In this document: positions 1 to 64,000 of the stretch, piece by piece
Layout: the number at the start of each line of letters is the position of its first letter
Position numbering within the stretch: the first letter of the stretch is position 1
Assembly (NCBI GenBank): GCA_950097015.1
Contig: CATNEN010000032.1
Span: forward strand, 2,728,001-2,792,000
Origin: Macrostomum hystrix
Lineage: Eukaryota > Animalia > Platyhelminthes
Direction of reading: 5' to 3'
Length of the DNA stretch: 64,000 nt
The notes under the pieces: generated by a model
The model's database searches: none
What the model was told of the DNA's origin: nothing
The model's input: the letters and a program-made list of their open reading frames with translations, nothing else
Position numbers and translations under genes: made by a program

Positions 1-292
1 TTTCGCTAATTCATCCTACTTAGAAGTCAACTCTGCTGGCAACCTGTTTCAGCAGCAGCAGATGCTATACTATTGTCATTGGCATTTTATCAATTGCGAT
101 TTCTCTTTAATGTTGAAAAAGAAAATAAAAAGTAAAAAAATACTGATCACGCATTTCAGTTGAGGTAGGAATTTTCAATTAAATTAGCCGGTCTGTTTCT
201 GAGCTCGTATTTTATATTTCGTCTGACATCTCTCGACGCGCGCTGAGGTCTACTTAGAGTAGAGACTAACGCAAAACATTATTGGCTTAGAC

Positions 293-924
293 CAGGGGTC
301 GGCAAACTTATTAGCTAGCGGGCCAAATAGAGAACATAAAAGACGACAGCGGGCCGCATTGACTGTAAAAATATGAGACAATGTAGAGATTAGACACAGG
401 AGAGATGTGACACGGGAGAGATGAGACACAGGAGAGACGAGACACGGGAGAGATGAGACAGGGAAGAGATGAGACAGGGAAGAGACGAGACACTGAAGAG
501 ATGAGACGGGAGAGATGAGACACGGGAGAGTTGAGACGCGGGAGAGATGAGACACGGGAGAGTTGAGACGCGGGAGAGATGAGACACGGGAGAGTTGAGA
601 CGCGGGAGAGATGAGACACGGGAGAGTTGAGACGCGGGAGAGTTGAGACAGGGGAGAGATGAGACGCGGGAGAGTTGAGACAGGGGAGAGATGAGACGCG
701 GGAGAGTTGAGACAGGGAAGAGACGAGACACTGAAGAGATGAGACGGGAGAGATGAGACACGGGAGAGTTGAGACGCGGGAGAGATGAGACGCGGGAGAG
801 AAAGGACACAGGTGACAGGGGATAGACGAGACAGGATACTGTAGGTGTCGGAATGGGCAACGGGCCGGATTTGGGAGCTTCGAGGGCCGCATTTGGCCCG
901 CGGGCCGGAGTTTGCCGACCCCTG
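293..924. mobile_element. Non-autonomous hAT (Charlie-like) MITE
   Basis: 16-bp terminal inverted repeats CAGGGGTCGGCAAACT (293-308) and AGTTTGCCGACCCCTG (909-924), flanked by a perfect 8-bp target-site duplication GCTTAGAC (285-292, 925-932). No transposase ORF. Confidence 0.9.
375..805. repeat. GA-rich ~16-bp minisatellite inside the hAT MITE
   Basis: Tandem GGGAGAG(A/T)TGAGAC(A/G)C units. Source of the spurious ORFs at 250-955. Confidence 0.9.
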
Positions 925-1321
925 GCTTAGACGAATTCAGTTTAGCAGAAGACACTCTGAGCGATGTTCAGAGTACAGCTAGATGTACATTCAGTCCTGA
1001 TAGCAGATAAGATATGGTCTCTATTAACCAACTCTATTAAAGAAGCCTGCGAGCAATGGCGATCATTTTCTGTCTCGCCGGTTAAGAAGCAAACAGTTAA
1101 TTTTACTGAATACAAAAATAGGGCCTAGTTTAATATAAAACTAATATAATTTTGTGACTTTTTTATTCTAAAAGCAGCTGTTAATATTTGTCACTAAATT
1201 ACTGTATAGAAACTGGTTGTATTACATATAAAATAGAAAGCTGTTGGTTTATACAAAATGTACTTTATAATCTATCAAATCTTAATTTGTCTGTCAAAGT
1301 GTGTTTAAGGGGCCCAATAAA

Positions 1322-1632
1322 TATATTAATTGCAGGAGGGCTGCGGGCAATGGTACATCATTTGGTGACACTAGACCCGCAGCAGAATCAAGGTGATTCT
1401 GCCAATTTCGCTGACTCCTGAGCACACACGCACACAGATACCGAACGCAGGTACACTCTCACAGAAGTGTGTACGTTTGCCCTGACTTTGTCATCGTCAG
1501 GCAGTGTACACTCTCACTGTGCTTTGGAGGTTGGCCCTCAAGGGCGTAATGGCACGACAAGACCCCAAGCCTTCTCTCCGCGGCACGCCACAAATTAATT
1601 AAGACGCGTTAACCGATCCGCCACTCACCCCC
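1322..1632 (-). mobile_element. tRNA-derived SINE, family 1 copy (head partly deleted)
   Basis: Reverse complement matches the full-length copy at 23487-23851; the B-box region is missing. Confidence 0.85.
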
Positions 1633-1683
1633 TGACAGCCTGACAGCTAATAACAGTTCTTAGAAACCTGCGTCTGTCCGCAG

Positions 1684-3238
1684 CAGCCGTCAGTGGGCCT
1701 GTACCACTTCAGTCGACGGCTGGAGCTGCGCCGCTGCATGCTCTGCGACTCGGTTGGCCACGTCTCCGACGTTGTGTCGCTCAGCCGACTGGAGCCGGCC
1801 GATTACGAGACCCTGTTAAACAGCGGCTGGCGACGCCGGGAGCGGACAGTGTACCGCCTGCGGCCTGACACCACCTGCTGTCCGCAGTTCCCGCTGCGCT
1901 ACGAAGCGGCCGCATTCCGCCCGAGTCGAAGCCAACGCCGCGCCCTGCAACGGCTGCAGGCCAGCCTGCTGACCGAGGGCAATCATCAAGCCGATACTCA
2001 CGCTCCCAAAGAAGTAGCGGAGAGCGCGGCACGGACCGAGTCCCCGCAGCCAAGCCGCGGCAGCCGGATGCGACCGGGAAAGGCTCGCGCCAAGCGTTGG
2101 TCGCGACGTCTCGACCGGCTGCGGGCACGCGCCCAGTCGCCGTCGTCGGCCGAGGAGTTGCTGGCCGCGCACGCCGACCGATGGCGTCAAAGGCGGGAGC
2201 GCCGGAGACAACGCCAGAGTGCGCCGAGTCTCGGCCAGCTGGTCGATCCGCTGATGATGAGCGCCGGTACCGAAGGCCATCGCGGACGCCTCCAGTGGCG
2301 CCTGGTGGCCTTGAACAGCCCTGAGGCGGCAGCCGAGCTGCCCTGCTACTCGGCCTACCAGCGCGCGGTGCACGGCGAGCAGCCAGGCCAGTGCGACCTC
2401 GCCGCTTTCCGCCAACGCCTGTGCGTCAGTCCGCTGGTTTCGCAGGAGACTGCAGACTGCGGCCATTGGCCCACGGGCTCCTATCATGCCCAGCTTCTGC
2501 TGGACGGTCGCACCCTGCTGGCCGTTGAAGTTGTCGACATTCTGTCCAGGTTTCGGCCATAGACTATTTGACTGATACGATTCTGTTTATCCTCGTTCCT
2601 GAGAATAAGGGAGTGTAGCTTATTTCTTCGGACTCACAACTTGAAGGTCGGGGGTTCGATTCCTGGCTCCACTGGAACAATTTGTGTCCTTTAGCAAGAC
2701 AGTTAAACTCTGCGTTGCTTCAGTTCAACCAGCTGAGGGTTTGGTGTCCCCATAGTCCACGGACTGCACATGTGGCTAGTAATTGCGGCAGGTAAAATAA
2801 ATTTTTATTATTCGCAGCACCGTCTCGTCCTGCTATTTCTTCTCGGACCCGGCCTACAAGCGCCTCCAGCTGGGCAAAGTGAGCATTCTGCTGCAGCTCC
2901 GCCGGCTGCAGCTCCACCCGACACTCCGCTACTACACCTTGGGCTCCTACGCGCCCTACAATGCCAAGCTGAGCTACAAGGCGGAGTTTCGACCAGCTGA
3001 AATCATGAGTCCCTACACTGTGCGATGGACTCCGTTCGACTCGGCACTACAACGAAAACTCGACAACGACTGCCGCGTCCCGGCTGACCAACGGGCCGGC
3101 TTTGTCGATCCCGGAGCTGCCGGCGGCGTCGAGAAAGTCGAGGAGGCCGTCGAGAATCTTCGGGATGCTGGACTGCGGCGATTTCGGCAACTTGTTGGAC
3201 CCGACTGCGGCGGGAACTTCTTGTTGGATGTCGACTGA
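1684..3238 (+). CDS. ATE1: Arginyl-tRNA--protein transferase (ATE1-like); exons ~1684-2549 and 2818-3238; no ATG in the first visible exon
   Basis: CMLC, LLNSGWRR and TCCPQF match ATE_N. YQRAVH, LCVSPL, GSYH, LDG...VVDIL, then (after a GT-AG phase-2 intron 2550-2817) VSSCYFFSDP and YYTLGSY..AKLSYKAEFRPAEIMSP match ATE_C. The C-terminus LVGPDCGGNFLL resembles the animal ATE1 end. Confidence 0.85.
2609..2792 (+). mobile_element. tRNA-derived SINE, family 2, in the ATE1 intron
   Basis: A-box-like GTGTAGCTTA and B-box GGTTCGATTCC. A related segment (GTTCGATTCC...CCCCAGTCCAYGGACTG) recurs near 49200-49290. Confidence 0.6.
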
Positions 3239-3686
3239 GGCCGCTTCTGAGACTCCAAGTTGATCGACTGCAAGAATTTGAATTAACCCGAATTTGAGTC
3301 ATTCGAAAATGTAGTCCTTCCGAATGTGACACATCCCAATTTTTGCCATTCCGGATTAAAATCATTCCGAATTTTTAACATTCCGAAAGGCTTTCGATTC
3401 CGCAACATTCCGAGAATCCGAAATCCCGAAACTGCGAGTTTCTGCTAGCGATTTTAGTTAATTCGCGTATTACTTTTAATATTTTATATTCCGTATTCAA
3501 AGCTTTGCTGATTACAAAAATAAACCATAAAATTTGCGCTTACTAGCTTTATGCTTTATTCGGAAAAACTAATAATTTTTTGTTAACATTGAAACGTGTT
3601 TTTTACCAAGTAAACGAAAGGCATTAAAAAGGGAGAAGGAAATACATTATTATGCCAGGGTGTATTTAACAAAAATACTTTTCGTT

Positions 3687-4487
3687 TTGAGTTTAGGCTC
3701 TTCAGCCACCCTTCAGGTTTTGAGTTTAGGCTCTTCAGCTACCCTTCAGTTTTTGAGTTTAGCCTCTTCAGCCACCCTTCAGGTTCTGAGTTTAGGCTCT
3801 TCAGCCACCCTTCAGGTTTTGAGTTTAGGCTCTTCAGCTACCCTTCAGGTTCTGAGTTTAGGCTCTTCAGCCACCCTTCAGGTTTTGAGATTAGGCTCTT
3901 CAGCCACCCTTCAGGTTCTGAGTTTAGGCTCTTCAGCCACCCTTCAGGTTCTGAGTTTAGGCTTTTCAGCCACCCTTCAGGTTTTGAGATTAGGCTCTTC
4001 AGCCACCCTTCAGGTTCTGAGTTTAGGCTCTTCAGCCACCCTTCAGGTTCTGAGTTTAGGCTTTTCAGCCACCCTTTAGGTTTTGAGTTTAGGCTCTTCA
4101 GCCACCCTTCAGGTTCTGAGTTTAGGCTTTTCAGCCAACCTTCAGGTTTTGAGATTAGGCTCTTCAGCCAACCTTCAGGTTATGAGATTAGGCTCTTCAG
4201 CCAACCTTCAGGTTTTGAGTTTAGGCTCTTCAGCCACCCTTCAGGTTTTGAGATTAGGCTCTTCAGCCACCCTTCAGGTTCTGAGTTTAGGCTCTTCAGC
4301 CAACCTTCAGGTTTTGAGTTTAGGCTCTTCAGCCACCCTTCAGGTTCTGAGTTTAGGCTTTTCAGCCACCCTTCAGGTTCTGAGTTTAGGCTCTTCAGCC
4401 ACCCTTCAGGTTTTGAGATTAGGCTCTTCAGCCAACCTTCAGGTTTAGAGTTTAGGCTCTTCAGCCACCCTTCAGGTTTTGAGATTG
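3687..4487. repeat. 33-bp minisatellite (~24 copies)
   Basis: Unit TGAGTTTAGGCTCTTCAGCCACCCTTCAGGTT(T/C). Confidence 0.95.
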
Positions 4488-5460
4488 GACCACAGCGGAT
4501 GAGGTGGGCCATCTACTGCAGCTTCAGCGGCTGATCAGCTTGGGCTCCGGCACTCTGCCTCTGGTAGCTCGGACTTCTCAGCGGTCTGGGTGGCCAATAT
4601 CCAATTACGATGCAATCAATAACTGCATTGTCTCAACTGGCTTTGCACTCGAGTGTGTCAGTCTGTTTTCTGCGGATCGGCAAAATCGAAAGTTTATTTG
4701 ACACTTTCAGCCAGTGTCAGCCCCAGTTACTGCGCAACGGTTTCTAAAACGAAGTCGCATAGACAGGTGAGGGCCACTACACCTGTTTAAATTGCTACCC
4801 CAGCTGATGCTGGTACCCATTGCAGAGCTGGGTAAACTCAAGCTATGAGGAACTCTATAATTTAAGGAAAAACTGGTTCTCTTTGAGTAAAAGTAATTTT
4901 AAAGATGAATTCAAGAAAATTAGCTTGAAATATTTGATAGTACCCGGAAACAAAAAGCAAATGAAAACAAGCTAAGTAGAGACAGCTCAGATATCTAATG
5001 GATAAACATTTTATCAAGCTGCATGATACACACATGTCGCTGTTTTTGCATTTGCAAAAATAGATCATGTCTTAAGAAAATTTAGCGTCATGTCAAAAAT
5101 CGTCTGCGCCGAAACCAAGATAAAAAGTTGCTACTTAAATTCTCACGGGCCATCTGGTGCAGTAACTACGACATGCAGCTACTTAATTCACTTCATTGAA
5201 TTTGTCGCTCATCGCAACTGACAATGCGATCGCTAGCATGCGACAACTCCCGGGGCTGCGCCTGGAATGATGAGGCGGCAGGTTTCTAGGAAACTATAGA
5301 GGCTTGACACATGGCCGAGAATCCGGACTGCAGGCGGAGGCGCCTGGAGCGTTTAATCGGGCATAAAAGGCAACAGGCTCGAGCTCCCGAGTCCAGGCTT
5401 CGCGCTCAAGTTGCCACTAGTTGACTTAAGAAAAAAGATTATAATTTTTTCTTGGAAAAA

Positions 5461-5946
5461 ATGCCTAGCAGAGTTCTAGCCGCGGCTGTTGCTCTGTACC
5501 TGGCGCTGTTCTGCAGCCTGATGGCAGCTTTGCCGGCGAATGCGACGAAGATCGATCAAGATGACAAAGCGATCATGATAGACTCTGCCGAGAAATCGGA
5601 CAGCGGTAGTGAGTTAGTTTCTCTGATTGTTTCGCTGAGTAAAGATGCTTTACTGCTAAGAAATGGGCCTGCAAATTCTGTTTCAGAGTACGACCTCCTA
5701 GTCTACATGTCCGAGTCGGAGAGGCGCAAGATCTGCAGCTGGTGCCCGGACTGCTCGATGTGCGCCGGCGGCAGCCTCGAAGCCATCGCGCCGTCCATTG
5801 GCAACAAGTTTGAAATCCACTGGTCCGACACAGATCCAGACGAGAATAATCGCAGAAAGCGCATAGTGAACTTGACGAGGCCGGCCAGGTACCACTGCGG
5901 CAAGTGTCCCACCTGCTACTGCTATTACAGGGCCTGGCGAGGCTAA
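5461..5946 (+). CDS. Secreted cysteine-rich prepropeptide of unknown family
   Basis: ATG at 5461; hydrophobic signal peptide (VLAAAVALYLALFCSLMAA); basic cleavage sites RRK and RRKR before two 4-Cys modules; terminal Gly; GC-rich, coding-like composition. Confidence 0.7.
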   Translation: MPSRVLAAAVALYLALFCSLMAALPANATKIDQDDKAIMIDSAEKSDSGSELVSLIVSLSKDALLLRNGPANSVSEYDLLVYMSESERRKICSWCPDCSMCAGGSLEAIAPSIGNKFEIHWSDTDPDENNRRKRIVNLTRPARYHCGKCPTCYCYYRAWRG

Positions 5947-6671
5947 CAGACAGGCTGGTGGAGTCGCGTTCTGAGCATGCAACGAAAAGTGAAGAAGACT
6001 GGCAAATCCGCTCGTTCAGATTTGTTTTAATCTCGAAAACTGTCAAACTTTAACAAAAACATTGGCTGAGAAAATATATGAGAGTTGCCATGATTTTTGC
6101 CGACAGGTTTGACACCGCTGCGAAATAATCCAGCGATAATGAAAGAATCCCTTAACTGAAGTTGCCTGATTTGTTCAATTGCTGGCTTTTGGAATAGTCG
6201 TTGAAAATAATGTCTTCTAGCACGCCTCGCAATCATTTTTTTATCAGAAAGACAATGGGAGGCGTTTTATACAGAGCGATGACTGAGTGACTGCTTGACT
6301 GACTCCTGTTCTAGTCACCTGGTTGGCCCTGTTCAAGGAGCTGGGTGACTACAACACACACACGAAACTGAAAGTTTGTTTATCGTAAAATGGTGGAAAT
6401 TTTTAATTCAGATGATGGACTTTCACGAAAATCGGTCATTCGGTATGGGTGCAGAGGGTATTTAAAATACCCCATGGTCTTTCTCCAGGGGGGGAAATAG
6501 CTTGGTCTTTCTACTGTTAAAGAATGAAGCGGATACTCGTATAAGAAGCAGAAAGAATAGTAAAGAGAGGCCCAGTTAATCACACTGTTGCTATTTAGCA
6601 CTCTTTGTAATAAAGACGGAAGGCATTACGAGCATTCGAAGCTGTATCGTATCGTAGTAACCACAGTAAGA

Positions 6672-7010
6672 TCCACAGAATCACAGCAGGATCCGTCACA
6701 AGAATCGCAGCAGGATCCGTCACAAGAATCGCAGGAGAATCCGTGGCAAGAATCGCAGCAGCATCCGTGGCAAGAATCCCAGGAGGATCCGTGGCAAAAA
6801 TCGCAACAGGATCCGTCACAAGAATCGCAGGAGAATCCGTGGCCAGAATCGCAGCAGCATCCGTGCCAAGAATCACAGGAGGATCCGTGGCAAGAATCGC
6901 AGGAGCCGTGGCAAGAATTGCAAAAGGATCCGGGCAAGAATCGCAGCAGGAGCCGTGGCAAGAATCGCAGCAGGAGCCGTGGCAAGAATCGCAGGAGGAT
7001 CCGTAGCAAG
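6672..7010. repeat. 24-bp minisatellite with a 96-bp higher-order repeat
   Basis: Unit GAATCGCAGCAGGATCCGTGGCAA; a block of four variant units is repeated twice. Confidence 0.85.
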
Positions 7011-7378
7011 AATCGTATCACGATCCGTCACAAGAATCAATCGCCTTTGGGAGGCGATTGCGAGTTCTTTACTCGCAACGATAACCAATATATTAAGTTC
7101 GACAATGGCCCTACTTTCGGTTGTCCACAATGAAAAAATAAATAAATGACTCAAAGAAGCAAAGCAAAACTTTTTTTTCAGTAGTCGCGTCTGTTTCAAA
7201 ACGCACTAAGTTTTTGTTCCAATTTTTTTTCAATCCAGAAGGGAACAACAATAGCAGTTGCCAATGCTAGACCCAGAAGTACATTCTGTTTCGCACTTAA
7301 CTCCCAGAAGCAGTCAACAGGCAATGCACAAGCGGCACCCGATAAGCGTCAAAGTCGGTGTCCAACCAAGCAAGCTCC

Positions 7379-9362
7379 TTAACGCTTCCTGCGCATCTTC
7401 TGGAAGTTGTTCTTGCGCCAGAACGCGTGCCTGCTGCCGCCGATGGTCTGGTGATAGCCGTGACCCTTGCCGAGGCCGCGGCTCTTCTTAGAGGCGCTAG
7501 TCAGGCCGCGCATCTCGCGGTGCTTGTGCTTGGAGGTGCAGATCCAGTTGATGCGCGGGTCGCGCCGGATGGCCTTGTGGTTGGGATCCACCAGGATCAC
7601 CTCGTAGAACTTGTAGGTGGAGTCCTGCGCGATCCAGTAGGAGCCCAGGACCCGCAGGGCGCCCAGTTTGCGGCCGACGCGCTCCTGTGGTTAGTCAAAG
7701 TTGGAGAATAAAAATAGAATAATGACCTCATCCATCAATCACGCAGCTGGTCATGATCCTCATTCATTCAGTCAAGCAGCTGGTCATGACCCTGATTCAT
7801 TCAGTCAAGCAGCTGGTCATGATCCTCATTCATTCAGTCAAGCAGCTGGTCATGACCCTGATTCATTCAGTCAAGCAGCTGGTCATGACCCTGATTCATT
7901 CAGTCAAGCAGCTGGTCATGACCCTGATTCATTCAGTCAAGCAGCTGGTCATGACCCTGATTCATTCAGTCAAGGAGCTGGTCATGACCCTGATTCATTC
8001 AGTCAAGCAGCTGGTCATGACCCTGATTCATTCAGTCAAGCAGCTGGTCATGACCCTGATTCATTCAGTCAAGCAGCTGGTCATGATCCTCATTCATTCA
8101 GTCAAGCAGCTGGTCATGACCCTGATTCATTCAGTCAAGCAGCTGGTTATGATCCTGATTCATTCAGTCAAGCAGCTGGTCATGACCCTGATTCATTCAG
8201 TCAAGCAGCTGGTCATGACCCTGATTCATTCAGTCAAGGAGCTGGTCATGACCCTGATTCATTCAGTCAAGCAGCTGGTCATGACCCTGATTCATTCAGT
8301 CAAGCAGCTGGTCATGACCCTGATTCATTCAGTCAAGCAGCTGGTCATGACCCTGATTCATTCAGTCAAGCAGCTGGTCATGATCCTCATTCATTCAGTC
8401 AAGCAGCTGGTCATGACCCTGATTCATTCAGTCAAGCAGCTGGTCATGACCCTGATTCATTCAGTCAAGGAGCTGGTCATGACCCTGATTCATTCAGTCA
8501 AGCAGCTGGTCATGACCCTGATTCATTCAGTCAAGCAGCTGGTCATGATCCTCATTCATTCAGTCAAGCAGCTGGTCATGACCCTGATTCGTTCAGTCAA
8601 GCAGCTGGTCATGACCCTGATTCATTCAGTCAAGCAGCTGGTCATGACCCTGATTCATTCAGTCAAGCAGCTGGTCATGACCCTGATTCATTCAGTCAAG
8701 CAGCTGGTCATGACCCTGATTCATTCAGTCAAGCAGCTGGTCATGACCCTGATTCATTCAGTCAAGCAGCTGGTCATGACCCTGATTCATTCAGTCAAGC
8801 AGCTGGTCATGACCCTGATTCATTCAGTCAAGCAGCTGGTCATGACCCTGATTCATTCAGTCAAGCAGCTGGTCATGACCCTGATTGATTCAGTCAAGCA
8901 GCTGGTCATGACCCTGATTCATTCAGTCAAGCAGCTGGTCATGACCCTGATTTATTCAGTCACGAACCAAATCAATAATAATAAAAACCGAATCGATAAA
9001 TCCAGCAACACGGATTTCCTAGAAAAGCGAACACTTCAAGGTAAAAAATTCACCTCGGCAATGGCCTGATGACTGCGCTGGTTCTTTAATTGGTTGACAC
9101 CCTCGTGCACCGGCTTGCCGTAGGTGGCACCCTTCGGCACCGGGCGCTTGCGACCTCCGCGTCGGATGCGAATGCGATAGACAACGAAGCCCTGCTTGGC
9201 CTTGTAGCCGAGGCGTCGGGCCCTGTCAGGCCGGGTGGGCTTGGTGGCGCGGTGGATGACGTGCTTCTGGCGCAGGTGCCAGCAGCGGAGGCGCAGAATG
9301 AAGCGCATTACATCCGACTGCTTCTTGCGGTAGAGCTCCGAGATGAACTTGTAGGCTCCCAT
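7379..9362 (-). CDS. RPL15: 60S ribosomal protein L15 (eL15); exons 9362-9054 and 7684-7379; 204 aa
   Basis: [21 protein letters not shown]...[11 protein letters not shown]; GT-AG phase-0 intron; [34 protein letters not shown]. The spliced length matches eL15. Confidence 0.98.
7742..8962. repeat. 33-bp minisatellite (~37 copies) filling the RPL15 intron
   Basis: Unit AGCTGGTCATGACCCTGATTCATTCAGTCAAGC; near-identical copies with no spacers. Confidence 0.97.
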
Positions 9363-9444
9363 GACTGCTGCAATGTATTGATTGCGACAGGTCTGACAAA
9401 CATCACAACTTCCACGTGATTTTTTACCCTAGATTATACATCTT

Positions 9445-10190
9445 ATTCCTAGAATGCTACATTCAAATGACTTCTTATTTCCTAGAATGCTACATTCAAA
9501 TGACTTCTTATTTCCTAGAATGCTACATTCAAATGACTTCTTATTTCCTAGAATGCTACATTCAAATGACTTCTTATTTCCTAGAATGCTACATTCCAAT
9601 GACTTCTTGTTTCCTAGAATGCTACATTCCAATGACTTCTTATTTCCTAGAATGCTACATTCCAATAACTTCTTGTTTCCTAGAATGCTACATTCCAATG
9701 ACTTCTTATTTCCTAGAATGCTACATTCCAATGACTTCTTATTTCCTAGAATGCTACATTCCAATAACTTCTTATTTCCTAGAATGCTACATTCCAATGA
9801 CTTCTTGTTTCCTAGAATGCTACATTCCAATGACTTCTTGTTTCCTAGAATGCTACATTCCAATGACTTCTTGTTTCCTAGAATGCTACATTCCAATGAC
9901 TTCTTATTTCCTAGAATGCTACATTCCAATGACTTCTTATTTCCTAGAATGCTACATTCCAATGACTTCTTATTTCCTAGAATGCTACATTCCAATGACT
10001 TCTTATTTCCTAGAATGCTACATTCCAATGACTTCTTATTTCCTAGAATGCTACATTCCAATGACTTCTTATTTCCTAGAATGCTGCATTCCAATAACTT
10101 CTTATTTCCTAGAATGCTACATTCCAATAACTTCTTATTTCCTAGAATGCTACATTCCAATAACTTCCTATTTCTAAGAATGCTACATTT
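9445..10190. repeat. 33-bp minisatellite upstream of the RPL15 ATG
   Basis: Unit TTCCTAGAATGCTACATTCCAATGACTTCTTAT, ~22 copies. Confidence 0.95.
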
Positions 10191-10717
10191 CAAGCTGCAA
10201 ATTTCTCTTAATGCTTCATTCAAAAAAATTTATATATTACTCTAAACTACGTTATTTTATAGTACCTGGAGGCAATGTGTCCTTAAATGTAACATTTAGG
10301 ATTACATACCCTAGACCTGGTTTTCTTCAATTTTGCAGGCTTTAAGTAACTTAAAACTCAAAAGGCTTTGAGTAAAGGATTGATTGCCACATGCAAACGC
10401 TAGGCACTAATCTGTAGACTTGCCAGTAAGTCAGGGAAAACAATTGTTAGACAAATCTTTAGTGCAATAATTATTTACAGATAAATAATGCAGATTCAGC
10501 AAAACATTTTTAACGATGATTAGATGATTATCCAGTTTCAAAATTTTAGAGAAAAACAAAAATAACCTTAACAAAAGGTGTAATATTTTCAGCAAAAAAT
10601 ATGTGTATGCGAACATACATTTAGTAAGCATTGCAAGCCCTGATGGCACGCATTCTTTAAAACTGGATAAATAGCAATGGCAAAGTACACATTGTCCAAT
10701 AATCACACTTCAGATAG

Positions 10718-12328
10718 CTAATTATCCGAAACGGCCGAGAGGGCGGACTCCGTCAAGCCTTCACCAGTTGCACTACCGCAATTTCCATTTCCGCCGCCGC
10801 CGCAGCATCGCCCGGAGGTAGAACAGCTGACCCGCTGCTGCTGCTGCTGCTGATTGGACATCAATCGATCCCGCTGTTTCTTAGCCGAACAAGCCGACGA
10901 TTTGCCAACAGCCAGTCGGGGATTTCCAGAATTCAATCCATCCAGCAGTACGCAGGCCTTGCACAATGGCTGGCTGCTCACATAGCCGCACAGACTGCAG
11001 TTAGTGAGCTCAGGCATTCGAGCATCGGATCTGAAGCGAAGCCGCTCAGCAGCGTGTATTATGTGCAGCAGAGAGGCTGGCCTAGCCCGCTCCAGATCCT
11101 TCACCAGTGACCTGGCGTGACCTCTGTACGCAGCCGGAGCGTACAGGCACTCGGTGGCAAAGTAGTCCAGCTTCTTGAAGTAGGCGTACAGGACAATCTC
11201 CTTCTCGTAGGCGTATTTCAACGGCTTGCAACGGGCCGGGAGACCGCCGCCGGTGTGCGTCACCGCGTCGGCGCATCTGGCCAGCCTGGCCGCGTCACCG
11301 CGTAGCAGGTTCATGATGACAGTCTCGGCTACGTCGTCGGCGTTGTGCCCGGTGGCCAGCTTGTCGGCGCGCAGATGAGCGGCGCCTCGGTCAAGGGCCT
11401 GACGACGAAACACGCCGCAGAAGGTGCAGTTGCTGCGACGACCGGCAGCTCGGACCACTTCGTCCATGGTCCAGCCGTACAGGTCGCGATAGGTGAAGAT
11501 TGTCAGGGGCAGGCCCAGGCTCACCTGTCGAAAAAGGTGGCAATTCAGATAGGATTTTTGATTCGGCTATTGATTTATTATAGGATATTTCACTTTATTA
11601 GATCTATAATACACTTAATTCAGTAATGGATTATCGTTTGGAATCAATTAACTTGAGAAATAAATGAACATTAAGGATTATCGAGCATTCTGTCGAATTA
11701 TTCATTATTCTGTAAAAAATACATTAAGGATTATCCTGTATTAAATAATATATTAAGGATTTTCTAGTATTAAATAATACATTAAGGATTATCCTGTATT
11801 AAATAATATATTAAGGATTATCCTGTATTAAATAATTCATTAAGGATTATCGAGTCTGCTGTCAAATAATCGAGTAAGACCATAAGGAATGTAGTCTTGG
11901 TTGTCGAACCGTCTTTATGTATAATCAAAGAAATTTTTTAAGTAATTCCCTAAGGATTAGGTAGCTGAATTGTCATTCTAAGGGTTAACAAGTTAGCAGG
12001 CAAAGCGCAAACCTCGGTCCGTCTGAGTGCCTCAAGCGAGTCGTCACGATAACCGGCGATGCCCTCATCGATGGCCAGCAGCTGCAGGTCCAGCCCGTAG
12101 CTGTGCCGCTCATTCAGTGTCTTCATCAGATAGGCCAGCACGGTGGAGTCTTTGCCGCCCGAAGCTCCGATGGCTACCCTGTCTCCTGCTGAGAACATGC
12201 GGCTAGCTAGGATTGTGTCGTGAGTTTCTGTTTCAAAGGCCCAGAAGAAACAGTCGCGACAAACCGCGTGTCCAGTCTTGGGGCGCCGCAGCTGCGGCTT
12301 CTTGTCGCAGAAGCGGCATTTGCGAACT

Positions 12329-12376
<48 letters not shown>

Positions 12377-12402
12377 CTAGAGCCAGCTGAAGTTGCTGTG
12401 GC
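10718..12402 (-). CDS. CTU1: Cytoplasmic tRNA 2-thiolation protein 1; exons 12402-12013 and 11524-10718
   Basis: CRFC/CRDC zinc motifs, PP-loop [57 protein letters not shown], and C-terminal CSLCGY...CKAC. GT-AG phase-0 intron; N-terminal CAG/polyQ tract. Confidence 0.96.
11725..11850. repeat. ~29-bp AT-rich tandem repeat in the CTU1 intron
   Basis: TAAGGATTATCCTGTATTAAATAATA(T/C)AT, ~4 copies. Confidence 0.8.
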
Positions 12403-12834
12403 CTGAAATATTAACATATTGTCAATTACTATTTGCTCGACTCAACAGATGCAGTTGTCAAAAAAATGTAAAGGAAGAAATAAAACACATTAGAAAGCTT
12501 GTTCTTAGTTACACAAATCTTATCTAATCCGTAGTTGTATTTGCATTTCACAATTAAAAGTACAAATGCATTTAGTTGACAGTAAAGTTACCTCAGCTCA
12601 CGAAGTTAATGGCAACTAGAGCTAGCAAGAAAAAAATGCACAAGGCAATATAAAAATATACAAATTGATATATTCATACTTTGTAAGAAGAAATTAGGAA
12701 AATCTTTTCTTGTCTGTGAAAGAGAACTGCAAGAAGATGACAACACTGTGAAACAATGCATTAAGGTAGCAACACTTCGTAGTTTAAAGGCTAAATGAGC
12801 AAGCTCAGAATGAAAAAGAGTGAAAAGAGGACTC

Positions 12835-13297
12835 TGGACACAAGCTATGGATTCCCTGGGAAATCCCTAGAGCATGACACAAACTATGGATTCCCGGGAA
12901 AATCCCCAGAGCATGACACAGACTACGGATTCCCTGGTAAATCCCCAGAGCATGACACAAACTATGGATTCCCTGGGAAATCCCTAGAGCATGACACAAA
13001 CTATGGATTCCCTGGGAAATCCCTAGAGCATGACACAAACGATGGATTCCCTGGGAAATCCCTAGAGCATGACATAAACGATGGATTCCCTGGGAAATCC
13101 CCAGAGCATGACACAGACTATGGATTCCCTGGGAAATCCCTAGAGCATGACACAAACTATGGATTCCCGGGAAAATCCCCAGAGCATGACACAGACTATG
13201 GATTCCCTGGGAAACCCCCAGAGCATGACACAGACTATGGATTCCCTGGGAAACCCCCAGAGCATGACACAAACTATGGATTCCCTGGAAAATCCCC
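12835..13297. repeat. 39-bp minisatellite between the POLRMT stop and CTU1
   Basis: Unit ACTATGGATTCCCTGGGAAATCCC(T/C)AGAGCATGACACA(A/G), ~12 copies. Confidence 0.95.
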
Positions 13298-13326
13298 GGC
13301 ATGAAAAGAGATTGACATAGTCCAGT

Positions 13327-16300
13327 TTAGGAGAAGAAATACTCGGATCGGAGCACCTCGGACAGGTCAAATTCGCCACGACTAGGAATCTGCAGAATGC
13401 GCTCATTGAACAGTTTAGCGGCATCGGCCTCTTTAGTGCTCAGCGAGGCCAGCTCAGCTGGTTTGTAGGCGAACACCCGGTGCAGATGACTGCTCAGGTT
13501 GTCCAGGATTGGCCTATTGTGCAGTTCAACAAACTGCTGCCTGCAGACTTCGCCCATAGCGTCAATATCGCAGGCGTGCGTCCAGAAGCAGTCGTGCACA
13601 GCGGCGAAGGTCAAGTCGCGTCGTCGGCACTCCAGGGCCGTCAGCATCATGTGGCAGGAGTCGAGAGAATGTACGAAATTAGGCGGAAACGCGTTGGACT
13701 GCTTGACCATGTCAGGTCTGTAGGGCTGCACAACTAGCAGGCCCAACGGTGTGCGCCATTGAATTGAAGCCCTACGCAGCTTGGCGACACCTTTGGCCAG
13801 GTCCGTGAACCAGCGCTGGATGTGGGTGGCGCTAGTGAAGATGCGCCCAATGCTAGATAGGGTCATGCTAGCCAGATAGGCGGCCGCCTTCTCGCGCATA
13901 TCGTCGGGAAATTCGGCGTCGCGCAGGCGAGCCAGAATCTGCTGCTTGGCGCCGTACTCCGTCACGCCATAGACTGTGGTCATGACAGACTGCTTGATAG
14001 TGCGCCTGACGATGTAGCCTTGAAGTGCTTGAGCCACCGCGTGGCCCTTGGCCGCCTCCGAGGCTCTGGTTGATTCGATCAGCTCGGCCACCGCCTGGTA
14101 GACATCCTGCGGCCGGTCAACCGCTCTCAGATTGACAGCGAGAGCACCGTCTAGATCCCTGCCCATGGCGGCATAGTGCTGGAGGCCGTTGCAGCTGCCG
14201 TCCTGGTGCACGGGAAATGCGCTGCAGTATCGCTCCGGCCCGTCCGGGTGCAGAGCGGCTGCTCGAATCTCGGCACAGGTTGCCAGGGTCTGCCAGGGCG
14301 CCTCGTCGTTCTGCCACCAGCCCCTGCCGGTCCAGGGCCGCTCGGCGCTGTCGATAATGTCCGGCAGAAGCGAATCAGCCATGGCCAGACGCTCAGCGTT
14401 GGTCAGCTTCTTGCCTAGATCGGCCACGTTGATGGCGTGAATGCGCAGCCATCGCCAGCCGCGCTCGCCTAGAGGCTTTGGCTTGTTGAAGCGCAGCAGG
14501 GAGCGGGACAGGTCGCAGCTCATGTGGTTCAGGTGGGGCGGCACAGGGTAGGCCCGGCCGCTGCGAGACAAAATTTGAGGATTATGTTTGTAAAACACTG
14601 CTTACTTGTGCTTCTTCAATAAGTAGCTAAAATAATAACACAAACTGCTATTTAACACTCACAGATAAGAAACTTCTCTTTAGATTCTAAGAAGCTGCTA
14701 TTCAGATGTCAAACTGTCATTAAAGCACGACATGAATTTTAAGAAACTGCCAATCAAAACTGTCTGATTCTAAGAAACAGCCCTTTAGATTCTAAGAAAC
14801 TACCATTCATTCAGATTCAAAGAAACTGCCACGCATTCAGATTCCAAGAAACTGCCACGCATTCAGATTCCAAGAAACTGCCATGCATTCAGATTCCAAG
14901 AAACTGCCACGCATTCAGATTCCAAGAAACTGCCACGCATTCAGATTCCAAGAAACTGTCATGCATTCAGATTCCAAGAAACTACCATGCATTCAGATTC
15001 CAAGAAACTGCCATGCATTCAGATTCCAAGAAACTACCATGCATTCAGATTCCAAGAAACTACCATGCATTCAGATTCCAAGAAACTACCATGCATTCAG
15101 ATTCCAAGAAACTACCATGCATTCAGATTCAAGAAACTGCCATTTAACACTGTCTGATTCTAAGAAACACAAACTTCAATTAAAGTCTGCATGATTCTAA
15201 GCACGACGCTTCTTACGCTGATATTTGGACGCACAAAACTTGGTATTTTGATTCTTTGAGACAAAAATACAAGTTGTAACTCGGCACCAGACTAACCGAA
15301 AGTCAATATTATGCGGCAAATAGAACGGCTGGTCTTTCAGCCAATCAGCGATTGACAGCCGGTAGAGCTCAGTGCACCAAAGCGAATATCTCTCCCGCTC
15401 CTCCTTTCTCTCAGCCGCTTTGCCACGTCGAAGCGCCCGAATATCGGCAGCCGGAGTGCCCGGAGGCGGCGGAGCCAGCGGCAGCACCGTGCGCGGCCTG
15501 GCGGGCAGGGCCAGATGCTCGGCTCCGTTGGCATTGAAACGGGCGACGATGAGGCGCAGGAGCTTGGAGTCGACTCGCCAAGCGCACGAGCTGACAGTCT
15601 GGGTGAGTTGGGCATCGATGAAAAAGATCAACTGAAGGAAAAATAGAAAGATGTTCCGAAGGATTTCGGAAAACTTAATCGAGTTAATCTAGATTAAAAA
15701 ATTTCCGAATTCCCAATTTAGATAAACAAACAAAAACCGAAACAAGAACCGAAATTCGGAACCGAAATTTCCGAATTTTTCATCTAGTTAAACAACCGAA
15801 ATTTCCGAGTTCTTAATCTAGTTAAACTACCGAAATTTCCGAATTCTTGATCTAGTTAAACTACCGAAATTTCCGAATTCTTGATCTAGTTAAACTACCG
15901 AAATTTCCGAATTCTTGATCTAGTTAAACAACCGAAATTTCCGAATTCTTGATCTAGTTAAACTACCGAAATTTCCGAATTCTTGATCTAGTTAAACTAC
16001 CGAAATTTCCGAATTCTTGATCTAGTTAAACTACCGAAATTTCCGAATTCTTGATCTAGTTAAACAACCGAAATTTCCGAATTCTTGATCTAGTTAAACT
16101 ACCGAAATTTCCGAATTCTTGATCTAGTTAAACTACCGAAATTTCCGAATTCTTGATCTAGTTAAACTACCGAAATTTCCGAATTCTTAATCTAGTTAAA
16201 CTACCGAAATTTCCGAATTCTTAATCTAGTTAAACAACCGAAATTTCCGAATTCTTAATCTAGTTAAACTACCGAAATTTCCGAATTCTTAATCTAGTTG

Positions 16301-19300
16301 ACCTACCGAAATTTTCTAATTCTTAATCTAGTTAAACTACCGAAATTTCCGAATTCTTGATCTAGTTAAACTACCGAAATTTCCGAATTCTTGATCTAGT
16401 TAAACTACCGAAATTTCCGAATTCTTGATCTAGTTAAACAACCGAAATTTCCGAATTCTTGATCTAGTTAAACTACCGAAATTTCCGAATTCTTGATCTA
16501 GTTAAACTACCGAAATTTCCGAATTCTTGATCTAGTTAAACTACCGAAATTTCCGAATTCTTAATCTAGTTAAACTACCGAAATTTCCGAATTCTTAATC
16601 TAGTTAAACAACCGAAATTTCCGAATTCTTAATCTAGTTAAACTACCGAAATTTCCGAATTCTTAATCTAGTTGACCTACCGAAATTTTCTAATTCTTAA
16701 TCTAGTTAAACTACCGAAATTTTCTAATTCTTAATCTAGTTAAACTACCGAAATTTTCTAATTCTTAATCTAGTTAAACTACTGAAATTTTCTAATTCTT
16801 AATCTAGTTAAACAACCGAAATTTCCGAATTCTTGATCTAGTTAAACAACCGAAATTTCCGAATTCTTGATCTAGTTAAACTACCGAAATTTCCGAATTC
16901 TTGATCTAGTTAAACTACCGAAATTTCCGAATTCTTGATCTAGTTAAACTACCGAAATTTCCGAATTCTTGATCTAGTTAAACAACCGAAATTTCCGAAT
17001 TCTTGATCTAGTTAAACTACCGAAATTTCCGAATTCTTAATCTAGTTGACCTACCGAAATTTTCTAATTCTTAATCTAGTTAAACTACCGAAATTTTCTA
17101 ATTCTTAATCTAGTTAAACTACTGAAATTTTCTAATTCTTAATCTAGTTAAACAACCGAAATTTCCGAATTCTTAATCTAGTTGACCTACCGAAATTTTC
17201 TAATTCTTAATCTAGTTAAACTACCGAAATTTTCTAATTCTTAATCTAGTTAAACTACTGAAATTTTCTAATTCTTAATCTAGTTAATCAATCGAAATTT
17301 CCGAATTCTTAATCTAGTTAATCAATCGAAATTTCCGAATTCTTAATCTAGTTAAACAACCGAAATTTCCTATTACTAAACTAGTTAAACAAACCGAAAT
17401 TTCTAAAATAAAAAACTAAAGTCTTTAGAAACAAAGATTTCGGCAACCTTCCATTTTTAGACAACACCGAATTTGAGTAAGCCAGAAGCACAGACAATCA
17501 GGCCAGTTTTATACCTGCAAAGCGTCTAGGACAATCTGAGGCGGCCCAGCCAATTGAATCTCGCTCAGCTGTTCAGTAGCGTGATAGCGCAGCAGGGAGG
17601 TGTCCCTAGTCAGGTAGCGAGCGGGCCAATGCGGCCTAGCCAGCATAGGCAGTTTAGTTGGTTGAAACATGAGCGCCATAGAGTCCTGAGCATTCTGAAA
17701 CGCTCTGGCTAGGACTGGGTGCACGCGAATGTGCTGTATGTTAGTGTCCGGATCCAGGACGTCATAAGTAGCCGGCACACCTCTGTAGGTCAGTGAGCTC
17801 AGGTGGCTGGCTAGGTAATTGGCTAGCTTCTCTTGCCAGCCCCGAGGCAGAGCTGGCCAACCAAGATGACCGGTTGACTTGCCCAGCTCCTGAGTAGGCG
17901 GGATTTGATGAGATCCAATCAGTAATCATTTAAATTACCTTCAGTTAATCAGCTATAATCATCATCATTACCTTTCTAGCGTTAAGCTGAAGCCTGGCAT
18001 AAAACGAGTCAGCCAAGTCCCTTAGAAAGATGTACTTTGGCGTGTAGTTTAACACCTGCATAGAAGCCAGGAGGGTGGCCTGTCGCAGCAGGAATTGAGC
18101 AGTGTCCTCTTCGCTCAGTACGGCCAGTAAGGGATAAATTGCCTTATTAGCCGATTCGTTAACGCGCAGATCGCGCCTCAGTTTTGGCACCAAACGGCGC
18201 AGTTCAACTAACCAGCGATCTTTCACTTCGGCGGCCTCTTTAGCGGCCTGGCGTCGGGCAGCCGGCGACACTTTGGCTAGGGGCGATGCGGCGCATAGGA
18301 TTGACACGGCCGGTTCTGACTGCTCCACCTGGGACGGAGGGGGTGGCGGGTTTGAGTTGTTTTAATTGCTCTTAATTAACAGGTGAATTCTACATACGCA
18401 CAGGTAACAATAACAGGTGAATTCTACATACGCACAGGTGACAATAACAGGTAAATTCTACATAACGCACAGGTCACAATAACCGGTGAATTCTACATAC
18501 GCACAGGTAACAATAACAGGCAATTCTACATACGCACAGATAACAATAACAGGTAAATTCTACATACGCACAGATAACAATAACAGGTAAATTCTACATA
18601 CGCACAGATAACAATAACAGATAAATTCTACATACGCACAGGTAACAATAACAGGTAAATTATACATACGCACAGGTAACAATAACAGGTAAATTATACA
18701 TACGCACAGGTGACAATAACCGGTGAATTCGAACAACGAACAGGTGACTATGATCAGTGAATTTCAACTCGTACATACGGAAAGTGACATCGCACCTGCA
18801 ACTGAAGCATCTCTGCCAGCTTCTCTGCTTCCTCCCGGCTGCCGTGAGTGACTGAACAAGCTGACCCATGAGAAGCGGCAGCAGGCGCAACTGATTGGCC
18901 CAGCGAATAAGATCGCAATCTGGCTAGTTTCAGTCCGGCAGCCAGGTCTGAATCCACATCCTCCTGCAGTTGGGCCAGCCAATCAGACTCGGCAGCCAAT
19001 CGGACGGTCAGTTCGGCTATTTCAGCACTGCCCAGTTGACCGGCTGCCCGGAGGCCCACCGCCACTGAGCTAGCACTTAGGCGCTGGCCATCTTTGGCTG
19101 CACCAGCTAGGACAGATAGACTAGAGGACAGGGTGGGCCTGTGCAGAAGGACCGCTGCTGGAACCTGGGTGTGGTGACAATAGTTTTGTTTATATAACGG
19201 CCCATTTAAGAACATGAACTTGTCAGTAAGTGAATGTATGCAATAAAGATTTGAATATACCAAAAGTAAAAAGCCTTTGGCATATAAAGACATGTTTCTT

Positions 19301-20186
19301 TACTCTTTCTAGGGCAGCTGCAGTCTCTTTTTAAATTTCTATGTACTTTGCTAGCTCTCCTGTTACCTCTGTATTTTCTTGCACTATTAAATATGCTTCT
19401 GTCTTCTGCTGTGAGACTACGAAAGTTCTTTCTATGGATGAGATGTCTCCAACAACATTTTACCTGACCGCCTTATAAGGATTTAAGTTGCACCGGAAGA
19501 AAAAATCTACTTCATTTTCGTTACTAGATCTACTTCATTACCTTGCAGTTCCTAAAGTTAATTCTCTCAATTAAGCCTCGATCCCAACCAACAGGAAACG
19601 ACAGGTAAAAATCGATAGTTAGAAATCTGCCATCTCACCTGTTCATCCAGCACAATCAGGCCGTGGCGCAGGCTGTGCAGTGTATGGAATCTAGCCCTCT
19701 GGTTAGCCAACTGTTTAGCAGCTAATTCGTGTTGACCGCGAAGGCACAGGCAGAGCAGCGAGGCGGCCAGTTCTTCGTTAAAACGCTCCGCTTTGCGAGC
19801 GAAAACGCTGCCAATGCTAGGCGAGAAATCGGCCATATTGACAGGCCTATCTGGCTGCGGAATGCGCAATCGAAACATTTCAACAGCTTGACGACAGCGG
19901 AGACGCAGCTTAGCGTCTAACCATAGGCGCTCAGACATCTGGTCAAGCTGTCGACTGAGTACAGTGGCTAGAATTCTCGGACAATCAATATTCTTTAATT
20001 GTAAGGAGAATCTACTGGCTTCAGTTGTGCCTGATTTTTCAGTCGATGGCATGGACTCCACAGCGGATGATGAAGGGTTGCCGTCATCAGCTCTGGAACT
20101 GTGTCGCAAACGTCTGGGAATGGGAGCCGATGCTGCTGTGACAGCGACTGGCGCAGATGTACTCTGATGCTGGCGAGCTGCTAAGC
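13327..20186 (-). CDS. POLRMT: Mitochondrial (T7-like) RNA polymerase; exons ~20186-19639, 19164-18796, 18328-17972, 17889-17515, 15598-15297, 14560-13327; first exon not located
   Basis: PHNIDFR|GRAYP splice junction, HQDGSCNGLQHY (motif A), IKQSVMTTVYG (motif B), PPNFVHSLD, VHDCFWTH (motif C), and the YFFS terminus. GT-AG introns keep the frame. Confidence 0.95.
14815..15140. repeat. 26-bp intronic minisatellite
   Basis: Unit GCATTCAGATTCCAAGAAACT(G/A)CCA(C/T). Confidence 0.93.
15770..17400. repeat. 34-bp intronic minisatellite (~48 copies)
   Basis: Unit TCTAGTTAAACTACCGAAATTTCCGAATTCTTGA, degenerating at both edges. Confidence 0.96.
18378..18730. repeat. 34-bp intronic minisatellite
   Basis: Unit ACAGGTAAATTCTACATACGCACAGGTAACAATA, ~10 copies. 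Confidence 0.92.
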
Positions 20187-23100
20187 CTGCATTTGTTTTT
20201 CATATGTTCAAATCATTTTAATCATGCCCTACTACAATATAAACACAATGTCATCAATGACTTACATCTGCAACACATCTGTTGGGTCTCTGCTAGTGCA
20301 AGAACCCGCAGCAATGGCAGCATTGCTGAAATGACAATTTACAATAAACCGAGTTTATTTAATTATTATATAGTTAGCTAGTCAGATAGGCTAGATTCAT
20401 GGTAGTAATAGATTATGACTTCTTAGTCTCAACTAGCTATTTTATAACATTAAGGTAATGTACTATACTTAGGTCATTTTACTTATTTCTATAGACATGC
20501 TGTATCCTAATCTGGTGGCATTATTCTCAATTTTTGTTTTTTTACTCTTTAATTTATTCCAATCTTGAAAGTTAAATAAGTGCCAAAATATAGAATTCTA
20601 TTGTCTGACAGGGCACGGATGTTCACAAGTCTCTATGGCACTTTTTTTATTTTATTCATTGCAATTGTTCTTCAGCTTTCTTAAATTGACTATATTGCAT
20701 TCAACTTTGTATTTCTTGCATAGAGAGCTTGTGAACATGGCAGCCATTGCCATTCACTCTGTTTCCCACCTAGCCATGCACACAATTGAAACAAAGTGAA
20801 TAGCTGCCATGCACATTGCTCCACTTACAAAAGCTGAAGACATTAACAATATCAGTTATAAAATTGTAGCTAGTAAAAAATTAAAGTGTTTAGCAGGGTA
20901 GTGATGTTCCGAAATTGTTTGTTAATTGAAATCAAAATATAACTGTTCCTAAATTATAATTTAAATTTTCACAAAGTACTACAATACTAAGATTGTAGTC
21001 TCCAGCAAACATTTGCTTCTACATCTATTGTTTTCCTAAATCAATTTATCTTGTACAAACTATTAATTGACACTAAAATAAGCTGGAGTTGTATTTATGT
21101 AAGATTTTGGCAGCTAGAATTTGAACTATTTCATATGGTCAAAATATGCTCACAATGCTTGTTTTGATTTTTACCTTGAGATTTTCAAAATCATGAAGTT
21201 GATAAAATCAAATTTTGTTCCAACTTTTCTACAGCACTAAATGTAGGATGCATACATGCGCAACACCCAGCCGACCTAGCTAAACCGGCCATGTGAAACA
21301 AGGGCCAAGCAAGGTAAGTCACAAAAACCAATCGACCAAGCGCAAAAAAATCAAAGGGGGACCAAGGGACAAAAAAGGAAGGCGTGAAGAAAAAGAAAAA
21401 AGGGAGAGAAAAAGAGAGCAAATGAGAGCAAACTAAGTTGTAAATAGAGCAATGAAACAAACTAAGTCGTAAATAGAGCAAAAACTAAGTTGTATGGCCA
21501 GCTAAGATTTGGGAGGTTGCACATGTATGGTAGGATATCTTATCAAACTTTTTGTTGTTTTAATTCAGAAGTTTTAACATTCTTGTTCTTTTAGTTACTA
21601 TTTGGCAGCTAACGTTGCTACCAAGGAACTACTATCAGAAGAATGTTCCAAAGATATTCTTTTTAATGCACTTTTATTTCTCTAGGGTAGAATTTCTCTC
21701 TCTCTCTCTCTCTCCTGTATGTTCATATGTGACCTGAGAGGTTTTTTAACACTGGTTATGCACTCAATGTCAGGCATACCTGTGGATTAGAGGAATACAG
21801 CAATAGGCCTTTCAATTGCCTATGGATAGGCACCAAAATTCTAGTATTATTCTCCAAAGTTATTTTTTGGGAACTACTCTGGTTATCCTCTGAGTTCTTT
21901 CTAGAGAATTTCACATTTTCTTGAATTTGATTAATATCTTTGTTTGCTTGTTAACTAACTTAAGCAGTTTGCAAGGAAAGTTATCCCAAAGGAAAATGAT
22001 GACTTTCTTCTCTAAATATTCTTTTTATATCATGTTTTATTTACAATTATTAACAAAAACTTACTAAAAATTTTATTTGATCATACTTTTTTAACAAACA
22101 TTTATTAGCAAAAAATATTTTAGGATCATTTCACTTATAAAATTTATTTTAATTTTTGCAATTGCATAAATTTAACTTAGTAAATTAAGGAATTAAAAGT
22201 TTAGAGGCCTATTACAATTACATTTGGCTCCAAAAGGTCTAAAATTAGGGAAAAAAATAATTTGAAATCAAACTTTAAGAACATAAGAACATAAAGTTGG
22301 TATGAATTGCAGATTTTGGGGGTCAACAAAGTGCAGCAATTGGTTGACATACAACGCAGCCGCCGCCACCGTCCGTGACCGTCTGCAACATGAAATCGCT
22401 AATTGAACTTTCAGCCGCAAATTAAATTTGCATGGTTAAAAGAAAGCAAAGTTGTTAATATAATATGTTTTTTTAAAGCACTGCAATAACATATTTATAT
22501 CTTTAATTTGAAGCGAATAACTTTGTTTTTGTGCGTTGAATTAACGTAGCCAACGGTCTTCAATGAGGTCATTGTTTATGAGTACTCGTTTAAGAATTCG
22601 CTTCCTGTCTACCACTTATGGGTTTGGATCCTTAAATAATAGGAAATTAAAGTACTATTATGTAGATCGAAGGAACAGCTATGGTTTTACCGCTTGGCAT
22701 TTGATCTCGGAAATCTCGTCCACTTAGCTTGTTAGCAGGCGCCGGCTTATAAATAAAAAAAACAATGTTGATTGCGTGTCTACTTGACCCAAAAAAAGAT
22801 GTTTATTTTAGTTCTGTGAACGTTGAAGGTCTCAGGAGGCTCAGGAGGTTTTCCTAGCTATTTGAAGAGTAAAGAACAAATATATTAAAATATTTTTATT
22901 GCTTTTGTCTTACTCATGCATGTACTTACTGTATGTACCGTGTTATATATAGCATTTAAATGCATAAAAAATCTAATGCTGAAGATTTTCACCAGAAAAA
23001 AGCATCCCGGTAAGACTTCACCGAGAAAACTTCGACGGGACAAAGCAGGAAACAATGAGTACGATTAGAAACTGCAATCAGTCCGATATTTAATTGTATC

Positions 23101-23486
23101 AATTTTGTATCATTAACCCAATTATAAAAAGCTCCACTTGATTTCGATTCAATCAAACCTGCAAAATGCGCACCGCCTCTTTAAACTCAGCTGCTATAGT
23201 ATAACAGTATGTGGCTCGTAGCTCATGAGCCCTCCATAAATGTTGATCATGAACTAGAGAACACAATTCGAATGCGTTTTTTAATTAAAACGACATATGG
23301 ATATTTTGGTGCTGGCATTTCAGCTCATGAAATAAAATACACTAAAATTTCTGAATATCAAACTCCCATGTAGTACAATGCTCCCATGTACTTACGACGA
23401 TTTTCTATATGTGCGTAAAAGAAAACAAAGCAACATGCACGCGTCAGATGGCGCGCCGCAAGACTAGATAGCTCGAGAGGACGAAA

Positions 23487-23851
23487 AGGGGGGTCGGTGG
23501 CAGAGCGGTTAACGCGTTTGCCACTCGCACCACAGTCCCTAAGTTCGATTCCACGGCGAGGCCACATTAATTTGGGGCGCAGCCGCGGAGAGAAGGCTTG
23601 GGGGCTTGTCGTGCAATTTACGCCCTTGAGGGCCAACCTCCAAGGCACAGTTCGAGTGTACACTGCCTGACGATGAGAAAGTCAGGGCAGATGTACACAC
23701 CTGTGTGAGCGTATGCCTGCGTACGGTATCTGTGTGCGTGTGTGCTCAGGAGTCAGCGAAATGGGCAGAATTGCCTCCTCGCTGGCTGCGGGTCTAGTGT
23801 CACCAAACTATGTGTCATTGCCCGCAGCCCTCCTGCAATTATTATTATTAT
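23487..23851 (+). mobile_element. Full-length tRNA-derived SINE, family 1
   Basis: A-box TGGCAGAGCGG, B-box GTTCGATTCC, (ATT)n tail, and a 12-bp TSD GAGAGGACGAAA (23475-23486, 23852-23863). Confidence 0.92.
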
Positions 23852-24575
23852 GAGAGGACGAAATCCGTTTTTTGGCATTGTCGAGGCGCTCTGGCGTTGG
23901 GTACGGGTTCAGGATTTGACCCACACCTGACAGGACCCTGCAGAGTGAGCAGCAGGGCGTCTTATAAGAGATAGCCTTCGACCCGGATCGCGTGGCCCTG
24001 CCATCAGTTTGAAGTCTTCGACGATTGCATCAAAAGGCATCTTTCCCGACGATCTCGTCATCTTTAAATAAGTTGCAGCGGGCATAACATGTACTCGTAT
24101 TTTGCTTTTCGTCAAGACATTTTAGGTCAGAAGAAGCAAGCCAGGAGCCGCACGTATATTTATTTTTACGCTTAAAAACTTCAAATTTCAGAAAATTCAG
24201 TTAATGGTGTGCTCAAGTACATCTAGAAAACTAATATAGTATCCTAGATGTCGTTGGCTGTGCTGTGCTGGGAGCTGAATCTACCTGGACAGGTTTCAAC
24301 CTGACGGTGAAATAAAAAACTATAGAAAAAATAGAACCTTCTTGACTGTTGCATTTTCGATAGAGATGCTAGCGAAAACTTGGGACGCGAATTGAGTCTA
24401 TAATTGTACGAACTATAATAGAGACCCGAGCGTGTTTTGACTAGAAAAACTGCAGAAATAGCTAAAGCAAGAGAAAGCAACTACTGGAGTTGCTTTCAAA
24501 ACACAGGTAAGGGAGCATTGATTTTTAATTCAACAATCAGTTATGCATGGTCTCGAGAGTCCAGCTGCTATTCTT

Positions 24576-25418
24576 TCACTCCGTCTTCAGATCGCCCCCA
24601 TCCATAATCCGACGCCGCTTCTTGTCGTAGATCTCGTAGACGACGACGATGATCAGCATGATGACAATCTCGCCGATAATGGCCAACAAGGGGGCTAGAT
24701 AGCTCATCGGACTCTTGACCCGCAGGAACAGCTTGGCGGTGTTCTCGCCATATAGGTTCGTCGAAGCGCAGGTGATAAAACCACGGTCCACATCGTAACT
24801 GACTGAACTCAGGTAGATCGTGTTGTTGTTAGCGATTCTGAACGCCGGATCCACCGACTTCGTCCAGCGGATGTCGCCCGTTGGGTAGCCATCAACAAGG
24901 CATGTAATGGTGACACTCTCCCCGGGCCACACTGCAGAGTCGTATTCGTTCACTCCGTTCACCTTCACGGTGAGCAGTGGCACAGAGAGGAACCGGCCTG
25001 TGGCTCTGACGGTCTGGTTCACAATGCACACGTAACCGGCAGTGAAGTCAGACTTGATTGGATAGCTGATGGTCAGCACGGAGATGGTCGTGTTATCGCT
25101 GACAGACGTCGTTGCCACAGTGATCCGCGCATCGGCCGTCGGACTAGAATTGCTGTTCTCCATTCGCCAGATGGTGTCGCTAACTCTCAGCGTCGTCAAG
25201 CTAGTAGCCCTGCAGGTAAGAGTCAGCTTCTTCAGCTTGCCAATTGTGTATCGTTCTCCCGATGCGGACTGGCCATTGTCAGTGAGGCTCACCGACACAT
25301 TCTCAACGGTGACGTTGATGTCCTGAGCCGCAGCCCAGCCTGCCAGCAATAGTGTCGGCAGCAGCAGGGCAGCAGCAGCCATGGGGTTGTGGCGCTGACT
25401 GCGTCCAAGCATTGGCAC
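24576..25418 (-). CDS. Basigin/neuroplastin-like two-Ig-domain type I membrane protein (intronless CDS)
   Basis: Signal peptide; two Ig folds (LTCRA..W..YVCIV; ITCLVDGYP..IRW..ITCAST); a transmembrane helix with the intramembrane Glu typical of the basigin family (PLLAIIGEIVIMLIIVVVYE); basic tail. Confidence 0.85.
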   Translation of the reverse strand: MPMLGRSQRHNPMAAAALLLPTLLLAGWAAAQDINVTVENVSVSLTDNGQSASGERYTIGKLKKLTLTCRATSLTTLRVSDTIWRMENSNSSPTADARITVATTSVSDNTTISVLTISYPIKSDFTAGYVCIVNQTVRATGRFLSVPLLTVKVNGVNEYDSAVWPGESVTITCLVDGYPTGDIRWTKSVDPAFRIANNNTIYLSSVSYDVDRGFITCASTNLYGENTAKLFLRVKSPMSYLAPLLAIIGEIVIMLIIVVVYEIYDKKRRRIMDGGDLKTE

Positions 25419-27204
25419 CGGACTGAGTTGGCGAGATTCGCATCGACCAAGGAATTGTTCGGCAGTATGCCAGCTAAGCAGGTGGCGGGGATATTATTCA
25501 AGAAAATGGCAGAAATAGAGGAGAGCGCGAGGGAGCGTTTCCCCTTGGCCTCGTCGGCTTTTAACCGCAGAGAAAGGCCACTCCCAACCTTCCCTTCCTC
25601 TCCTCCTTACTTTGCGACTTCCTATTTCGATTGAATCTTTCAGTCGGCCGGCCAGCTGCCATTGGTCTCTGCCGAAGCAGGTTGGTGCGAGGGAAAGGAA
25701 GAACGCAATGCGCATTCAGTTGCTATGCGACAAGCCGATATGGGAAAATACTCACTGGGAAGAGGGGATAAGGGAGAAAAGTCTAGGAAGATTGTGCTCA
25801 GGGCTTATTTAATGACTGTCTCTTTTTGCCCCCCATCTAGTCTCTCCCATCTTCCTCCTCCCGCCTCAACTGCGCAGAGGATCAGACAAGACGTCGGGTT
25901 GGGACGGTTCTGCACTTTGTGCCGCTTAGATCTTGAGAAATCCGCTTCTAGCCGGTGCGCAGGACGGGCCTCCCATCCTTTTCCTACCTGCTCCGGCGGA
26001 ATAAGAAGCAACTAATGACAGGTAGAATAGGGCAGAAAGGGAGCGAGCGGGAAATGACGAGATCAGCTTACTTCCATGACCCTCTGCATCGCCATTTTCT
26101 ATAGCGAGTATAAGCACAACAATAGCTATCGCCAGATCTGTTGTAGTTGATCTGCAATATGTAATTCCCTATTGCTCTCGCTATACTCAGAGCTAAGTAA
26201 ACACCATATCAAGTGGGCTAGGGCAAACCTTGCAGTTCAACGAAATTTCTAATCTGAGCACGCGCGGATTTAATTCACGAAAAATGTGTGCGATTTCATT
26301 AAAATTCTGTATAGACCATATGTTATGGTTGCATTTGTTCAACCTGGAGAGTACACTCTGCATTTGTATGTGCTCAAGTGAAAGAGCAGTTAAATATTCT
26401 TCAATTTGATCTGGTAACGTTCCTTTATTATTTTGTTGTTTGTTTCTGATTTCTGTATTGTACGAGTAGCTAAAGAGTGGTTTCACTAAGAAAGGTAAAG
26501 GACGTTGTGCACTATACTCTTTTTAGTATTGCTGATTTTTTTACTGAAGTCTTCTGAGGCCGGGTAGGGACATAGGGTACTTATTTTTAGCTTTTTCCCA
26601 TAGGAATAGCCCCGGCTGTGGCATCTGGTCTCAGCCGCTTAGCTCTGGTTCAGCAGTTCATCCATCATTTCTGCAGCCAATCGTGTAGGTGTAATACTAA
26701 CAAAGGTAGCTCAATGAACGCGCGTTGCCTCATAAACAACAAAATTAAGTTCATAACAACGGGATGCCAAAGCAGAAAAAGATTTGCCCGTTCAGTTCAG
26801 TTCAAACAGCTCAGAACTGGTTAGCTGAAAAAAATCAAGCTTCAGTGGGTGGGACAAAGGAAACTATACATGCTGTCATGAGCGCGTTATGAGTTTTCTC
26901 ACAGTACAGCTCACATTGAGAGAGGTAGAGAGAAAAACTACCCCAGTTGCCTTGACAGCGGAGGGCGGGGTTGGTGTGAGGGCAGGCGTGCAGCTCAAAG
27001 CTGAGCTTGAGTCAATATAGCCCACAATGTACACTTGCTGCCCATTCTACCCTTGCAGGGCCGCACTCTGGACAGCTGGCGTGTGAACCGTTCTTCTTTC
27101 GAAAGCAGAAATTGAAAGAAAACTTTGACAACACAATAGCAGATTGATTGAGGAAATTTCGATTGTGAGCTGTCAGTCTCAACTGAATTATTCCAGAATT
27201 AGTC

Positions 27205-29908
27205 ATGTACAAAAAATTCATCCGTGAAACCTCTGAGCTGGAGCCGTTCAGGGCTCAGTGTGAGGCCTCTGGGGCTCACGGCGACCCGGAAGTCGACGAT
27301 CTCTGGATTCGAATCGATGCGCGCATGCGTCGACAAGCCGCGCGAGCCGACAGAGAGGCTGCGTCCACCTCTAGAAAATCCACCTCTCTGAGCAGCGAAG
27401 TTGCAACCGCTCAAGCGCGCCACCAGTGGGGCACTGTGCGCATCTTCATCTCGTCCACATTCAAGGACTTCTTTCCAGAGCGAGAGAGCCTAGTTAAGCG
27501 CGTCTTCCCCAGCCTGCGCGAGTGGTGCGAGAGGCGCAGAATCGCTTTATACGACTATGACTTGCGATGGGGCGTGCCAAAGGATAGCACAGGCTCGGAC
27601 GCAGTTCGCACTTGCCTCGAGCTTCTTGACCGCTGCCTGACGGAGACAGGTGGCCGCGCCTTCTTTCTGGGCCTGGTAGGAGACCGGTTCGGATGGGTCC
27701 CCGGACCTGCTGACCTCGATGAGGAGCTTCAGCGTCGCTACGACTGGACTTTCGGCAGCTCAGTGACGCAGATGGAAGTTGTTCACGGCGTCATGGCCCA
27801 GCTCAGCCCGAATGCACTGTTCATGATCCGCGACTCCGCCTGCTATGGAGCCCTTCCAGACGCTCAACGGAAAGATTTTGTGGAGCCCGCTGGCTCAGCC
27901 ACAGGTCGTCATGTCGCCCGACAGAAGCTGGAGCTGACAAAACGATTCCCACCCAGTCAGGTGCGCCTCTACACTGTGCGATACGCTGGCACTGTCAAGG
28001 AGGGGAAGCGCGAGCGCGTTCAGTTTTCCGGCTTGGAAGAGTTCGAACAGCGTGTTTTGGAGTTCTTCCAGAAAGCTATCTCGGCAGAGTTTCCTCTGCA
28101 TGTGGCGGCGGAGCCTCATGAATCAAGCGATCAGTCCGACACCTCATCGAGTCCTGCAGAAGACAGCGGCGAGTCTAACGAGACCCACATTGGATACATG
28201 TTTTCGCTGACTAGCAACGCCCGCGGACAGACAGCGTGTCTTAACCTGATGCGTGACTTTGTTCAAGCCGACAAGCCGGACGCTCGCAAGCTCCCACCGC
28301 TCTTCGGCGACGGTGAGGAGACCAGTGAGGCATCCGGTCTTAGGACGCTAGTGATTTGCGGTGACACTGGCGCTGGAAAGACTACAATTTTGGCTCGACT
28401 GGGACAGCTCTTTGTCGACAAGAAGGGCTTCGAGGTGATGGCACACTTTTCGCAGTTCAGCCCGACTTCTGGTGAAGTACAAACGTTAAGAAATAAGCTG
28501 AGAGACTTCTTTGTGGGCCTTCTGTCTAAAGAGACTGCAGCAAACATAAAGAAAGAGACGACACTTGACGAGATTCTGGAGCCTGTGTCCAAACTCGAAA
28601 GCCGACGCTTCCTCATCTTGATTGACGCCTATGAGTGCTTCTTCGAGTCCAGCCATCCCCGAGATCTACTTCCGCTCGCTTGGCCAACCAATGTCCGCTG
28701 CGTCATAAGCTGTCACAAGGCCGACGTTTCTCGCTGCTTCGGCGACCGGATTGTACACCTGTACGATCTAGAACCTCTGGAGACGGACACCTGTCGGGAA
28801 GTTTGCCTAAGCTACTTGGATGAGTTTGGCAAGAGATTGGATGCGGCGCAGCTGGCCGCTCTGCTGGGCAAGGCCAGCGCCGCCAATCCGCTCTGGCTGA
28901 CGCAGGCCTGCGAGGAGCTCCGTGTCTTCGGCGACTACGCGGCTTTATCGCAGATGATCGCCGACTTTCCGGACGACACGCATGAGTTGATGAAAGCGAT
29001 CGCCGCGCGCATTCTTAAGGACGACAAGTCGGACGGCATGGTGGCTGCCCTACTTTCGCTTGTGAGTGTTTCACGCGTCGGACTTTGGGAGAAGCACGCC
29101 AGAAAGATTTTACGCTTTTCCGCGCTACGCTTCGCTGCAAAAGCCATAGAAGGCCATGACGGAGGATGAGGAAAGTGAAGAAGAGGTACCACTGGCTGAG
29201 TACCTGCGCCTGCGACGCGAGACTAAGGCATTCCTGCGCAGCATAGCTCGCGAGTCCACCTGCTTGACTTTCCAGCACCGGGCCTCGCGTAGAGCCGTAC
29301 AGGAGCTTCTGCTGGCCGAGCAGGAGACTGCCTCCCGCTGGCATAACCTCATGGCCGACTTCATACTTGCTAACCATCAACTTTGCGCTGACGCCGCCCT
29401 GTCCCGCGACCTGCCGCATCACCTGTACTGGAGTGATCGCAGATCAGAGCTTCACAAGATTCTATCATTTGACCAGAGCAGCAGGCGTATCGCCATTCGC
29501 ATCCCGATGATCACGTCAAGTTATGTCTACAATTCCTGGCGCTGTCGCCATGCGAAGGTGGCGCCGACGAGCAAGCAGGCGTCGCTGGTGGTGTGCACCT
29601 TCTGCAAGAACCTGCCAACCCGGGTTGGCACCCTGAGGTCGGCTGGCTGCGCCTACTGCGGCATGATGACTATGCCGGGTCACTCAGTGCCAGCTGGTCT
29701 CTGCCAGTTGCACCAGGCTCCACTCGCCAGCCTGTTGCGCTGCTATTTTTGCGGTCGGCAGGATGCCAACGCCGCACAGTTGTCGCTGTGCGCCATGTGC
29801 AGCAACATGTCCAGCCCGATGTGGTGCTGCCAGCCGCTGCTCGAGACTGACAGGCAGTTCCAGCACGCCCAGCGCAGCCAGCAGAAGAGAACAAATCTGG
29901 CCTGGTGA
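27205..29908 (+). CDS. DUF4062-NACHT (TEP1/NWD-like STAND NTPase) with a C-terminal Cys-rich zinc domain; frame change near 29150-29169
   Basis: RIFISSTFKDFFPERE...DLRWGVP (DUF4062); Walker A GDTGAGKT; Walker B LILIDAYE; NPLWLTQACEELRVFG. The second ORF continues with a WHD-like segment (LTFQHRASRRAV) and ends in five CxxC/H pairs. Confidence 0.8.
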
Positions 29909-30596
29909 TCAGCAAGAGACAATCATTTTTACTAAAGACACGACAGCATATACTTCTAGCATACATCTGTCTGTACAAGCGTACTAGGCACAATTATAGT
30001 GGATTTTTATTTCCTTTTACAAATTATGCCTATGTGTACAGTCTCATTTGTCTAATGAGTCTGTGCTCACAAACTTTCTTCTTGTCCAGTTGCATTGCCC
30101 ACCGCTTCAATGGGATAAACATTCCGACTGTCATGTCGGATGAGAAGAAGACCAAAGCGCGGTAGAGGGCAAGTTGAGTAATGGGCAGGACTCACTGCTG
30201 CTGATGAGCTACTGTCTCACAGTAGGTAACTGCATGTAATTAACAGTCCGACGGGCTCAAAGGATAGTTACTGAGCAGTGGACACTCCTACTTGAGAACC
30301 CCGCCTTTCTTCTCCTTTGGTATAGTTGTTCTCGCAATCGGTTTGCTAACGGTTCCTAATGACGACATGTGACACAATAGACTTACGTATGTCGACAGCA
30401 AGCTATGATTCGTAGCTATGATAAGCTCTGATAAGTAGTATCTAATGCGCCAAATTTTTTTTCTTACCGACTTCAGTTGAAATGTATTGAAAAAAGCAGA
30501 AACAGGTCAAGTCTGTAACACAAGAAAACAAAGACTTTGCTATAAAATTTATCGCTGTTGCAAAAAGCGATACGATACCAAGGACAAATTGTAAGA

Positions 30597-30957
30597 GGGT
30601 CGGTGGCAGAGCGGTTATCGCGTTTGCCTCTCGCACCACGGTCCCTAAGTTCGACTCCGCGGCGAGGCCACATTTATTTGGGGCGCAGCTGCGGAGAGAA
30701 ATGGCTTGGGGGCTTGTCGTGCAATTTACGCCCTTGAGGGCCAACCTCCAAGGCACAGTGAGAGTGTACACTGCCTGACGATGAGAAATGTACACATGTA
30801 CACACCTGTGTGAGCGTATGCCTACGTACAGTATCTGTGTGCGTGAGTGCTCAGGAGCCAGCGAAATGGGCAGAATTGCCTCCTCGCTGGCTGCGGGTCT
30901 AGTGTCACCAAATGATGTGCCATTGCCCGCAGCCCTCCTGCAATTATTTTTATTATT
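30597..30957 (+). mobile_element. tRNA-derived SINE, family 1, full length
   Basis: Colinear with 23487-23851; A-box, B-box GTTCGACTCC, and ATT-rich tail. Confidence 0.9.
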
Positions 30958-31333
30958 AAGGACCAATCGCAGTTAGCTACTTTAGTAGTCCTTGACGAAA
31001 CACGAAACACAGCCTTCAAATTTTAACAGACTAACATGTTTTGATTTTTGGTCAGTTGCAACCGAGATTGCTTCTGTGTAAATATTAGTTCCAGGGATTT
31101 TTTGGCGCAATCATCGGCGATTATCCTGTGGGTGTTCTGAGTTCTACAACAACCACTCACAGAATTTGCCCTCCGATGGTTAATAACGTTTGTGAATTAC
31201 AGCCTGTTAGGTTTGTCCAATCCGTAACCTTTCTGGCCTAAAAACTGCTTAAGAAGTATAAAAGATAGCTTGCTAATTTAATGGGTAGGCTTGTTCCTTA
31301 CAGACGAATTGTTCTTTTCAGTAGAATATTATT

Positions 31334-32049
31334 ATAATTATTTCTTTGAGGTACGCACACCGATTGGGTGCTGATTTTTTTGTTTATTTTATGTTTGAGG
31401 CTGAACAATTCGATTTTTAAAAAAAGAAGGCGATAGGAAAACAGTAGCATGCATAAGATTAATTTTAGGTAAATAAAATATTTGAAAAAAACAAATATTT
31501 GAAATAAACAAAGCATTAAAACAAAAAATGAAATATTAAAATTTAAAGAAAAAATAAAAACTGTGACTAAAATCGCTTCGCTCACGACAGGAGAATAGCT
31601 ATTGTGTTTTTGCATTCTAACTATGGGCCTCAGGGCAGTGGCTTTTTTATCTAGCTTTAAGTATGCTTTCTATGAAGTCCACAAAACTTTCTGTTAATTC
31701 TGTGCTTTCCTGTGTCATCAAACACACAATTTTGTCATCAGCTGTTAGGCTTTCGAAATTTCGAACAGTACCTGCCACTTTCTCTATGAATTTATTTCTA
31801 ATTGGAACATAAACGGACCAATCGCATCCAAAGAGAATATGAGTTTCGTTCTCTACCTCGACTCTACATTTTGGACATGTTCTGCTTTCATAAGCGATTT
31901 TCGGTCTGACAGTGTGCAATGTCTCACAGGCCAGTTTGTGGTTTCCTAGACGAAATCTGGACCTTTGTTCTGGGTTAGAGATTATTGTTAGGTACTTTTC
32001 TCTGGAGAAATCTTTCTTAAACGTGTAATAGAAGTGGCTGAGCTTGGCT
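31334..32049 (-). mobile_element. 5'-truncated non-LTR retrotransposon (L2/Crack/Daphne-like ORF2 C-terminus plus 3' UTR)
   Basis: FRLGNHKLACET...RTCPKC..VENETHILFGC..Y..IR zinc-knuckle end; candidate 9-bp TSD AATATTATT (31325-31333, 32050-32058); a second copy near 41030. Confidence 0.75.
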
Positions 32050-32518
32050 AATATTATTGATGTAAAAAATTTGATTACACCTGCCCCGATTTGGCCGGAT
32101 GTGCAGCCGGCAGGACAGTCGCAGCTACTGCTGTTCAGTCCATTCTGAGCGAAATGCACTTCTGCAGAACACCTCTGCAGCTCATCTCTTTACTTTCGTA
32201 GAGTCACTTCTGAATTTCAATGAGTAGTTCACGACAAAGCAAAAAACTTCTCACCAGGGCGGATTCGCGAGAATCGGCCGCAGCTTGAGCCTCTATTGAC
32301 TTGACAAATATTTGTGCGACTGAGCGACTGTGACCCCGAGAAACATTTTTAACCGATAGTCTGCGAGTTGACTCCGTGAGCAGCTAAGACTCCAATAGAC
32401 GCTGATAGTCGCAGGCAAGTCCATGCAGTTATAATGCAAGGCAATGCTTCATATTCATTGTCCTGTCTTTTGCCTTCATCTTGCTTGATTCTTTCATCGG
32501 TCCACATTACGACCTCAC

Positions 32519-33040
32519 CGATCCAGTAGCTCTCCCGATCTCCGAAGCCGTTCTCGTAGACGTCCCAGTTCTTAGCGAAGCTCACTCGGCCGTTGATGCG
32601 CGGCTGAATCGCGCAGAAATTGTCACTGTAAATGACAGCCGTCAGCAAGCAGAATGGACCTGTGCAAATCAGGTAATATCAGGTACAGTTTTCAGTTGTA
32701 TCGAGAACAGCTTCAACATGGAGACAGGAAGATTCAGCAGGTGTACAATGTCCATAATCTCTCTCACGGATTCAAAGTCAAAAGCTAAATCCAAAAGTGC
32801 AAGACCCACCTCGCCTGCTGTACATGACGGTGGCGGGCTTGACCGTCCAGTTGGTCGGACATGTGGCAGAGCCGTCCCTGACGGTCAGCGGATCAGGCCG
32901 TTTAGCCACAGCAGGCAGCGAGAGGCGCAGTCGGACGCGCTCAAAGCCGGTGTTGAGCGAATGTCGGCGCGCGACCCGGCGTCGCGAGATGCGGCTACAA
33001 GTTGCTCGAACTGTGGTGACGACGCCCCGGTCTTAGGCAG
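32519..33040 (-). pseudogene. Inverted partial duplicate of the PAN-fibrinogen gene (exons 1-2)
   Basis: Reverse complement aligns with 34830-35090 and 35526-35666. The splice sites and the 141-bp exon 2 are retained; exon 1 has two internal deletions; the signal peptide and exon 3 are absent. Confidence 0.85.
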
Positions 33041-33300
33041 AAAAATTATATTTTGGCGGCCAGACTATACGCGACCGGCCAGTGCAAGTGCAGCCGGACT
33101 CAAAACCCCTCAACCTCAGTCTAGTTGAGAGGGTTTTGGCGCACCCAGCCAGCCGACTCACTAAGCCAAGATCGACTCAAGTGCCTGTCACGCAACCTCT
33201 TCCCATCTCCCTTTATCCTGCGCTGCTTTATTCGGATAATTATACACGCAATGTAGCATAAAGTTGTCGCTGACATTCCAACTCGTAAACAAAAGGCCTT

Positions 33301-33568
33301 AATATACAAATTGTAGGAGGGCTGCGGGCAGTGGCAACATAATTTAGTGACACTAGACCCGCCGCCAGCGAGGAGGCAATTCTACCTATTTCGCTGACTC
33401 CTGAGCACACACGCACACATATGCCGTAGTTCACAGGCATATGCTAACGCCTAACACAGGTGTGTACATCTGCCCTGACTTTCTCATCGTCAGGCAGTGT
33501 ACACACTATCTGTGCCTTGGAGATTGGCCCTCAAGGACGTAAATCGGTCGCGAAGACGCCAAGCCTTC
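33301..33568 (-). mobile_element. SINE family 1, 5'-truncated
   Basis: Matches the 3' two-thirds of the 23487 copy. Confidence 0.85.
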
Positions 33569-34771
33569 TTGTAGCTTTTACAGCTTCGTAGCTTCATCAT
33601 TAAAAAAGCCTCTAGAGCGACTGGCTTCACTGCATTGATAGCATAGCAAGCTCAAATTGCCTTAGCAACAGTCCACAAAGACTAGCACTTAGAGAAGTCT
33701 GAAGTAAAGCTTTCCAAGGAGAAATGGACATAAAAACTCTTCCTTCCTATCGTGTCAATCAAAAAAGTAAAAATACAAATGGCCTACGGAATCGAGGATG
33801 CACTTTTTGGTGTTTCTGTCATCAAATAAGCTAAAACGATTAGCGTCTGAAACAATAGGACATGATCAGACCAAAATTAAGGCTTTATAAGGGAGAGTAT
33901 ATCAGACCCGCCTCAGTAATGGATTTTCCAGACAGCTTAGAATAAAATAATTATTATAGTTCGCAATAGGCTTTATTTGAATATTAAGTCAGCAGCAATG
34001 AGAAGTCACCACAATTAACAAATTCTTTCGATCTGACTTCAAAGTTGACACATGTGAGCATATGACGGTAAAGAGAACAATCACTTCTAGTTGTCTGTGC
34101 CGCCTCGTTTGCGAAATTTATTGAGAATTCACCGGCATAATTAAATAATAAAGTAAGATAGATACGGGATGTGAGTTGCACAAATTTCAGGTGAGATCCA
34201 AGAGAAGTTGCTCACAGAGCTCAAAGTGTGAAGAATTTTCAATGTTGTCTACACCATTTCACAGTTGTAATGCAGCAACAACGAAAATATCGACTGCTAG
34301 TCAATTTGAATTTAGTGGTGCTCAAATGTCAGCTTATCACACTAATTTATTGACAAAATATTCACCGCAAAATACTTTTTTAATTTTGTTGAGAGTCAAA
34401 AATATTCCGAGAAAAAATATGCCGAGTTCCCCATTTAATTAAACAAATTGAAATTTTGTTATGTGAACAAATGCAACTTTATAAATAAAGCTCACGAATG
34501 GAACTGCAGAACCTTTCCGAATAATGATCATCAAGACATTAATCACATCAATACTTGCGTTTCCCAATGCCGATCGCGAGGTCTGGGCCAATGGGGCAAG
34601 CATCCGATTGGTTAGAATGGAGTAGAACAACCGGTAGCAGACAGTAAGGCGTCCAGGCAGAGATGTCAAGATTCTATATTGAAGTTTGAAGTATAAGAGA
34701 TTTTCACTACAAAACATCCTGTTTTGAGTATTATTTCAGTTCAACTAAGTCGAGCAGTCCACAGATCCGCA

Positions 34772-37189
34772 ATGTCGCCTGCAACAATGGCGCTGCTCCT
34801 GGTGGGCCTCAGCATCGCGGAACTCTTACCCAAGACCGTGGCGTTGTCACCGCAGTTCGAGCGACTAGCTGCCGCATCTCGCGACGCCGGCTGGCGCGCC
34901 AACATTCGCTCGGCACCGGCGTTGAGCGCGTCCGACTGCGCCTCTCGCTGCCTGCTGTGGCTGAACTGCCTGAGCCTCGAGTTCGTCCCGGCCGCTGACC
35001 GTCAAGAACGGCTTTGCCACCTGTCCGACCAGCTGGACGGCGGCTTTCCGTCTCCGGTCAAGCCCGGCTCCGTCATGTACAGCAGGCGAGGTGGGTCTTG
35101 CACTTTTGGATTTGGCTTTTGAGTTCGAATCCATGAGAGAGATTACGGATAGTTGCATTTGTACACCTGAGTCCCGGAGCTCGATTCCACGGTGAGGCCA
35201 CATTCATTTGGTGCGCAGTCGCGGAGAGAAGGCAAGGTGGCCTGTCGCGCATTTTAGGCCCTTGAAGGCCGACGTCCAAGGAGAGTGAACAGGCGCTGCC
35301 TGACGATAAGAAAGTCAGGCAGATGCACACCATCTGTGTGGTGTGTGCCTGCGTAAGGTATCTTCGTGCGTCTCTTAGGAGTCAGCAGAATTTTCGCCTC
35401 GATGGCTGCGGGTCTACTGTCACCAAATGATGGTCCCAAGCCACCCTACAAATGCTCTTTGTACTCCTATCTTCATTTTGAACCCATTCTTCTAAAAAAC
35501 TCATAACCGAAATAAATGTGCACAGGTCCATTCTGCTTACTGACGGCTGTCATTCACGGTGACAACTTCTGTGTGATTCAGCAGCGCATCAACGGCCGAG
35601 TGAGCTTCGCAAAGAATTGGGACGTCTACGAGAACGGCTTCGGAGATCGGGAGAGCTACTGGATCGGTGAGGTCGCAGTAGTGAGGGCTGGAGTGTAGCT
35701 ATAGAGCCTTATAGCTCAAAACCCACAAGAACTCACATGTCTTCACAAAAGTATATTGATTATGAACCTAAATAGCGGTCATAATTTACTCTTCTCATGA
35801 TTAGCAAATGATTCGCATTTTAAACATACAGATAAAACGTAACTACATCACCTTCCAGATGACAAAGCAACCTCCTGTACTGTTATCGAATGACAGAAGA
35901 ATCATTGCTTAGCACTGTTTCTGATGAGAAACATTTTTTTGAAACTTGCAAGCGTACCTTCTAGTAAGATTTCGTTTTAGCAGTGTAGATAGTACATTCA
36001 GTTACTTCCGTGCTGAATGAGCGCCTTAACGTAGAAAATTTGAGGTGCACTCGGCACATAAAAACCTGCTTACTTTACTTTATACTTTAAAAAGCCAAAA
36101 TTTATTTTGAAACTCACAAAAGAAAAATCAAGCCGTCAAAAAGTTTGGAGAATAGTTCTTGTATTCCACACGATCTCACACAGCTCCTCCCATGAAAACA
36201 GCATCGTGCGTCCTGGCTAGAAATCGTGCAGGTAACAATGAGAAAATTCAAGCTACACTTTCGGCGTTAGGAGTTCCAGAGAAAAAACCTGCTTGTTTTC
36301 CTGCGTTCACTTTGCTAAGCAACCATGAAATATACTGGGGAGGTTTAACATTTGCATGATAAGACTCACTTTCCCACCTCCTTATTCCCTCGAACATCTT
36401 AACGATAGCAAATATTTTCATTTACGATCAGATAAATAGGAATACGCTCGTACGAGTATTACAGGAAATCGTCTCTACTATCCGATGCACTTTTATTGGT
36501 TCGAGGCTTCAAGCCTGCCAACGTCGACAAACTCACTCTGCCTACTCAAACTAATTTAATTAATTAGGGTCGCGCCCTGCAGGTGAAATCCCACAACTAT
36601 GGATCAAACTGGGAAGGATTTTCTTACGCTGGTATTTTTTGCCGAAGAAACAACAAAACGATGCACCACTACAAAAGAACATGTACTTTTTGTTTACTGA
36701 AAGACAGCAAGAATGAAATGAACGCCCTCAGTTTGAAAGTTGACTAAACACGTTGACGCTGCAGGTTTGAAGAAAATCCACCAGCTGACGGGCTCGGCTG
36801 GCCAGCTGCTTCGGGTGGAGGTCACCCTCTACAATGGCAGTCGCTACTCCGGCGAATTCTCCGGCTTTCGTGTCTCCGGCCCAGAGAAAAACTACAGAAT
36901 GAACTACACCGCCTATCTATCGAACATCTCGGACATTCAGGACTCTCTGCTGTTCTGCTTGGGCGCTCAGTTCTCCACGCTGGATGTTGACAATGACGCG
37001 AAGGCTTCGGGTTCCTGCTCGGCTTTGCGCGGCGGCGGAGGCTGGTGGTACGCCGAATGCTCGCCGAGCAACCTGAACGGGCTCTACTGCGGCAATACCA
37101 GCACTCCCCTCTACCAGCACATGTATTGGTGGTTCTTGACTAGCGCCTTCGACTGCATCATCGAGTCGCGGATGCTGCTCAAGTTTTGA
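34772..37189 (+). CDS. Secreted PAN/apple + fibrinogen C-terminal (FReD) protein; exons 34772-35090, 35526-35666, 36765-37189
   Basis: Signal peptide; PAN pattern CASRCLLWLNCLSLEF...CHLS; FReD motifs VIQQRINGRVSF..WDVYENGFG..SYWIG, FSTLDVDND, GGWWYAECSPSNLNG. Two GT-AG phase-1 introns join in frame. Confidence 0.9.
35168..35450 (+). mobile_element. SINE family 1, diverged copy in PAN-FReD intron 1
   Basis: CTCGATTCCACGGTGAGGCCACATT...CTGCCTGACGATAAGAAAGTCAGG matches the family consensus. Confidence 0.8.
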
Positions 37190-38548
37190 ATGCTTGTCTG
37201 GAAAACCTGCAATTAATCGAAGTACGCAGAAGGTCGTCAAAGTGGGCAAACTCGAGAAAACTAAAAATTCACTAGCTAACTTGCGAACTCGTACGCTATA
37301 ATCTCTCCTGTTTTGAGCCTTGCCCTCTCACCCAGCCCGGAGTCTTATTCTCTCACCCTCTGCTATCGTGATTGGCTGCTCCCCTCTCTTGCCGTCACCC
37401 ACCCCACGGCCACCCTTAAGGCTTATTCACACCGCCATCAAATGACTCATTTTCAAATAGTCATACAGAAAGAATGAATTGTGTTTTGGCCTCGATTGAT
37501 GGTAGTGTGACCGAGCCTCAACCCTGTGCACATTTAATGCAAGCCTCTTATTGCGTGTAAGTTGTTTTTGTTAAGACGCACCTCAACAATAGTTAAAATC
37601 ATTGTCTCTTACTGACAATACTAAATCAAGTGCAAATACACTTGTAAAAGACATAAACTAAACACACGAACAAAAATCCTGTCTTCTGCAAATCCCTGGG
37701 TTCAAAAACTGGGACATTTATCCATTGGGTTTCCTGGAGAGGTTCGCAACTTGACGCGACGTACGATCTTCTGCAACTTTGCGAGCTTGTAACTTTGCGC
37801 AAGTCTGTTTCTCGAATGAGATCACCTGCGCGTTCGTGCGACCAGTTCGCTGGCAAGTAGTAGGACTGGAGTAAGGGCGCGAGGCAAAGACAGATAGTTC
37901 GTTTCGGGACACATTATTCTTCAACCAAATTGTCATCGCCTTCGCTCCTTTCAATTAAATTAATTAACTTTCAGCTGCAGCTGGCTCAATGCTGAATAAG
38001 CGAAATTAAAATGGGCTGAAAGAGTGACTAAGTAAGTGGAAATTCATTTGCGAAAACATAGGGAAAATTTTTAGACTCCGTGACTGAAGCCAAGCAAGCT
38101 TCTATTATTTTTAGAGATGTAACTAGCGTACAAGATATCCAAAAAGCACTAAGTTAGCATAAGCATATAAATAGTCGCAGCTATAAGTGATAAAAAGCCT
38201 AATTGCATCAATCAAGAAACCGAATTTAGATAAAGTAAAAAAATGAGGCAATAAAAACTAATGTTAAGACGTGTATTGCCTCGCAAACTGCCCCAATCTG
38301 CCTTCCTAGAATACGGGCTCATAGATACCAAAGTTAAAAATAATGAACAGCTGATTTATGAAATATTAAACTGAGTACAAAATTTCCTAACGCAGTTTAA
38401 TGGTCTCCTATGATGAAACAAAAAGCTGAGTAATTACAATAATGTATGTTAGAAGGTAATGGCGATGGCGTAAGTAATTGGCACACAGCTGGTAGAAAAC
38501 AGGTAAGAGGCTTATACACGAAAAACAAGGAAATCGATTACTTGATAC

Positions 38549-39454
38549 TTATGTAATAAAAGCCGTCACAGAGGCGGCAATGGTAGAATTACACCTCGGA
38601 CAGCGAGACAGGGGCTCGAGACAGCGGTCGCACAACAGGAAGTGCGCACACGGCAGTGTAACACGATTTCTGGTGCGACGTCGGCAACGGATGCAGCGAT
38701 CGTCTGCCTCGTCTTCGCCGACCGCGTCAACAGCGACACCCACGCCTCCAACGGCTGCTGACGACAAGGCTCTGACGTTGTATCCGTCGACTACAACGCT
38801 GCCTAAGCTGCTGAGTGCTGGCGTTGCTTGAGGCGGTGGCTGCGTCGGCAGCTGCTGCTGTTCGGAAACTGCCCTAGAGCCGGAGTCCTGCATAAAAAAA
38901 CTGTCGAGAAGACGACGCAAATCGAAGCGCATAGCGACTGCCAGCGCCTTAGGATCGGAGTCTTCAATAGATTGGACCAATCGGAGTAGATCGCCTGGCC
39001 GGCTGATAGGCGAACCGGTTGTGGGCCGCAGAAACTCCCTAGCTAAGCACAGGTGAAGGAAAGCCGGCTCGAAGCCGTAGGAGGCCGCGGCGCCAACTAT
39101 GGGCGAGTCGAAGGTTAGGCGCAGTCGACGCAGCTGATTCAGGTACTGCCGAACAGCCGACTCTGCCGCTGTTACCCAATCCGGCGAGTTTGACGGCAGC
39201 TGCGCCAGGTGAACAAGTCGAGCTAGGAGGCACTCTGCACGGTGCGACGTTGGGAAAGACTCTTCAGCTAAAGTTGAGGGATCGAGCTCAGCTTCGCAGC
39301 AGAAGCAGATCGCTATTCGACTATTCTCATCAATATAAAACCCAGAAGCAGCAAGTCGGCTAGCAGACGCCTCGTCACTGACTGACCGCAGCATGGTCGG
39401 TAGGCGATCGACGAAGAGCAGCCAACCAGTTTTGGCGGCAGTAGCCACAAGCAT
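38549..39454 (-). CDS. Intronless inhibitor-of-apoptosis-like protein (BIR-UBA-RING)
   Basis: BIR-like LAASGFY...CFCC...H...C; UBA-like AASYGFEP; C-terminal RING CIRC...LPCAHFLLCDRC...CPRC. Confidence 0.8.
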   Translation of the reverse strand: MLVATAAKTGWLLFVDRLPTMLRSVSDEASASRLAASGFYIDENSRIAICFCCEAELDPSTLAEESFPTSHRAECLLARLVHLAQLPSNSPDWVTAAESAVRQYLNQLRRLRLTFDSPIVGAAASYGFEPAFLHLCLAREFLRPTTGSPISRPGDLLRLVQSIEDSDPKALAVAMRFDLRRLLDSFFMQDSGSRAVSEQQQLPTQPPPQATPALSSLGSVVVDGYNVRALSSAAVGGVGVAVDAVGEDEADDRCIRCRRRTRNRVTLPCAHFLLCDRCLEPLSRCPRCNSTIAASVTAFIT

Positions 39455-41024
39455 CACAACGATGCCTGTGATTGTGTGAATAGAGGGTCGATGTCAGTAT
39501 AACTTAGGTCATTGCTATATTTTGTGTACTTTTTGCTTTCAGTGCACTTAGTTATTTCAATTTCAACGATATGCTTTGCAAATAAAATGGACCAGAGTGC
39601 AAATTTCATTAACACAAATCAGATTTGCAGTCATTTTATTCTGTGTGACAAAGAAGCAATTTAGCGAAAATCCTTACACACGACTCCATTGCGTCGAGAA
39701 TCGGTCGCAAGTCGAAATGTCTCTGCGATTCGTACTTGCAACGCTTGACCGATGATATTCAACAGCGCGCTTTGTGTGAGGTCGTCGGACATAAGGATTC
39801 GTCGTTCTGTCTGCCATCATGAAATGTAAAGATATTTTGAGTTGCAATTAAATTTTATTTGAAATATAAGTGGTACAGCAACAAAAAATTGTTTTATTAA
39901 AAGCCTTTCACAATGACCGTCTGCTTCGCCTGACATCTCTCGTGGCTCGGTAGTTTTTTTCCATTATCCTATTTTATAAAGTAATTTATATCTGTCCCTC
40001 TCCTTGTCTCTGTCACCTGCTTTGTCTTCCTACATCACATATCCTTTCAGATTAGTCGATACCTCACATCTCTAGCACCTCACCTAAGCCTATTCTTCTC
40101 ACTATTCTGTTTAGCTTATCTGTACTTGGCCGTCACTAACAAGAGAGAAATGGAAGGGTGAATGTTTTTAGTAGAAAGTTTAAAAACAGAAGCTAATGTT
40201 TTACTATTTCTACTAGTATATAAAGACAAAATGCTCTACCACTCTAGATAGCTACGTAATTCATTGTTGTAAGTGACTATTATATGCACTTAACAGGCCC
40301 TTATAACATTTAATCATCTGGCATTTTAGTATGTGCTACATTGAAATATTAAGTAATAAGCCTGTGTCAATCTCCATACCCCCTGCTGTCATAACTGCCT
40401 CGTCATTTAAGGAATTAGTTTCAGTTGGGTATATATACCTTTAGTAGAGAAGTGTTTCGATTTTAACACACTGATTCACTATACAGACAGGTCATGTTCT
40501 GACACTGGTCAAGCGAAATTCCGAACAAAACCGCCCAGGAAATGCTAAGGCCACTATGCAGAGAAAGCGTACAGATCAGAAAGGCGTCAAGATATACACA
40601 GACTGAAATCAGCTTGACTCCGGATATAACAGTACAAGGCCAGCAGGCAGCCAGTCCATGGTTCTGGAGTATTGCAGCAAGAGACCACAAATCTGCATCC
40701 GATAGTCGGGAACAAGCAGTGGAGGAAAATATGACAAGCTGCAGCAGCAACTATGACGAAATCCAAGTGAGAAGCGCAGCGTCCGAGTTGGTGAACGAAG
40801 TATTGGTCAAGAGTAATAAACTTTTGGACAGTAGTGGAATTTCAGATAATCGGCCTTAAAATTCGTTTGCCACGAAGCAGTGCTCTTGCATTGATTAGTG
40901 CGCGAAAAATATAGGCTACTCTATTAAAAGCTGCCAATATTCATGAGCCATGAAAAGCGTGTTTTTCGCATATTTGGTTTTTTATTTGTTTTGAACCTAA
41001 ATAAACAAATACGGCGCGTATATT

Positions 41025-41492
41025 ATTATTATTATTGAGGTGCGCAAAACGATTAGGTGCTGATTTTTTGTTTATTTGATGTTTGAGGCTAAACAATTTA
41101 ATTTAAAAAAAAGAAGGCGATAGGAAAACAGTAGCATGCATAAGATTAATTTTAGGTGAATAAAATAAAAAAAATTGAAATAAAAAAAGCAATAAAACAA
41201 AAAATGAAATATTGAAATTTAAAGAGAAAATAAAAACTGACTAAAATCACTTCGCTCCCGAAAGGAGAATACTATTGTGTTTTTGCATTCTAACTATGGG
41301 CCTCAGGGCAGTGGCTTTTTTATCTAGCTTTAAGTATGCTTTTTATGAAGTCCACAAAACTTCTGTTAAGTCTGTGCTTTCCTGTGTCATTAAATACACA
41401 ATTTTGTCATCAGCTGTTAGGCTTTTGAAATTTCGAACAGTGCCTGCCACTTTCTCTATGAATTTATTTCTAATTGGAACATATAATACATC
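41025..41492 (-). mobile_element. Second, more truncated copy of the LINE 3' end seen at 31334-32049
   Basis: Near-identical 3' UTR and YVPIRNKFIEKVAGTVRNF coding end; (AAT)n tail on the minus strand. Confidence 0.85.
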
Positions 41493-41689
41493 TAAGTTGC
41501 ACATTCGATAGCATACTGATATTGAATGTGCTGTGTAAATTGTTTTTAAACTGTGCAATTTAATAAATACGAGTAGAAAAGTTTACGCGCTTACGATCTA
41601 ACTATATCAAATAACACTTTAAAGCCTTAAAAGCCATTCATGACCTCATCTACATCGGCCGGAACCATCCAGACTGCCAGCCTCCTAGA

Positions 41690-42700
41690 TTCAACACAAA
41701 GAGAGGCTTCAACACGGCTATTCCTGAGCTTGAGGGCCTGAGGGCTACATCGGCCTGAGGGCTACCCCATGGACGTCGGTATCAACAAGCGCAGCCAGGG
41801 AATTCACTATTTCACTGATGGCTGTCTAAAAGCCTGGCCAGATCAGGCATCGCGATCTTCCATAACAAGAGTAGAGCACTCCTGCATTGCAGGAGAGCCT
41901 GTATTTTGGTGAGAACACTATAAGCTTTCGGGTGGAGGTTTCTGCCATTGACGGATTAAGCAGCATCTCATTGTCGCGAATATCTGTAATCAGTAGATTT
42001 ACATGCACTCCGACAGCCAAGACCACCAAAAAGGCACTAACTCGCGTTTAAATCCAAAACGATGGCAGAATGCTTCAAAAGCATACAAACCCTAGCGGTC
42101 CTTTACAGAACGTCAACCTGATATGGACGCCGGGCATAGCAACATCCTCGGCAATGAGCTGATGGATCAACTAGCCAAGGATGGTGTCAATCCTAAGAAC
42201 GGCCAACGGTAGATCAATCAACGGTAGATCCAAGATTAATGATCACCCAAACTATTGAGAAATAGCTCAAGCGACAGCGCCAGACGCTCTGGAACAGCTA
42301 TGACGACTACAGTCAAGTCAGTTCCGCTATGCCGGAAAGTCTCTGATTACCAGACTTCTCTCCATAGACCTGAGCTCAGGGAGTTATACATGTCCATTAC
42401 TGGTCACAGCTTCATATTTCACTTCAAACCCTTACCTGCCCCTTTGCGGTCAAGGTGAGGAAACCGCGGCACACCACGTCACCTTCTGCTTGTTGTTGTT
42501 TGAAAAAGGCAGAAAATATATCGGTCACCTCGACCTCGATCCCCAAGGGATCGAGGATCCGTGAGCTGCGCGCCTTCATTCAGCAGATCAGCCGGATGAA
42601 GATCGCCAACGCCGACCCAGCGAAACTGCCTGGTACTGCTGACGCAGGGTGGGTGCACACTTAAGGCTGAGCCTCTTGAGAACCTTTAAGGCTGAGAACC
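41690..42700 (+). mobile_element. Degenerate RNase H-containing non-LTR retrotransposon fragment (I/R1-like superfamily)
   Basis: Frameshifted remnants YFTDG, VNLIWTPG and GNELMDQLAKDG (RNase H), then ITGH...C..CGQGEETAAHH (CCHC knuckle). Confidence 0.6.
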
Positions 42701-43159
42701 TTGTCGATTCTCACAGATTGTTTTGCAACATTCCCCAGTAGTAAGAGTAAGTACTTGATAGCCATTCCAATACTACACAGCACTCTATTTCACTCTGTTT
42801 CCGAAAGCTTCATAGCGACGGCGCCAGCGATGCAGTAATTAAATATTTAAGAGCCAAAAGGCTCAATAACTGGCACTGGCGTACAAACCAGCCATCGCCT
42901 CCAAAGCATTCTGATGTGATGCTTCGTTTTAAGAATTGGAGAGGAGGTGGAGAATTAGATATAGGACAGGTCAGAAGAACAGCTTAGCAAGTGGATTCCT
43001 TTTTGTTCAAACAGTAAAACCACAGACCTCTGCCTGTCCGCTTATTTAATCAATGCGATGGCAGGTGATAAAAGGCAGAGAAAACACAGCACTTGTAACC
43101 CAAGACGAGTGTTTGCAAAGTTTAGTACAAGAGAAACAAGTTAGTAGATTCCAGAGACA

Positions 43160-43657
43160 ATGACATCTAGTAACTGCGCCAGAGGACGAGGCATCGATAA
43201 CGAGCCATTAAGTCAAGTGCAGCATGAAAGAACAAGAAATAGAGATGCGGCAGGCCACAACAGCAGCACAAGATCAACATCGGGCACAGCCTCGCAAGGT
43301 CACAGCATAATTCTAAATCATCTATAAATTACGACAATTCGCACATTTATCCGCTAAATGCATCAAGTTTTAACTTGTTACTATGATTTTATCCTGAAAA
43401 GTCGCAGAGAAGTACAATCTTCTAAATTTTCTATTGCAGGTCGCAACTGCACAAAAGATGGCAGCGCAGGTGGTTGCACCTGTTTGATCGGCTGCACTCT
43501 TAATTTAGTGCAAGATGTTGCTATAAGACTGCGGAAACTGGACGAAGAGGACGTTTCATTTGACAGCAGTCAGGATACTTTGGTCAATCGGCTGGAAGAG
43601 GAGGTCAGAATTCACAAAGCGGAAGGCCAATGCGTGTGCGAGCGGCTAAAGAACTAA
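43160..43657 (+). CDS. Possible small two-exon gene of unknown function
   Basis: ATG at 43160; weak donor near 43298; strong acceptor TTCTATTGCAG at 43439; in-frame second exon RNCTKDG...CVCERLKN. No family recognised. Confidence 0.3.
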
Positions 43658-45788
43658 ACAACTCAATTAAACTGCAGCCCACACACCCTTATAATTAGAA
43701 TCCAAAAGTTACTCTTTACATAGTATAAGGGAGCATAGCATGGGGATAGGTATGATAAAATATAAATTCTATATAATTGCATATAAACACATTCAAATAT
43801 AAAATTTGCTTTCACATCATTTTCAGTAGTCAGGCAGTACTTATCGAGCAATTTGCGAGTATCATGCTGAAATTCTTACATGAAAACATCTTTAAAAACC
43901 ATTTGTCGAGGCATATGCAGACTGCACCTTAAGTACTATTTTTTAAACTGCCCTGTCTTAAAATTTTACCTAATTGGGGATTTCACCACCACCCACACAT
44001 AAAAATCGCTCCTACAGGATCTGTCATGGTTTCTAGCGCATTAGCGAAGATAGTATGAGACAGGGACCCTAAGATCTCCCCGGCTAGAAGACTCCTACAA
44101 GAACAGGGACATTCATGGCCCCAAAAGCAGAGGCAACCCTTGCTGTGGAGGCCCACTGCAAGAGCACACAAGCCAAGAAGGTAGAGACCTTCGTTGCTAA
44201 AGCTGTGAATGGTCAAAGAGGTGCAGCTTTTCCTGTTTCTTGCCCTCAGTCTAACAATGATCAGCCATTCCTTAGTTGCTGTGCTAGTGCTACTATAGTG
44301 TACCTTGGAGTTACCTGTAGCAGTAAAAAACCTGTAAAATCTTCCAGAATACTTAGTTCAGAAAAGCAAAAGCCCTACTGAAAAGCTTAGAACAAGCTCC
44401 TGTGTTCTACATGGTAACACGCTATCCCCTGCTCTTCATCATGGTGCAAACTAGACACTGCACTAAAGCCTGAGAAGCCAGGCAGCTACATCCTGGTTAC
44501 ATAAAAATTTCTAACACCTGTAGGTCCCACTTTGGCACAGGAATAGGCCTATGCAGAATGCAGGTGCCATTACTCTACTGCACTATAACCAAGATGCTGC
44601 CCACTGGGCCCTCTCATGACAGCAAAGAGGGCACCCAGGTTGGCCAACTGATCAACAGTTGCAAATCTGGTGATTGCATCCAGCATCCAGTAGCTCTAGC
44701 CCTTGCTAACAGCTTCACCTGAGTGTAAGCAGTTAAGGAACCCTAGCCTTTTGTTGTTGGTGATGTTCTAAATAGAAGAGGCCAGGCTTGGACCTTGCCA
44801 TAACTGTTGAAAGAACATATTCAGCTTTTCTACCAGTAACAGTCTAAAGCTATGACTTTTAGCACTGGCCACCAAGTAATCCAAATGAGAACAATGAGTA
44901 AGAAATTTAATATACTAAGCATTTCACAATGCCCTCAATATCTACTATCTAACATGGCTAAACAAGTCAGTAATGCCAGACCTGGACATCTCCCTCTTCA
45001 ACCACAAGTACCAGTATCAATGGATTTTTTTATGATTGATTCTAAAGTGTTGGATATAGTAAACCAATAACAAGAAGCACTTGCCTTTATATATGTAGCT
45101 GCCTAAAAGCAACAAGGTAAGAAATTAGCAAGAAATTAGGAAATTGTTATAACTTATAATATAGCCAGCCTAAAATGGGTGAAGATATAGCTGTAGAAAA
45201 TTAAATTGATATTGAAAAGCCTAATGTAAGCAAGACAGCCCTAGATTTAGGGCTATAACTATAAAACAATACACAATCTAGGCATTTCAATTCTGCAACT
45301 AAACCTTTCTTATAAAAAACGATATTATATTTTTATAACAAAACTATTTACCAGCAAATGGACTTTGCTGGTTTGCTGTTTTAATGCTTTGTATCTAGTT
45401 TTCCACATCTTTGGATGCCAATGGCATCCTAAAATTTGATCTAGAAATTTTAAGTCCTAAAATTTGAAATTAAATATATAGAATATAATTTACTAGGCCT
45501 ATAGGCTAGCAGCACAAACCCAACTACTGACCCTACTCTGTCCCCTTAGTCCAGATCATGTAGGCCTAGCTTAGCCTAGCAGGCCAATCAGTGTCATTGG
45601 GTTTTCCTAGTTGGCATGGCATGTACACCTAGTGTTCATGGTAGATATAATATAAATATAGCATTAATGGCAACAAGTACAAATATAACTATAAGTAGCA
45701 AGGAAAAAGCCTGCTTCAATAGGCCTACCCATAGCATAGGCCCTAGGCCTATCACTAGGCCCCTATCAGATTTTTTAATTGGCCTACA

Positions 45789-46256
45789 TTCTCAAGGTGT
45801 ACCTTGAGAAGAAGATTTACCAGTTGGGATCGATAATATCGGCCTGTGAGCATGTCCTATGTCAAGACAACATGATTTCTACCCAATAATATCATATTGA
45901 GCTATGCATTTAAATAGCATAGGGGCCTAGTATATTATAGCGGCTAGCTAACAAATCAAACGGCTCAGATTTAAATTTGTGTTTTGGCCAGTCGTTCCAT
46001 GAAAGATAAGATACACTTCATTTTATGAAAGTAATAATTGGCCTCGACTTACACAATGAATAGGCTTACACAATGTCATAGGATCTTCATAAAGATCGGT
46101 GCCACTCGGGTGGTCCCTATGCTATTTAAATGCATAGCTCAGTATGATATTATCGGGTAGAAATCGTGTCGTCTTGACATACGACATGCTCGCAAGCCGA
46201 TATTATCGGTCCCAATTGGTACATCTTCCGATAAGATTGGTGCCACTCGGGTGACA
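45789..46256. mobile_element. Foldback/MITE-like element with ~110-bp inverted arms
   Basis: 45811-45925 is the imperfect reverse complement of 46115-46230; adjacent palindrome TTCTCAAGGT-GT-ACCTTGAGAA. Confidence 0.65.
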
Positions 46257-47022
46257 ATTTATCACAACATGTTTAAAGAAACTTTAAAATTCAGGGTTTA
46301 AATTCGAAAAACATGCAGCATGCCAAAACTTACAGATTTTTTGTGCAGTCCGAAATTTTAGCAATGACGCGAACCAAGTTCCGTTTAGTTGGCGTTGACG
46401 CAAGTTCCTGAATAAAATATTGTATTGATTGACATAATTGTATGTAATGACATTCTTAGAAATATCTATAGTACAAAATTGTGATATGTTACAAATTAGC
46501 ATATAAAGCAATCTTATAGCGATTGGTACGTTTATTTATCCTTAGTTGTTAAGCAAATATTAGCATCTGATCTTCTTTGTTTAATTCCTACAAAAGCCGA
46601 TTTAAATTGTAACACAATCATTCTAGATAAATATTGCAAATGAGAAATTCCAAGAACTTTCACGCCGAGCTCTCTCCTAGAGAGTTTCTCTGGTGAGCTT
46701 TTCCGGAGTAAATTTCCACGCAGCAGAATGGAGAATGAGGTAACTCTAGGTTTATTCGAGTAAATATTATTAACTCCAGCCAGCGCTATCTGACAAATGG
46801 GCAAATACCAATTTTCTGTATGGGTCTTAAGTTGATTTTCTTGACATACGACGCATAAATTATACATAAAATTAGTTTCATTATTCAAGCATCCATGCTT
46901 TTTCTGCTAAAAATTTCCTAATATTAAAGCAGATAGTCAATAAGTAGTATACAACCTTGCATGGCCTTTCTAAAACCAAGCCGTTATATTTTGATTACAA
47001 TCGTGTACACTATAATCATACA

Positions 47023-47750
47023 TCGTGTACACTATAACCAACACCAAGAAGACGGAAGTGCTGACGGTGCCTGCAGAGCTGCCTGCGAACATCACCTGCA
47101 GCACTAGCGACGGCCAAGCAGTTCCCCTCCCTCGCAGCACCCGCTTCACTTATCTCGGCGGGCTGGTCCCAAGTGCCACAGAAGATCTGGCGAGGCGCAG
47201 GGGCCTGGCGTGGGGGGCGCTGCAGACTATCCGGCCGGTCCTGCGGAGCGAGACCCTCCCTGATCGACTCAGGGCTCGGCTGTTCCAGGCGGTGGTCGAG
47301 ACCGTCCTGATGTACAACGCCGAGACCTGGACGGCCACGGAGGCGCTGGAGAGGCAGCTGGACTCGGCGCACTCGGCCCTGCTACGCGCCGCCTTTGGCA
47401 TCCACTTCCCGGAGCGGGTCTCCAACGCCGCCCTTTACTATCGCGCTGGGCTGCACCCACCCAGTGAGACCCTTCGGAGACGGCGGCTGCAGCTGGCAGG
47501 CCATGTGGTGCGCGCCGGGGCCTACTGTCCAGAGCCGGCGCAGGACGTCCTGCTGCTGACCATGCAGGGTCCCCTGCGCCGAGGGCAGGCCAGGACGCAC
47601 CGCTATGTCGAGTGCCTGCTCGCCGATGCTGGTCTCGGCGAGCATCAGACTTGGACAAGAGCAATCGACAATTTCAGGAAGCTGGCTCTTCGGCGTGCCT
47701 TGTGACACTGTGAACTTTTCTTTTCACAGTGTAATTTGTTGTTGTTGTTG
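47023..47750 (+). mobile_element. Young 5'-truncated RTE-like LINE
   Basis: Open RT C-terminus (FTYLGG...LFQAVVETVLMYNAETW...RRRRLQLAGHVVR); 3' stem-loop; (GTT)n tail; 12-bp TSD TATAATCATACA (47011-47022, 47751-47762). Confidence 0.9.
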
Positions 47751-48119
47751 TATAATCATACAAAAATTATTTTATCTACCGACAAAAAATATTCGCCGGT
47801 AAATGGTAAAAGGTGCAGGAAAGCTGCGATTTCTGTGCGTCTACTTACTATAAAGTTGCTTTTATCATCATCCTCCATATTTTATATATACCGCGATCCC
47901 GCGACAGCAACGGTGATTGATGATGGCGATCGAGGCTAAAAATCTGAAAAAGGGTCGAGAGATGGTGTTAAAAATTTCACAATCTTTCTGTCTAAAAATT
48001 TGACAAAGTCTAACTAAAACATGGGAGCGTATATATTTGTTCGAAATTAGCAATTCCTACTACAATTCCTACTTTGCGCATTCGGAACACTCCATCCAAT
48101 GACTCAAATGACGCTTAGT

Positions 48120-48322
48120 GATAATTGGTGGATCGGCCGCGCATAGCACTATTATTTTGGTGACAATAGTATACCTCCAACCAGTGAATAGGCGATTTTG
48201 CAGCCCATTTTGCTGACTCCTGAGCACACACGCACACAGATACCATATTTGCAGACAAGCGCTCACACAGGTGTGTACATATCTGCCCTGACTTTCTCAT
48301 CGTCAAGCAGTGTAAACTTTCA
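48120..48322 (-). mobile_element. SINE family 1, partial diverged copy
   Basis: GCTGACTCCTGAGCACACACGCACACAGATACC...GCCCTGACTTTCTCATCGTCA core. Confidence 0.75.
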
Positions 48323-49199
48323 CTCCCCAAATGACTTTTTTAAACTAAAACTACATTCTTGTTACTACTTATAAGTACTGTATAGTAAATATAATATTAG
48401 TCTAGTATACAGCAGCAGATTGCTAACTCTTGTCTCATTATTCTGATCAAACTTTCTTGAACAGTGCACGAATGCGGATGGAAAAAAGTGGCCATATTTA
48501 TTTTATTTATTATGCATTGGAAATTTATTTTACTTTGAGACATGCATGAGTCCAAAAAGCTTGCACTAGCTGACTTACTTGGGTGCCGCGTTGTCGCCCA
48601 GTGGAAAATACTCCTCTGCATTGAGGTATTTTAATATAGGAAAGTAATGCTCATTTCATTGCTCATTTTACGAGATATCAAGGTCGGTTAGGGCCAGAAC
48701 AGATGGTATAGCAATAATTTCAGAAAAAGCCAATAAAAAGTACGATTCAATATGCGCGTGTGTCATGCTACTAGTTCTATAGTGCTGGAACTGTAAAAGC
48801 TAGCCCGCAAGTAAGCAAGCTAGATTGAGCTAGATTGAGCCCTACAAATGCGATTGTTTCTATATAGAAGTAGATTGGGCTAGAGGGAATGGAGAGCGAG
48901 AAGGGCTATTCGCATTATTGTATAAGGATTTATGCAGCGCTGCAGCGTCTGTTGCGGATTCAGCTACAAAGTGAGTACACGCGCCATGGAAACTGCCAAC
49001 AGTGCGTATTCAAATATTTTAGGCCGGATTGTACAACGCAACAATTGCAAGCAGTAGAGATGGACAGAGAGGACACAGCTAGTGAGGGTATTGTGGAGGG
49101 AGAGAGACAATGAACGTACTTGTTCATTATCATTGCAAAGGTGCACTATACTGTTTTACTATGGTAGTGTGTTGCTGCCTATTATATTTTTTTTGAGAT

Positions 49200-49290
49200 T
49201 CGGACTCTAGACGGGATGGTCTGATGTTCGATTCCCGATTACACTGAAATCAATTGTGGCCCCCCAGTCCATGGACTGAATAGCCGTACG
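49200..49290 (+). mobile_element. SINE family 2 fragment
   Basis: B-box GTTCGATTCC and a CCCCAGTCCATGGACTG segment shared with 2609-2792. Confidence 0.45.
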
Positions 49291-52277
49291 CAGCTTTCAG
49301 ATGCACAGCGCAATGATTATAGTAGGTTACTATAGTAGAGAAGTCTACAAAAGATACTAAAACTCGTAGCTTTCCTACTAGAAAAGCGTTTTATCAATAG
49401 CAGCTTTCTCAGAAGACCAAGCATTTCTGAACTCGGAATGTCTTTCGTCTCATTTACAGCTATACTAGACAGTTATGACTCAAACACAGCGGAGCCATAG
49501 CAGCATACCGCAGCAGAAAGGCACAAGGGCAACAATAGCTAAAGCATGCGTTTTCGTCGTTCACACTTTAAGGAGCCGAGATAGGAGCTAAGATCAAGCT
49601 TATCTTACGAATGCAAAATACGACCCAAAATATGACGTTAGACACAGCGTGGGCATTGAATGTACCTTTAACCTTTAACCTGTTTGAAAATGTAAATTAA
49701 GCATCCACTGCCTATCAAAATCTGCAGTTAAATCTGATGAAGTCACCATGAGCCGCAGCGTGTGCAAAAGTATCATCCTGCATGATCCAGCAAGAGATCA
49801 GAGTCCGAATTCGTAACAGTAATTGCAGCCAAGCATAATCGACCTGCTTGATCGGAAATAAGATTTTCTCTGTGTGGTCCAATATCTTCTCTCACCAACA
49901 TTCAAGTCACCACTTGGCAGTGAGGAGTGATCGTCATTTTTCTGTGCTGAATTTGGCATGTGACTATAAGTGTAACTATATGAATCATAAAAAGGCTATA
50001 TGTAGTGCACACAAATCTTGAAAACGGAACTGCTCATCGCGTTTCCCAGCTTAAATTACTGTTTGAAACCAACCTAAGTATATATTAATAGCTAGGCCTG
50101 TGCTACTTTTTGATAAGACTATTTAGCTCCCACCCAACTATAAATAAAAGTGATAGCGATCATTAACTTGCTCAAATTGCTCATTGACAACAGCAAATAC
50201 AAAAAAGAATTTAACATTTGTAATTTGGCCTTGGCTTTTTATATTGTTCGCAGATCACGTTATTTTAGTAGTACTGATGACAAGTCAACAATTAAGCGAG
50301 AGTAAAGCAGTAAGTAAGGCGAGAGGATCAATTATCTCTATTCAAAAGTGCACTGTTATTATTAAAAAAAGAAAAAACTTACAGATTTAATATTTAGCCG
50401 TTCTTAAATTAGTTTTCCAATATGATTATGATGCACTAAAATTCTTTACTTAAAGTTTATTCGCCGATGAGCGATAAAAAACAATTCCATACATTTTATA
50501 TTTTCGTAATAAATGCTGCGATAATGAAAAATATAGAATTAAGTCGCCATAATAGACCGTAAGTTATAAAAAATATTTCTCTCATGAAGATACTTAACTA
50601 AAGATACTTAGCATCTCACAGCGAATCGAAGTTTTTTGTTTTTCTGCTCTCAGAGTTAACGCGTTTAAAAACGTAATTGAGCTTTGTTTTCTACATATGC
50701 TCACTATAGCTACCACTACTACAGTTCTAAAATACATAGTTTCGTGACTACGCGTCAAAATATTTTATGCTTGGATTGATGATACTGAATATTAAAAAAA
50801 ATATCAAGTATAGAGCTAACTTTGTGCAATGCTTCTTTAGACACAAACAGTTGTTTTAAAATATAACAACATTTCTGCGCATCCAATTTTTATCGTCCTG
50901 TTTTGCTATGGATCGCAAAATATGTGCGATTAACTAAGATGCGAGTATTAACACCAGATTTTCTTGCTACTCTTGTTATCGATTATCAGTACCCTTTAAG
51001 AACAAAAAATTAAGTAAGAATTAAAGCATATGATAAACTATGTGCAAATCAACTCTGATACTTTTTTGAAGTAATCAGAATTGTAATAATTTTAAAACCG
51101 AAATAAATTTACTTATTTTATGTTTTAATTTTATGTATCTACCAAATACAGTTTTTTGGGTTAAGTGATAAAACTAACCGTACTTATTTACATGTCGAGG
51201 ACACTTTTAGACTTCTTAAACGCTTCTTAAACTCTCTTTAAACGCTTCGCGCCAAGTGAGCACACAAATACCAATACAAGTGGCTTTGCTATTCATTTTG
51301 TACAATCGGGCATCATCACTGAGCTCAAGATATATTGTACGCGTGATACTAACTCACAGACCGCAATGCCTCGTGTAACTTATGCGAAAGTAATAATAAA
51401 GTAATTTAGCATTTATTTAGCAGACGACAGCGGCGCAGATTTTACGCTCATAAACCCGATCATTTGTCTGCCCGAATTCAAGCTCTGATTGCCAGCGAAA
51501 TCGGACCAATTATATATCATGATGGTGCGCATGCGGTGATTGGCGTGTAAAATCACTATCGTATATCGTGCAGGCGCCTATGTTTGTTGGGCCACTTGTA
51601 TCCTAGCAATTTTCCTCGAAGTCAAACTAAGATTATAGCTGAGACATGGCCAGCTGCACCGATTTTAAGATCCAAGATGGATCGATTGTTTTGTTAGACA
51701 GAGTATATAGAGACTCTTTACCATATAGATGTATTTTCCGATAATAATGGATCACGCACAGCTTGATAGAAATATTTATAATACTGTAGGGAACTTCTAG
51801 TGTACATGTACTTTTCTAGTAGTGTTCTCGCATTCTGGCATCTATTGTGTGTATTCTGTTTTCAACATTTCTATCTCACCCCGCCTTCACTAGTGTTCTC
51901 TCACGCCCAGATCTCGTGATTGGCCGACTCTTTACTCGTTGTCACCCACCCCCCGCTGCCACCCTTACCCTGCGCGTAGTTCATGCAAGCCTTTATAAGC
52001 TGCCGTATCGCTAAGTAGGTTGTCTTGTTGACACGCTTAGTGTTATTGTTATTGCGGTGAAATATGAGCTACGTCTGGATTATTAATATACCGAATATGA
52101 GTCTGAGAAGTTTGAGAAGCCAGAGCTAACGATTAAAAGTTAGTGTACTTCGTGTCGGTCCATAGTAACTTTAATTTCCAAACTGGGATATTTATGCGAT
52201 GTGAGTCTCTACCGACAAACAATTGTGTCCACAATTACAAGGCGCAATCTTTTGCGGAAGTAAGTAGTATGGGTTAA

Positions 52278-52528
52278 CAGAACTCTGCCGCAAGGAATTC
52301 CGCGGAAATTCCGTGGGGCCCTAGTTTGCGAACATAGCGCCTATGTTTCACATAGCAGAACTCTGCCGCAAGGAAATCCGCGGAAATTCCATGGGACCCA
52401 GTGCATGTACATAGGCCCATGTTTTACATAGCAAAACTCTGCCGCAAGGAAGTCCTCGGAAATTCCGTGGGGTCCTATAGTGTGTGAACAAACGCCATGT
52501 GTTTGCATAGTGGACTCTGTCGCAGGTA
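52278..52528. repeat. ~78-bp subterminal tandem repeat (~3.3 copies) with an internal palindrome
   Basis: Units start near 52278, 52356, 52432 and 52511; each full unit contains GGAA(T/A)TCCGCGGAAATTCC or a close variant. Confidence 0.85.
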
Positions 52529-52837
52529 AATCTGTCTGAGAGGGAGAGAGGCAGTCAGTGCAGTCTGATAAACCGATTGTTTATTCAGTTCCACTCCTCC
52601 AATGGGAATTTCACTTTTGCTCTGGTCTGTGTTATTTTTTCATATGAAGACAACAACAAAACAACTGTTGGTCTGGGGAAAACAGTGAAACCACCGTCTG
52701 TTTGCAGTGGGTATGGCCAACACTGTAGAAATAGGACAGTGGATGCGTAGCATGGATACATAAACTCTGCCTAATGTTATTATATGTTTTCTTAGTATTA
52801 TATATGCGCCCACAGTCTCACCCACCCCATTACATTA

Positions 52838-52870
52838 ACCCACCCCACTCCGCTGGTATATAAGGGTGGG
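52838..52870 (+). promoter_or_regulatory. Candidate TATA-box promoter of the PC4-like gene
   Basis: TATATAAG at ~52856, flanked by CCCACCCC upstream (twice) and GGTGGGG downstream, ~85 nt before the ATG at 52944. Confidence 0.45.
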
Positions 52871-52943
52871 GATTTTTTTATTGTTAAGAGAGGATTTCTT
52901 TAAAACTAATAGCCATTTCGTCACGTAAGTTTGACCTGCTACC

Positions 52944-53702
52944 ATGGATCTTAGCGACGGCTTCAAAGTTCAAGTGCAGGAGTATGAAGGCAATAGATTC
53001 ATCGCTATCCGACGCTTCTACTCTTCTGACGGGGAGCTGAAGCCTGGAATCCCTGGATTCAACTTGAACGTACACCAATGGGAGAAGCTGAAGCAGCTAA
53101 GGCGCCAACTCGTGCAGGCTGCAGTCAACCGACGAAACGTCACTGCCAAGCTGGGCTCCGACAAGCTCGTAGAAGTCAAGCGAGGAGTCATCTGGCTCAA
53201 GCGACTGCCGGAGGACTGCACGGAGGATTTCCTGAGACGGAATTCGATCGAGATGACTCCCCGTCTGTGGCGAGCGCTGTGGTGCCATGTCGACCGGATC
53301 AGTAGTGAGCTGAGAGGAAAGTCACCGGAGTGCGAGTACGAGCTGGACCCTCAGGACATCAAGACCGAGCCGGACATCGAGAATCGGGCGGGCCAACACT
53401 CTAGTGAGGATGCGGACGACGAGAAGACGCTGCTGATTTCCGAGTCAGACAACGCAACCTCCGAACCGCTTCCAGCTGCAGCCCAACTTTCGACGCCCAA
53501 AGCATTCGGCTGCATCCCACAGCAGGACAGCGACCTGTCTCAGGATCCTTACTGGTACCAGGCCCGAGCGGCTGCGGGTCTCAGTGTCAACTGCTTGATC
53601 GGAAGCCGCAAGCGCAAGCAGCCATGGCCTCTGCGTAGGAGCGATGCGATCAAGTTTCCGAAGCTGACGGATGACTCAGATGAAAACAAGGACAACGAGT
53701 GA
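52944..53702 (+). CDS. PC4/Sub1-like ssDNA-binding protein (probably two tandem PC4 repeats plus an acidic tail)
   Basis: VQVQEYEGNRFIAIRRFYSSDGELKPGIPGFNLNVHQWEKLK matches the PC4 signature; a second degenerate repeat ends SIEMTPRLWRAL..VDRI. Confidence 0.8.
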   Translation: MDLSDGFKVQVQEYEGNRFIAIRRFYSSDGELKPGIPGFNLNVHQWEKLKQLRRQLVQAAVNRRNVTAKLGSDKLVEVKRGVIWLKRLPEDCTEDFLRRNSIEMTPRLWRALWCHVDRISSELRGKSPECEYELDPQDIKTEPDIENRAGQHSSEDADDEKTLLISESDNATSEPLPAAAQLSTPKAFGCIPQQDSDLSQDPYWYQARAAAGLSVNCLIGSRKRKQPWPLRRSDAIKFPKLTDDSDENKDNE

Positions 53703-53986
53703 ATTTCCAAGTGACAGTACATGCGTCAAATAATTTCTAACTTCTTTCATTTGGTCAAATGCGCACTAAGCTTATTATCTATCCAGCCATATTTCAGCAA
53801 TATAGGCTACAGTGTAATTTTGCTCTGTGCTTTTCGCAATAGCTAATTTAACTGTCTTTTTTGGCTTTATTTCTCGGTATATGTATCAAGACATTTTATA
53901 AACTACATTGTGGCAATGCAACTTAAGAAAGTTGCTAAAGACAATAAATAATATTGATTCTGACATCCTCTTCATGTTGGAAAATG

Positions 53987-55051
53987 GAAAAGCTTTACTA
54001 CAATCCCGCTCAGCCGGCCAGTTTCTCAGGTGCATCAAAGTTGCAGCAGCAACTAGGGAAAAATAATGAGGGGAAATCTAGAAAATACATTGAGCTGTGG
54101 TTAACTGAACAGCCCGTGCACACACTGCACAGGTCGGCTAGAAGGCGCTATCCCAGAGCACCAATCATAGTGAGAGCGATAGATGACCAGTGGGAACTTG
54201 ACCTGGTCGAGATGATCCCATTCGCCAAGTACAACAAAGGCTACAAGTACATCCTCACTTGCATTGACGTGTTGTCTAAATCAGCATGGGCCAAGCCGTT
54301 GAAGAACAAATCAGCTGCAGAAGTAAAGTCCGCATTCGAGAGCATTTTGAGATGCTCAAAGCGCCAGCCTCGCACAGTCCGCACAGATCAGGGAAAAGAA
54401 TTCATAAACACTAATTTTAGGCAGTTCTGCATACAGCGGGGAATCCTGGCCTTCAAAACTAACAGTGAGCAGAAAGCTGCAGTAATTGAGCGATGGAACC
54501 GAACTTTGAAGAGTAAGATGTGGAAATATTTCACTCACAAGAGCACACTGCTCTGGATTGATGTGCTGCCTAAGCTGGTGAAATCATACAACAATACTTA
54601 CCACAGAAGTATCAAAATGGCACCGACAAGTGTCTGCAAAGAGAATGAGTCTGAGGTGTGGATGAATCTGTACGACGGAAAGGCAATTGAGACTGTACAG
54701 CGACCCAAGAAGCCAAAGTTCTGTGAGAAACAGTCTGTGAGAATTTCAAATGCACCCAGGCTGTTCCAAAAGGGATACAAGGCCAACTGGAGCGAGGAGG
54801 TATACACTGTAGTGTGCAGGGCACCAAAGCACTACCCGTACATGTACAAGATCCGAGACATGAAGGGTGAGGAGATTCGCGGGCTCTTTCACGAGTATGA
54901 GCTGCAGGCTGTTCCGGAATCACAGCGGCTGTATGTCATTGAGAAGGTTTTGAAGTCAGAAAAGCGCAATGGGAAAATCCGCTATCTTGTCAAGTGGGCT
55001 GGCTACAACTCCACAGGCTGGGTGGATGAAAAGGACTTAAGAAAAGTGTAG
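53987..55051 (+). CDS. Retroviral-type (rve) integrase with C-terminal chromodomain-like module
   Basis: DDE triad WELDLVEM / RTDQGKEF / IERWNRTLK; GYKANWSEE; YVIEKVL...RYLVKWAGY. Start codon approximate. Confidence 0.95.
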   Translation, partial: EKLYYNPAQPASFSGASKLQQQLGKNNEGKSRKYIELWLTEQPVHTLHRSARRRYPRAPIIVRAIDDQWELDLVEMIPFAKYNKGYKYILTCIDVLSKSAWAKPLKNKSAAEVKSAFESILRCSKRQPRTVRTDQGKEFINTNFRQFCIQRGILAFKTNSEQKAAVIERWNRTLKSKMWKYFTHKSTLLWIDVLPKLVKSYNNTYHRSIKMAPTSVCKENESEVWMNLYDGKAIETVQRPKKPKFCEKQSVRISNAPRLFQKGYKANWSEEVYTVVCRAPKHYPYMYKIRDMKGEEIRGLFHEYELQAVPESQRLYVIEKVLKSEKRNGKIRYLVKWAGYNSTGWVDEKDLRKV

Positions 55052-55086
55052 ATAAGCTACAGATAAAAAAAAAATAATCAGATATA

Positions 55087-55899
55087 ATGAGAAACATTGT
55101 CATCAACAGCAACCATGGTGAAGGTATTTCTAGTGATTTTTATTTTTACCTTGCTTCACCTCTTTACCTGGATCGAAATGTGGACTATGAGGCAGCTCTT
55201 GTGGAAATCCATCTACCTGCTGCATGGTTCAATCTTGACGAACCTTACTGCATCTCTGTCTCAGATGGAAGAGAGCATGAGACCCTGGTTCTTCAACCTG
55301 GATGCTTTGGCAGAGTGGAGGAGCTGGTGGAGTCTTTGAATGAGCTGCTAGCCAACTCACGGCTGCAGTTCTTTGATGCTAGAAGTGATGGAGATGCTGC
55401 AATGGAGGCTGATCAGTCAGGTCTGATGGGACATTCTGCACCTGCTGCGGACAATGGAATAAGGTGTACAATTGATGGCTCAAGGACAGTGGTGCAGAAT
55501 AACACAGCTCAGGTGGAGCTGTATCTCCCGCCTCACCGGATTCTGCAGTGGCTTGGATTCGGAAGCCAAGGATTAAAAGTCCCACCTGGGCGTCTCGTAT
55601 CTGAGCAGTTCATCGGCTGCCCGCGCACCAACCTAATCAATGTGCACTGCAGCATCATTGAGTCGAACAACTGCAACCACAGCTCCCTGCTGAGAACTGT
55701 TAGAATGAGAGATGACATTCAATGGGGTGGCTATGTGAGCAAAGTGTTTAAGAAAACGATATTCTTCACCATTCCTAGAGTCATCTATCTACATGGTATT
55801 CGAGTGCAGTTGCGAGATATTTTTGGAAGCCTACTGATCGCGCAGTCCAGCAGTCCAGTTTTGCTAACAATTCAGATCCGTGAAAAAAGAATTTTATGA
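55087..55899 (+). CDS. Minor capsid (penton) protein
   Basis: Polinton minor-capsid-like N-terminus DFYFYLASPLYL..DYEAALVEIHLPAAWFNL; C-terminal VHCSII...LLRTV; located upstream of the major capsid gene. Confidence 0.75.
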   Translation: MRNIVINSNHGEGISSDFYFYLASPLYLDRNVDYEAALVEIHLPAAWFNLDEPYCISVSDGREHETLVLQPGCFGRVEELVESLNELLANSRLQFFDARSDGDAAMEADQSGLMGHSAPAADNGIRCTIDGSRTVVQNNTAQVELYLPPHRILQWLGFGSQGLKVPPGRLVSEQFIGCPRTNLINVHCSIIESNNCNHSSLLRTVRMRDDIQWGGYVSKVFKKTIFFTIPRVIYLHGIRVQLRDIFGSLLIAQSSSPVLLTIQIREKRIL

Positions 55900-56264
55900 A
55901 TTACCAGCAGCTGATTCGGCATTACTCGGGAGTTCAAACCCTTGGGGAGAAACCGGTACTCTATGGCTGCGGCAGCGCTCCAGGGCTCATGACGTACCAA
56001 CCTCCACCGGTTGCTACAACTGCAGGTGCAGCGCGGCTAATAGACAAAAGGGAAAGTAAAAAGCCATCTGTGCGATCGAAAAGAAAACGAAAACATTCTG
56101 CTAAGGGTGACACAGGAAAGAAGAGTTCAAGAAAAAATCAGACGAGGGCCGGAAACAAAAAGCTTAAGAAGAAGAGAAAAACTAGGAAACAGAAAAAGGT
56201 AGGACAAGGAAAGCAAAAAATCTACAGAAAAACTGTGAAACGCGTACTGGATTCTCTGTCCTAA
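55896..56264 (+). CDS. Basic, Lys/Arg-rich putative DNA-condensing core protein precursor
   Basis: The C-terminal half is highly basic; LYGCG fits the adenain (M/I/L)xGx-G consensus; overlaps the upstream stop (ATGA). Confidence 0.65.
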   Translation: MNYQQLIRHYSGVQTLGEKPVLYGCGSAPGLMTYQPPPVATTAGAARLIDKRESKKPSVRSKRKRKHSAKGDTGKKSSRKNQTRAGNKKLKKKRKTRKQKKVGQGKQKIYRKTVKRVLDSLS

Positions 56265-56268
56265 CAAT

Positions 56269-57549
56269 ATGGCTTACGGGTTCAACCCTAGACTCGATCT
56301 GTTCAAGGCGCCTGTGCTTCAGACCTGTATTGAGAAATCTGCTTATGTTGACATTCATCCTGTAAACTCTATTGTTGCAAACTCACCAATTGAATTTGAC
56401 TGCCATCAATCAGCTGATGAGTACACTGACCTGCTGAATTCGTTTCTCTATATTCGTTGTCGCGTTGTGAGATTGGGTGGTGCCCTGATCAGGGAGGATA
56501 TTGTGACTGATGGTGCTGTTACCGAGCGCAGAGACAGCCAAGTGCACCCGGAGAATTTTGTTCTAGCTACGGCCTTCTCGGATGTAATTGTCAGCATCAA
56601 CCAGCGCATTGTCTCTGGAGGAGACCAGCTGTATCCCTACCATGCCTACTTCAAAGCTCTCATGAGCTCCTCCGATGCCCAGCAGCTTAAGTTTTACCCT
56701 GCTGGATTCCTGGAACCCGACTCTGCCGATGAGAGCCACACCGAGAGGCATATGATCTCCAACTGGGTGGAATATGCGGGACCCCTCCTCAGCGACATCT
56801 TCCAGTGCCCCGTGTTCCTGCTCAACAACTTGCACCTGCACATCAAACTAGTGCCCAGCGATGGAGCCTTTGCCATTAGAGCTCCTGCCCTCAACACCAC
56901 AGCTTACCGAATGGAAATTTCCCACTGCATCCTGTACCTTCGCCGTGTCAAGGTGGTGCCCCACATCAGCCTGGCTCATGAGCAGGGACTAACGAATCAA
57001 AATGCTCTCTACCCGATCGAGCGAACTGAAATGCAGAACTTTATCCTGCCCCATGGAATTCAGTCAAAGAACATCGAGGGATTCACGCACGGAAAGCTCC
57101 CGAAGTTCATCATGCTGGCATTTGTGAGCCACCGAGCCTTCAACGGTCATCACCACTCCAGCCCGTTCCAGTTCCAAAGCTTCGAGCTGAGCCAGCTAGC
57201 TCTCAAGAAAGGGGGTGAATCAATGTGCCATGGGGCATTCACACCCGAGAACAATTCGTTTGTGAGGGAGTACCTGCACTATTTGAAAAGCTGCCAATCT
57301 GCAAGCTCCAGTGGTTCAGTTCCGTGGATTCCCTACCAACTGTTCTCGAACGAGAACACAGTGTTCGCATTTGATCTCACACCTGAGGGAGCAGCTCTGT
57401 GGTACGGCCAGAAGGAGGGAAACCTGCGGCTGGAGATTCGCTTTCGACGGGCACTGGATGAAGCCGTGTCGCTGATTGTCATGTGCGTCTATGACTCACT
57501 GATTGAAGTAACCAAGCACAGGGAGCTCTTGCTGGACTATTCATCTTGA
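56269..57549 (+). CDS. Major capsid protein (double jelly-roll, Polinton PY type)
   Basis: DLFKAPVLQTCIEKSAYVDIHP..PIEF..EYTDL; PKFIMLAFV...AFNG; FAFDL; GNLRLEIRF. Confidence 0.9.
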   Translation: MAYGFNPRLDLFKAPVLQTCIEKSAYVDIHPVNSIVANSPIEFDCHQSADEYTDLLNSFLYIRCRVVRLGGALIREDIVTDGAVTERRDSQVHPENFVLATAFSDVIVSINQRIVSGGDQLYPYHAYFKALMSSSDAQQLKFYPAGFLEPDSADESHTERHMISNWVEYAGPLLSDIFQCPVFLLNNLHLHIKLVPSDGAFAIRAPALNTTAYRMEISHCILYLRRVKVVPHISLAHEQGLTNQNALYPIERTEMQNFILPHGIQSKNIEGFTHGKLPKFIMLAFVSHRAFNGHHHSSPFQFQSFELSQLALKKGGESMCHGAFTPENNSFVREYLHYLKSCQSASSSGSVPWIPYQLFSNENTVFAFDLTPEGAALWYGQKEGNLRLEIRFRRALDEAVSLIVMCVYDSLIEVTKHRELLLDYSS

Positions 57550-57561
57550 GAGTACTGAAGG

Positions 57562-58077
57562 ATGGACTCAACTCAACTGTACTCTCTAACAAGGAGCTTT
57601 TTACCCAGCTCCAAAATCGTTATACTCACTCTCTGCTTAAAGCAGAGAGCTGTCACTGTAAATGCGGGCCAGAATTTGATGAAAAAATGCTTCAACCGAA
57701 ATAAAATAATTTTCATTCTGCTAAAACACAGCGTCAGTTTTGGACACTGGGTTGTATGCCACTTTGCTGATGGAAATACAGTGGAGTTATTCAATTCTCT
57801 TGGTTGGGATGAAGAAGCTTTAGCTGTAATTCATGAATACTTGAAGGATATAGGTGGGATGGTTCAATTTCAACTGGTTTGCAACGTCAATAAAATCCAA
57901 AGCGCTCAGTCGGACAAGTGCGGCCTGTTTTGTGTCTACTTTGCCCACCAGAGGCTAGCTTTGAAGCGGTCCTTCCTGGGTATTCTCACGAGTCTGCATG
58001 CAAAGAAGAAATGTCACCTGAATGATAAAGTACTCAGGCAATTTGAAGTTTGCTTAAGAAAAACCCAGAAACCTTGA
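57562..58077 (+). CDS. Adenain/Ulp1-like cysteine protease
   Basis: GHW, FNSLG and Q-SAQSDKCGLFC give the catalytic His/Asn/Gln/Cys order. Confidence 0.9.
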   Translation: MDSTQLYSLTRSFLPSSKIVILTLCLKQRAVTVNAGQNLMKKCFNRNKIIFILLKHSVSFGHWVVCHFADGNTVELFNSLGWDEEALAVIHEYLKDIGGMVQFQLVCNVNKIQSAQSDKCGLFCVYFAHQRLALKRSFLGILTSLHAKKKCHLNDKVLRQFEVCLRKTQKP

Positions 58078-58103
58078 GTATATTCTGAAAGTCTATTGAA
58101 GAG

Positions 58104-58751
58104 ATGGAATCTCAGAAAGCATGCTACGATGTTCGCCTGCGTCAGGGCAGCTGCATGATTGTCAGCGGTCCCACAAATGCGGGAAAGACAACCTTTGTGA
58201 AGCATCTAATTCAGTATAGGGAAGTCCTATTCGACATTCAACCTGGCAGAGTGCTCTGGTACTATGGGATTCCACAGCCGGCGCATGCTGAGCTAAGCCG
58301 CCTGGGGGTCCACTTGCAGCAGGGATTCCCCTCCAACTTTGAAACAGCACTCAGATCCAATGACCTGGTTGTGTTTGACGACTTGATTGACGAAAGCTCA
58401 AGTTCTGCTTCAATGCGAAATATCTTTACTGGAATAGCCCATCATCTGCCCTGCTTTCTGGTGATGCTGACTCAGAACATGTTTTTCAAGGGAAAGGAGT
58501 TGCGGACGATGAGTTTGAATGCCATGTACTTCGTAATCATGAAGAACCCCAGAGATCAGCTGCAGATTTCCGCATTGGGCAGGCAGTGCTTTCCCGAGAA
58601 GCCGAGTTTTCTGCTTGCGGTGTTCAAGCATGTCACATCCCAGGGTAGGGGGGCATATCTGTTTCTGGATTTCCACCCGTCCACCCCCGATGAGCTGCGA
58701 GTCCGAGCGCGAGTTCTGCCCAATCAGCGCCCCCATCTGGTCTATGCTTAA
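58104..58751 (+). CDS. A32/FtsK-like genome-packaging ATPase
   Basis: Walker A GPTNAGKT; Walker B VVFDDL; LTQNMF; RTMSLNAMY. Confidence 0.93.
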   Translation: MESQKACYDVRLRQGSCMIVSGPTNAGKTTFVKHLIQYREVLFDIQPGRVLWYYGIPQPAHAELSRLGVHLQQGFPSNFETALRSNDLVVFDDLIDESSSSASMRNIFTGIAHHLPCFLVMLTQNMFFKGKELRTMSLNAMYFVIMKNPRDQLQISALGRQCFPEKPSFLLAVFKHVTSQGRGAYLFLDFHPSTPDELRVRARVLPNQRPHLVYA

Positions 58752-58800
58752 GAATGGATCACTTGTGATCATCCTGGTCATTCAAACAAAGAAAATTAAT

Positions 58801-59124
58801 ATGGAAGTGTTTGATTGCCATCAAAGTTTGTTTGAAGTTCTAGCCTCATATGCTAAATACACTATTCGCCTCAAGCGCATGTTAATAAAAGAAAGCCCAA
58901 AAGAAGTTGGAATTTTCCTTGCTGAAGCCTGCCACAACCTGCTACAAGACAATTTACCCTTCTCACCTCAAGAGAAGGCTGTACTTAAAAAATCAAAGGA
59001 AATTATCCGCAGAATCCCTGCAAAGAAAAGAAAAGCTGATTTGCTGACTACTGCTTTCATTAAGATTCTTCCAGTTCTGCTGAAACTTGTGAAGAAGAGG
59101 AGGGCAAATGCACAAATTCAATGA
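58801..59124 (+). CDS. Small conserved Polinton virion protein (basic, amphipathic C-terminus)
   Basis: EACHNLLQDNLPFSPQEKAVLKKSKEIIRRI resembles the recurrent Polinton E..xNxLxGNxPL small ORF; ATG at 58801. Confidence 0.55.
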   Translation: MEVFDCHQSLFEVLASYAKYTIRLKRMLIKESPKEVGIFLAEACHNLLQDNLPFSPQEKAVLKKSKEIIRRIPAKKRKADLLTTAFIKILPVLLKLVKKRRANAQIQ

Positions 59125-59833
59125 AATGGTTTTAATTGCGAAATCAGAGTATGAAATGCTGACACAGAGTGTAAAGCCCACTGAGTCTGTAACTGATGCG
59201 ACCATGAAACAGGCGCAGATGAAGTGTGATGAAATTCTGTTCGCTGAAGATTGTCCTGACGATGTGAAGACTGCCATGTACCAGAGTGCAATGAAAAGCC
59301 TGCTGGTCAAACGCAAGCAGCTAGGAAACGAAGTGAGAGGTAGTGAGGCAAAAGTTTTGAAAGTGGAGATGACAGGTAGAAACTTGGATGAAAAGATCTA
59401 TCAGTCAGTGCCACAGAAGTTCAAGGCAAGAGCTCGCAGTCTATGGGCCATCCTGTCCGGTAATGAGTCTTCAATCCGAGTTTATGACAATGGGGAGGTC
59501 GAGATTTCAGGCCGCTTGATCCCCGCCTCAAACATTGTGGATTTAATTCAGCACACTGTAAGAGACTCACAGAGTGCCAGTGAACCAACTGGCTGGAAAG
59601 AATTCATTGATTTACTAAGACAAAAGGACCTAAATGTCCCTTTGACTGCAGTTGGAAAGTTTGCTCGCAAGCAAATTCTGCAGCACACTGCTGATGGCGC
59701 TGATAGAGTTCGCAATGAACAATCTCCAATCAAGGGATTAGGCAGTGAGTGTGCGTGGCTAAGGCTTAACAAAGGCAGAAGAAACGCTATAATAACTCGA
59801 ATGAAAAATAGAAAAATATTTTCAAAAGTTTGA
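59108..59833 (+). CDS. Conserved uncharacterised Polinton protein
   Basis: ILFAEDCPDDVKTAMY and GEVEISGRLIPASNIVDLI resemble a recurrent Polinton ORF; it lies within the compact gene array. Confidence 0.6.
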   Translation: MHKFNEMVLIAKSEYEMLTQSVKPTESVTDATMKQAQMKCDEILFAEDCPDDVKTAMYQSAMKSLLVKRKQLGNEVRGSEAKVLKVEMTGRNLDEKIYQSVPQKFKARARSLWAILSGNESSIRVYDNGEVEISGRLIPASNIVDLIQHTVRDSQSASEPTGWKEFIDLLRQKDLNVPLTAVGKFARKQILQHTADGADRVRNEQSPIKGLGSECAWLRLNKGRRNAIITRMKNRKIFSKV

Positions 59834-59863
59834 AGCGGTGTCCATACCAAAAGAGCTCGAAGT

Positions 59864-59889
59864 ATGGCATCACCGGTACCACCACCACC

Positions 59890-59930
<41 letters not shown>

Positions 59931-60526
59931 TCGAATTGAATACAGCAGCTTCAACCCTGAGGGTCACCAATCTGGTTGGCGGAGTGGATCTAAGACTGAC
60001 TGGAGGCAGGGGCGCCCAGCTTCCTTTAAGGGAGCTGGCTCTCAGCATGGCTAATGTGATCTACCGGCCCGTTTGGCCCCGAGTGCTCATCAAGCAGATG
60101 CGTCAACCCAGAGTCACCCTGCTGCTCTACCCAACTGGTCAACTGAGCATCTGCGGCGCAAAGTGCTACTCCGACTCAGTCAGAGCTGCCCATCGCTTCG
60201 TGGCTATGCTACATCGCCGAGTGCCGGCTCAACTGCTGCCTCGTCAAGCTGTCTGCTTGAGAATCAAGACTATCACTGCGCATGGCAAACTTAATTTTAG
60301 CAATGCACTTCCCTTGGCGAATCTTGTTGATGCATTGCCGAACGCTGAATATGAACCCGAAACTTTTACTGCTTTAATATGTAAACTCCGTAATTGTAAA
60401 TGTTTGCTATTTCACAATGGCTCATTTGTACTCAGTGGTGCAAAGTCAATGAATGTGCTGGAGGAGGACTTATCTCATTTGCTCAACCTTCTCTCTGCGA
60501 ATTCGTTGTTTTTTCAAAATAAATAA
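59864..60526 (+). CDS. Divergent TATA-binding-protein (TBP/TRF)-like protein
   Basis: Two TBP repeats: TNLVG.VDL...NVIYRP..VLIKQMRQPRVTLLLYPTGQLSICGAK and YEPETFTALICKL..KCLLFHNGSFVLSGAK. N-terminal polyAla. Confidence 0.85.
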
Positions 60527-61211
60527 ATCGAAAGCGTGTTCCAAGAATCTAGCAAATTTTCATGCCGATTGAAATGTTGTTGAACAAAATCAGTGCGTCA
60601 GATATATTTTCTTTCATCGTTGAATTTTATTTTGTAAAAAGTATTTCGATTCTTTAAATTTAATCGCAGACGTGTTGCGAACCGTAAAATAAAAATATCG
60701 TTCGAAACCGCGACAAGCAACAAACCAGAAACCCACAGTTACGAATGGTAAAATGTTAAAAAGGGGCAGAATAGAGAAACTAGAAAGCAAAACCTACGCA
60801 AACACGACACAACTACAGCAAGCAAGCATATGATCACCTCCACCACAATTATACGAAGTACACATCGCACATGAAAAAGTAAAATATTTTTATAGTTCAT
60901 TTAAGTTTTGAAACATTTTCAAAACAGTGAATAATTTAACTCAGATTTTCATTCCTTTAGCATTAGCTTTAGTTCCTTTAGTCAATCCGTCAGTCAATTA
61001 GTCGATTTAGTCAATATTAACGTAGAAAGTTTCGAATGGATTGTCTGCTTTAAACCTAAAGAGCTTTTTGTTTTCTAGATAACTAGGCTAAATTTCTAAG
61101 TGATTTTTTAGTTCTGATTTAATCGAAAATTAGTTTTGCCAATCGTTTTTTAACATGCAGAATTAGCAGAAATTAAAATTACTGGATTTCTGTCAAATAA
61201 TCAACGCGTGA

Positions 61212-64000
61212 TTAATCCTCATCATGATGGCGTGAACTGGCTAGGCGCCGCTTGCGTTTGGTGATACCATTTTGATGTTGCTGCTGCTGTAGAAGTCGGA
61301 AGTGTCCGAACGGGAGACTGCAGTTCGGTCCTAGCCAGGCACGCTTGTCCTCCCAAATGCTAAGCGCACACTTCCTTTGTTGCAGAGTGAAGAGTCTGTG
61401 TCGTATGCTGGCAATACGCTGAACAACGACAGAGAGGCTGCAGAGCTCTTTGAAGACCTTCAAGTAGTCGCTATGAGCAATCTCCCTCTTGACAACACAT
61501 CCCTGAATACCTTTAGCTCTTTTCTTCTCGGCTGATTCATCGCTTGCCCTAAACGAGTAAAGCTTCGGTCTCAGGAGCAGCCACTCCAGATAGTAAGCTC
61601 CTGCTGCTTCATCCTTGATGCAACCCAGACGAGCCTTTAATTCGTTCGAGAACAGTGCATGCTGGGGTGGATAGTTTGAGGTATCTAATAACCGCTTCGA
61701 CTTGAGCAGAGGCAGAACTCCAGACTGAACGCTCATGTTGCTGATTGAAAGAAAGAAAGAGTCGGTATCTCCACCACAGAGTCTCACACTAGCTCCTTCC
61801 TGCTCAATCCATGGCTTGAGCTTGTCGTAGAAAAGTTCATACATGATCATCTTCGAATAGTCCAGAACGCACTGTCCAATGAAGATTGGTCGGTCAAGTT
61901 TAATCTTGGTCTTCTGCAACTCCATAATGCTAAGCGAGCCGGTAATAATGTTGAAACTTGTCACTGACGGCTTCGAGGCGAGCACCTTCGCCTTTGCAAC
62001 ATCGGTGCAAATTCTAATGTCGCGTCTCTTACGCACATTTTCCATTGTCTTGCCAAACAATGCGTTGTTTTTCAGCTTGTAAAAATCTTTTTCAAAGCTG
62101 TTTGATGCAGCAGCTCGCTTTGCACTATTTTTCTCGACATACGAAGCAAAGACGGGCTCTTGTCGGAACTCAATCATGCGATTGATACACTTTATTCGCA
62201 TTCCATGTCGTAAGTAAAATGCCAGTATGGAAGAATGAAGTATATAGGACTTCTTGTCATGGCAGGTGAGCATTAGCTTCTCTGTTGGATGGTAGGCAGA
62301 GTCCTCTTTACCAAATTGCTTCCACAGCTGCTTCATGTATTCAGGAAACTCGCTGAAACTCGGCGCCATCTTTTCTGGCGCAAATGGTAAATCTTCTGTG
62401 CTGGTATGAATCTCTATCGGGTACAGAAGGTCAGCATCGATAAGGTAGGCAACAGAATCTGTCGTTTGCAGTCCTTGAATACGATCATCTGTCCATAGGA
62501 GCAACTCTTCTTCGTCTAGCCAGCGGAAGTCTCCAACTGGCAAATGCATCGTGAGAGCTTGTCCATAGAGGTTGTTGGCGTCTACTGCGAGGAGCTCAGT
62601 GCGATCAGCTGGTGGAGTTGTCAGGTCTGTCTCACTCTCATCATCATCGCACTGAGAGCTTACATTACGTGGGCTTGCCAACACTCGGTGAACGTTCACA
62701 AAAGTTATGCCTCCTCGAATTCCACACTCAAACATTGAATACATTTGCAGATCTGTTAAAAGTTCGATTGGAGACCTGATGGACTTTAGCGCAGAAGCAA
62801 AAGATAGTCCTGGAGTTGTAATGAAATGAACAGGATCAAGACCATCCTCTCGAAGACTGAGCTTCCGAAAATTTTCAAACACATCTGCAAGCTGTCTAAT
62901 GTCCAACTCAAGGTAGCGCAGCATGTAGTCCTTCAAATTGGTCACCTGAAATTCATGCCAGGCTCGCTGTGCATGCTCATAATCCGAGTCGCTGCAGTGA
63001 CTCTTCGTAAGAAGATTATAAAAGTTTTCTTTGCTGGGAAGTACCATGTCATTGAGCACATCGATCTTCGTCAGATAATCATACGGAAAGATGCCTTTGT
63101 TGAACAACACTTCCGATGACAGACTCGGATACGAGTTTTTAAGCCGAGCCGTGATTGGGCATTCTTCTTCTGGCAAATTCTTGATCAGCTGTGCCAGGCT
63201 GGCATTCAGGAACTGATTGGAATCGATGAATTGAATAGTGAAATAGAGCGGCTTGATCTTGCCCTCACTCTCATATTCATCGATTTTGAATTCAATCTTA
63301 ATAGCGAGAAACTGCTCAGGATTCTGCGGTATGACTGAAATTCTCCATCCTTCCATGAGACCCAACGCTGTTGACAACATCAGATGAATGTCATACCCTT
63401 TTAAGTTGTGCATGATGATGGGTAGAAAGCGTCTCTTTAGTCTCGCTTGCATGTTGCAGGGTGGGCAAGCGGCTCCTCGGAATATACCACTCAGGTGATC
63501 ATGATCCCAGTGTTTCTGGGACTCGTTCTGAAACTGGCTTCCACAGTGGCAGCAGGCTACGGCTTCTCGAAACAGCTTTTTAGCTGCATCAGTCTTTATG
63601 GCTGCCTGCCTACTGAACTCCGTGTTCCAGCCGTAGACTTCTCGAGCGAGCTGCTCCAGTGACTGCAGGAACTCGGCAATGCACTTGTTGGGATCATCGC
63701 TAACAAAAGTGCTCACTTTGTCATCAGCTCCCCGAGGTGCTAATCCTGTCATGCCTTCTCTGTGCACCACAATGTAGCCCGCGGCAACGGCAACATGCTC
63801 AGTGACCTTCTTCGTAGATGAACCTGCTGGTAGATCGTCTTGACATGGTACATTCAGTGCTTCAAAGTCGGCATAAACAACGAATGGTGGACTGATTGTT
63901 TTTTCCCATGACGAAAATTGCAAAAAAATGTGATTTACATCTGGCAACTCTTCCTTTACGTTGATCACTCCAGGTTGACAAGGAGCTCGACAGTGCTCTT
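61212..64000 (-). CDS. Protein-primed family B DNA polymerase with an endonuclease VII-like insertion; 5' end outside the window
   Basis: Exonuclease motifs YADFE, HNLKGYD, YLELD; CCHC...DHDHLSGIFRGAACPPCN; polymerase motifs DANNLYG, KLKNNALFGK, DTDS, RPKLY, AKGI. The frame stays open to the window edge. Confidence 0.96.
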   Translation of the reverse strand, partial: EHCRAPCQPGVINVKEELPDVNHIFLQFSSWEKTISPPFVVYADFEALNVPCQDDLPAGSSTKKVTEHVAVAAGYIVVHREGMTGLAPRGADDKVSTFVSDDPNKCIAEFLQSLEQLAREVYGWNTEFSRQAAIKTDAAKKLFREAVACCHCGSQFQNESQKHWDHDHLSGIFRGAACPPCNMQARLKRRFLPIIMHNLKGYDIHLMLSTALGLMEGWRISVIPQNPEQFLAIKIEFKIDEYESEGKIKPLYFTIQFIDSNQFLNASLAQLIKNLPEEECPITARLKNSYPSLSSEVLFNKGIFPYDYLTKIDVLNDMVLPSKENFYNLLTKSHCSDSDYEHAQRAWHEFQVTNLKDYMLRYLELDIRQLADVFENFRKLSLREDGLDPVHFITTPGLSFASALKSIRSPIELLTDLQMYSMFECGIRGGITFVNVHRVLASPRNVSSQCDDDESETDLTTPPADRTELLAVDANNLYGQALTMHLPVGDFRWLDEEELLLWTDDRIQGLQTTDSVAYLIDADLLYPIEIHTSTEDLPFAPEKMAPSFSEFPEYMKQLWKQFGKEDSAYHPTEKLMLTCHDKKSYILHSSILAFYLRHGMRIKCINRMIEFRQEPVFASYVEKNSAKRAAASNSFEKDFYKLKNNALFGKTMENVRKRRDIRICTDVAKAKVLASKPSVTSFNIITGSLSIMELQKTKIKLDRPIFIGQCVLDYSKMIMYELFYDKLKPWIEQEGASVRLCGGDTDSFFLSISNMSVQSGVLPLLKSKRLLDTSNYPPQHALFSNELKARLGCIKDEAAGAYYLEWLLLRPKLYSFRASDESAEKKRAKGIQGCVVKREIAHSDYLKVFKELCSLSVVVQRIASIRHRLFTLQQRKCALSIWEDKRAWLGPNCSLPFGHFRLLQQQQHQNGITKRKRRLASSRHHDED

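What the first reader, a model, noticed from the sequence alone, without database searches (positions are those of the whole stretch)
13680..13760. Mitochondrial-type RNA polymerase lacks the specificity loop
Seen: WRTPLGLLVVQPYR is joined directly to PDMVKQSNAFPPNF within one exon. Established: T7 RNAP, yeast Rpo41 and human POLRMT have a roughly 25-residue beta-hairpin (the specificity loop) between QPYR/QEY and the KQ..PPNF segment, used for promoter reading and the RNA exit channel. The catalytic motifs are intact. Inference: a promoter-independent enzyme, a primase-like paralog, or a lineage with altered mitochondrial transcription initiation.
Basis: partly seen in the sequence, partly recalled or inferred. 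Interest (0 to 1): 0.7.

Follow-up and report, generated by a model that had tools for sequence, protein, structure and literature searches.

The report
Flatworm mitochondrial RNA polymerase without specificity loop
The only mitochondrial RNA polymerase gene of this flatworm genome is intact and expressed but has cleanly lost the roughly 24-residue hairpin that related enzymes use to read promoters, so these mitochondria must choose where to start transcription in some other way.

Summary
The minus-strand exon 13330-14560 encodes the C-terminal 410 residues of a POLRMT-type polymerase. QPY is followed by only 9 residues (RPDMVKQSN) before AFPPNF. Across 390 homologues this spacing is 14-73, with a mode of 33-34. 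The missing piece matches human POLRMT residues about 1084-1109, and the published specificity loop is 1085-1108.

It is not an assembly error. A 90x DNA contig and two spliced cDNA contigs from another study cover the site without a gap.

The gene is single-copy in the 220-Mb assembly, so the "primase-like paralog" reading fails. The exon keeps 106 of 111 highly conserved columns. It has no other indel longer than one residue, and it folds confidently onto human POLRMT.

In a tree the protein is sister to the trematode enzymes, whose loops are expanded to 51-54 residues. Other agents' notes name Macrostomum.

Two further findings fit reduced promoter reading. The stretch holding the TFB2M-docking lever loop and the intercalating hairpin is about 11 residues short. 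Only a TFB1M-type factor was found, with no TFB2M-type gene.

Loops are also shortened in nematodes, Hymenoptera and an ostracod, so this is the extreme of an undocumented trend. How initiation works here is inferred, not shown.

The parts
13327..14560 (-). Last exon of the POLRMT gene. The CDS is 13330-14560 (410 full codons plus the last base of a split Arg codon) and the stop is 13327-13329. It encodes the palm and fingers part of the polymerase domain.
   Evidence: ORF. Pfam PF00940 E=1.3e-138. Human POLRMT E=1e-126. Exon start fixed by cDNA contigs X2 and X5.
13693..13719 (-). Nine-residue linker RPDMVKQSN (exon residues 281-289) in place of the specificity-loop beta-hairpin. The base residues K and Q (human K1114 and Q1115) are kept.
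   Evidence: Human loop limits 1085-1108 from PMC11642874.
13720..13752 (-). TPLGLLVVQPY, the conserved strand that leads into the loop in other enzymes.
   Evidence: Modelled as strands 267-269 and 275-277.
13660..13692 (-). AFPPNFVHSLD, the conserved segment that follows the loop.
14167..14214 (-). Motif A region PVHQDGSCNGLQHYAA (catalytic Asp).
   Evidence: (invariant D120, G121, C123, N124).
13960..14007 (-). Motif B region RRTIKQSVMTTVYGVT.
   Evidence: (invariant R185, K189, M193, Y197, G198).
13576..13599 (-). Motif C region VHDCFWTH (second catalytic Asp).
14561..15296 (-). Last intron, 736 nt, GT..AG, phase 2. It holds a 26-nt minisatellite at 14787-15143.
   Evidence: cDNA loose ends at 14561. 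Junction worked out. Repeat.
15297..15631 (-). Preceding exon (...SSCAWRVDSKLL...RYSLWCTELYRLSIADWLKDQPFYLPHNIDF-R). The 3' end is fixed by cDNA. The 5' end is inferred.
   Evidence: tblastn with four homologues, alignment, cDNA junction.
17512..17925 (-). Stop-free stretch holding the N-terminal-domain exon with the helix, the shortened lever loop and the intercalating hairpin (WPALPRGWQEKLANYLASHLSSLTYRGVPATYDVLDPDTNIQHIRVHP), then LPMLARPHW. Exon limits are inferred.
   Evidence: Weak Pfam RPOL_N match, E=0.008. Alignments. Human numbering. Spacing survey.
17948..20199 (-). Three further stop-free stretches (17948-18361, 18757-19299, 19570-20199) that most likely hold the upstream exons of the same gene. 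They are very diverged, and their limits and the start codon are not resolved.
   Evidence: Frame scan. No significant Pfam or PDB match. The X5 cDNA contig runs 1777 nt beyond the last exon.

Best explanation
This is the single, functional, nuclear gene for the mitochondrial single-subunit RNA polymerase (POLRMT orthologue) of a flatworm. In this lineage the whole specificity-loop hairpin has been excised, and only its base (…QPY-R-PDMVKQ…) remains. The catalytic core is under normal constraint. Shown here: the deletion is real in DNA and mRNA, the gene is single-copy, the fold and motifs are intact, and there is no compensating insertion in the C-terminal domain. Inferred: the contacts that the loop makes in T7, yeast and human initiation complexes cannot exist here. 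In human these are to the DNA backbone around -7 to -5 and to template bases -4/-3 through T1101 and N1103. Start-site choice must therefore rest on what is left: the intercalating hairpin, possibly the G-helix, the fingers, and accessory proteins (a TFB1M-type factor, and a TFAM-like protein noted elsewhere in the genome). The demand for sequence specificity is probably low. Elongation should be little affected.
For: Sequence and PDB alignment. Pfam RNA_pol E=1e-138. One locus in the 220-Mb genome. DNA contig at 90x and spliced cDNA contigs from a second study, with no gap at the site. The spacing of 9 residues is the minimum among 391 sequences (range of the others 14-73, mode 33-34). 106 of 111 columns that are at least 90% conserved are kept, which is mid-range among 62 sequences. 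The loop deletion is the only indel longer than 1 residue. AlphaFold2 model pLDDT 93.5, with about 92 across the junction. TMq 0.92 and rmsd about 2.2 A to human POLRMT; alignments are about 25 columns longer against structures where the human loop is resolved. The tree places the protein sister to Schistosoma+Fasciola at SH-aLRT 98. Loop function and limits come from PMC11642874, PMC7939475, 10.1101/2025.04.03.647028 and PMC8934621. Loop substitutions in the human enzyme cut promoter-specific initiation but leave primer extension intact (PMC8934621). The WP-to-HP stretch holding the lever loop (TFB2M hairpin) and the intercalating hairpin is 48 residues against a mode of 59-60. Only DIMT1 and a TFB1M-type gene were found in the genome.
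Against: There is no functional data of any kind. The mitochondrial genome and its promoters are not in the assembly. No close relative could be compared, so the age of the deletion and selection on it are unknown. The N-terminal half is so diverged that the G-helix could not be aligned reliably. The absence of TFB2M rests on two six-frame searches that may miss a fast-evolving gene. The long terminal branch (0.95 against a median of 0.46) leaves room for partly relaxed constraint.
Confidence: 0.75

Rival explanations
1. Promoter-independent enzyme. Without the loop the polymerase starts at many sites or at structural features such as single-stranded or AT-rich DNA. Discrete RNAs then arise only by processing of long transcripts.
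For: The loop, the lever loop and TFB2M all appear reduced or absent. Yeast and human enzymes are active without factors on single-stranded and bubble templates (PMC7939475).
Against: The intercalating hairpin is kept at nearly full length. A TFB1M-type gene is present, and a TFAM-like gene is noted elsewhere. No transcription start data exist. Other animals with shortened loops are not known to lack promoters.
Confidence: 0.15
2. Assembly or haplotype artefact. The real gene carries the loop and a deletion was introduced in assembly or exists in one allele only.
For: None found.
Against: The DNA contig at depth 90 and two cDNA contigs from another study all lack any insertion. No alternative joint or indel was reported at 13680-13760 in four runs.
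Confidence: 0.02
3. Specialised or decaying paralogue (for example a primase-like copy) beside a normal loop-bearing POLRMT elsewhere.
For: Plants do have several phage-type polymerases with different promoter competence (PMC5040748).
Against: A six-frame search of the whole 220-Mb assembly finds this locus only. The ORF is intact, spliced and expressed, and conserved columns are kept. The protein is placed as the flatworm orthologue.
Confidence: 0.04

Closest known systems
Human POLRMT (PDB 4BOC, 6ERP, 9MN4 and others)
   Same: About 48-52% identity over the last 410 residues. Same fold (TMq 0.92). Motifs A, B and C, the C-terminal YFFS and the loop-base K-Q are conserved.
   Different: Residues 1084-1109, which hold the specificity loop 1085-1108 with T1101 and N1103, have no counterpart. 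The lever loop (588-604) region is about 9 residues shorter. The N-terminal half is barely alignable.
Trematode POLRMT (Schistosoma, Fasciola, Paragonimus, Opisthorchis)
   Same: Closest relatives in the tree (SH-aLRT 98) and best database hits at 51-55% identity.
   Different: Their QPY-to-FPPNF spacing is 51-54, so the loop is expanded, not lost. In S. haematobium the C-terminal domain is split over about 9 exons, whereas here it is one exon.
Other animal POLRMTs with shortened loops: the ostracod Cyprideis torosa (spacing 14), an unnamed Logan protein in the Hymenoptera clade (17), named aculeate Hymenoptera (23-26), nematodes (21), acanthocephalans
   Same: Independent reduction of the same element. 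The Cyprideis case is contiguous in its genomic DNA.
   Different: All keep at least 5 more residues than this enzyme. Nematodes keep a hairpin of about 10 residues. The cases in the copepod Lepeophtheirus and in Neoechinorhynchus are ambiguous, with annotated mini-introns or in-frame stops over the loop region.
T7 RNA polymerase and yeast Rpo41
   Same: Same polymerase family (E=1e-35 and 1e-95).
   Different: Both rely on the specificity loop for base-specific promoter recognition (PMC5040748 and PMC4558008 citing Cheetham 1999 and Nayak 2009). Nayak et al. described a 26 +/- 3 residue element at this place in phage-type polymerases generally. That element is absent here.

Membership tests
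Single-subunit (T7-like, Pol A family) DNA-directed RNA polymerase | RNA_pol polymerase domain (Pfam PF00940) above the curated cut-off | tested here: met
   463 bits against a cut-off of 22, E=1.3e-138.
Single-subunit (T7-like, Pol A family) DNA-directed RNA polymerase | Catalytic motifs A (DGSCNG), B (R..K..MT.VYG) and C (HD.FWTH), and the C-terminal aromatic tail | tested here: met
   All are present and fall in invariant columns of a 62-sequence alignment.
Single-subunit (T7-like, Pol A family) DNA-directed RNA polymerase | Specificity-loop beta-hairpin between the QPY strand and the KQ..FPPNF helix. This is a characteristic promoter-reading element, not the basis of homology. | tested here: not met
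   Spacing is 9 residues against a mode of 33-34. The model shows a direct turn.
Animal mitochondrial RNA polymerase (POLRMT orthologue) | Orthology: groups inside animal POLRMTs with the organism's relatives, and is single-copy | tested here: met
   Sister to trematodes at SH-aLRT 98. One locus.
Animal mitochondrial RNA polymerase (POLRMT orthologue) | N-terminal promoter-binding domain (Pfam RPOL_N, PF14700) with the intercalating hairpin | tested here: inconclusive
   RPOL_N scores only 16 bits against a cut-off of 30.1. The hairpin-like segment VPATYDVLDPDTNIQHIRVHP aligns to human 603-626. The exons were not joined.
Animal mitochondrial RNA polymerase (POLRMT orthologue) | PPR domain and mitochondrial presequence in the N-terminal extension | tested here: inconclusive
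   No PPR hit in the upstream stretches. The start codon is unresolved.
Animal mitochondrial RNA polymerase (POLRMT orthologue) | Works with a TFB2M-type initiation factor | tested here: inconclusive
   Only DIMT1 and a TFB1M-type gene were found, by a Pfam RrnaAD search and a paralogue search of the whole genome. A diverged TFB2M could be missed.

The most novel reading that the evidence does not exclude
This flatworm runs mitochondrial transcription with a stripped-down initiation apparatus. The polymerase has lost the specificity loop and most of the TFB2M-docking lever loop, and the genome lacks TFB2M. Start-site selection would then be done by a different factor set or be largely sequence-independent. 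This would be a natural counter-example to the view that the loop is a universal promoter-recognition element of phage-type RNA polymerases.
Probability: 0.25. Interest if true: 0.7.

Novelty: new variant of a known kind. Interest (0 to 1): 0.5.

Why it matters
The specificity loop is treated in the literature as one of three conserved promoter-binding elements of all single-subunit RNA polymerases. In mammals it is a determinant of species-specific promoter use and of mito-nuclear compatibility. A naturally loop-less enzyme that is single-copy and expressed shows that an animal can do without the loop in vivo. It offers a ready-made minimal polymerase for biochemistry and cryo-EM, to ask what the loop is really needed for. 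The survey also shows that loop length is far more variable in animals than the published '26 +/- 3' suggests: the flanking-motif spacing runs from 9 to 73 residues. Mitochondrial promoter recognition may therefore have been rebuilt repeatedly in fast-evolving invertebrate lineages.

Tried and rejected
1. Exon-skipping origin. I asked whether the loop had been a separate exon, lost through a mis-spliced cDNA. In Schistosoma haematobium the whole loop lies inside one exon (residues 1062-1188), so there is no support. Vertebrate gene structures were not examined.

2. Closer relatives. The exhaustive representative search and a fragment-oriented word search gave nothing above 55% identity. A Schistosoma-seeded search returned only trematodes among flatworms. 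I therefore could not tell whether the loss is species-, genus- or order-wide.

3. Mitochondrial genome. There is no COX1 match in the assembly, so promoters and gene order could not be examined.

4. TFB2M. It was not found, but I had no tool-derived TFB2M sequence to search with, so this is reported as inconclusive.

5. Lepeophtheirus salmonis and Neoechinorhynchus agilis looked loop-less in their annotated proteins. Their genomic DNA shows the region annotated as mini-introns of 78 and 57 nt with in-frame stops. I do not count them as confirmed cases. Halotydeus and Ephemera were not checked and may be gene-model artefacts.

6. The G-helix (human R502) could not be aligned, because the fragment alignment misplaced that exon.

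7. Run X9 (a second organism label) held only a 221-nt identical piece away from the loop, so it is uninformative.

8. Literature searches for loop-less mitochondrial polymerases and for flatworm mtRNAP found nothing. A search for specificity loop plus TEFM plus RNA exit also found nothing.

9. A joined full-length protein model was not built or searched. All searches were made exon by exon, by reference.

Full report
WHAT IS THERE

On the minus strand, the ORF 13327-14598 reads ...IQWRTPLGLLVVQPYRPDMVKQSNAFPPNFVHSLDSCHMMLTALEC... without interruption. It matches Pfam RNA_pol (PF00940) at E=1.3e-138. It matches human POLRMT chains at about 1e-126, yeast Rpo41 at 1e-95 and T7 RNA polymerase at 1e-35.

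HMMER has to split the human match in two. Query 10-300 aligns with human 800-1090, and query 294-423 aligns with human 1109-1230. Human residues about 1084-1109 therefore have no partner. [quoted passage not shown] The missing piece is thus the loop itself, almost to the residue. The conserved base residues K and Q (human K1114 and Q1115) remain.

IS IT REAL?

I laid four public runs on 13310-14860.
- A DNA contig at depth 90 (X1) spans the whole stretch with no gap.
- Contigs of X2 and X5, from a different study, cover the exon with no gap. They leave the window at 14561 into letters that are the reverse complement of the upstream exon end (FYLPHNIDF).
- These two are therefore spliced cDNA.

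This fixes a 736-nt GT..AG intron at 14561-15296 and an exon start at 14560. It also shows that the loop-less form is what is transcribed. Two single-base differences were seen, one synonymous and one D70N. An assembly deletion is excluded.

ONE GENE OR TWO?

A six-frame search of the whole 220-Mb assembly with this exon finds only this locus. The 'primase-like paralog' idea therefore fails. This must be the enzyme that transcribes the mitochondrial genome.

IS IT STILL A WORKING POLYMERASE?

- In a 62-sequence alignment (A1) the exon keeps 106 of 111 columns that are at least 90% conserved. That is mid-range for the set.
- Motifs A, B and C and the C-terminal YFFS are present.
- Apart from two single-residue insertions and one single-residue gap, the only length difference from the majority is the loss of 23 majority-filled columns after residue 280. 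Nothing was inserted elsewhere in this domain to compensate.
- AlphaFold2 gives mean pLDDT 93.5 and about 92 across the junction. The strands at 267-269 and 275-277 run by a short turn into the helix that starts at 284.
- Foldseek places the model on human POLRMT with TMq 0.92 and rmsd 2.1-2.2 A. Alignments are about 25 columns longer against initiation-complex structures such as 9GZO and 9MN4 than against elongation or apo structures such as 4BOC, 5OLA and 3SPA. This fits a human loop that is resolved only in initiation complexes. That last point is my inference from alignment lengths.

HOW UNUSUAL IS IT?

I measured the number of residues between QPY and [A/G]FPPNF in every homologue fetched.
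- Across 390 sequences the range is 14-73, with a mode of 33-34. This gene has 9, the minimum.
- Trematodes have 51-54.
- Shorter values occur repeatedly:
  - nematodes: 21, in 14 sequences;
  - an unnamed Logan protein that groups with aculeate Hymenoptera: 17;
  - the named Hymenoptera: 23-26;
  - the annelid Owenia and the mollusc Aplysia: 22-23;
  - the acanthocephalan Pomphorhynchus: 23;
  - the ostracod Cyprideis torosa: 14.

- I checked Cyprideis in its genomic DNA, and the short form is contiguous in one open stretch.
- The apparently loop-less annotated proteins of Lepeophtheirus and Neoechinorhynchus are ambiguous. Their loop regions are annotated as introns of 78 and 57 nt and carry in-frame stops.

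A published comparison had described a 26 +/- 3 residue element at this position in phage-type polymerases generally (Nayak et al. 2009, as quoted in PMC5040748). The survey shows the element is much more plastic in animals, and this gene is the extreme. Full-text searches found no report of a loop-less mitochondrial polymerase, and nothing on flatworm mtRNAP.

WHOSE GENE IS IT?

A maximum-likelihood tree of 88 C-terminal domains puts the protein as sister to Schistosoma+Fasciola with SH-aLRT 98, on a long branch (0.95 against a median of 0.46). Best database identities are only 51-55%, so no close relative is available. Notes from other agents on this genome call it a Macrostomum flatworm, one of them M. 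hystrix, with a spliced leader ending in AUG. I did not verify the genus. The flatworm placement agrees with my tree. Because trematodes have expanded loops, the loss is not a general flatworm trait. Whether it is species-wide, genus-wide or older could not be determined.

THE REST OF THE INITIATION APPARATUS

The N-terminal half of the gene is very diverged. Pfam RPOL_N scores only 16 bits in the stretch 17512-17925, and the upstream stretches match nothing.

Using a marsupial sequence to carry human numbering, the following correspondences hold:
- The segment VPATYDVLDPDTNIQHIRVHP corresponds to the human intercalating hairpin region. It is kept, only about 2 residues shorter.
- The preceding lever loop, also called the TFB2M hairpin (human 588-604), is about 9 residues shorter.

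The spacing from the WP motif to the HP motif, which spans the helix, the lever loop and the hairpin, is 48 residues here. The mode is 59-60 in 140 full-length homologues.

In the whole genome, the Pfam RrnaAD profile and a search with the genome's own TFB1M-type protein find only two genes:
- DIMT1, whose best PDB match is 1ZQ9 at 2e-51.
- A TFB1M-type gene, whose best PDB matches are human and mouse TFB1M at 1e-47, with the SAM-binding motifs intact.

No TFB2M-type gene appeared. This absence is only suggestive, because six-frame, exon-by-exon searches can miss a fast-evolving gene. Another first-reader note reports a TFAM-like gene elsewhere in the genome; I did not check it. The mitochondrial genome is not in the assembly.

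HOW IT MOST LIKELY WORKS

Established knowledge:
- In T7 and yeast the loop makes base-specific promoter contacts.
- In human complexes it binds the DNA backbone around -7 to -5, and its base reads template -4/-3 together with the G-helix.
- Changing T1101, H1102 and N1103 lowers promoter-specific initiation but leaves primer extension intact (PMC8934621).

Inference: here those contacts cannot form, while catalysis and elongation should be normal. Start-site choice must then depend on the intercalating hairpin, the fingers, perhaps the G-helix, and accessory proteins. Alternatively it is only weakly sequence-specific. The joint reduction of the loop and the lever loop, together with the missing TFB2M, points to a simplified initiation system, but none of this has been tested functionally.

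ORIGIN OF THE DELETION

I tested whether the loop might have been a separate exon lost through a mis-spliced cDNA. In S. haematobium the loop sits inside one exon, so that idea has no support. The C-terminal domain is a single 410-codon exon here, against about nine exons in Schistosoma.

LIMITS

- The reads tool was used once, on 1,551 letters.

VERDICT

This is a new variant of a known enzyme family and the extreme case of an undocumented trend. It is of moderate interest and worth a bench test.

Noticed in passing
window 17512-17925 (-): The WP-to-HP stretch of this POLRMT, which holds the lever loop (the TFB2M-docking hairpin, human 588-604) and the intercalating hairpin, is 48 residues against a mode of 59-60 in 140 homologues. 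About 9 of the missing residues fall in the lever loop.
   Followed up: partly
G000:C38:28046800-28048041 (+) (L003) and G000:C2:6006334-6010579 (-) (L002, L004, L006): The genome holds one TFB1M-type mitochondrial dimethyladenosine transferase gene (two exons, SAM motifs intact) and DIMT1. Two whole-genome searches found no TFB2M-type paralogue.
   Followed up: partly
L010:2421-2600 (Neoechinorhynchus agilis) and L008:3432-3600 (Lepeophtheirus salmonis): In these two animals the DNA that should encode the strand and specificity loop of POLRMT carries in-frame stop codons. It is annotated as a mini-intron of 57 nt and 78 nt respectively. This could be decay or 'intronisation' of the loop, or an assembly or annotation error.
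   Followed up: partly
L009:5785-6297 (Cyprideis torosa): The ostracod POLRMT has only 14 residues between QPY and AFPPNY, contiguous in genomic DNA. This is a second, independent near-complete loss of the loop.
   Followed up: partly
window 12837-13304, 14787-15143, 15761-17403, 18377-18745: Minisatellites with units of 39, 26, 34 and 34 nt lie directly after the POLRMT stop codon and inside three of its introns. Similar 33-nt arrays lie at 7735-8962 and 9441-10193.
   Followed up: no
window 19570-20260 (-): The 5' end of the POLRMT gene is unresolved. The long open stretch begins right after a stop codon with an Arg/Ser/Ala-rich, presequence-like segment but has no ATG until codon ~50. A short out-of-frame ATG ORF sits at 20203. 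A spliced-leader AUG did not fit in frame at the two AG sites I looked at.
   Followed up: partly
window 14352: All three informative runs read T where the window has C, which changes Asp70 to Asn in the last exon. A second difference, at 14167, is synonymous.
   Followed up: partly
window 10718-12417 (-) and 9036-9362 (-): The downstream neighbours on the same strand are a CTU1-like PP-loop and zinc-ribbon gene, whose first exon carries a run of 17 glutamines, and a ribosomal protein L15e exon.
   Followed up: partly
window 24579-25493 (-): A 305-residue open stretch encodes immunoglobulin-type domains followed by a hydrophobic segment, probably a cell-surface protein gene upstream of POLRMT.
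   Followed up: no

Follow-up and report, generated by a model that had tools for sequence, protein, structure and literature searches.

One end of the 64,000-nt stretch of DNA analysed here (the window) carries a Maverick/Polinton whose last plus-strand gene encodes a TBP-like protein. This element TBP likely reads a box, CTTAAGAA, located before five of the element's genes, and in this way it would borrow the host RNA polymerase. Mavericks have no RNA polymerase of their own, and a matching factor and box in one element bear on the question of how they could time capsid-gene expression. Viral TBPs are already known, and one related element has been published with a TBP label; our additions are cDNA evidence, the box with its controls, and a kept TFIIB loop. 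The original prediction was that the element encodes a transcription module made of TBP and a second accessory gene, PC4. The TBP half gains support from conservation in sister elements, a rebuilt DNA face, kept TFIIB contacts and the box before the integrase and virion genes. The pairing of TBP with PC4 gained no support: the PC4 gene is preceded by a TATA box of the host type, and a separate cDNA 5′ end marks it.

Structure of the element

Judged by its sequence, the element is an endogenous Maverick/Polinton, and its closest named relatives are Macrostomum lignano gene models, which makes a macrostomid flatworm the likely host. The left terminus is at 52263 and reads AGTAGT, the 5′-(AGT)2 end motif of Mavericks (PMC8097293). 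A flank contig in run X1 terminates at 52262, and a contig in run X3 fuses 52263 to a different flank. The left end is therefore real, and copies of the element occupy two insertion sites or more. The sequence from the terminus to 52520 is likely the left terminal inverted repeat, with its partner beyond the window. Single near-identical element contigs in X1 reach depths of 188–289, whereas a flank contig has 63; although depth does not measure copy number, these values suggest a few close element copies. Relatives were sought in IMG/VR with TBP, capsid, PolB and integrase, and none was found.

Within the window, no interruption is seen in any of the ten plus-strand ORFs or in the single PolB frame on the minus strand (Table 1). 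The plus-strand order is PC4-like, integrase, 270 aa, 122 aa basic, 426 aa, protease, ATPase, 107 aa, 241 aa and TBP-like. The minus-strand pPolB converges on this array and is still open at position 64000. The element had been called intact, which holds for the ORFs in the window. An intact Maverick/Polinton is defined by both terminal inverted repeats and a 6-bp target-site duplication (PMC8097293), and here the right terminal repeat and the duplication, like the 5′ end of PolB, fall beyond 64000. The accessory genes stand at the two ends of the plus-strand array as noted originally, PC4 (PF02229) being first and TBP (PF00352) last. Between the convergent TBP and PolB genes is an AT-rich gap of 685 nt (60527–61211); each strand of it has poly(A) signals, and none of its ORFs exceeds 53 aa.

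Table 1. Features of the element, with position in the window, strand and supporting observation
Feature	Position	Strand	Observation
Left terminus and three ~77-nt subterminal repeats	52263..52520	+	AGTAGT, contig boundaries
Canonical TATA box TATATAAG	52857..52864	+	before PC4 gene
PC4-like protein, 252 aa	52944..53702	+	PC4 domain at residues 3–51, then middle and acidic S/T/P-rich tail with RKRK
CTTAAGAA box	53922..53929	+	62 nt before integrase ATG
rve integrase with weak C-terminal chromodomain, 355 aa	53984..55051	+	PF00665 E 1.2e-13; catalytic motifs
CTTAAGAA box	55036..55043	+	51 nt before 270-aa ORF
270-aa ORF	55087..55899	+	no family match (Pfam, PHROGs)
122-aa basic ORF	55896..56264	+	one-mismatch box at 55747
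CTTAAGAA box	56163..56170	+	106 nt before 426-aa ORF
426-aa ORF	56269..57549	+	87.5% identity over 40 aa to M. lignano model P0007
Adenain-like protease, 171 aa	57562..58077	+	Pfam E 0.0085, under cut-off; His and Cys motifs
CTTAAGAA box	58053..58060	+	51 nt before ATPase ATG
Packaging ATPase, 215 aa	58104..58751	+	Walker A and B; Pox_A32 E 0.059, below cut-off
CTTAAGAA box	58747..58754	+	54 nt before ATG at 58801
107-aa ORF, frame open from 58630	58801..59124	+	no Pfam match
241-aa ORF	59108..59833	+	68% identity over 81 aa to P0007; one-mismatch box at 58984
Upstream of TBP		+	one-mismatch box at 59765; TATAAT at 59788
Two-lobed TBP-like protein, 220 aa, poly-Ala leader	59864..60526	+	PF00352 in two stretches, E 1.9e-24
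Protein-primed family B DNA polymerase, at least 928 aa	61212..64000	-	PF03175 E 1.3e-17; catalytic motifs; 5′ end outside window

A Pfam scan took in 11 element proteins, and PC4, rve integrase, TBP, DNA_pol_B_2 and Endonuclease_7 scored above the cut-offs. From its size, position and Maverick-like motifs, the 426-aa ORF is likely the major capsid protein. The 270-aa ORF is likely the minor capsid protein by position and size, and the 122-aa basic ORF likely a DNA-binding core protein. Neither capsid candidate (270 aa, 426 aa) matched Pfam or PHROGs, and a PDB sequence search with the 426-aa ORF gave no match. The third site of the protease is Asn (FNSLG); Maverick proteases usually read FDS-G, with Asp at this position. 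The 107-aa ORF presumably resembles a conserved Maverick accessory protein. The 241-aa ORF had no match in Atlas.

The flanking DNA contains what we take to be host exons, resembling arginyl-transferase (1654–2562), CTU1 (10718–12441), mitochondrial RNA polymerase (13327–15688), an Ig-domain protein (24576–25493), a NACHT-type protein (27187–29169), a fibrinogen domain (36737–37189) and a BIR/RING protein (38549–39493). These exons, at 1654–39493, lie among many minisatellites of 16–39 nt. A C-terminal fragment at 47150–47705 is presumably, by motif, like LINE reverse transcriptase. Very high-copy short repeats occur at 48203–48330 and 49260–49310, where X1 has thousands of contigs, and the first of them has relatives at 1391–1549, 23591–23851, 30703–30957 and 33337–33569. 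The flank at 48300–50440 has contigs in X1, X2, X3 and X4; it lies about 1.8 kb away from where the element inserted and may be a host transcript.

The element TBP and its relatives

A structure model of the TBP was built on a 102-row alignment, consisting of the window protein and 101 of 155 proteins, with long or fused proteins mostly left out. The model (pLDDT 94.3) has a two-lobed saddle fold. Its best PDB match is 1ais_A (E 2e-14, TM 0.83), and it compares with archaeal and human TBP at TM 0.79–0.83.

The gene did not enter this copy as a one-off insertion, which had been foreseen as the case against the prediction. A word search found 5 TBP relatives at 69–75% identity among 868 candidates. 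With HMMER, 5 of 1086 matches had E<=1e-30 (52–83% identity), followed by a gap down to distant TBPs. Gene order is conserved as well: in the fused M. lignano model P0007, matches to the 426-aa ORF, ATPase, 241-aa ORF and TBP follow one another as they do here. Run X2 has TBP-like contigs about 86% identical to the window copy. Divergent TBP-like contigs over 59952–60448 were seen not only in X2 but also in X6, which belongs to a second study, an indication that several families carry TBP. A quick tree places the 8 element-type rows together on a single branch (SH-aLRT 96), among long branches and on the side with Blastocystis and Taenia TBPs. A metagenome scan covering 2 of 64 parts gave 80 loci at 24–31% identity, and 0 of the 80 matched another element protein. 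Variants were counted from the 40 coding variants shown in read tables, and in this small, tool-selected subset TBP has 5 synonymous and 1 non-synonymous.

The N-terminus of the gene varies. A GCA microsatellite at 59880–59928 encodes the poly-Ala leader, the closest relatives (P0001–P0004) are without it, and loose ends at 59948–59952 in X3 and X4 reveal other TBP N-termini. A second gene arrangement beside TBP is seen in M. lignano model P0005, where TBP is fused to an upstream domain of ~140 aa without a Pfam match. This domain presumably resembles a Maverick exonuclease-like protein.

Yeast residue numbers were assigned by alignment column from Table 1 of PMC12529657, and 8 clade rows, among them two near-duplicate pairs, were compared with 94 others. 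All 8 clade rows keep N69, L114, F190, L205 and F207, and in all 8 the changes F99->P, F116->Y, V122->S, T124->C and N159->T are fixed. The F99->P position adjoins an invariant W in these rows. The equivalent of P191 is S or T in 8/8 clade rows and P in 82/94 others, and V161 is T or S in the clade. Set against the canonical cellular TBP, two intercalating Phe are kept, one is Tyr and one Pro, and the second Asn is Thr. Because one intercalating Phe has become Pro, DNA binding by the element TBP may be weak. The C-lobe glutamates E141 and E143 of the E-P-E TFIIB loop are kept in 8/8 clade rows, and this glutamate pair binds TFIIB (PMC7221094). A P191-type proline favours T at the first TATA position, and KSHV ORF24 turns V122, T124 and V161 polar (PMC12529657). 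As far as residues can tell, the element TBP is re-tuned, not decayed.

A box before five genes

Within the element, CTTAAGAA has 5 exact copies on the plus strand and 0 on the minus strand, with 0.23 expected. The word was picked after the fact, so we tested how often any 8-mer is common to 5 of 10 upstream windows. This occurred in 1/5000, 0/5000 and 0/5000 cases in three controls; for any 7-mer the counts were 27/5000, 7/5000 and 2/5000. For the 107-aa ORF the later Met (58801) was chosen because the first ATG falls inside the ATPase, and this was done before the motif was seen. Four of the boxes lie inside upstream ORFs and occupy all three phases, so a repeated peptide is no explanation.

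Boxes with one mismatch are found upstream of three further genes, encoding the basic protein, the 241-aa protein and TBP; in the flank such sites are common (26 plus-strand in 52 kb). The protease gene has no box, one-mismatch included, within 150 nt upstream, and the PC4 gene has no CTTAAGAA box on its strand. TTAAGA at 59060 was considered as a box and dropped; X2, X3 and X4 contigs have another letter at 59061. CTTAAGAA differs from TATAAAAG at positions 1, 2, 6 and 8, and we infer that C at position 1 fits the lost TBP proline. The link from TBP to box is a prediction, made from the residue changes and the box position.

The TBP-like protein could instead be a decoy that sequesters host TFIIB to dampen host transcription, or a structural binder of the terminal repeats for replication or packaging. 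Either role would suit a protein that keeps the acidic TFIIB loop while the N-lobe Phe and second Asn are lost, and whose gene closes the virion array, to which X2 contigs join it. The DNA-face residues, however, are fixed in new states in 8/8 rows and not degraded, and the TATA-like 8-mer marks five genes and is missing from the subterminal repeats. We consider this explanation distinctly unlikely.

Transcripts in public runs

Transcript evidence comes from one run of one study. Run X2, which is labelled 'DNA?', has a contig over the PC4 gene (52892–53962) with the 5′ loose end GTATCAACGCAGAGTACGGG. The first 17 letters of this end match the template-switch oligo handle whose sequence is printed in PMC13234734, and it ends in GGG. 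The PC4 cDNA has its 5′ end at ~52892–52894, 35 nt downstream of where the TATA box begins, and its 3′ end 14 nt past an AATAAA (53943). Taken together, the oligo end and the TATA and AATAAA spacing mean that X2 is likely cDNA, as read from its loose ends, and that PC4 is very likely a stand-alone sense transcript. Other X2 loose ends carry what we take to be the Nextera adapter.

The X2 contig at 55080–59874 has 7 differences in 4795 nt and crosses seven ORFs and three AATAAA hexamers. Beyond the GCA repeat, contigs 59936–60250 and 60221–60577 cover TBP with 0 differences. Such close agreement indicates transcription through the virion array and TBP, either of this copy or of a sister almost identical to it. 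The contig start at 55080 is in a TCA context with just 3 loose letters, and the clear oligo-marked 5′ end is that of PC4 only. The distance from box to 55080 is 44 nt, or 38 in sister contigs without 6 nt. A TATA box lies roughly 30 nt from the start, and 44 nt is longer. X2 covers the integrase, despite its box, with one 156-nt contig at depth 2.2, and contigs cannot rank genes or show absence. The same caution, that contigs cannot show absence, applies to the terminal repeats and PolB, over which X2 has zero contigs, and to X3 and X4, which have little or none over PolB. A single X2 contig over seven ORFs speaks against TBP-driven initiation at each box, as no internal box is shown starting a transcript.

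Macrostomum uses spliced-leader trans-splicing. The box could instead be an RNA-level or host-read signal, with a polycistronic RNA resolved by trans-splicing or re-initiation, or with a host factor at the box, and TBP would have another target. The contig that spans 55080–59874 across three AATAAA hexamers agrees with this, as do the strand specificity of the box and its position near ATGs. Yet none of the 18 loose ends shown (5 others are not shown) looks like a spliced leader, the sequence downstream is A-rich without a common pyrimidine tract and AG, and the integrase box is outside the long contig. The fixed changes in the TBP DNA face would also be left unexplained. These points make an RNA-level or host-read box improbable in our estimate.

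The PC4-like protein

The PC4 domain scores 42.5 bits against a cut-off of 25 (PF02229, E 4.5e-11) and is confined to N-terminal residues 3–51, with 4usg_A as best PDB match (E 1.5e-6). It keeps aromatic and some basic ssDNA-contact residues (Y14, R23, Y26, K33 and W46); the RK pair of human PC4 is IP in the element protein. Atlas returned PC4 clusters at 0.84–0.87 for the PC4 query, a lead only, and the N-terminal part as query found no relative among 21 and 8 candidates. A second PC4 repeat, giving a doubled single-chain fold, was plausible by eye, and pairwise comparison, Pfam and a single-sequence model (pLDDT 55) gave it no support; these are weak tests without an alignment.

Listed PC4 variants are 6 non-synonymous and 2 synonymous, against 1 non-synonymous and 5 synonymous for the 426-aa ORF, both in the small, tool-selected subset. 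An X3 contig over the tail (53359–53561) has 8 nt missing and 37 nt replaced by 6, a net loss of 39 nt over which the frame shifts and then returns. From the 6:2 variants and this frame shift, the tail looks loosely constrained.

The original prediction had both accessory genes as Pol II basal factors. This applies to TBP; PC4, a co-factor of Pol II that binds ssDNA, is not a basal factor in the strict sense. The PC4-like protein might still act with TBP as a co-activator, TBP reading the box, the PC4 domain holding the melted promoter and the acidic tail serving as activation domain. Near-identical contigs of X2 cover both genes, the ssDNA-contact residues are kept, the tail has 25 D/E in 122 residues and RKRK, and an early host-driven PC4 would be present before the late genes start. 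Weighing against a co-activator, only the ssDNA-binding domain of PC4 is matched and the tail is loosely constrained. We regard a joint module of this kind as unlikely. A complex prediction for TBP and the PC4 N-terminal part returned 'no answer', with a score of 0.00.

Protein-primed polymerases require an ssDNA-binding helper, as established for adenovirus and phi29. No other candidate for such a helper is visible in the part of the element within the window. The PC4-like protein is probably a separate ssDNA-binding helper, a reading we rank above the co-activator; its ssDNA role is likely on the grounds of its fold.

A proposed late switch

In the account we favour, whose chance we put just short of even, the element TBP binds CTTAAGAA and so brings TFIIB and Pol II of the host to the genes for integrase and virion proteins, and the PC4-like protein is a separately switched, host-TBP-driven ssDNA-binding helper. 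Host TBP would start PC4 from TATATAAG and perhaps seed TBP from TATAAT at 59788. With Ser or Thr in place of the proline and polar residues in place of the hydrophobic face, the element TBP would accept C at box position 1. Host TFIIB would then bind its kept acidic loop; the host protein is proposed as partner because no TFIIB-like gene was found among the 11 ORFs scanned in the visible part of the element. The one-mismatch box before the TBP gene could give positive feedback. The PC4 domain would coat displaced strands in protein-primed replication. Against this account, the TBP gene could itself belong to the transcription unit that its product would activate.

More broadly, and tentatively, a germline Maverick transcribed today may hold the smallest late switch so far known in a eukaryotic DNA virus. 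An altered-specificity TBP of ~190 residues would read CTTAAGAA with host TFIIB and Pol II, using no viral TFIIB, polymerase or partner complex, and it would be primed by a host-driven, PC4-like early gene. If true, the element would have arrived independently at a solution much simpler than the herpesvirus complex of six proteins, and its TBP and promoter would be a naturally orthogonal pair that still uses host TFIIB. The transcripts are already in public data from a likely lab-tractable flatworm, so the proposal is directly testable.

Comparison with known systems

The element shares with Mavericks, Polintons and adintoviruses the AGTAGT end, rve integrase, pPolB (PF03175) and intronless ORFs, along with a putative packaging ATPase, a putative adenain-like protease and probable capsid genes (Barreat & Katzourakis PMC8097293; Starrett et al. 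PMC8502044). It differs in carrying TBP and PC4-like genes; 'TBP' and 'PC4' have 0 occurrences in the available text of PMC8097293. The Fig. 5 legend of PMC8502044 gives a TBP label on the map of a MELD-virus, an element with adintovirus-like PolB (preprint 10.1101/697771). That TBP is a label only, in the section on non-animal datasets, and the available text has neither a promoter motif nor an analysis of residues, and mentions neither expression nor PC4; its supplement, over the first 4 million characters, holds 0 TBP matches. Prior description of the pairing, which would have told against its novelty, applies to TBP alone, as this label: TBP with PC4 in a Polinton/Maverick was not found in the literature searched, mostly without subscription papers. 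One 'Polinton + PC4' literature match was set aside as a cluster label. Sporadic TBPs occur in mirusvirus-like elements (PMC10675990).

The PC4 fold is an ssDNA binder and unwinder with a replication homologue in phage T5 (PMC7549692). The element protein shares the ssDNA-binding domain with PC4/Sub1 and the phage T5 homologue. Unlike PC4/Sub1, it has this domain at the N-terminus, followed by a middle part and the acidic tail, with IP for the human RK pair.

Giant-virus TBPs and poxvirus VITF-3 are likewise virus-encoded two-lobed TBPs (PMC7221094, PMC12917281), and the fold of the element TBP finds matches in BFVD (best E 3.1e-12). These viruses mostly have their own TFIIB, and poxviruses also an RNA polymerase, and the first glutamate is ~40% conserved; at this glutamate pair the majority of viral TBPs have diverged (PMC7221094). 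In contrast, the element TBP keeps both glutamates, with no TFIIB gene seen.

The closest working analogue is the vTBP of beta- and gamma-herpesviruses (KSHV ORF24, EBV BcRF1), whose DNA face is polar; it recognises the non-standard TATA-like word TATTWAA and relies on the host's Pol II to express late genes (PMC12529657). KSHV ORF24 has 752 aa, works alongside five other viral activators, makes its own contact with Pol II and is without the TFIIB-binding acidic residues (PMC12529657). The element TBP, in contrast, is a bare core of ~190 aa that keeps the acidic residues, with no partner set evident. Measured against the herpesvirus pre-initiation complex, it is a 220-aa protein with a different box and no partner activators among the 11 ORFs. 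By analogy, the element is not a member of the herpesvirus viral-TBP late switch and would work most like it.
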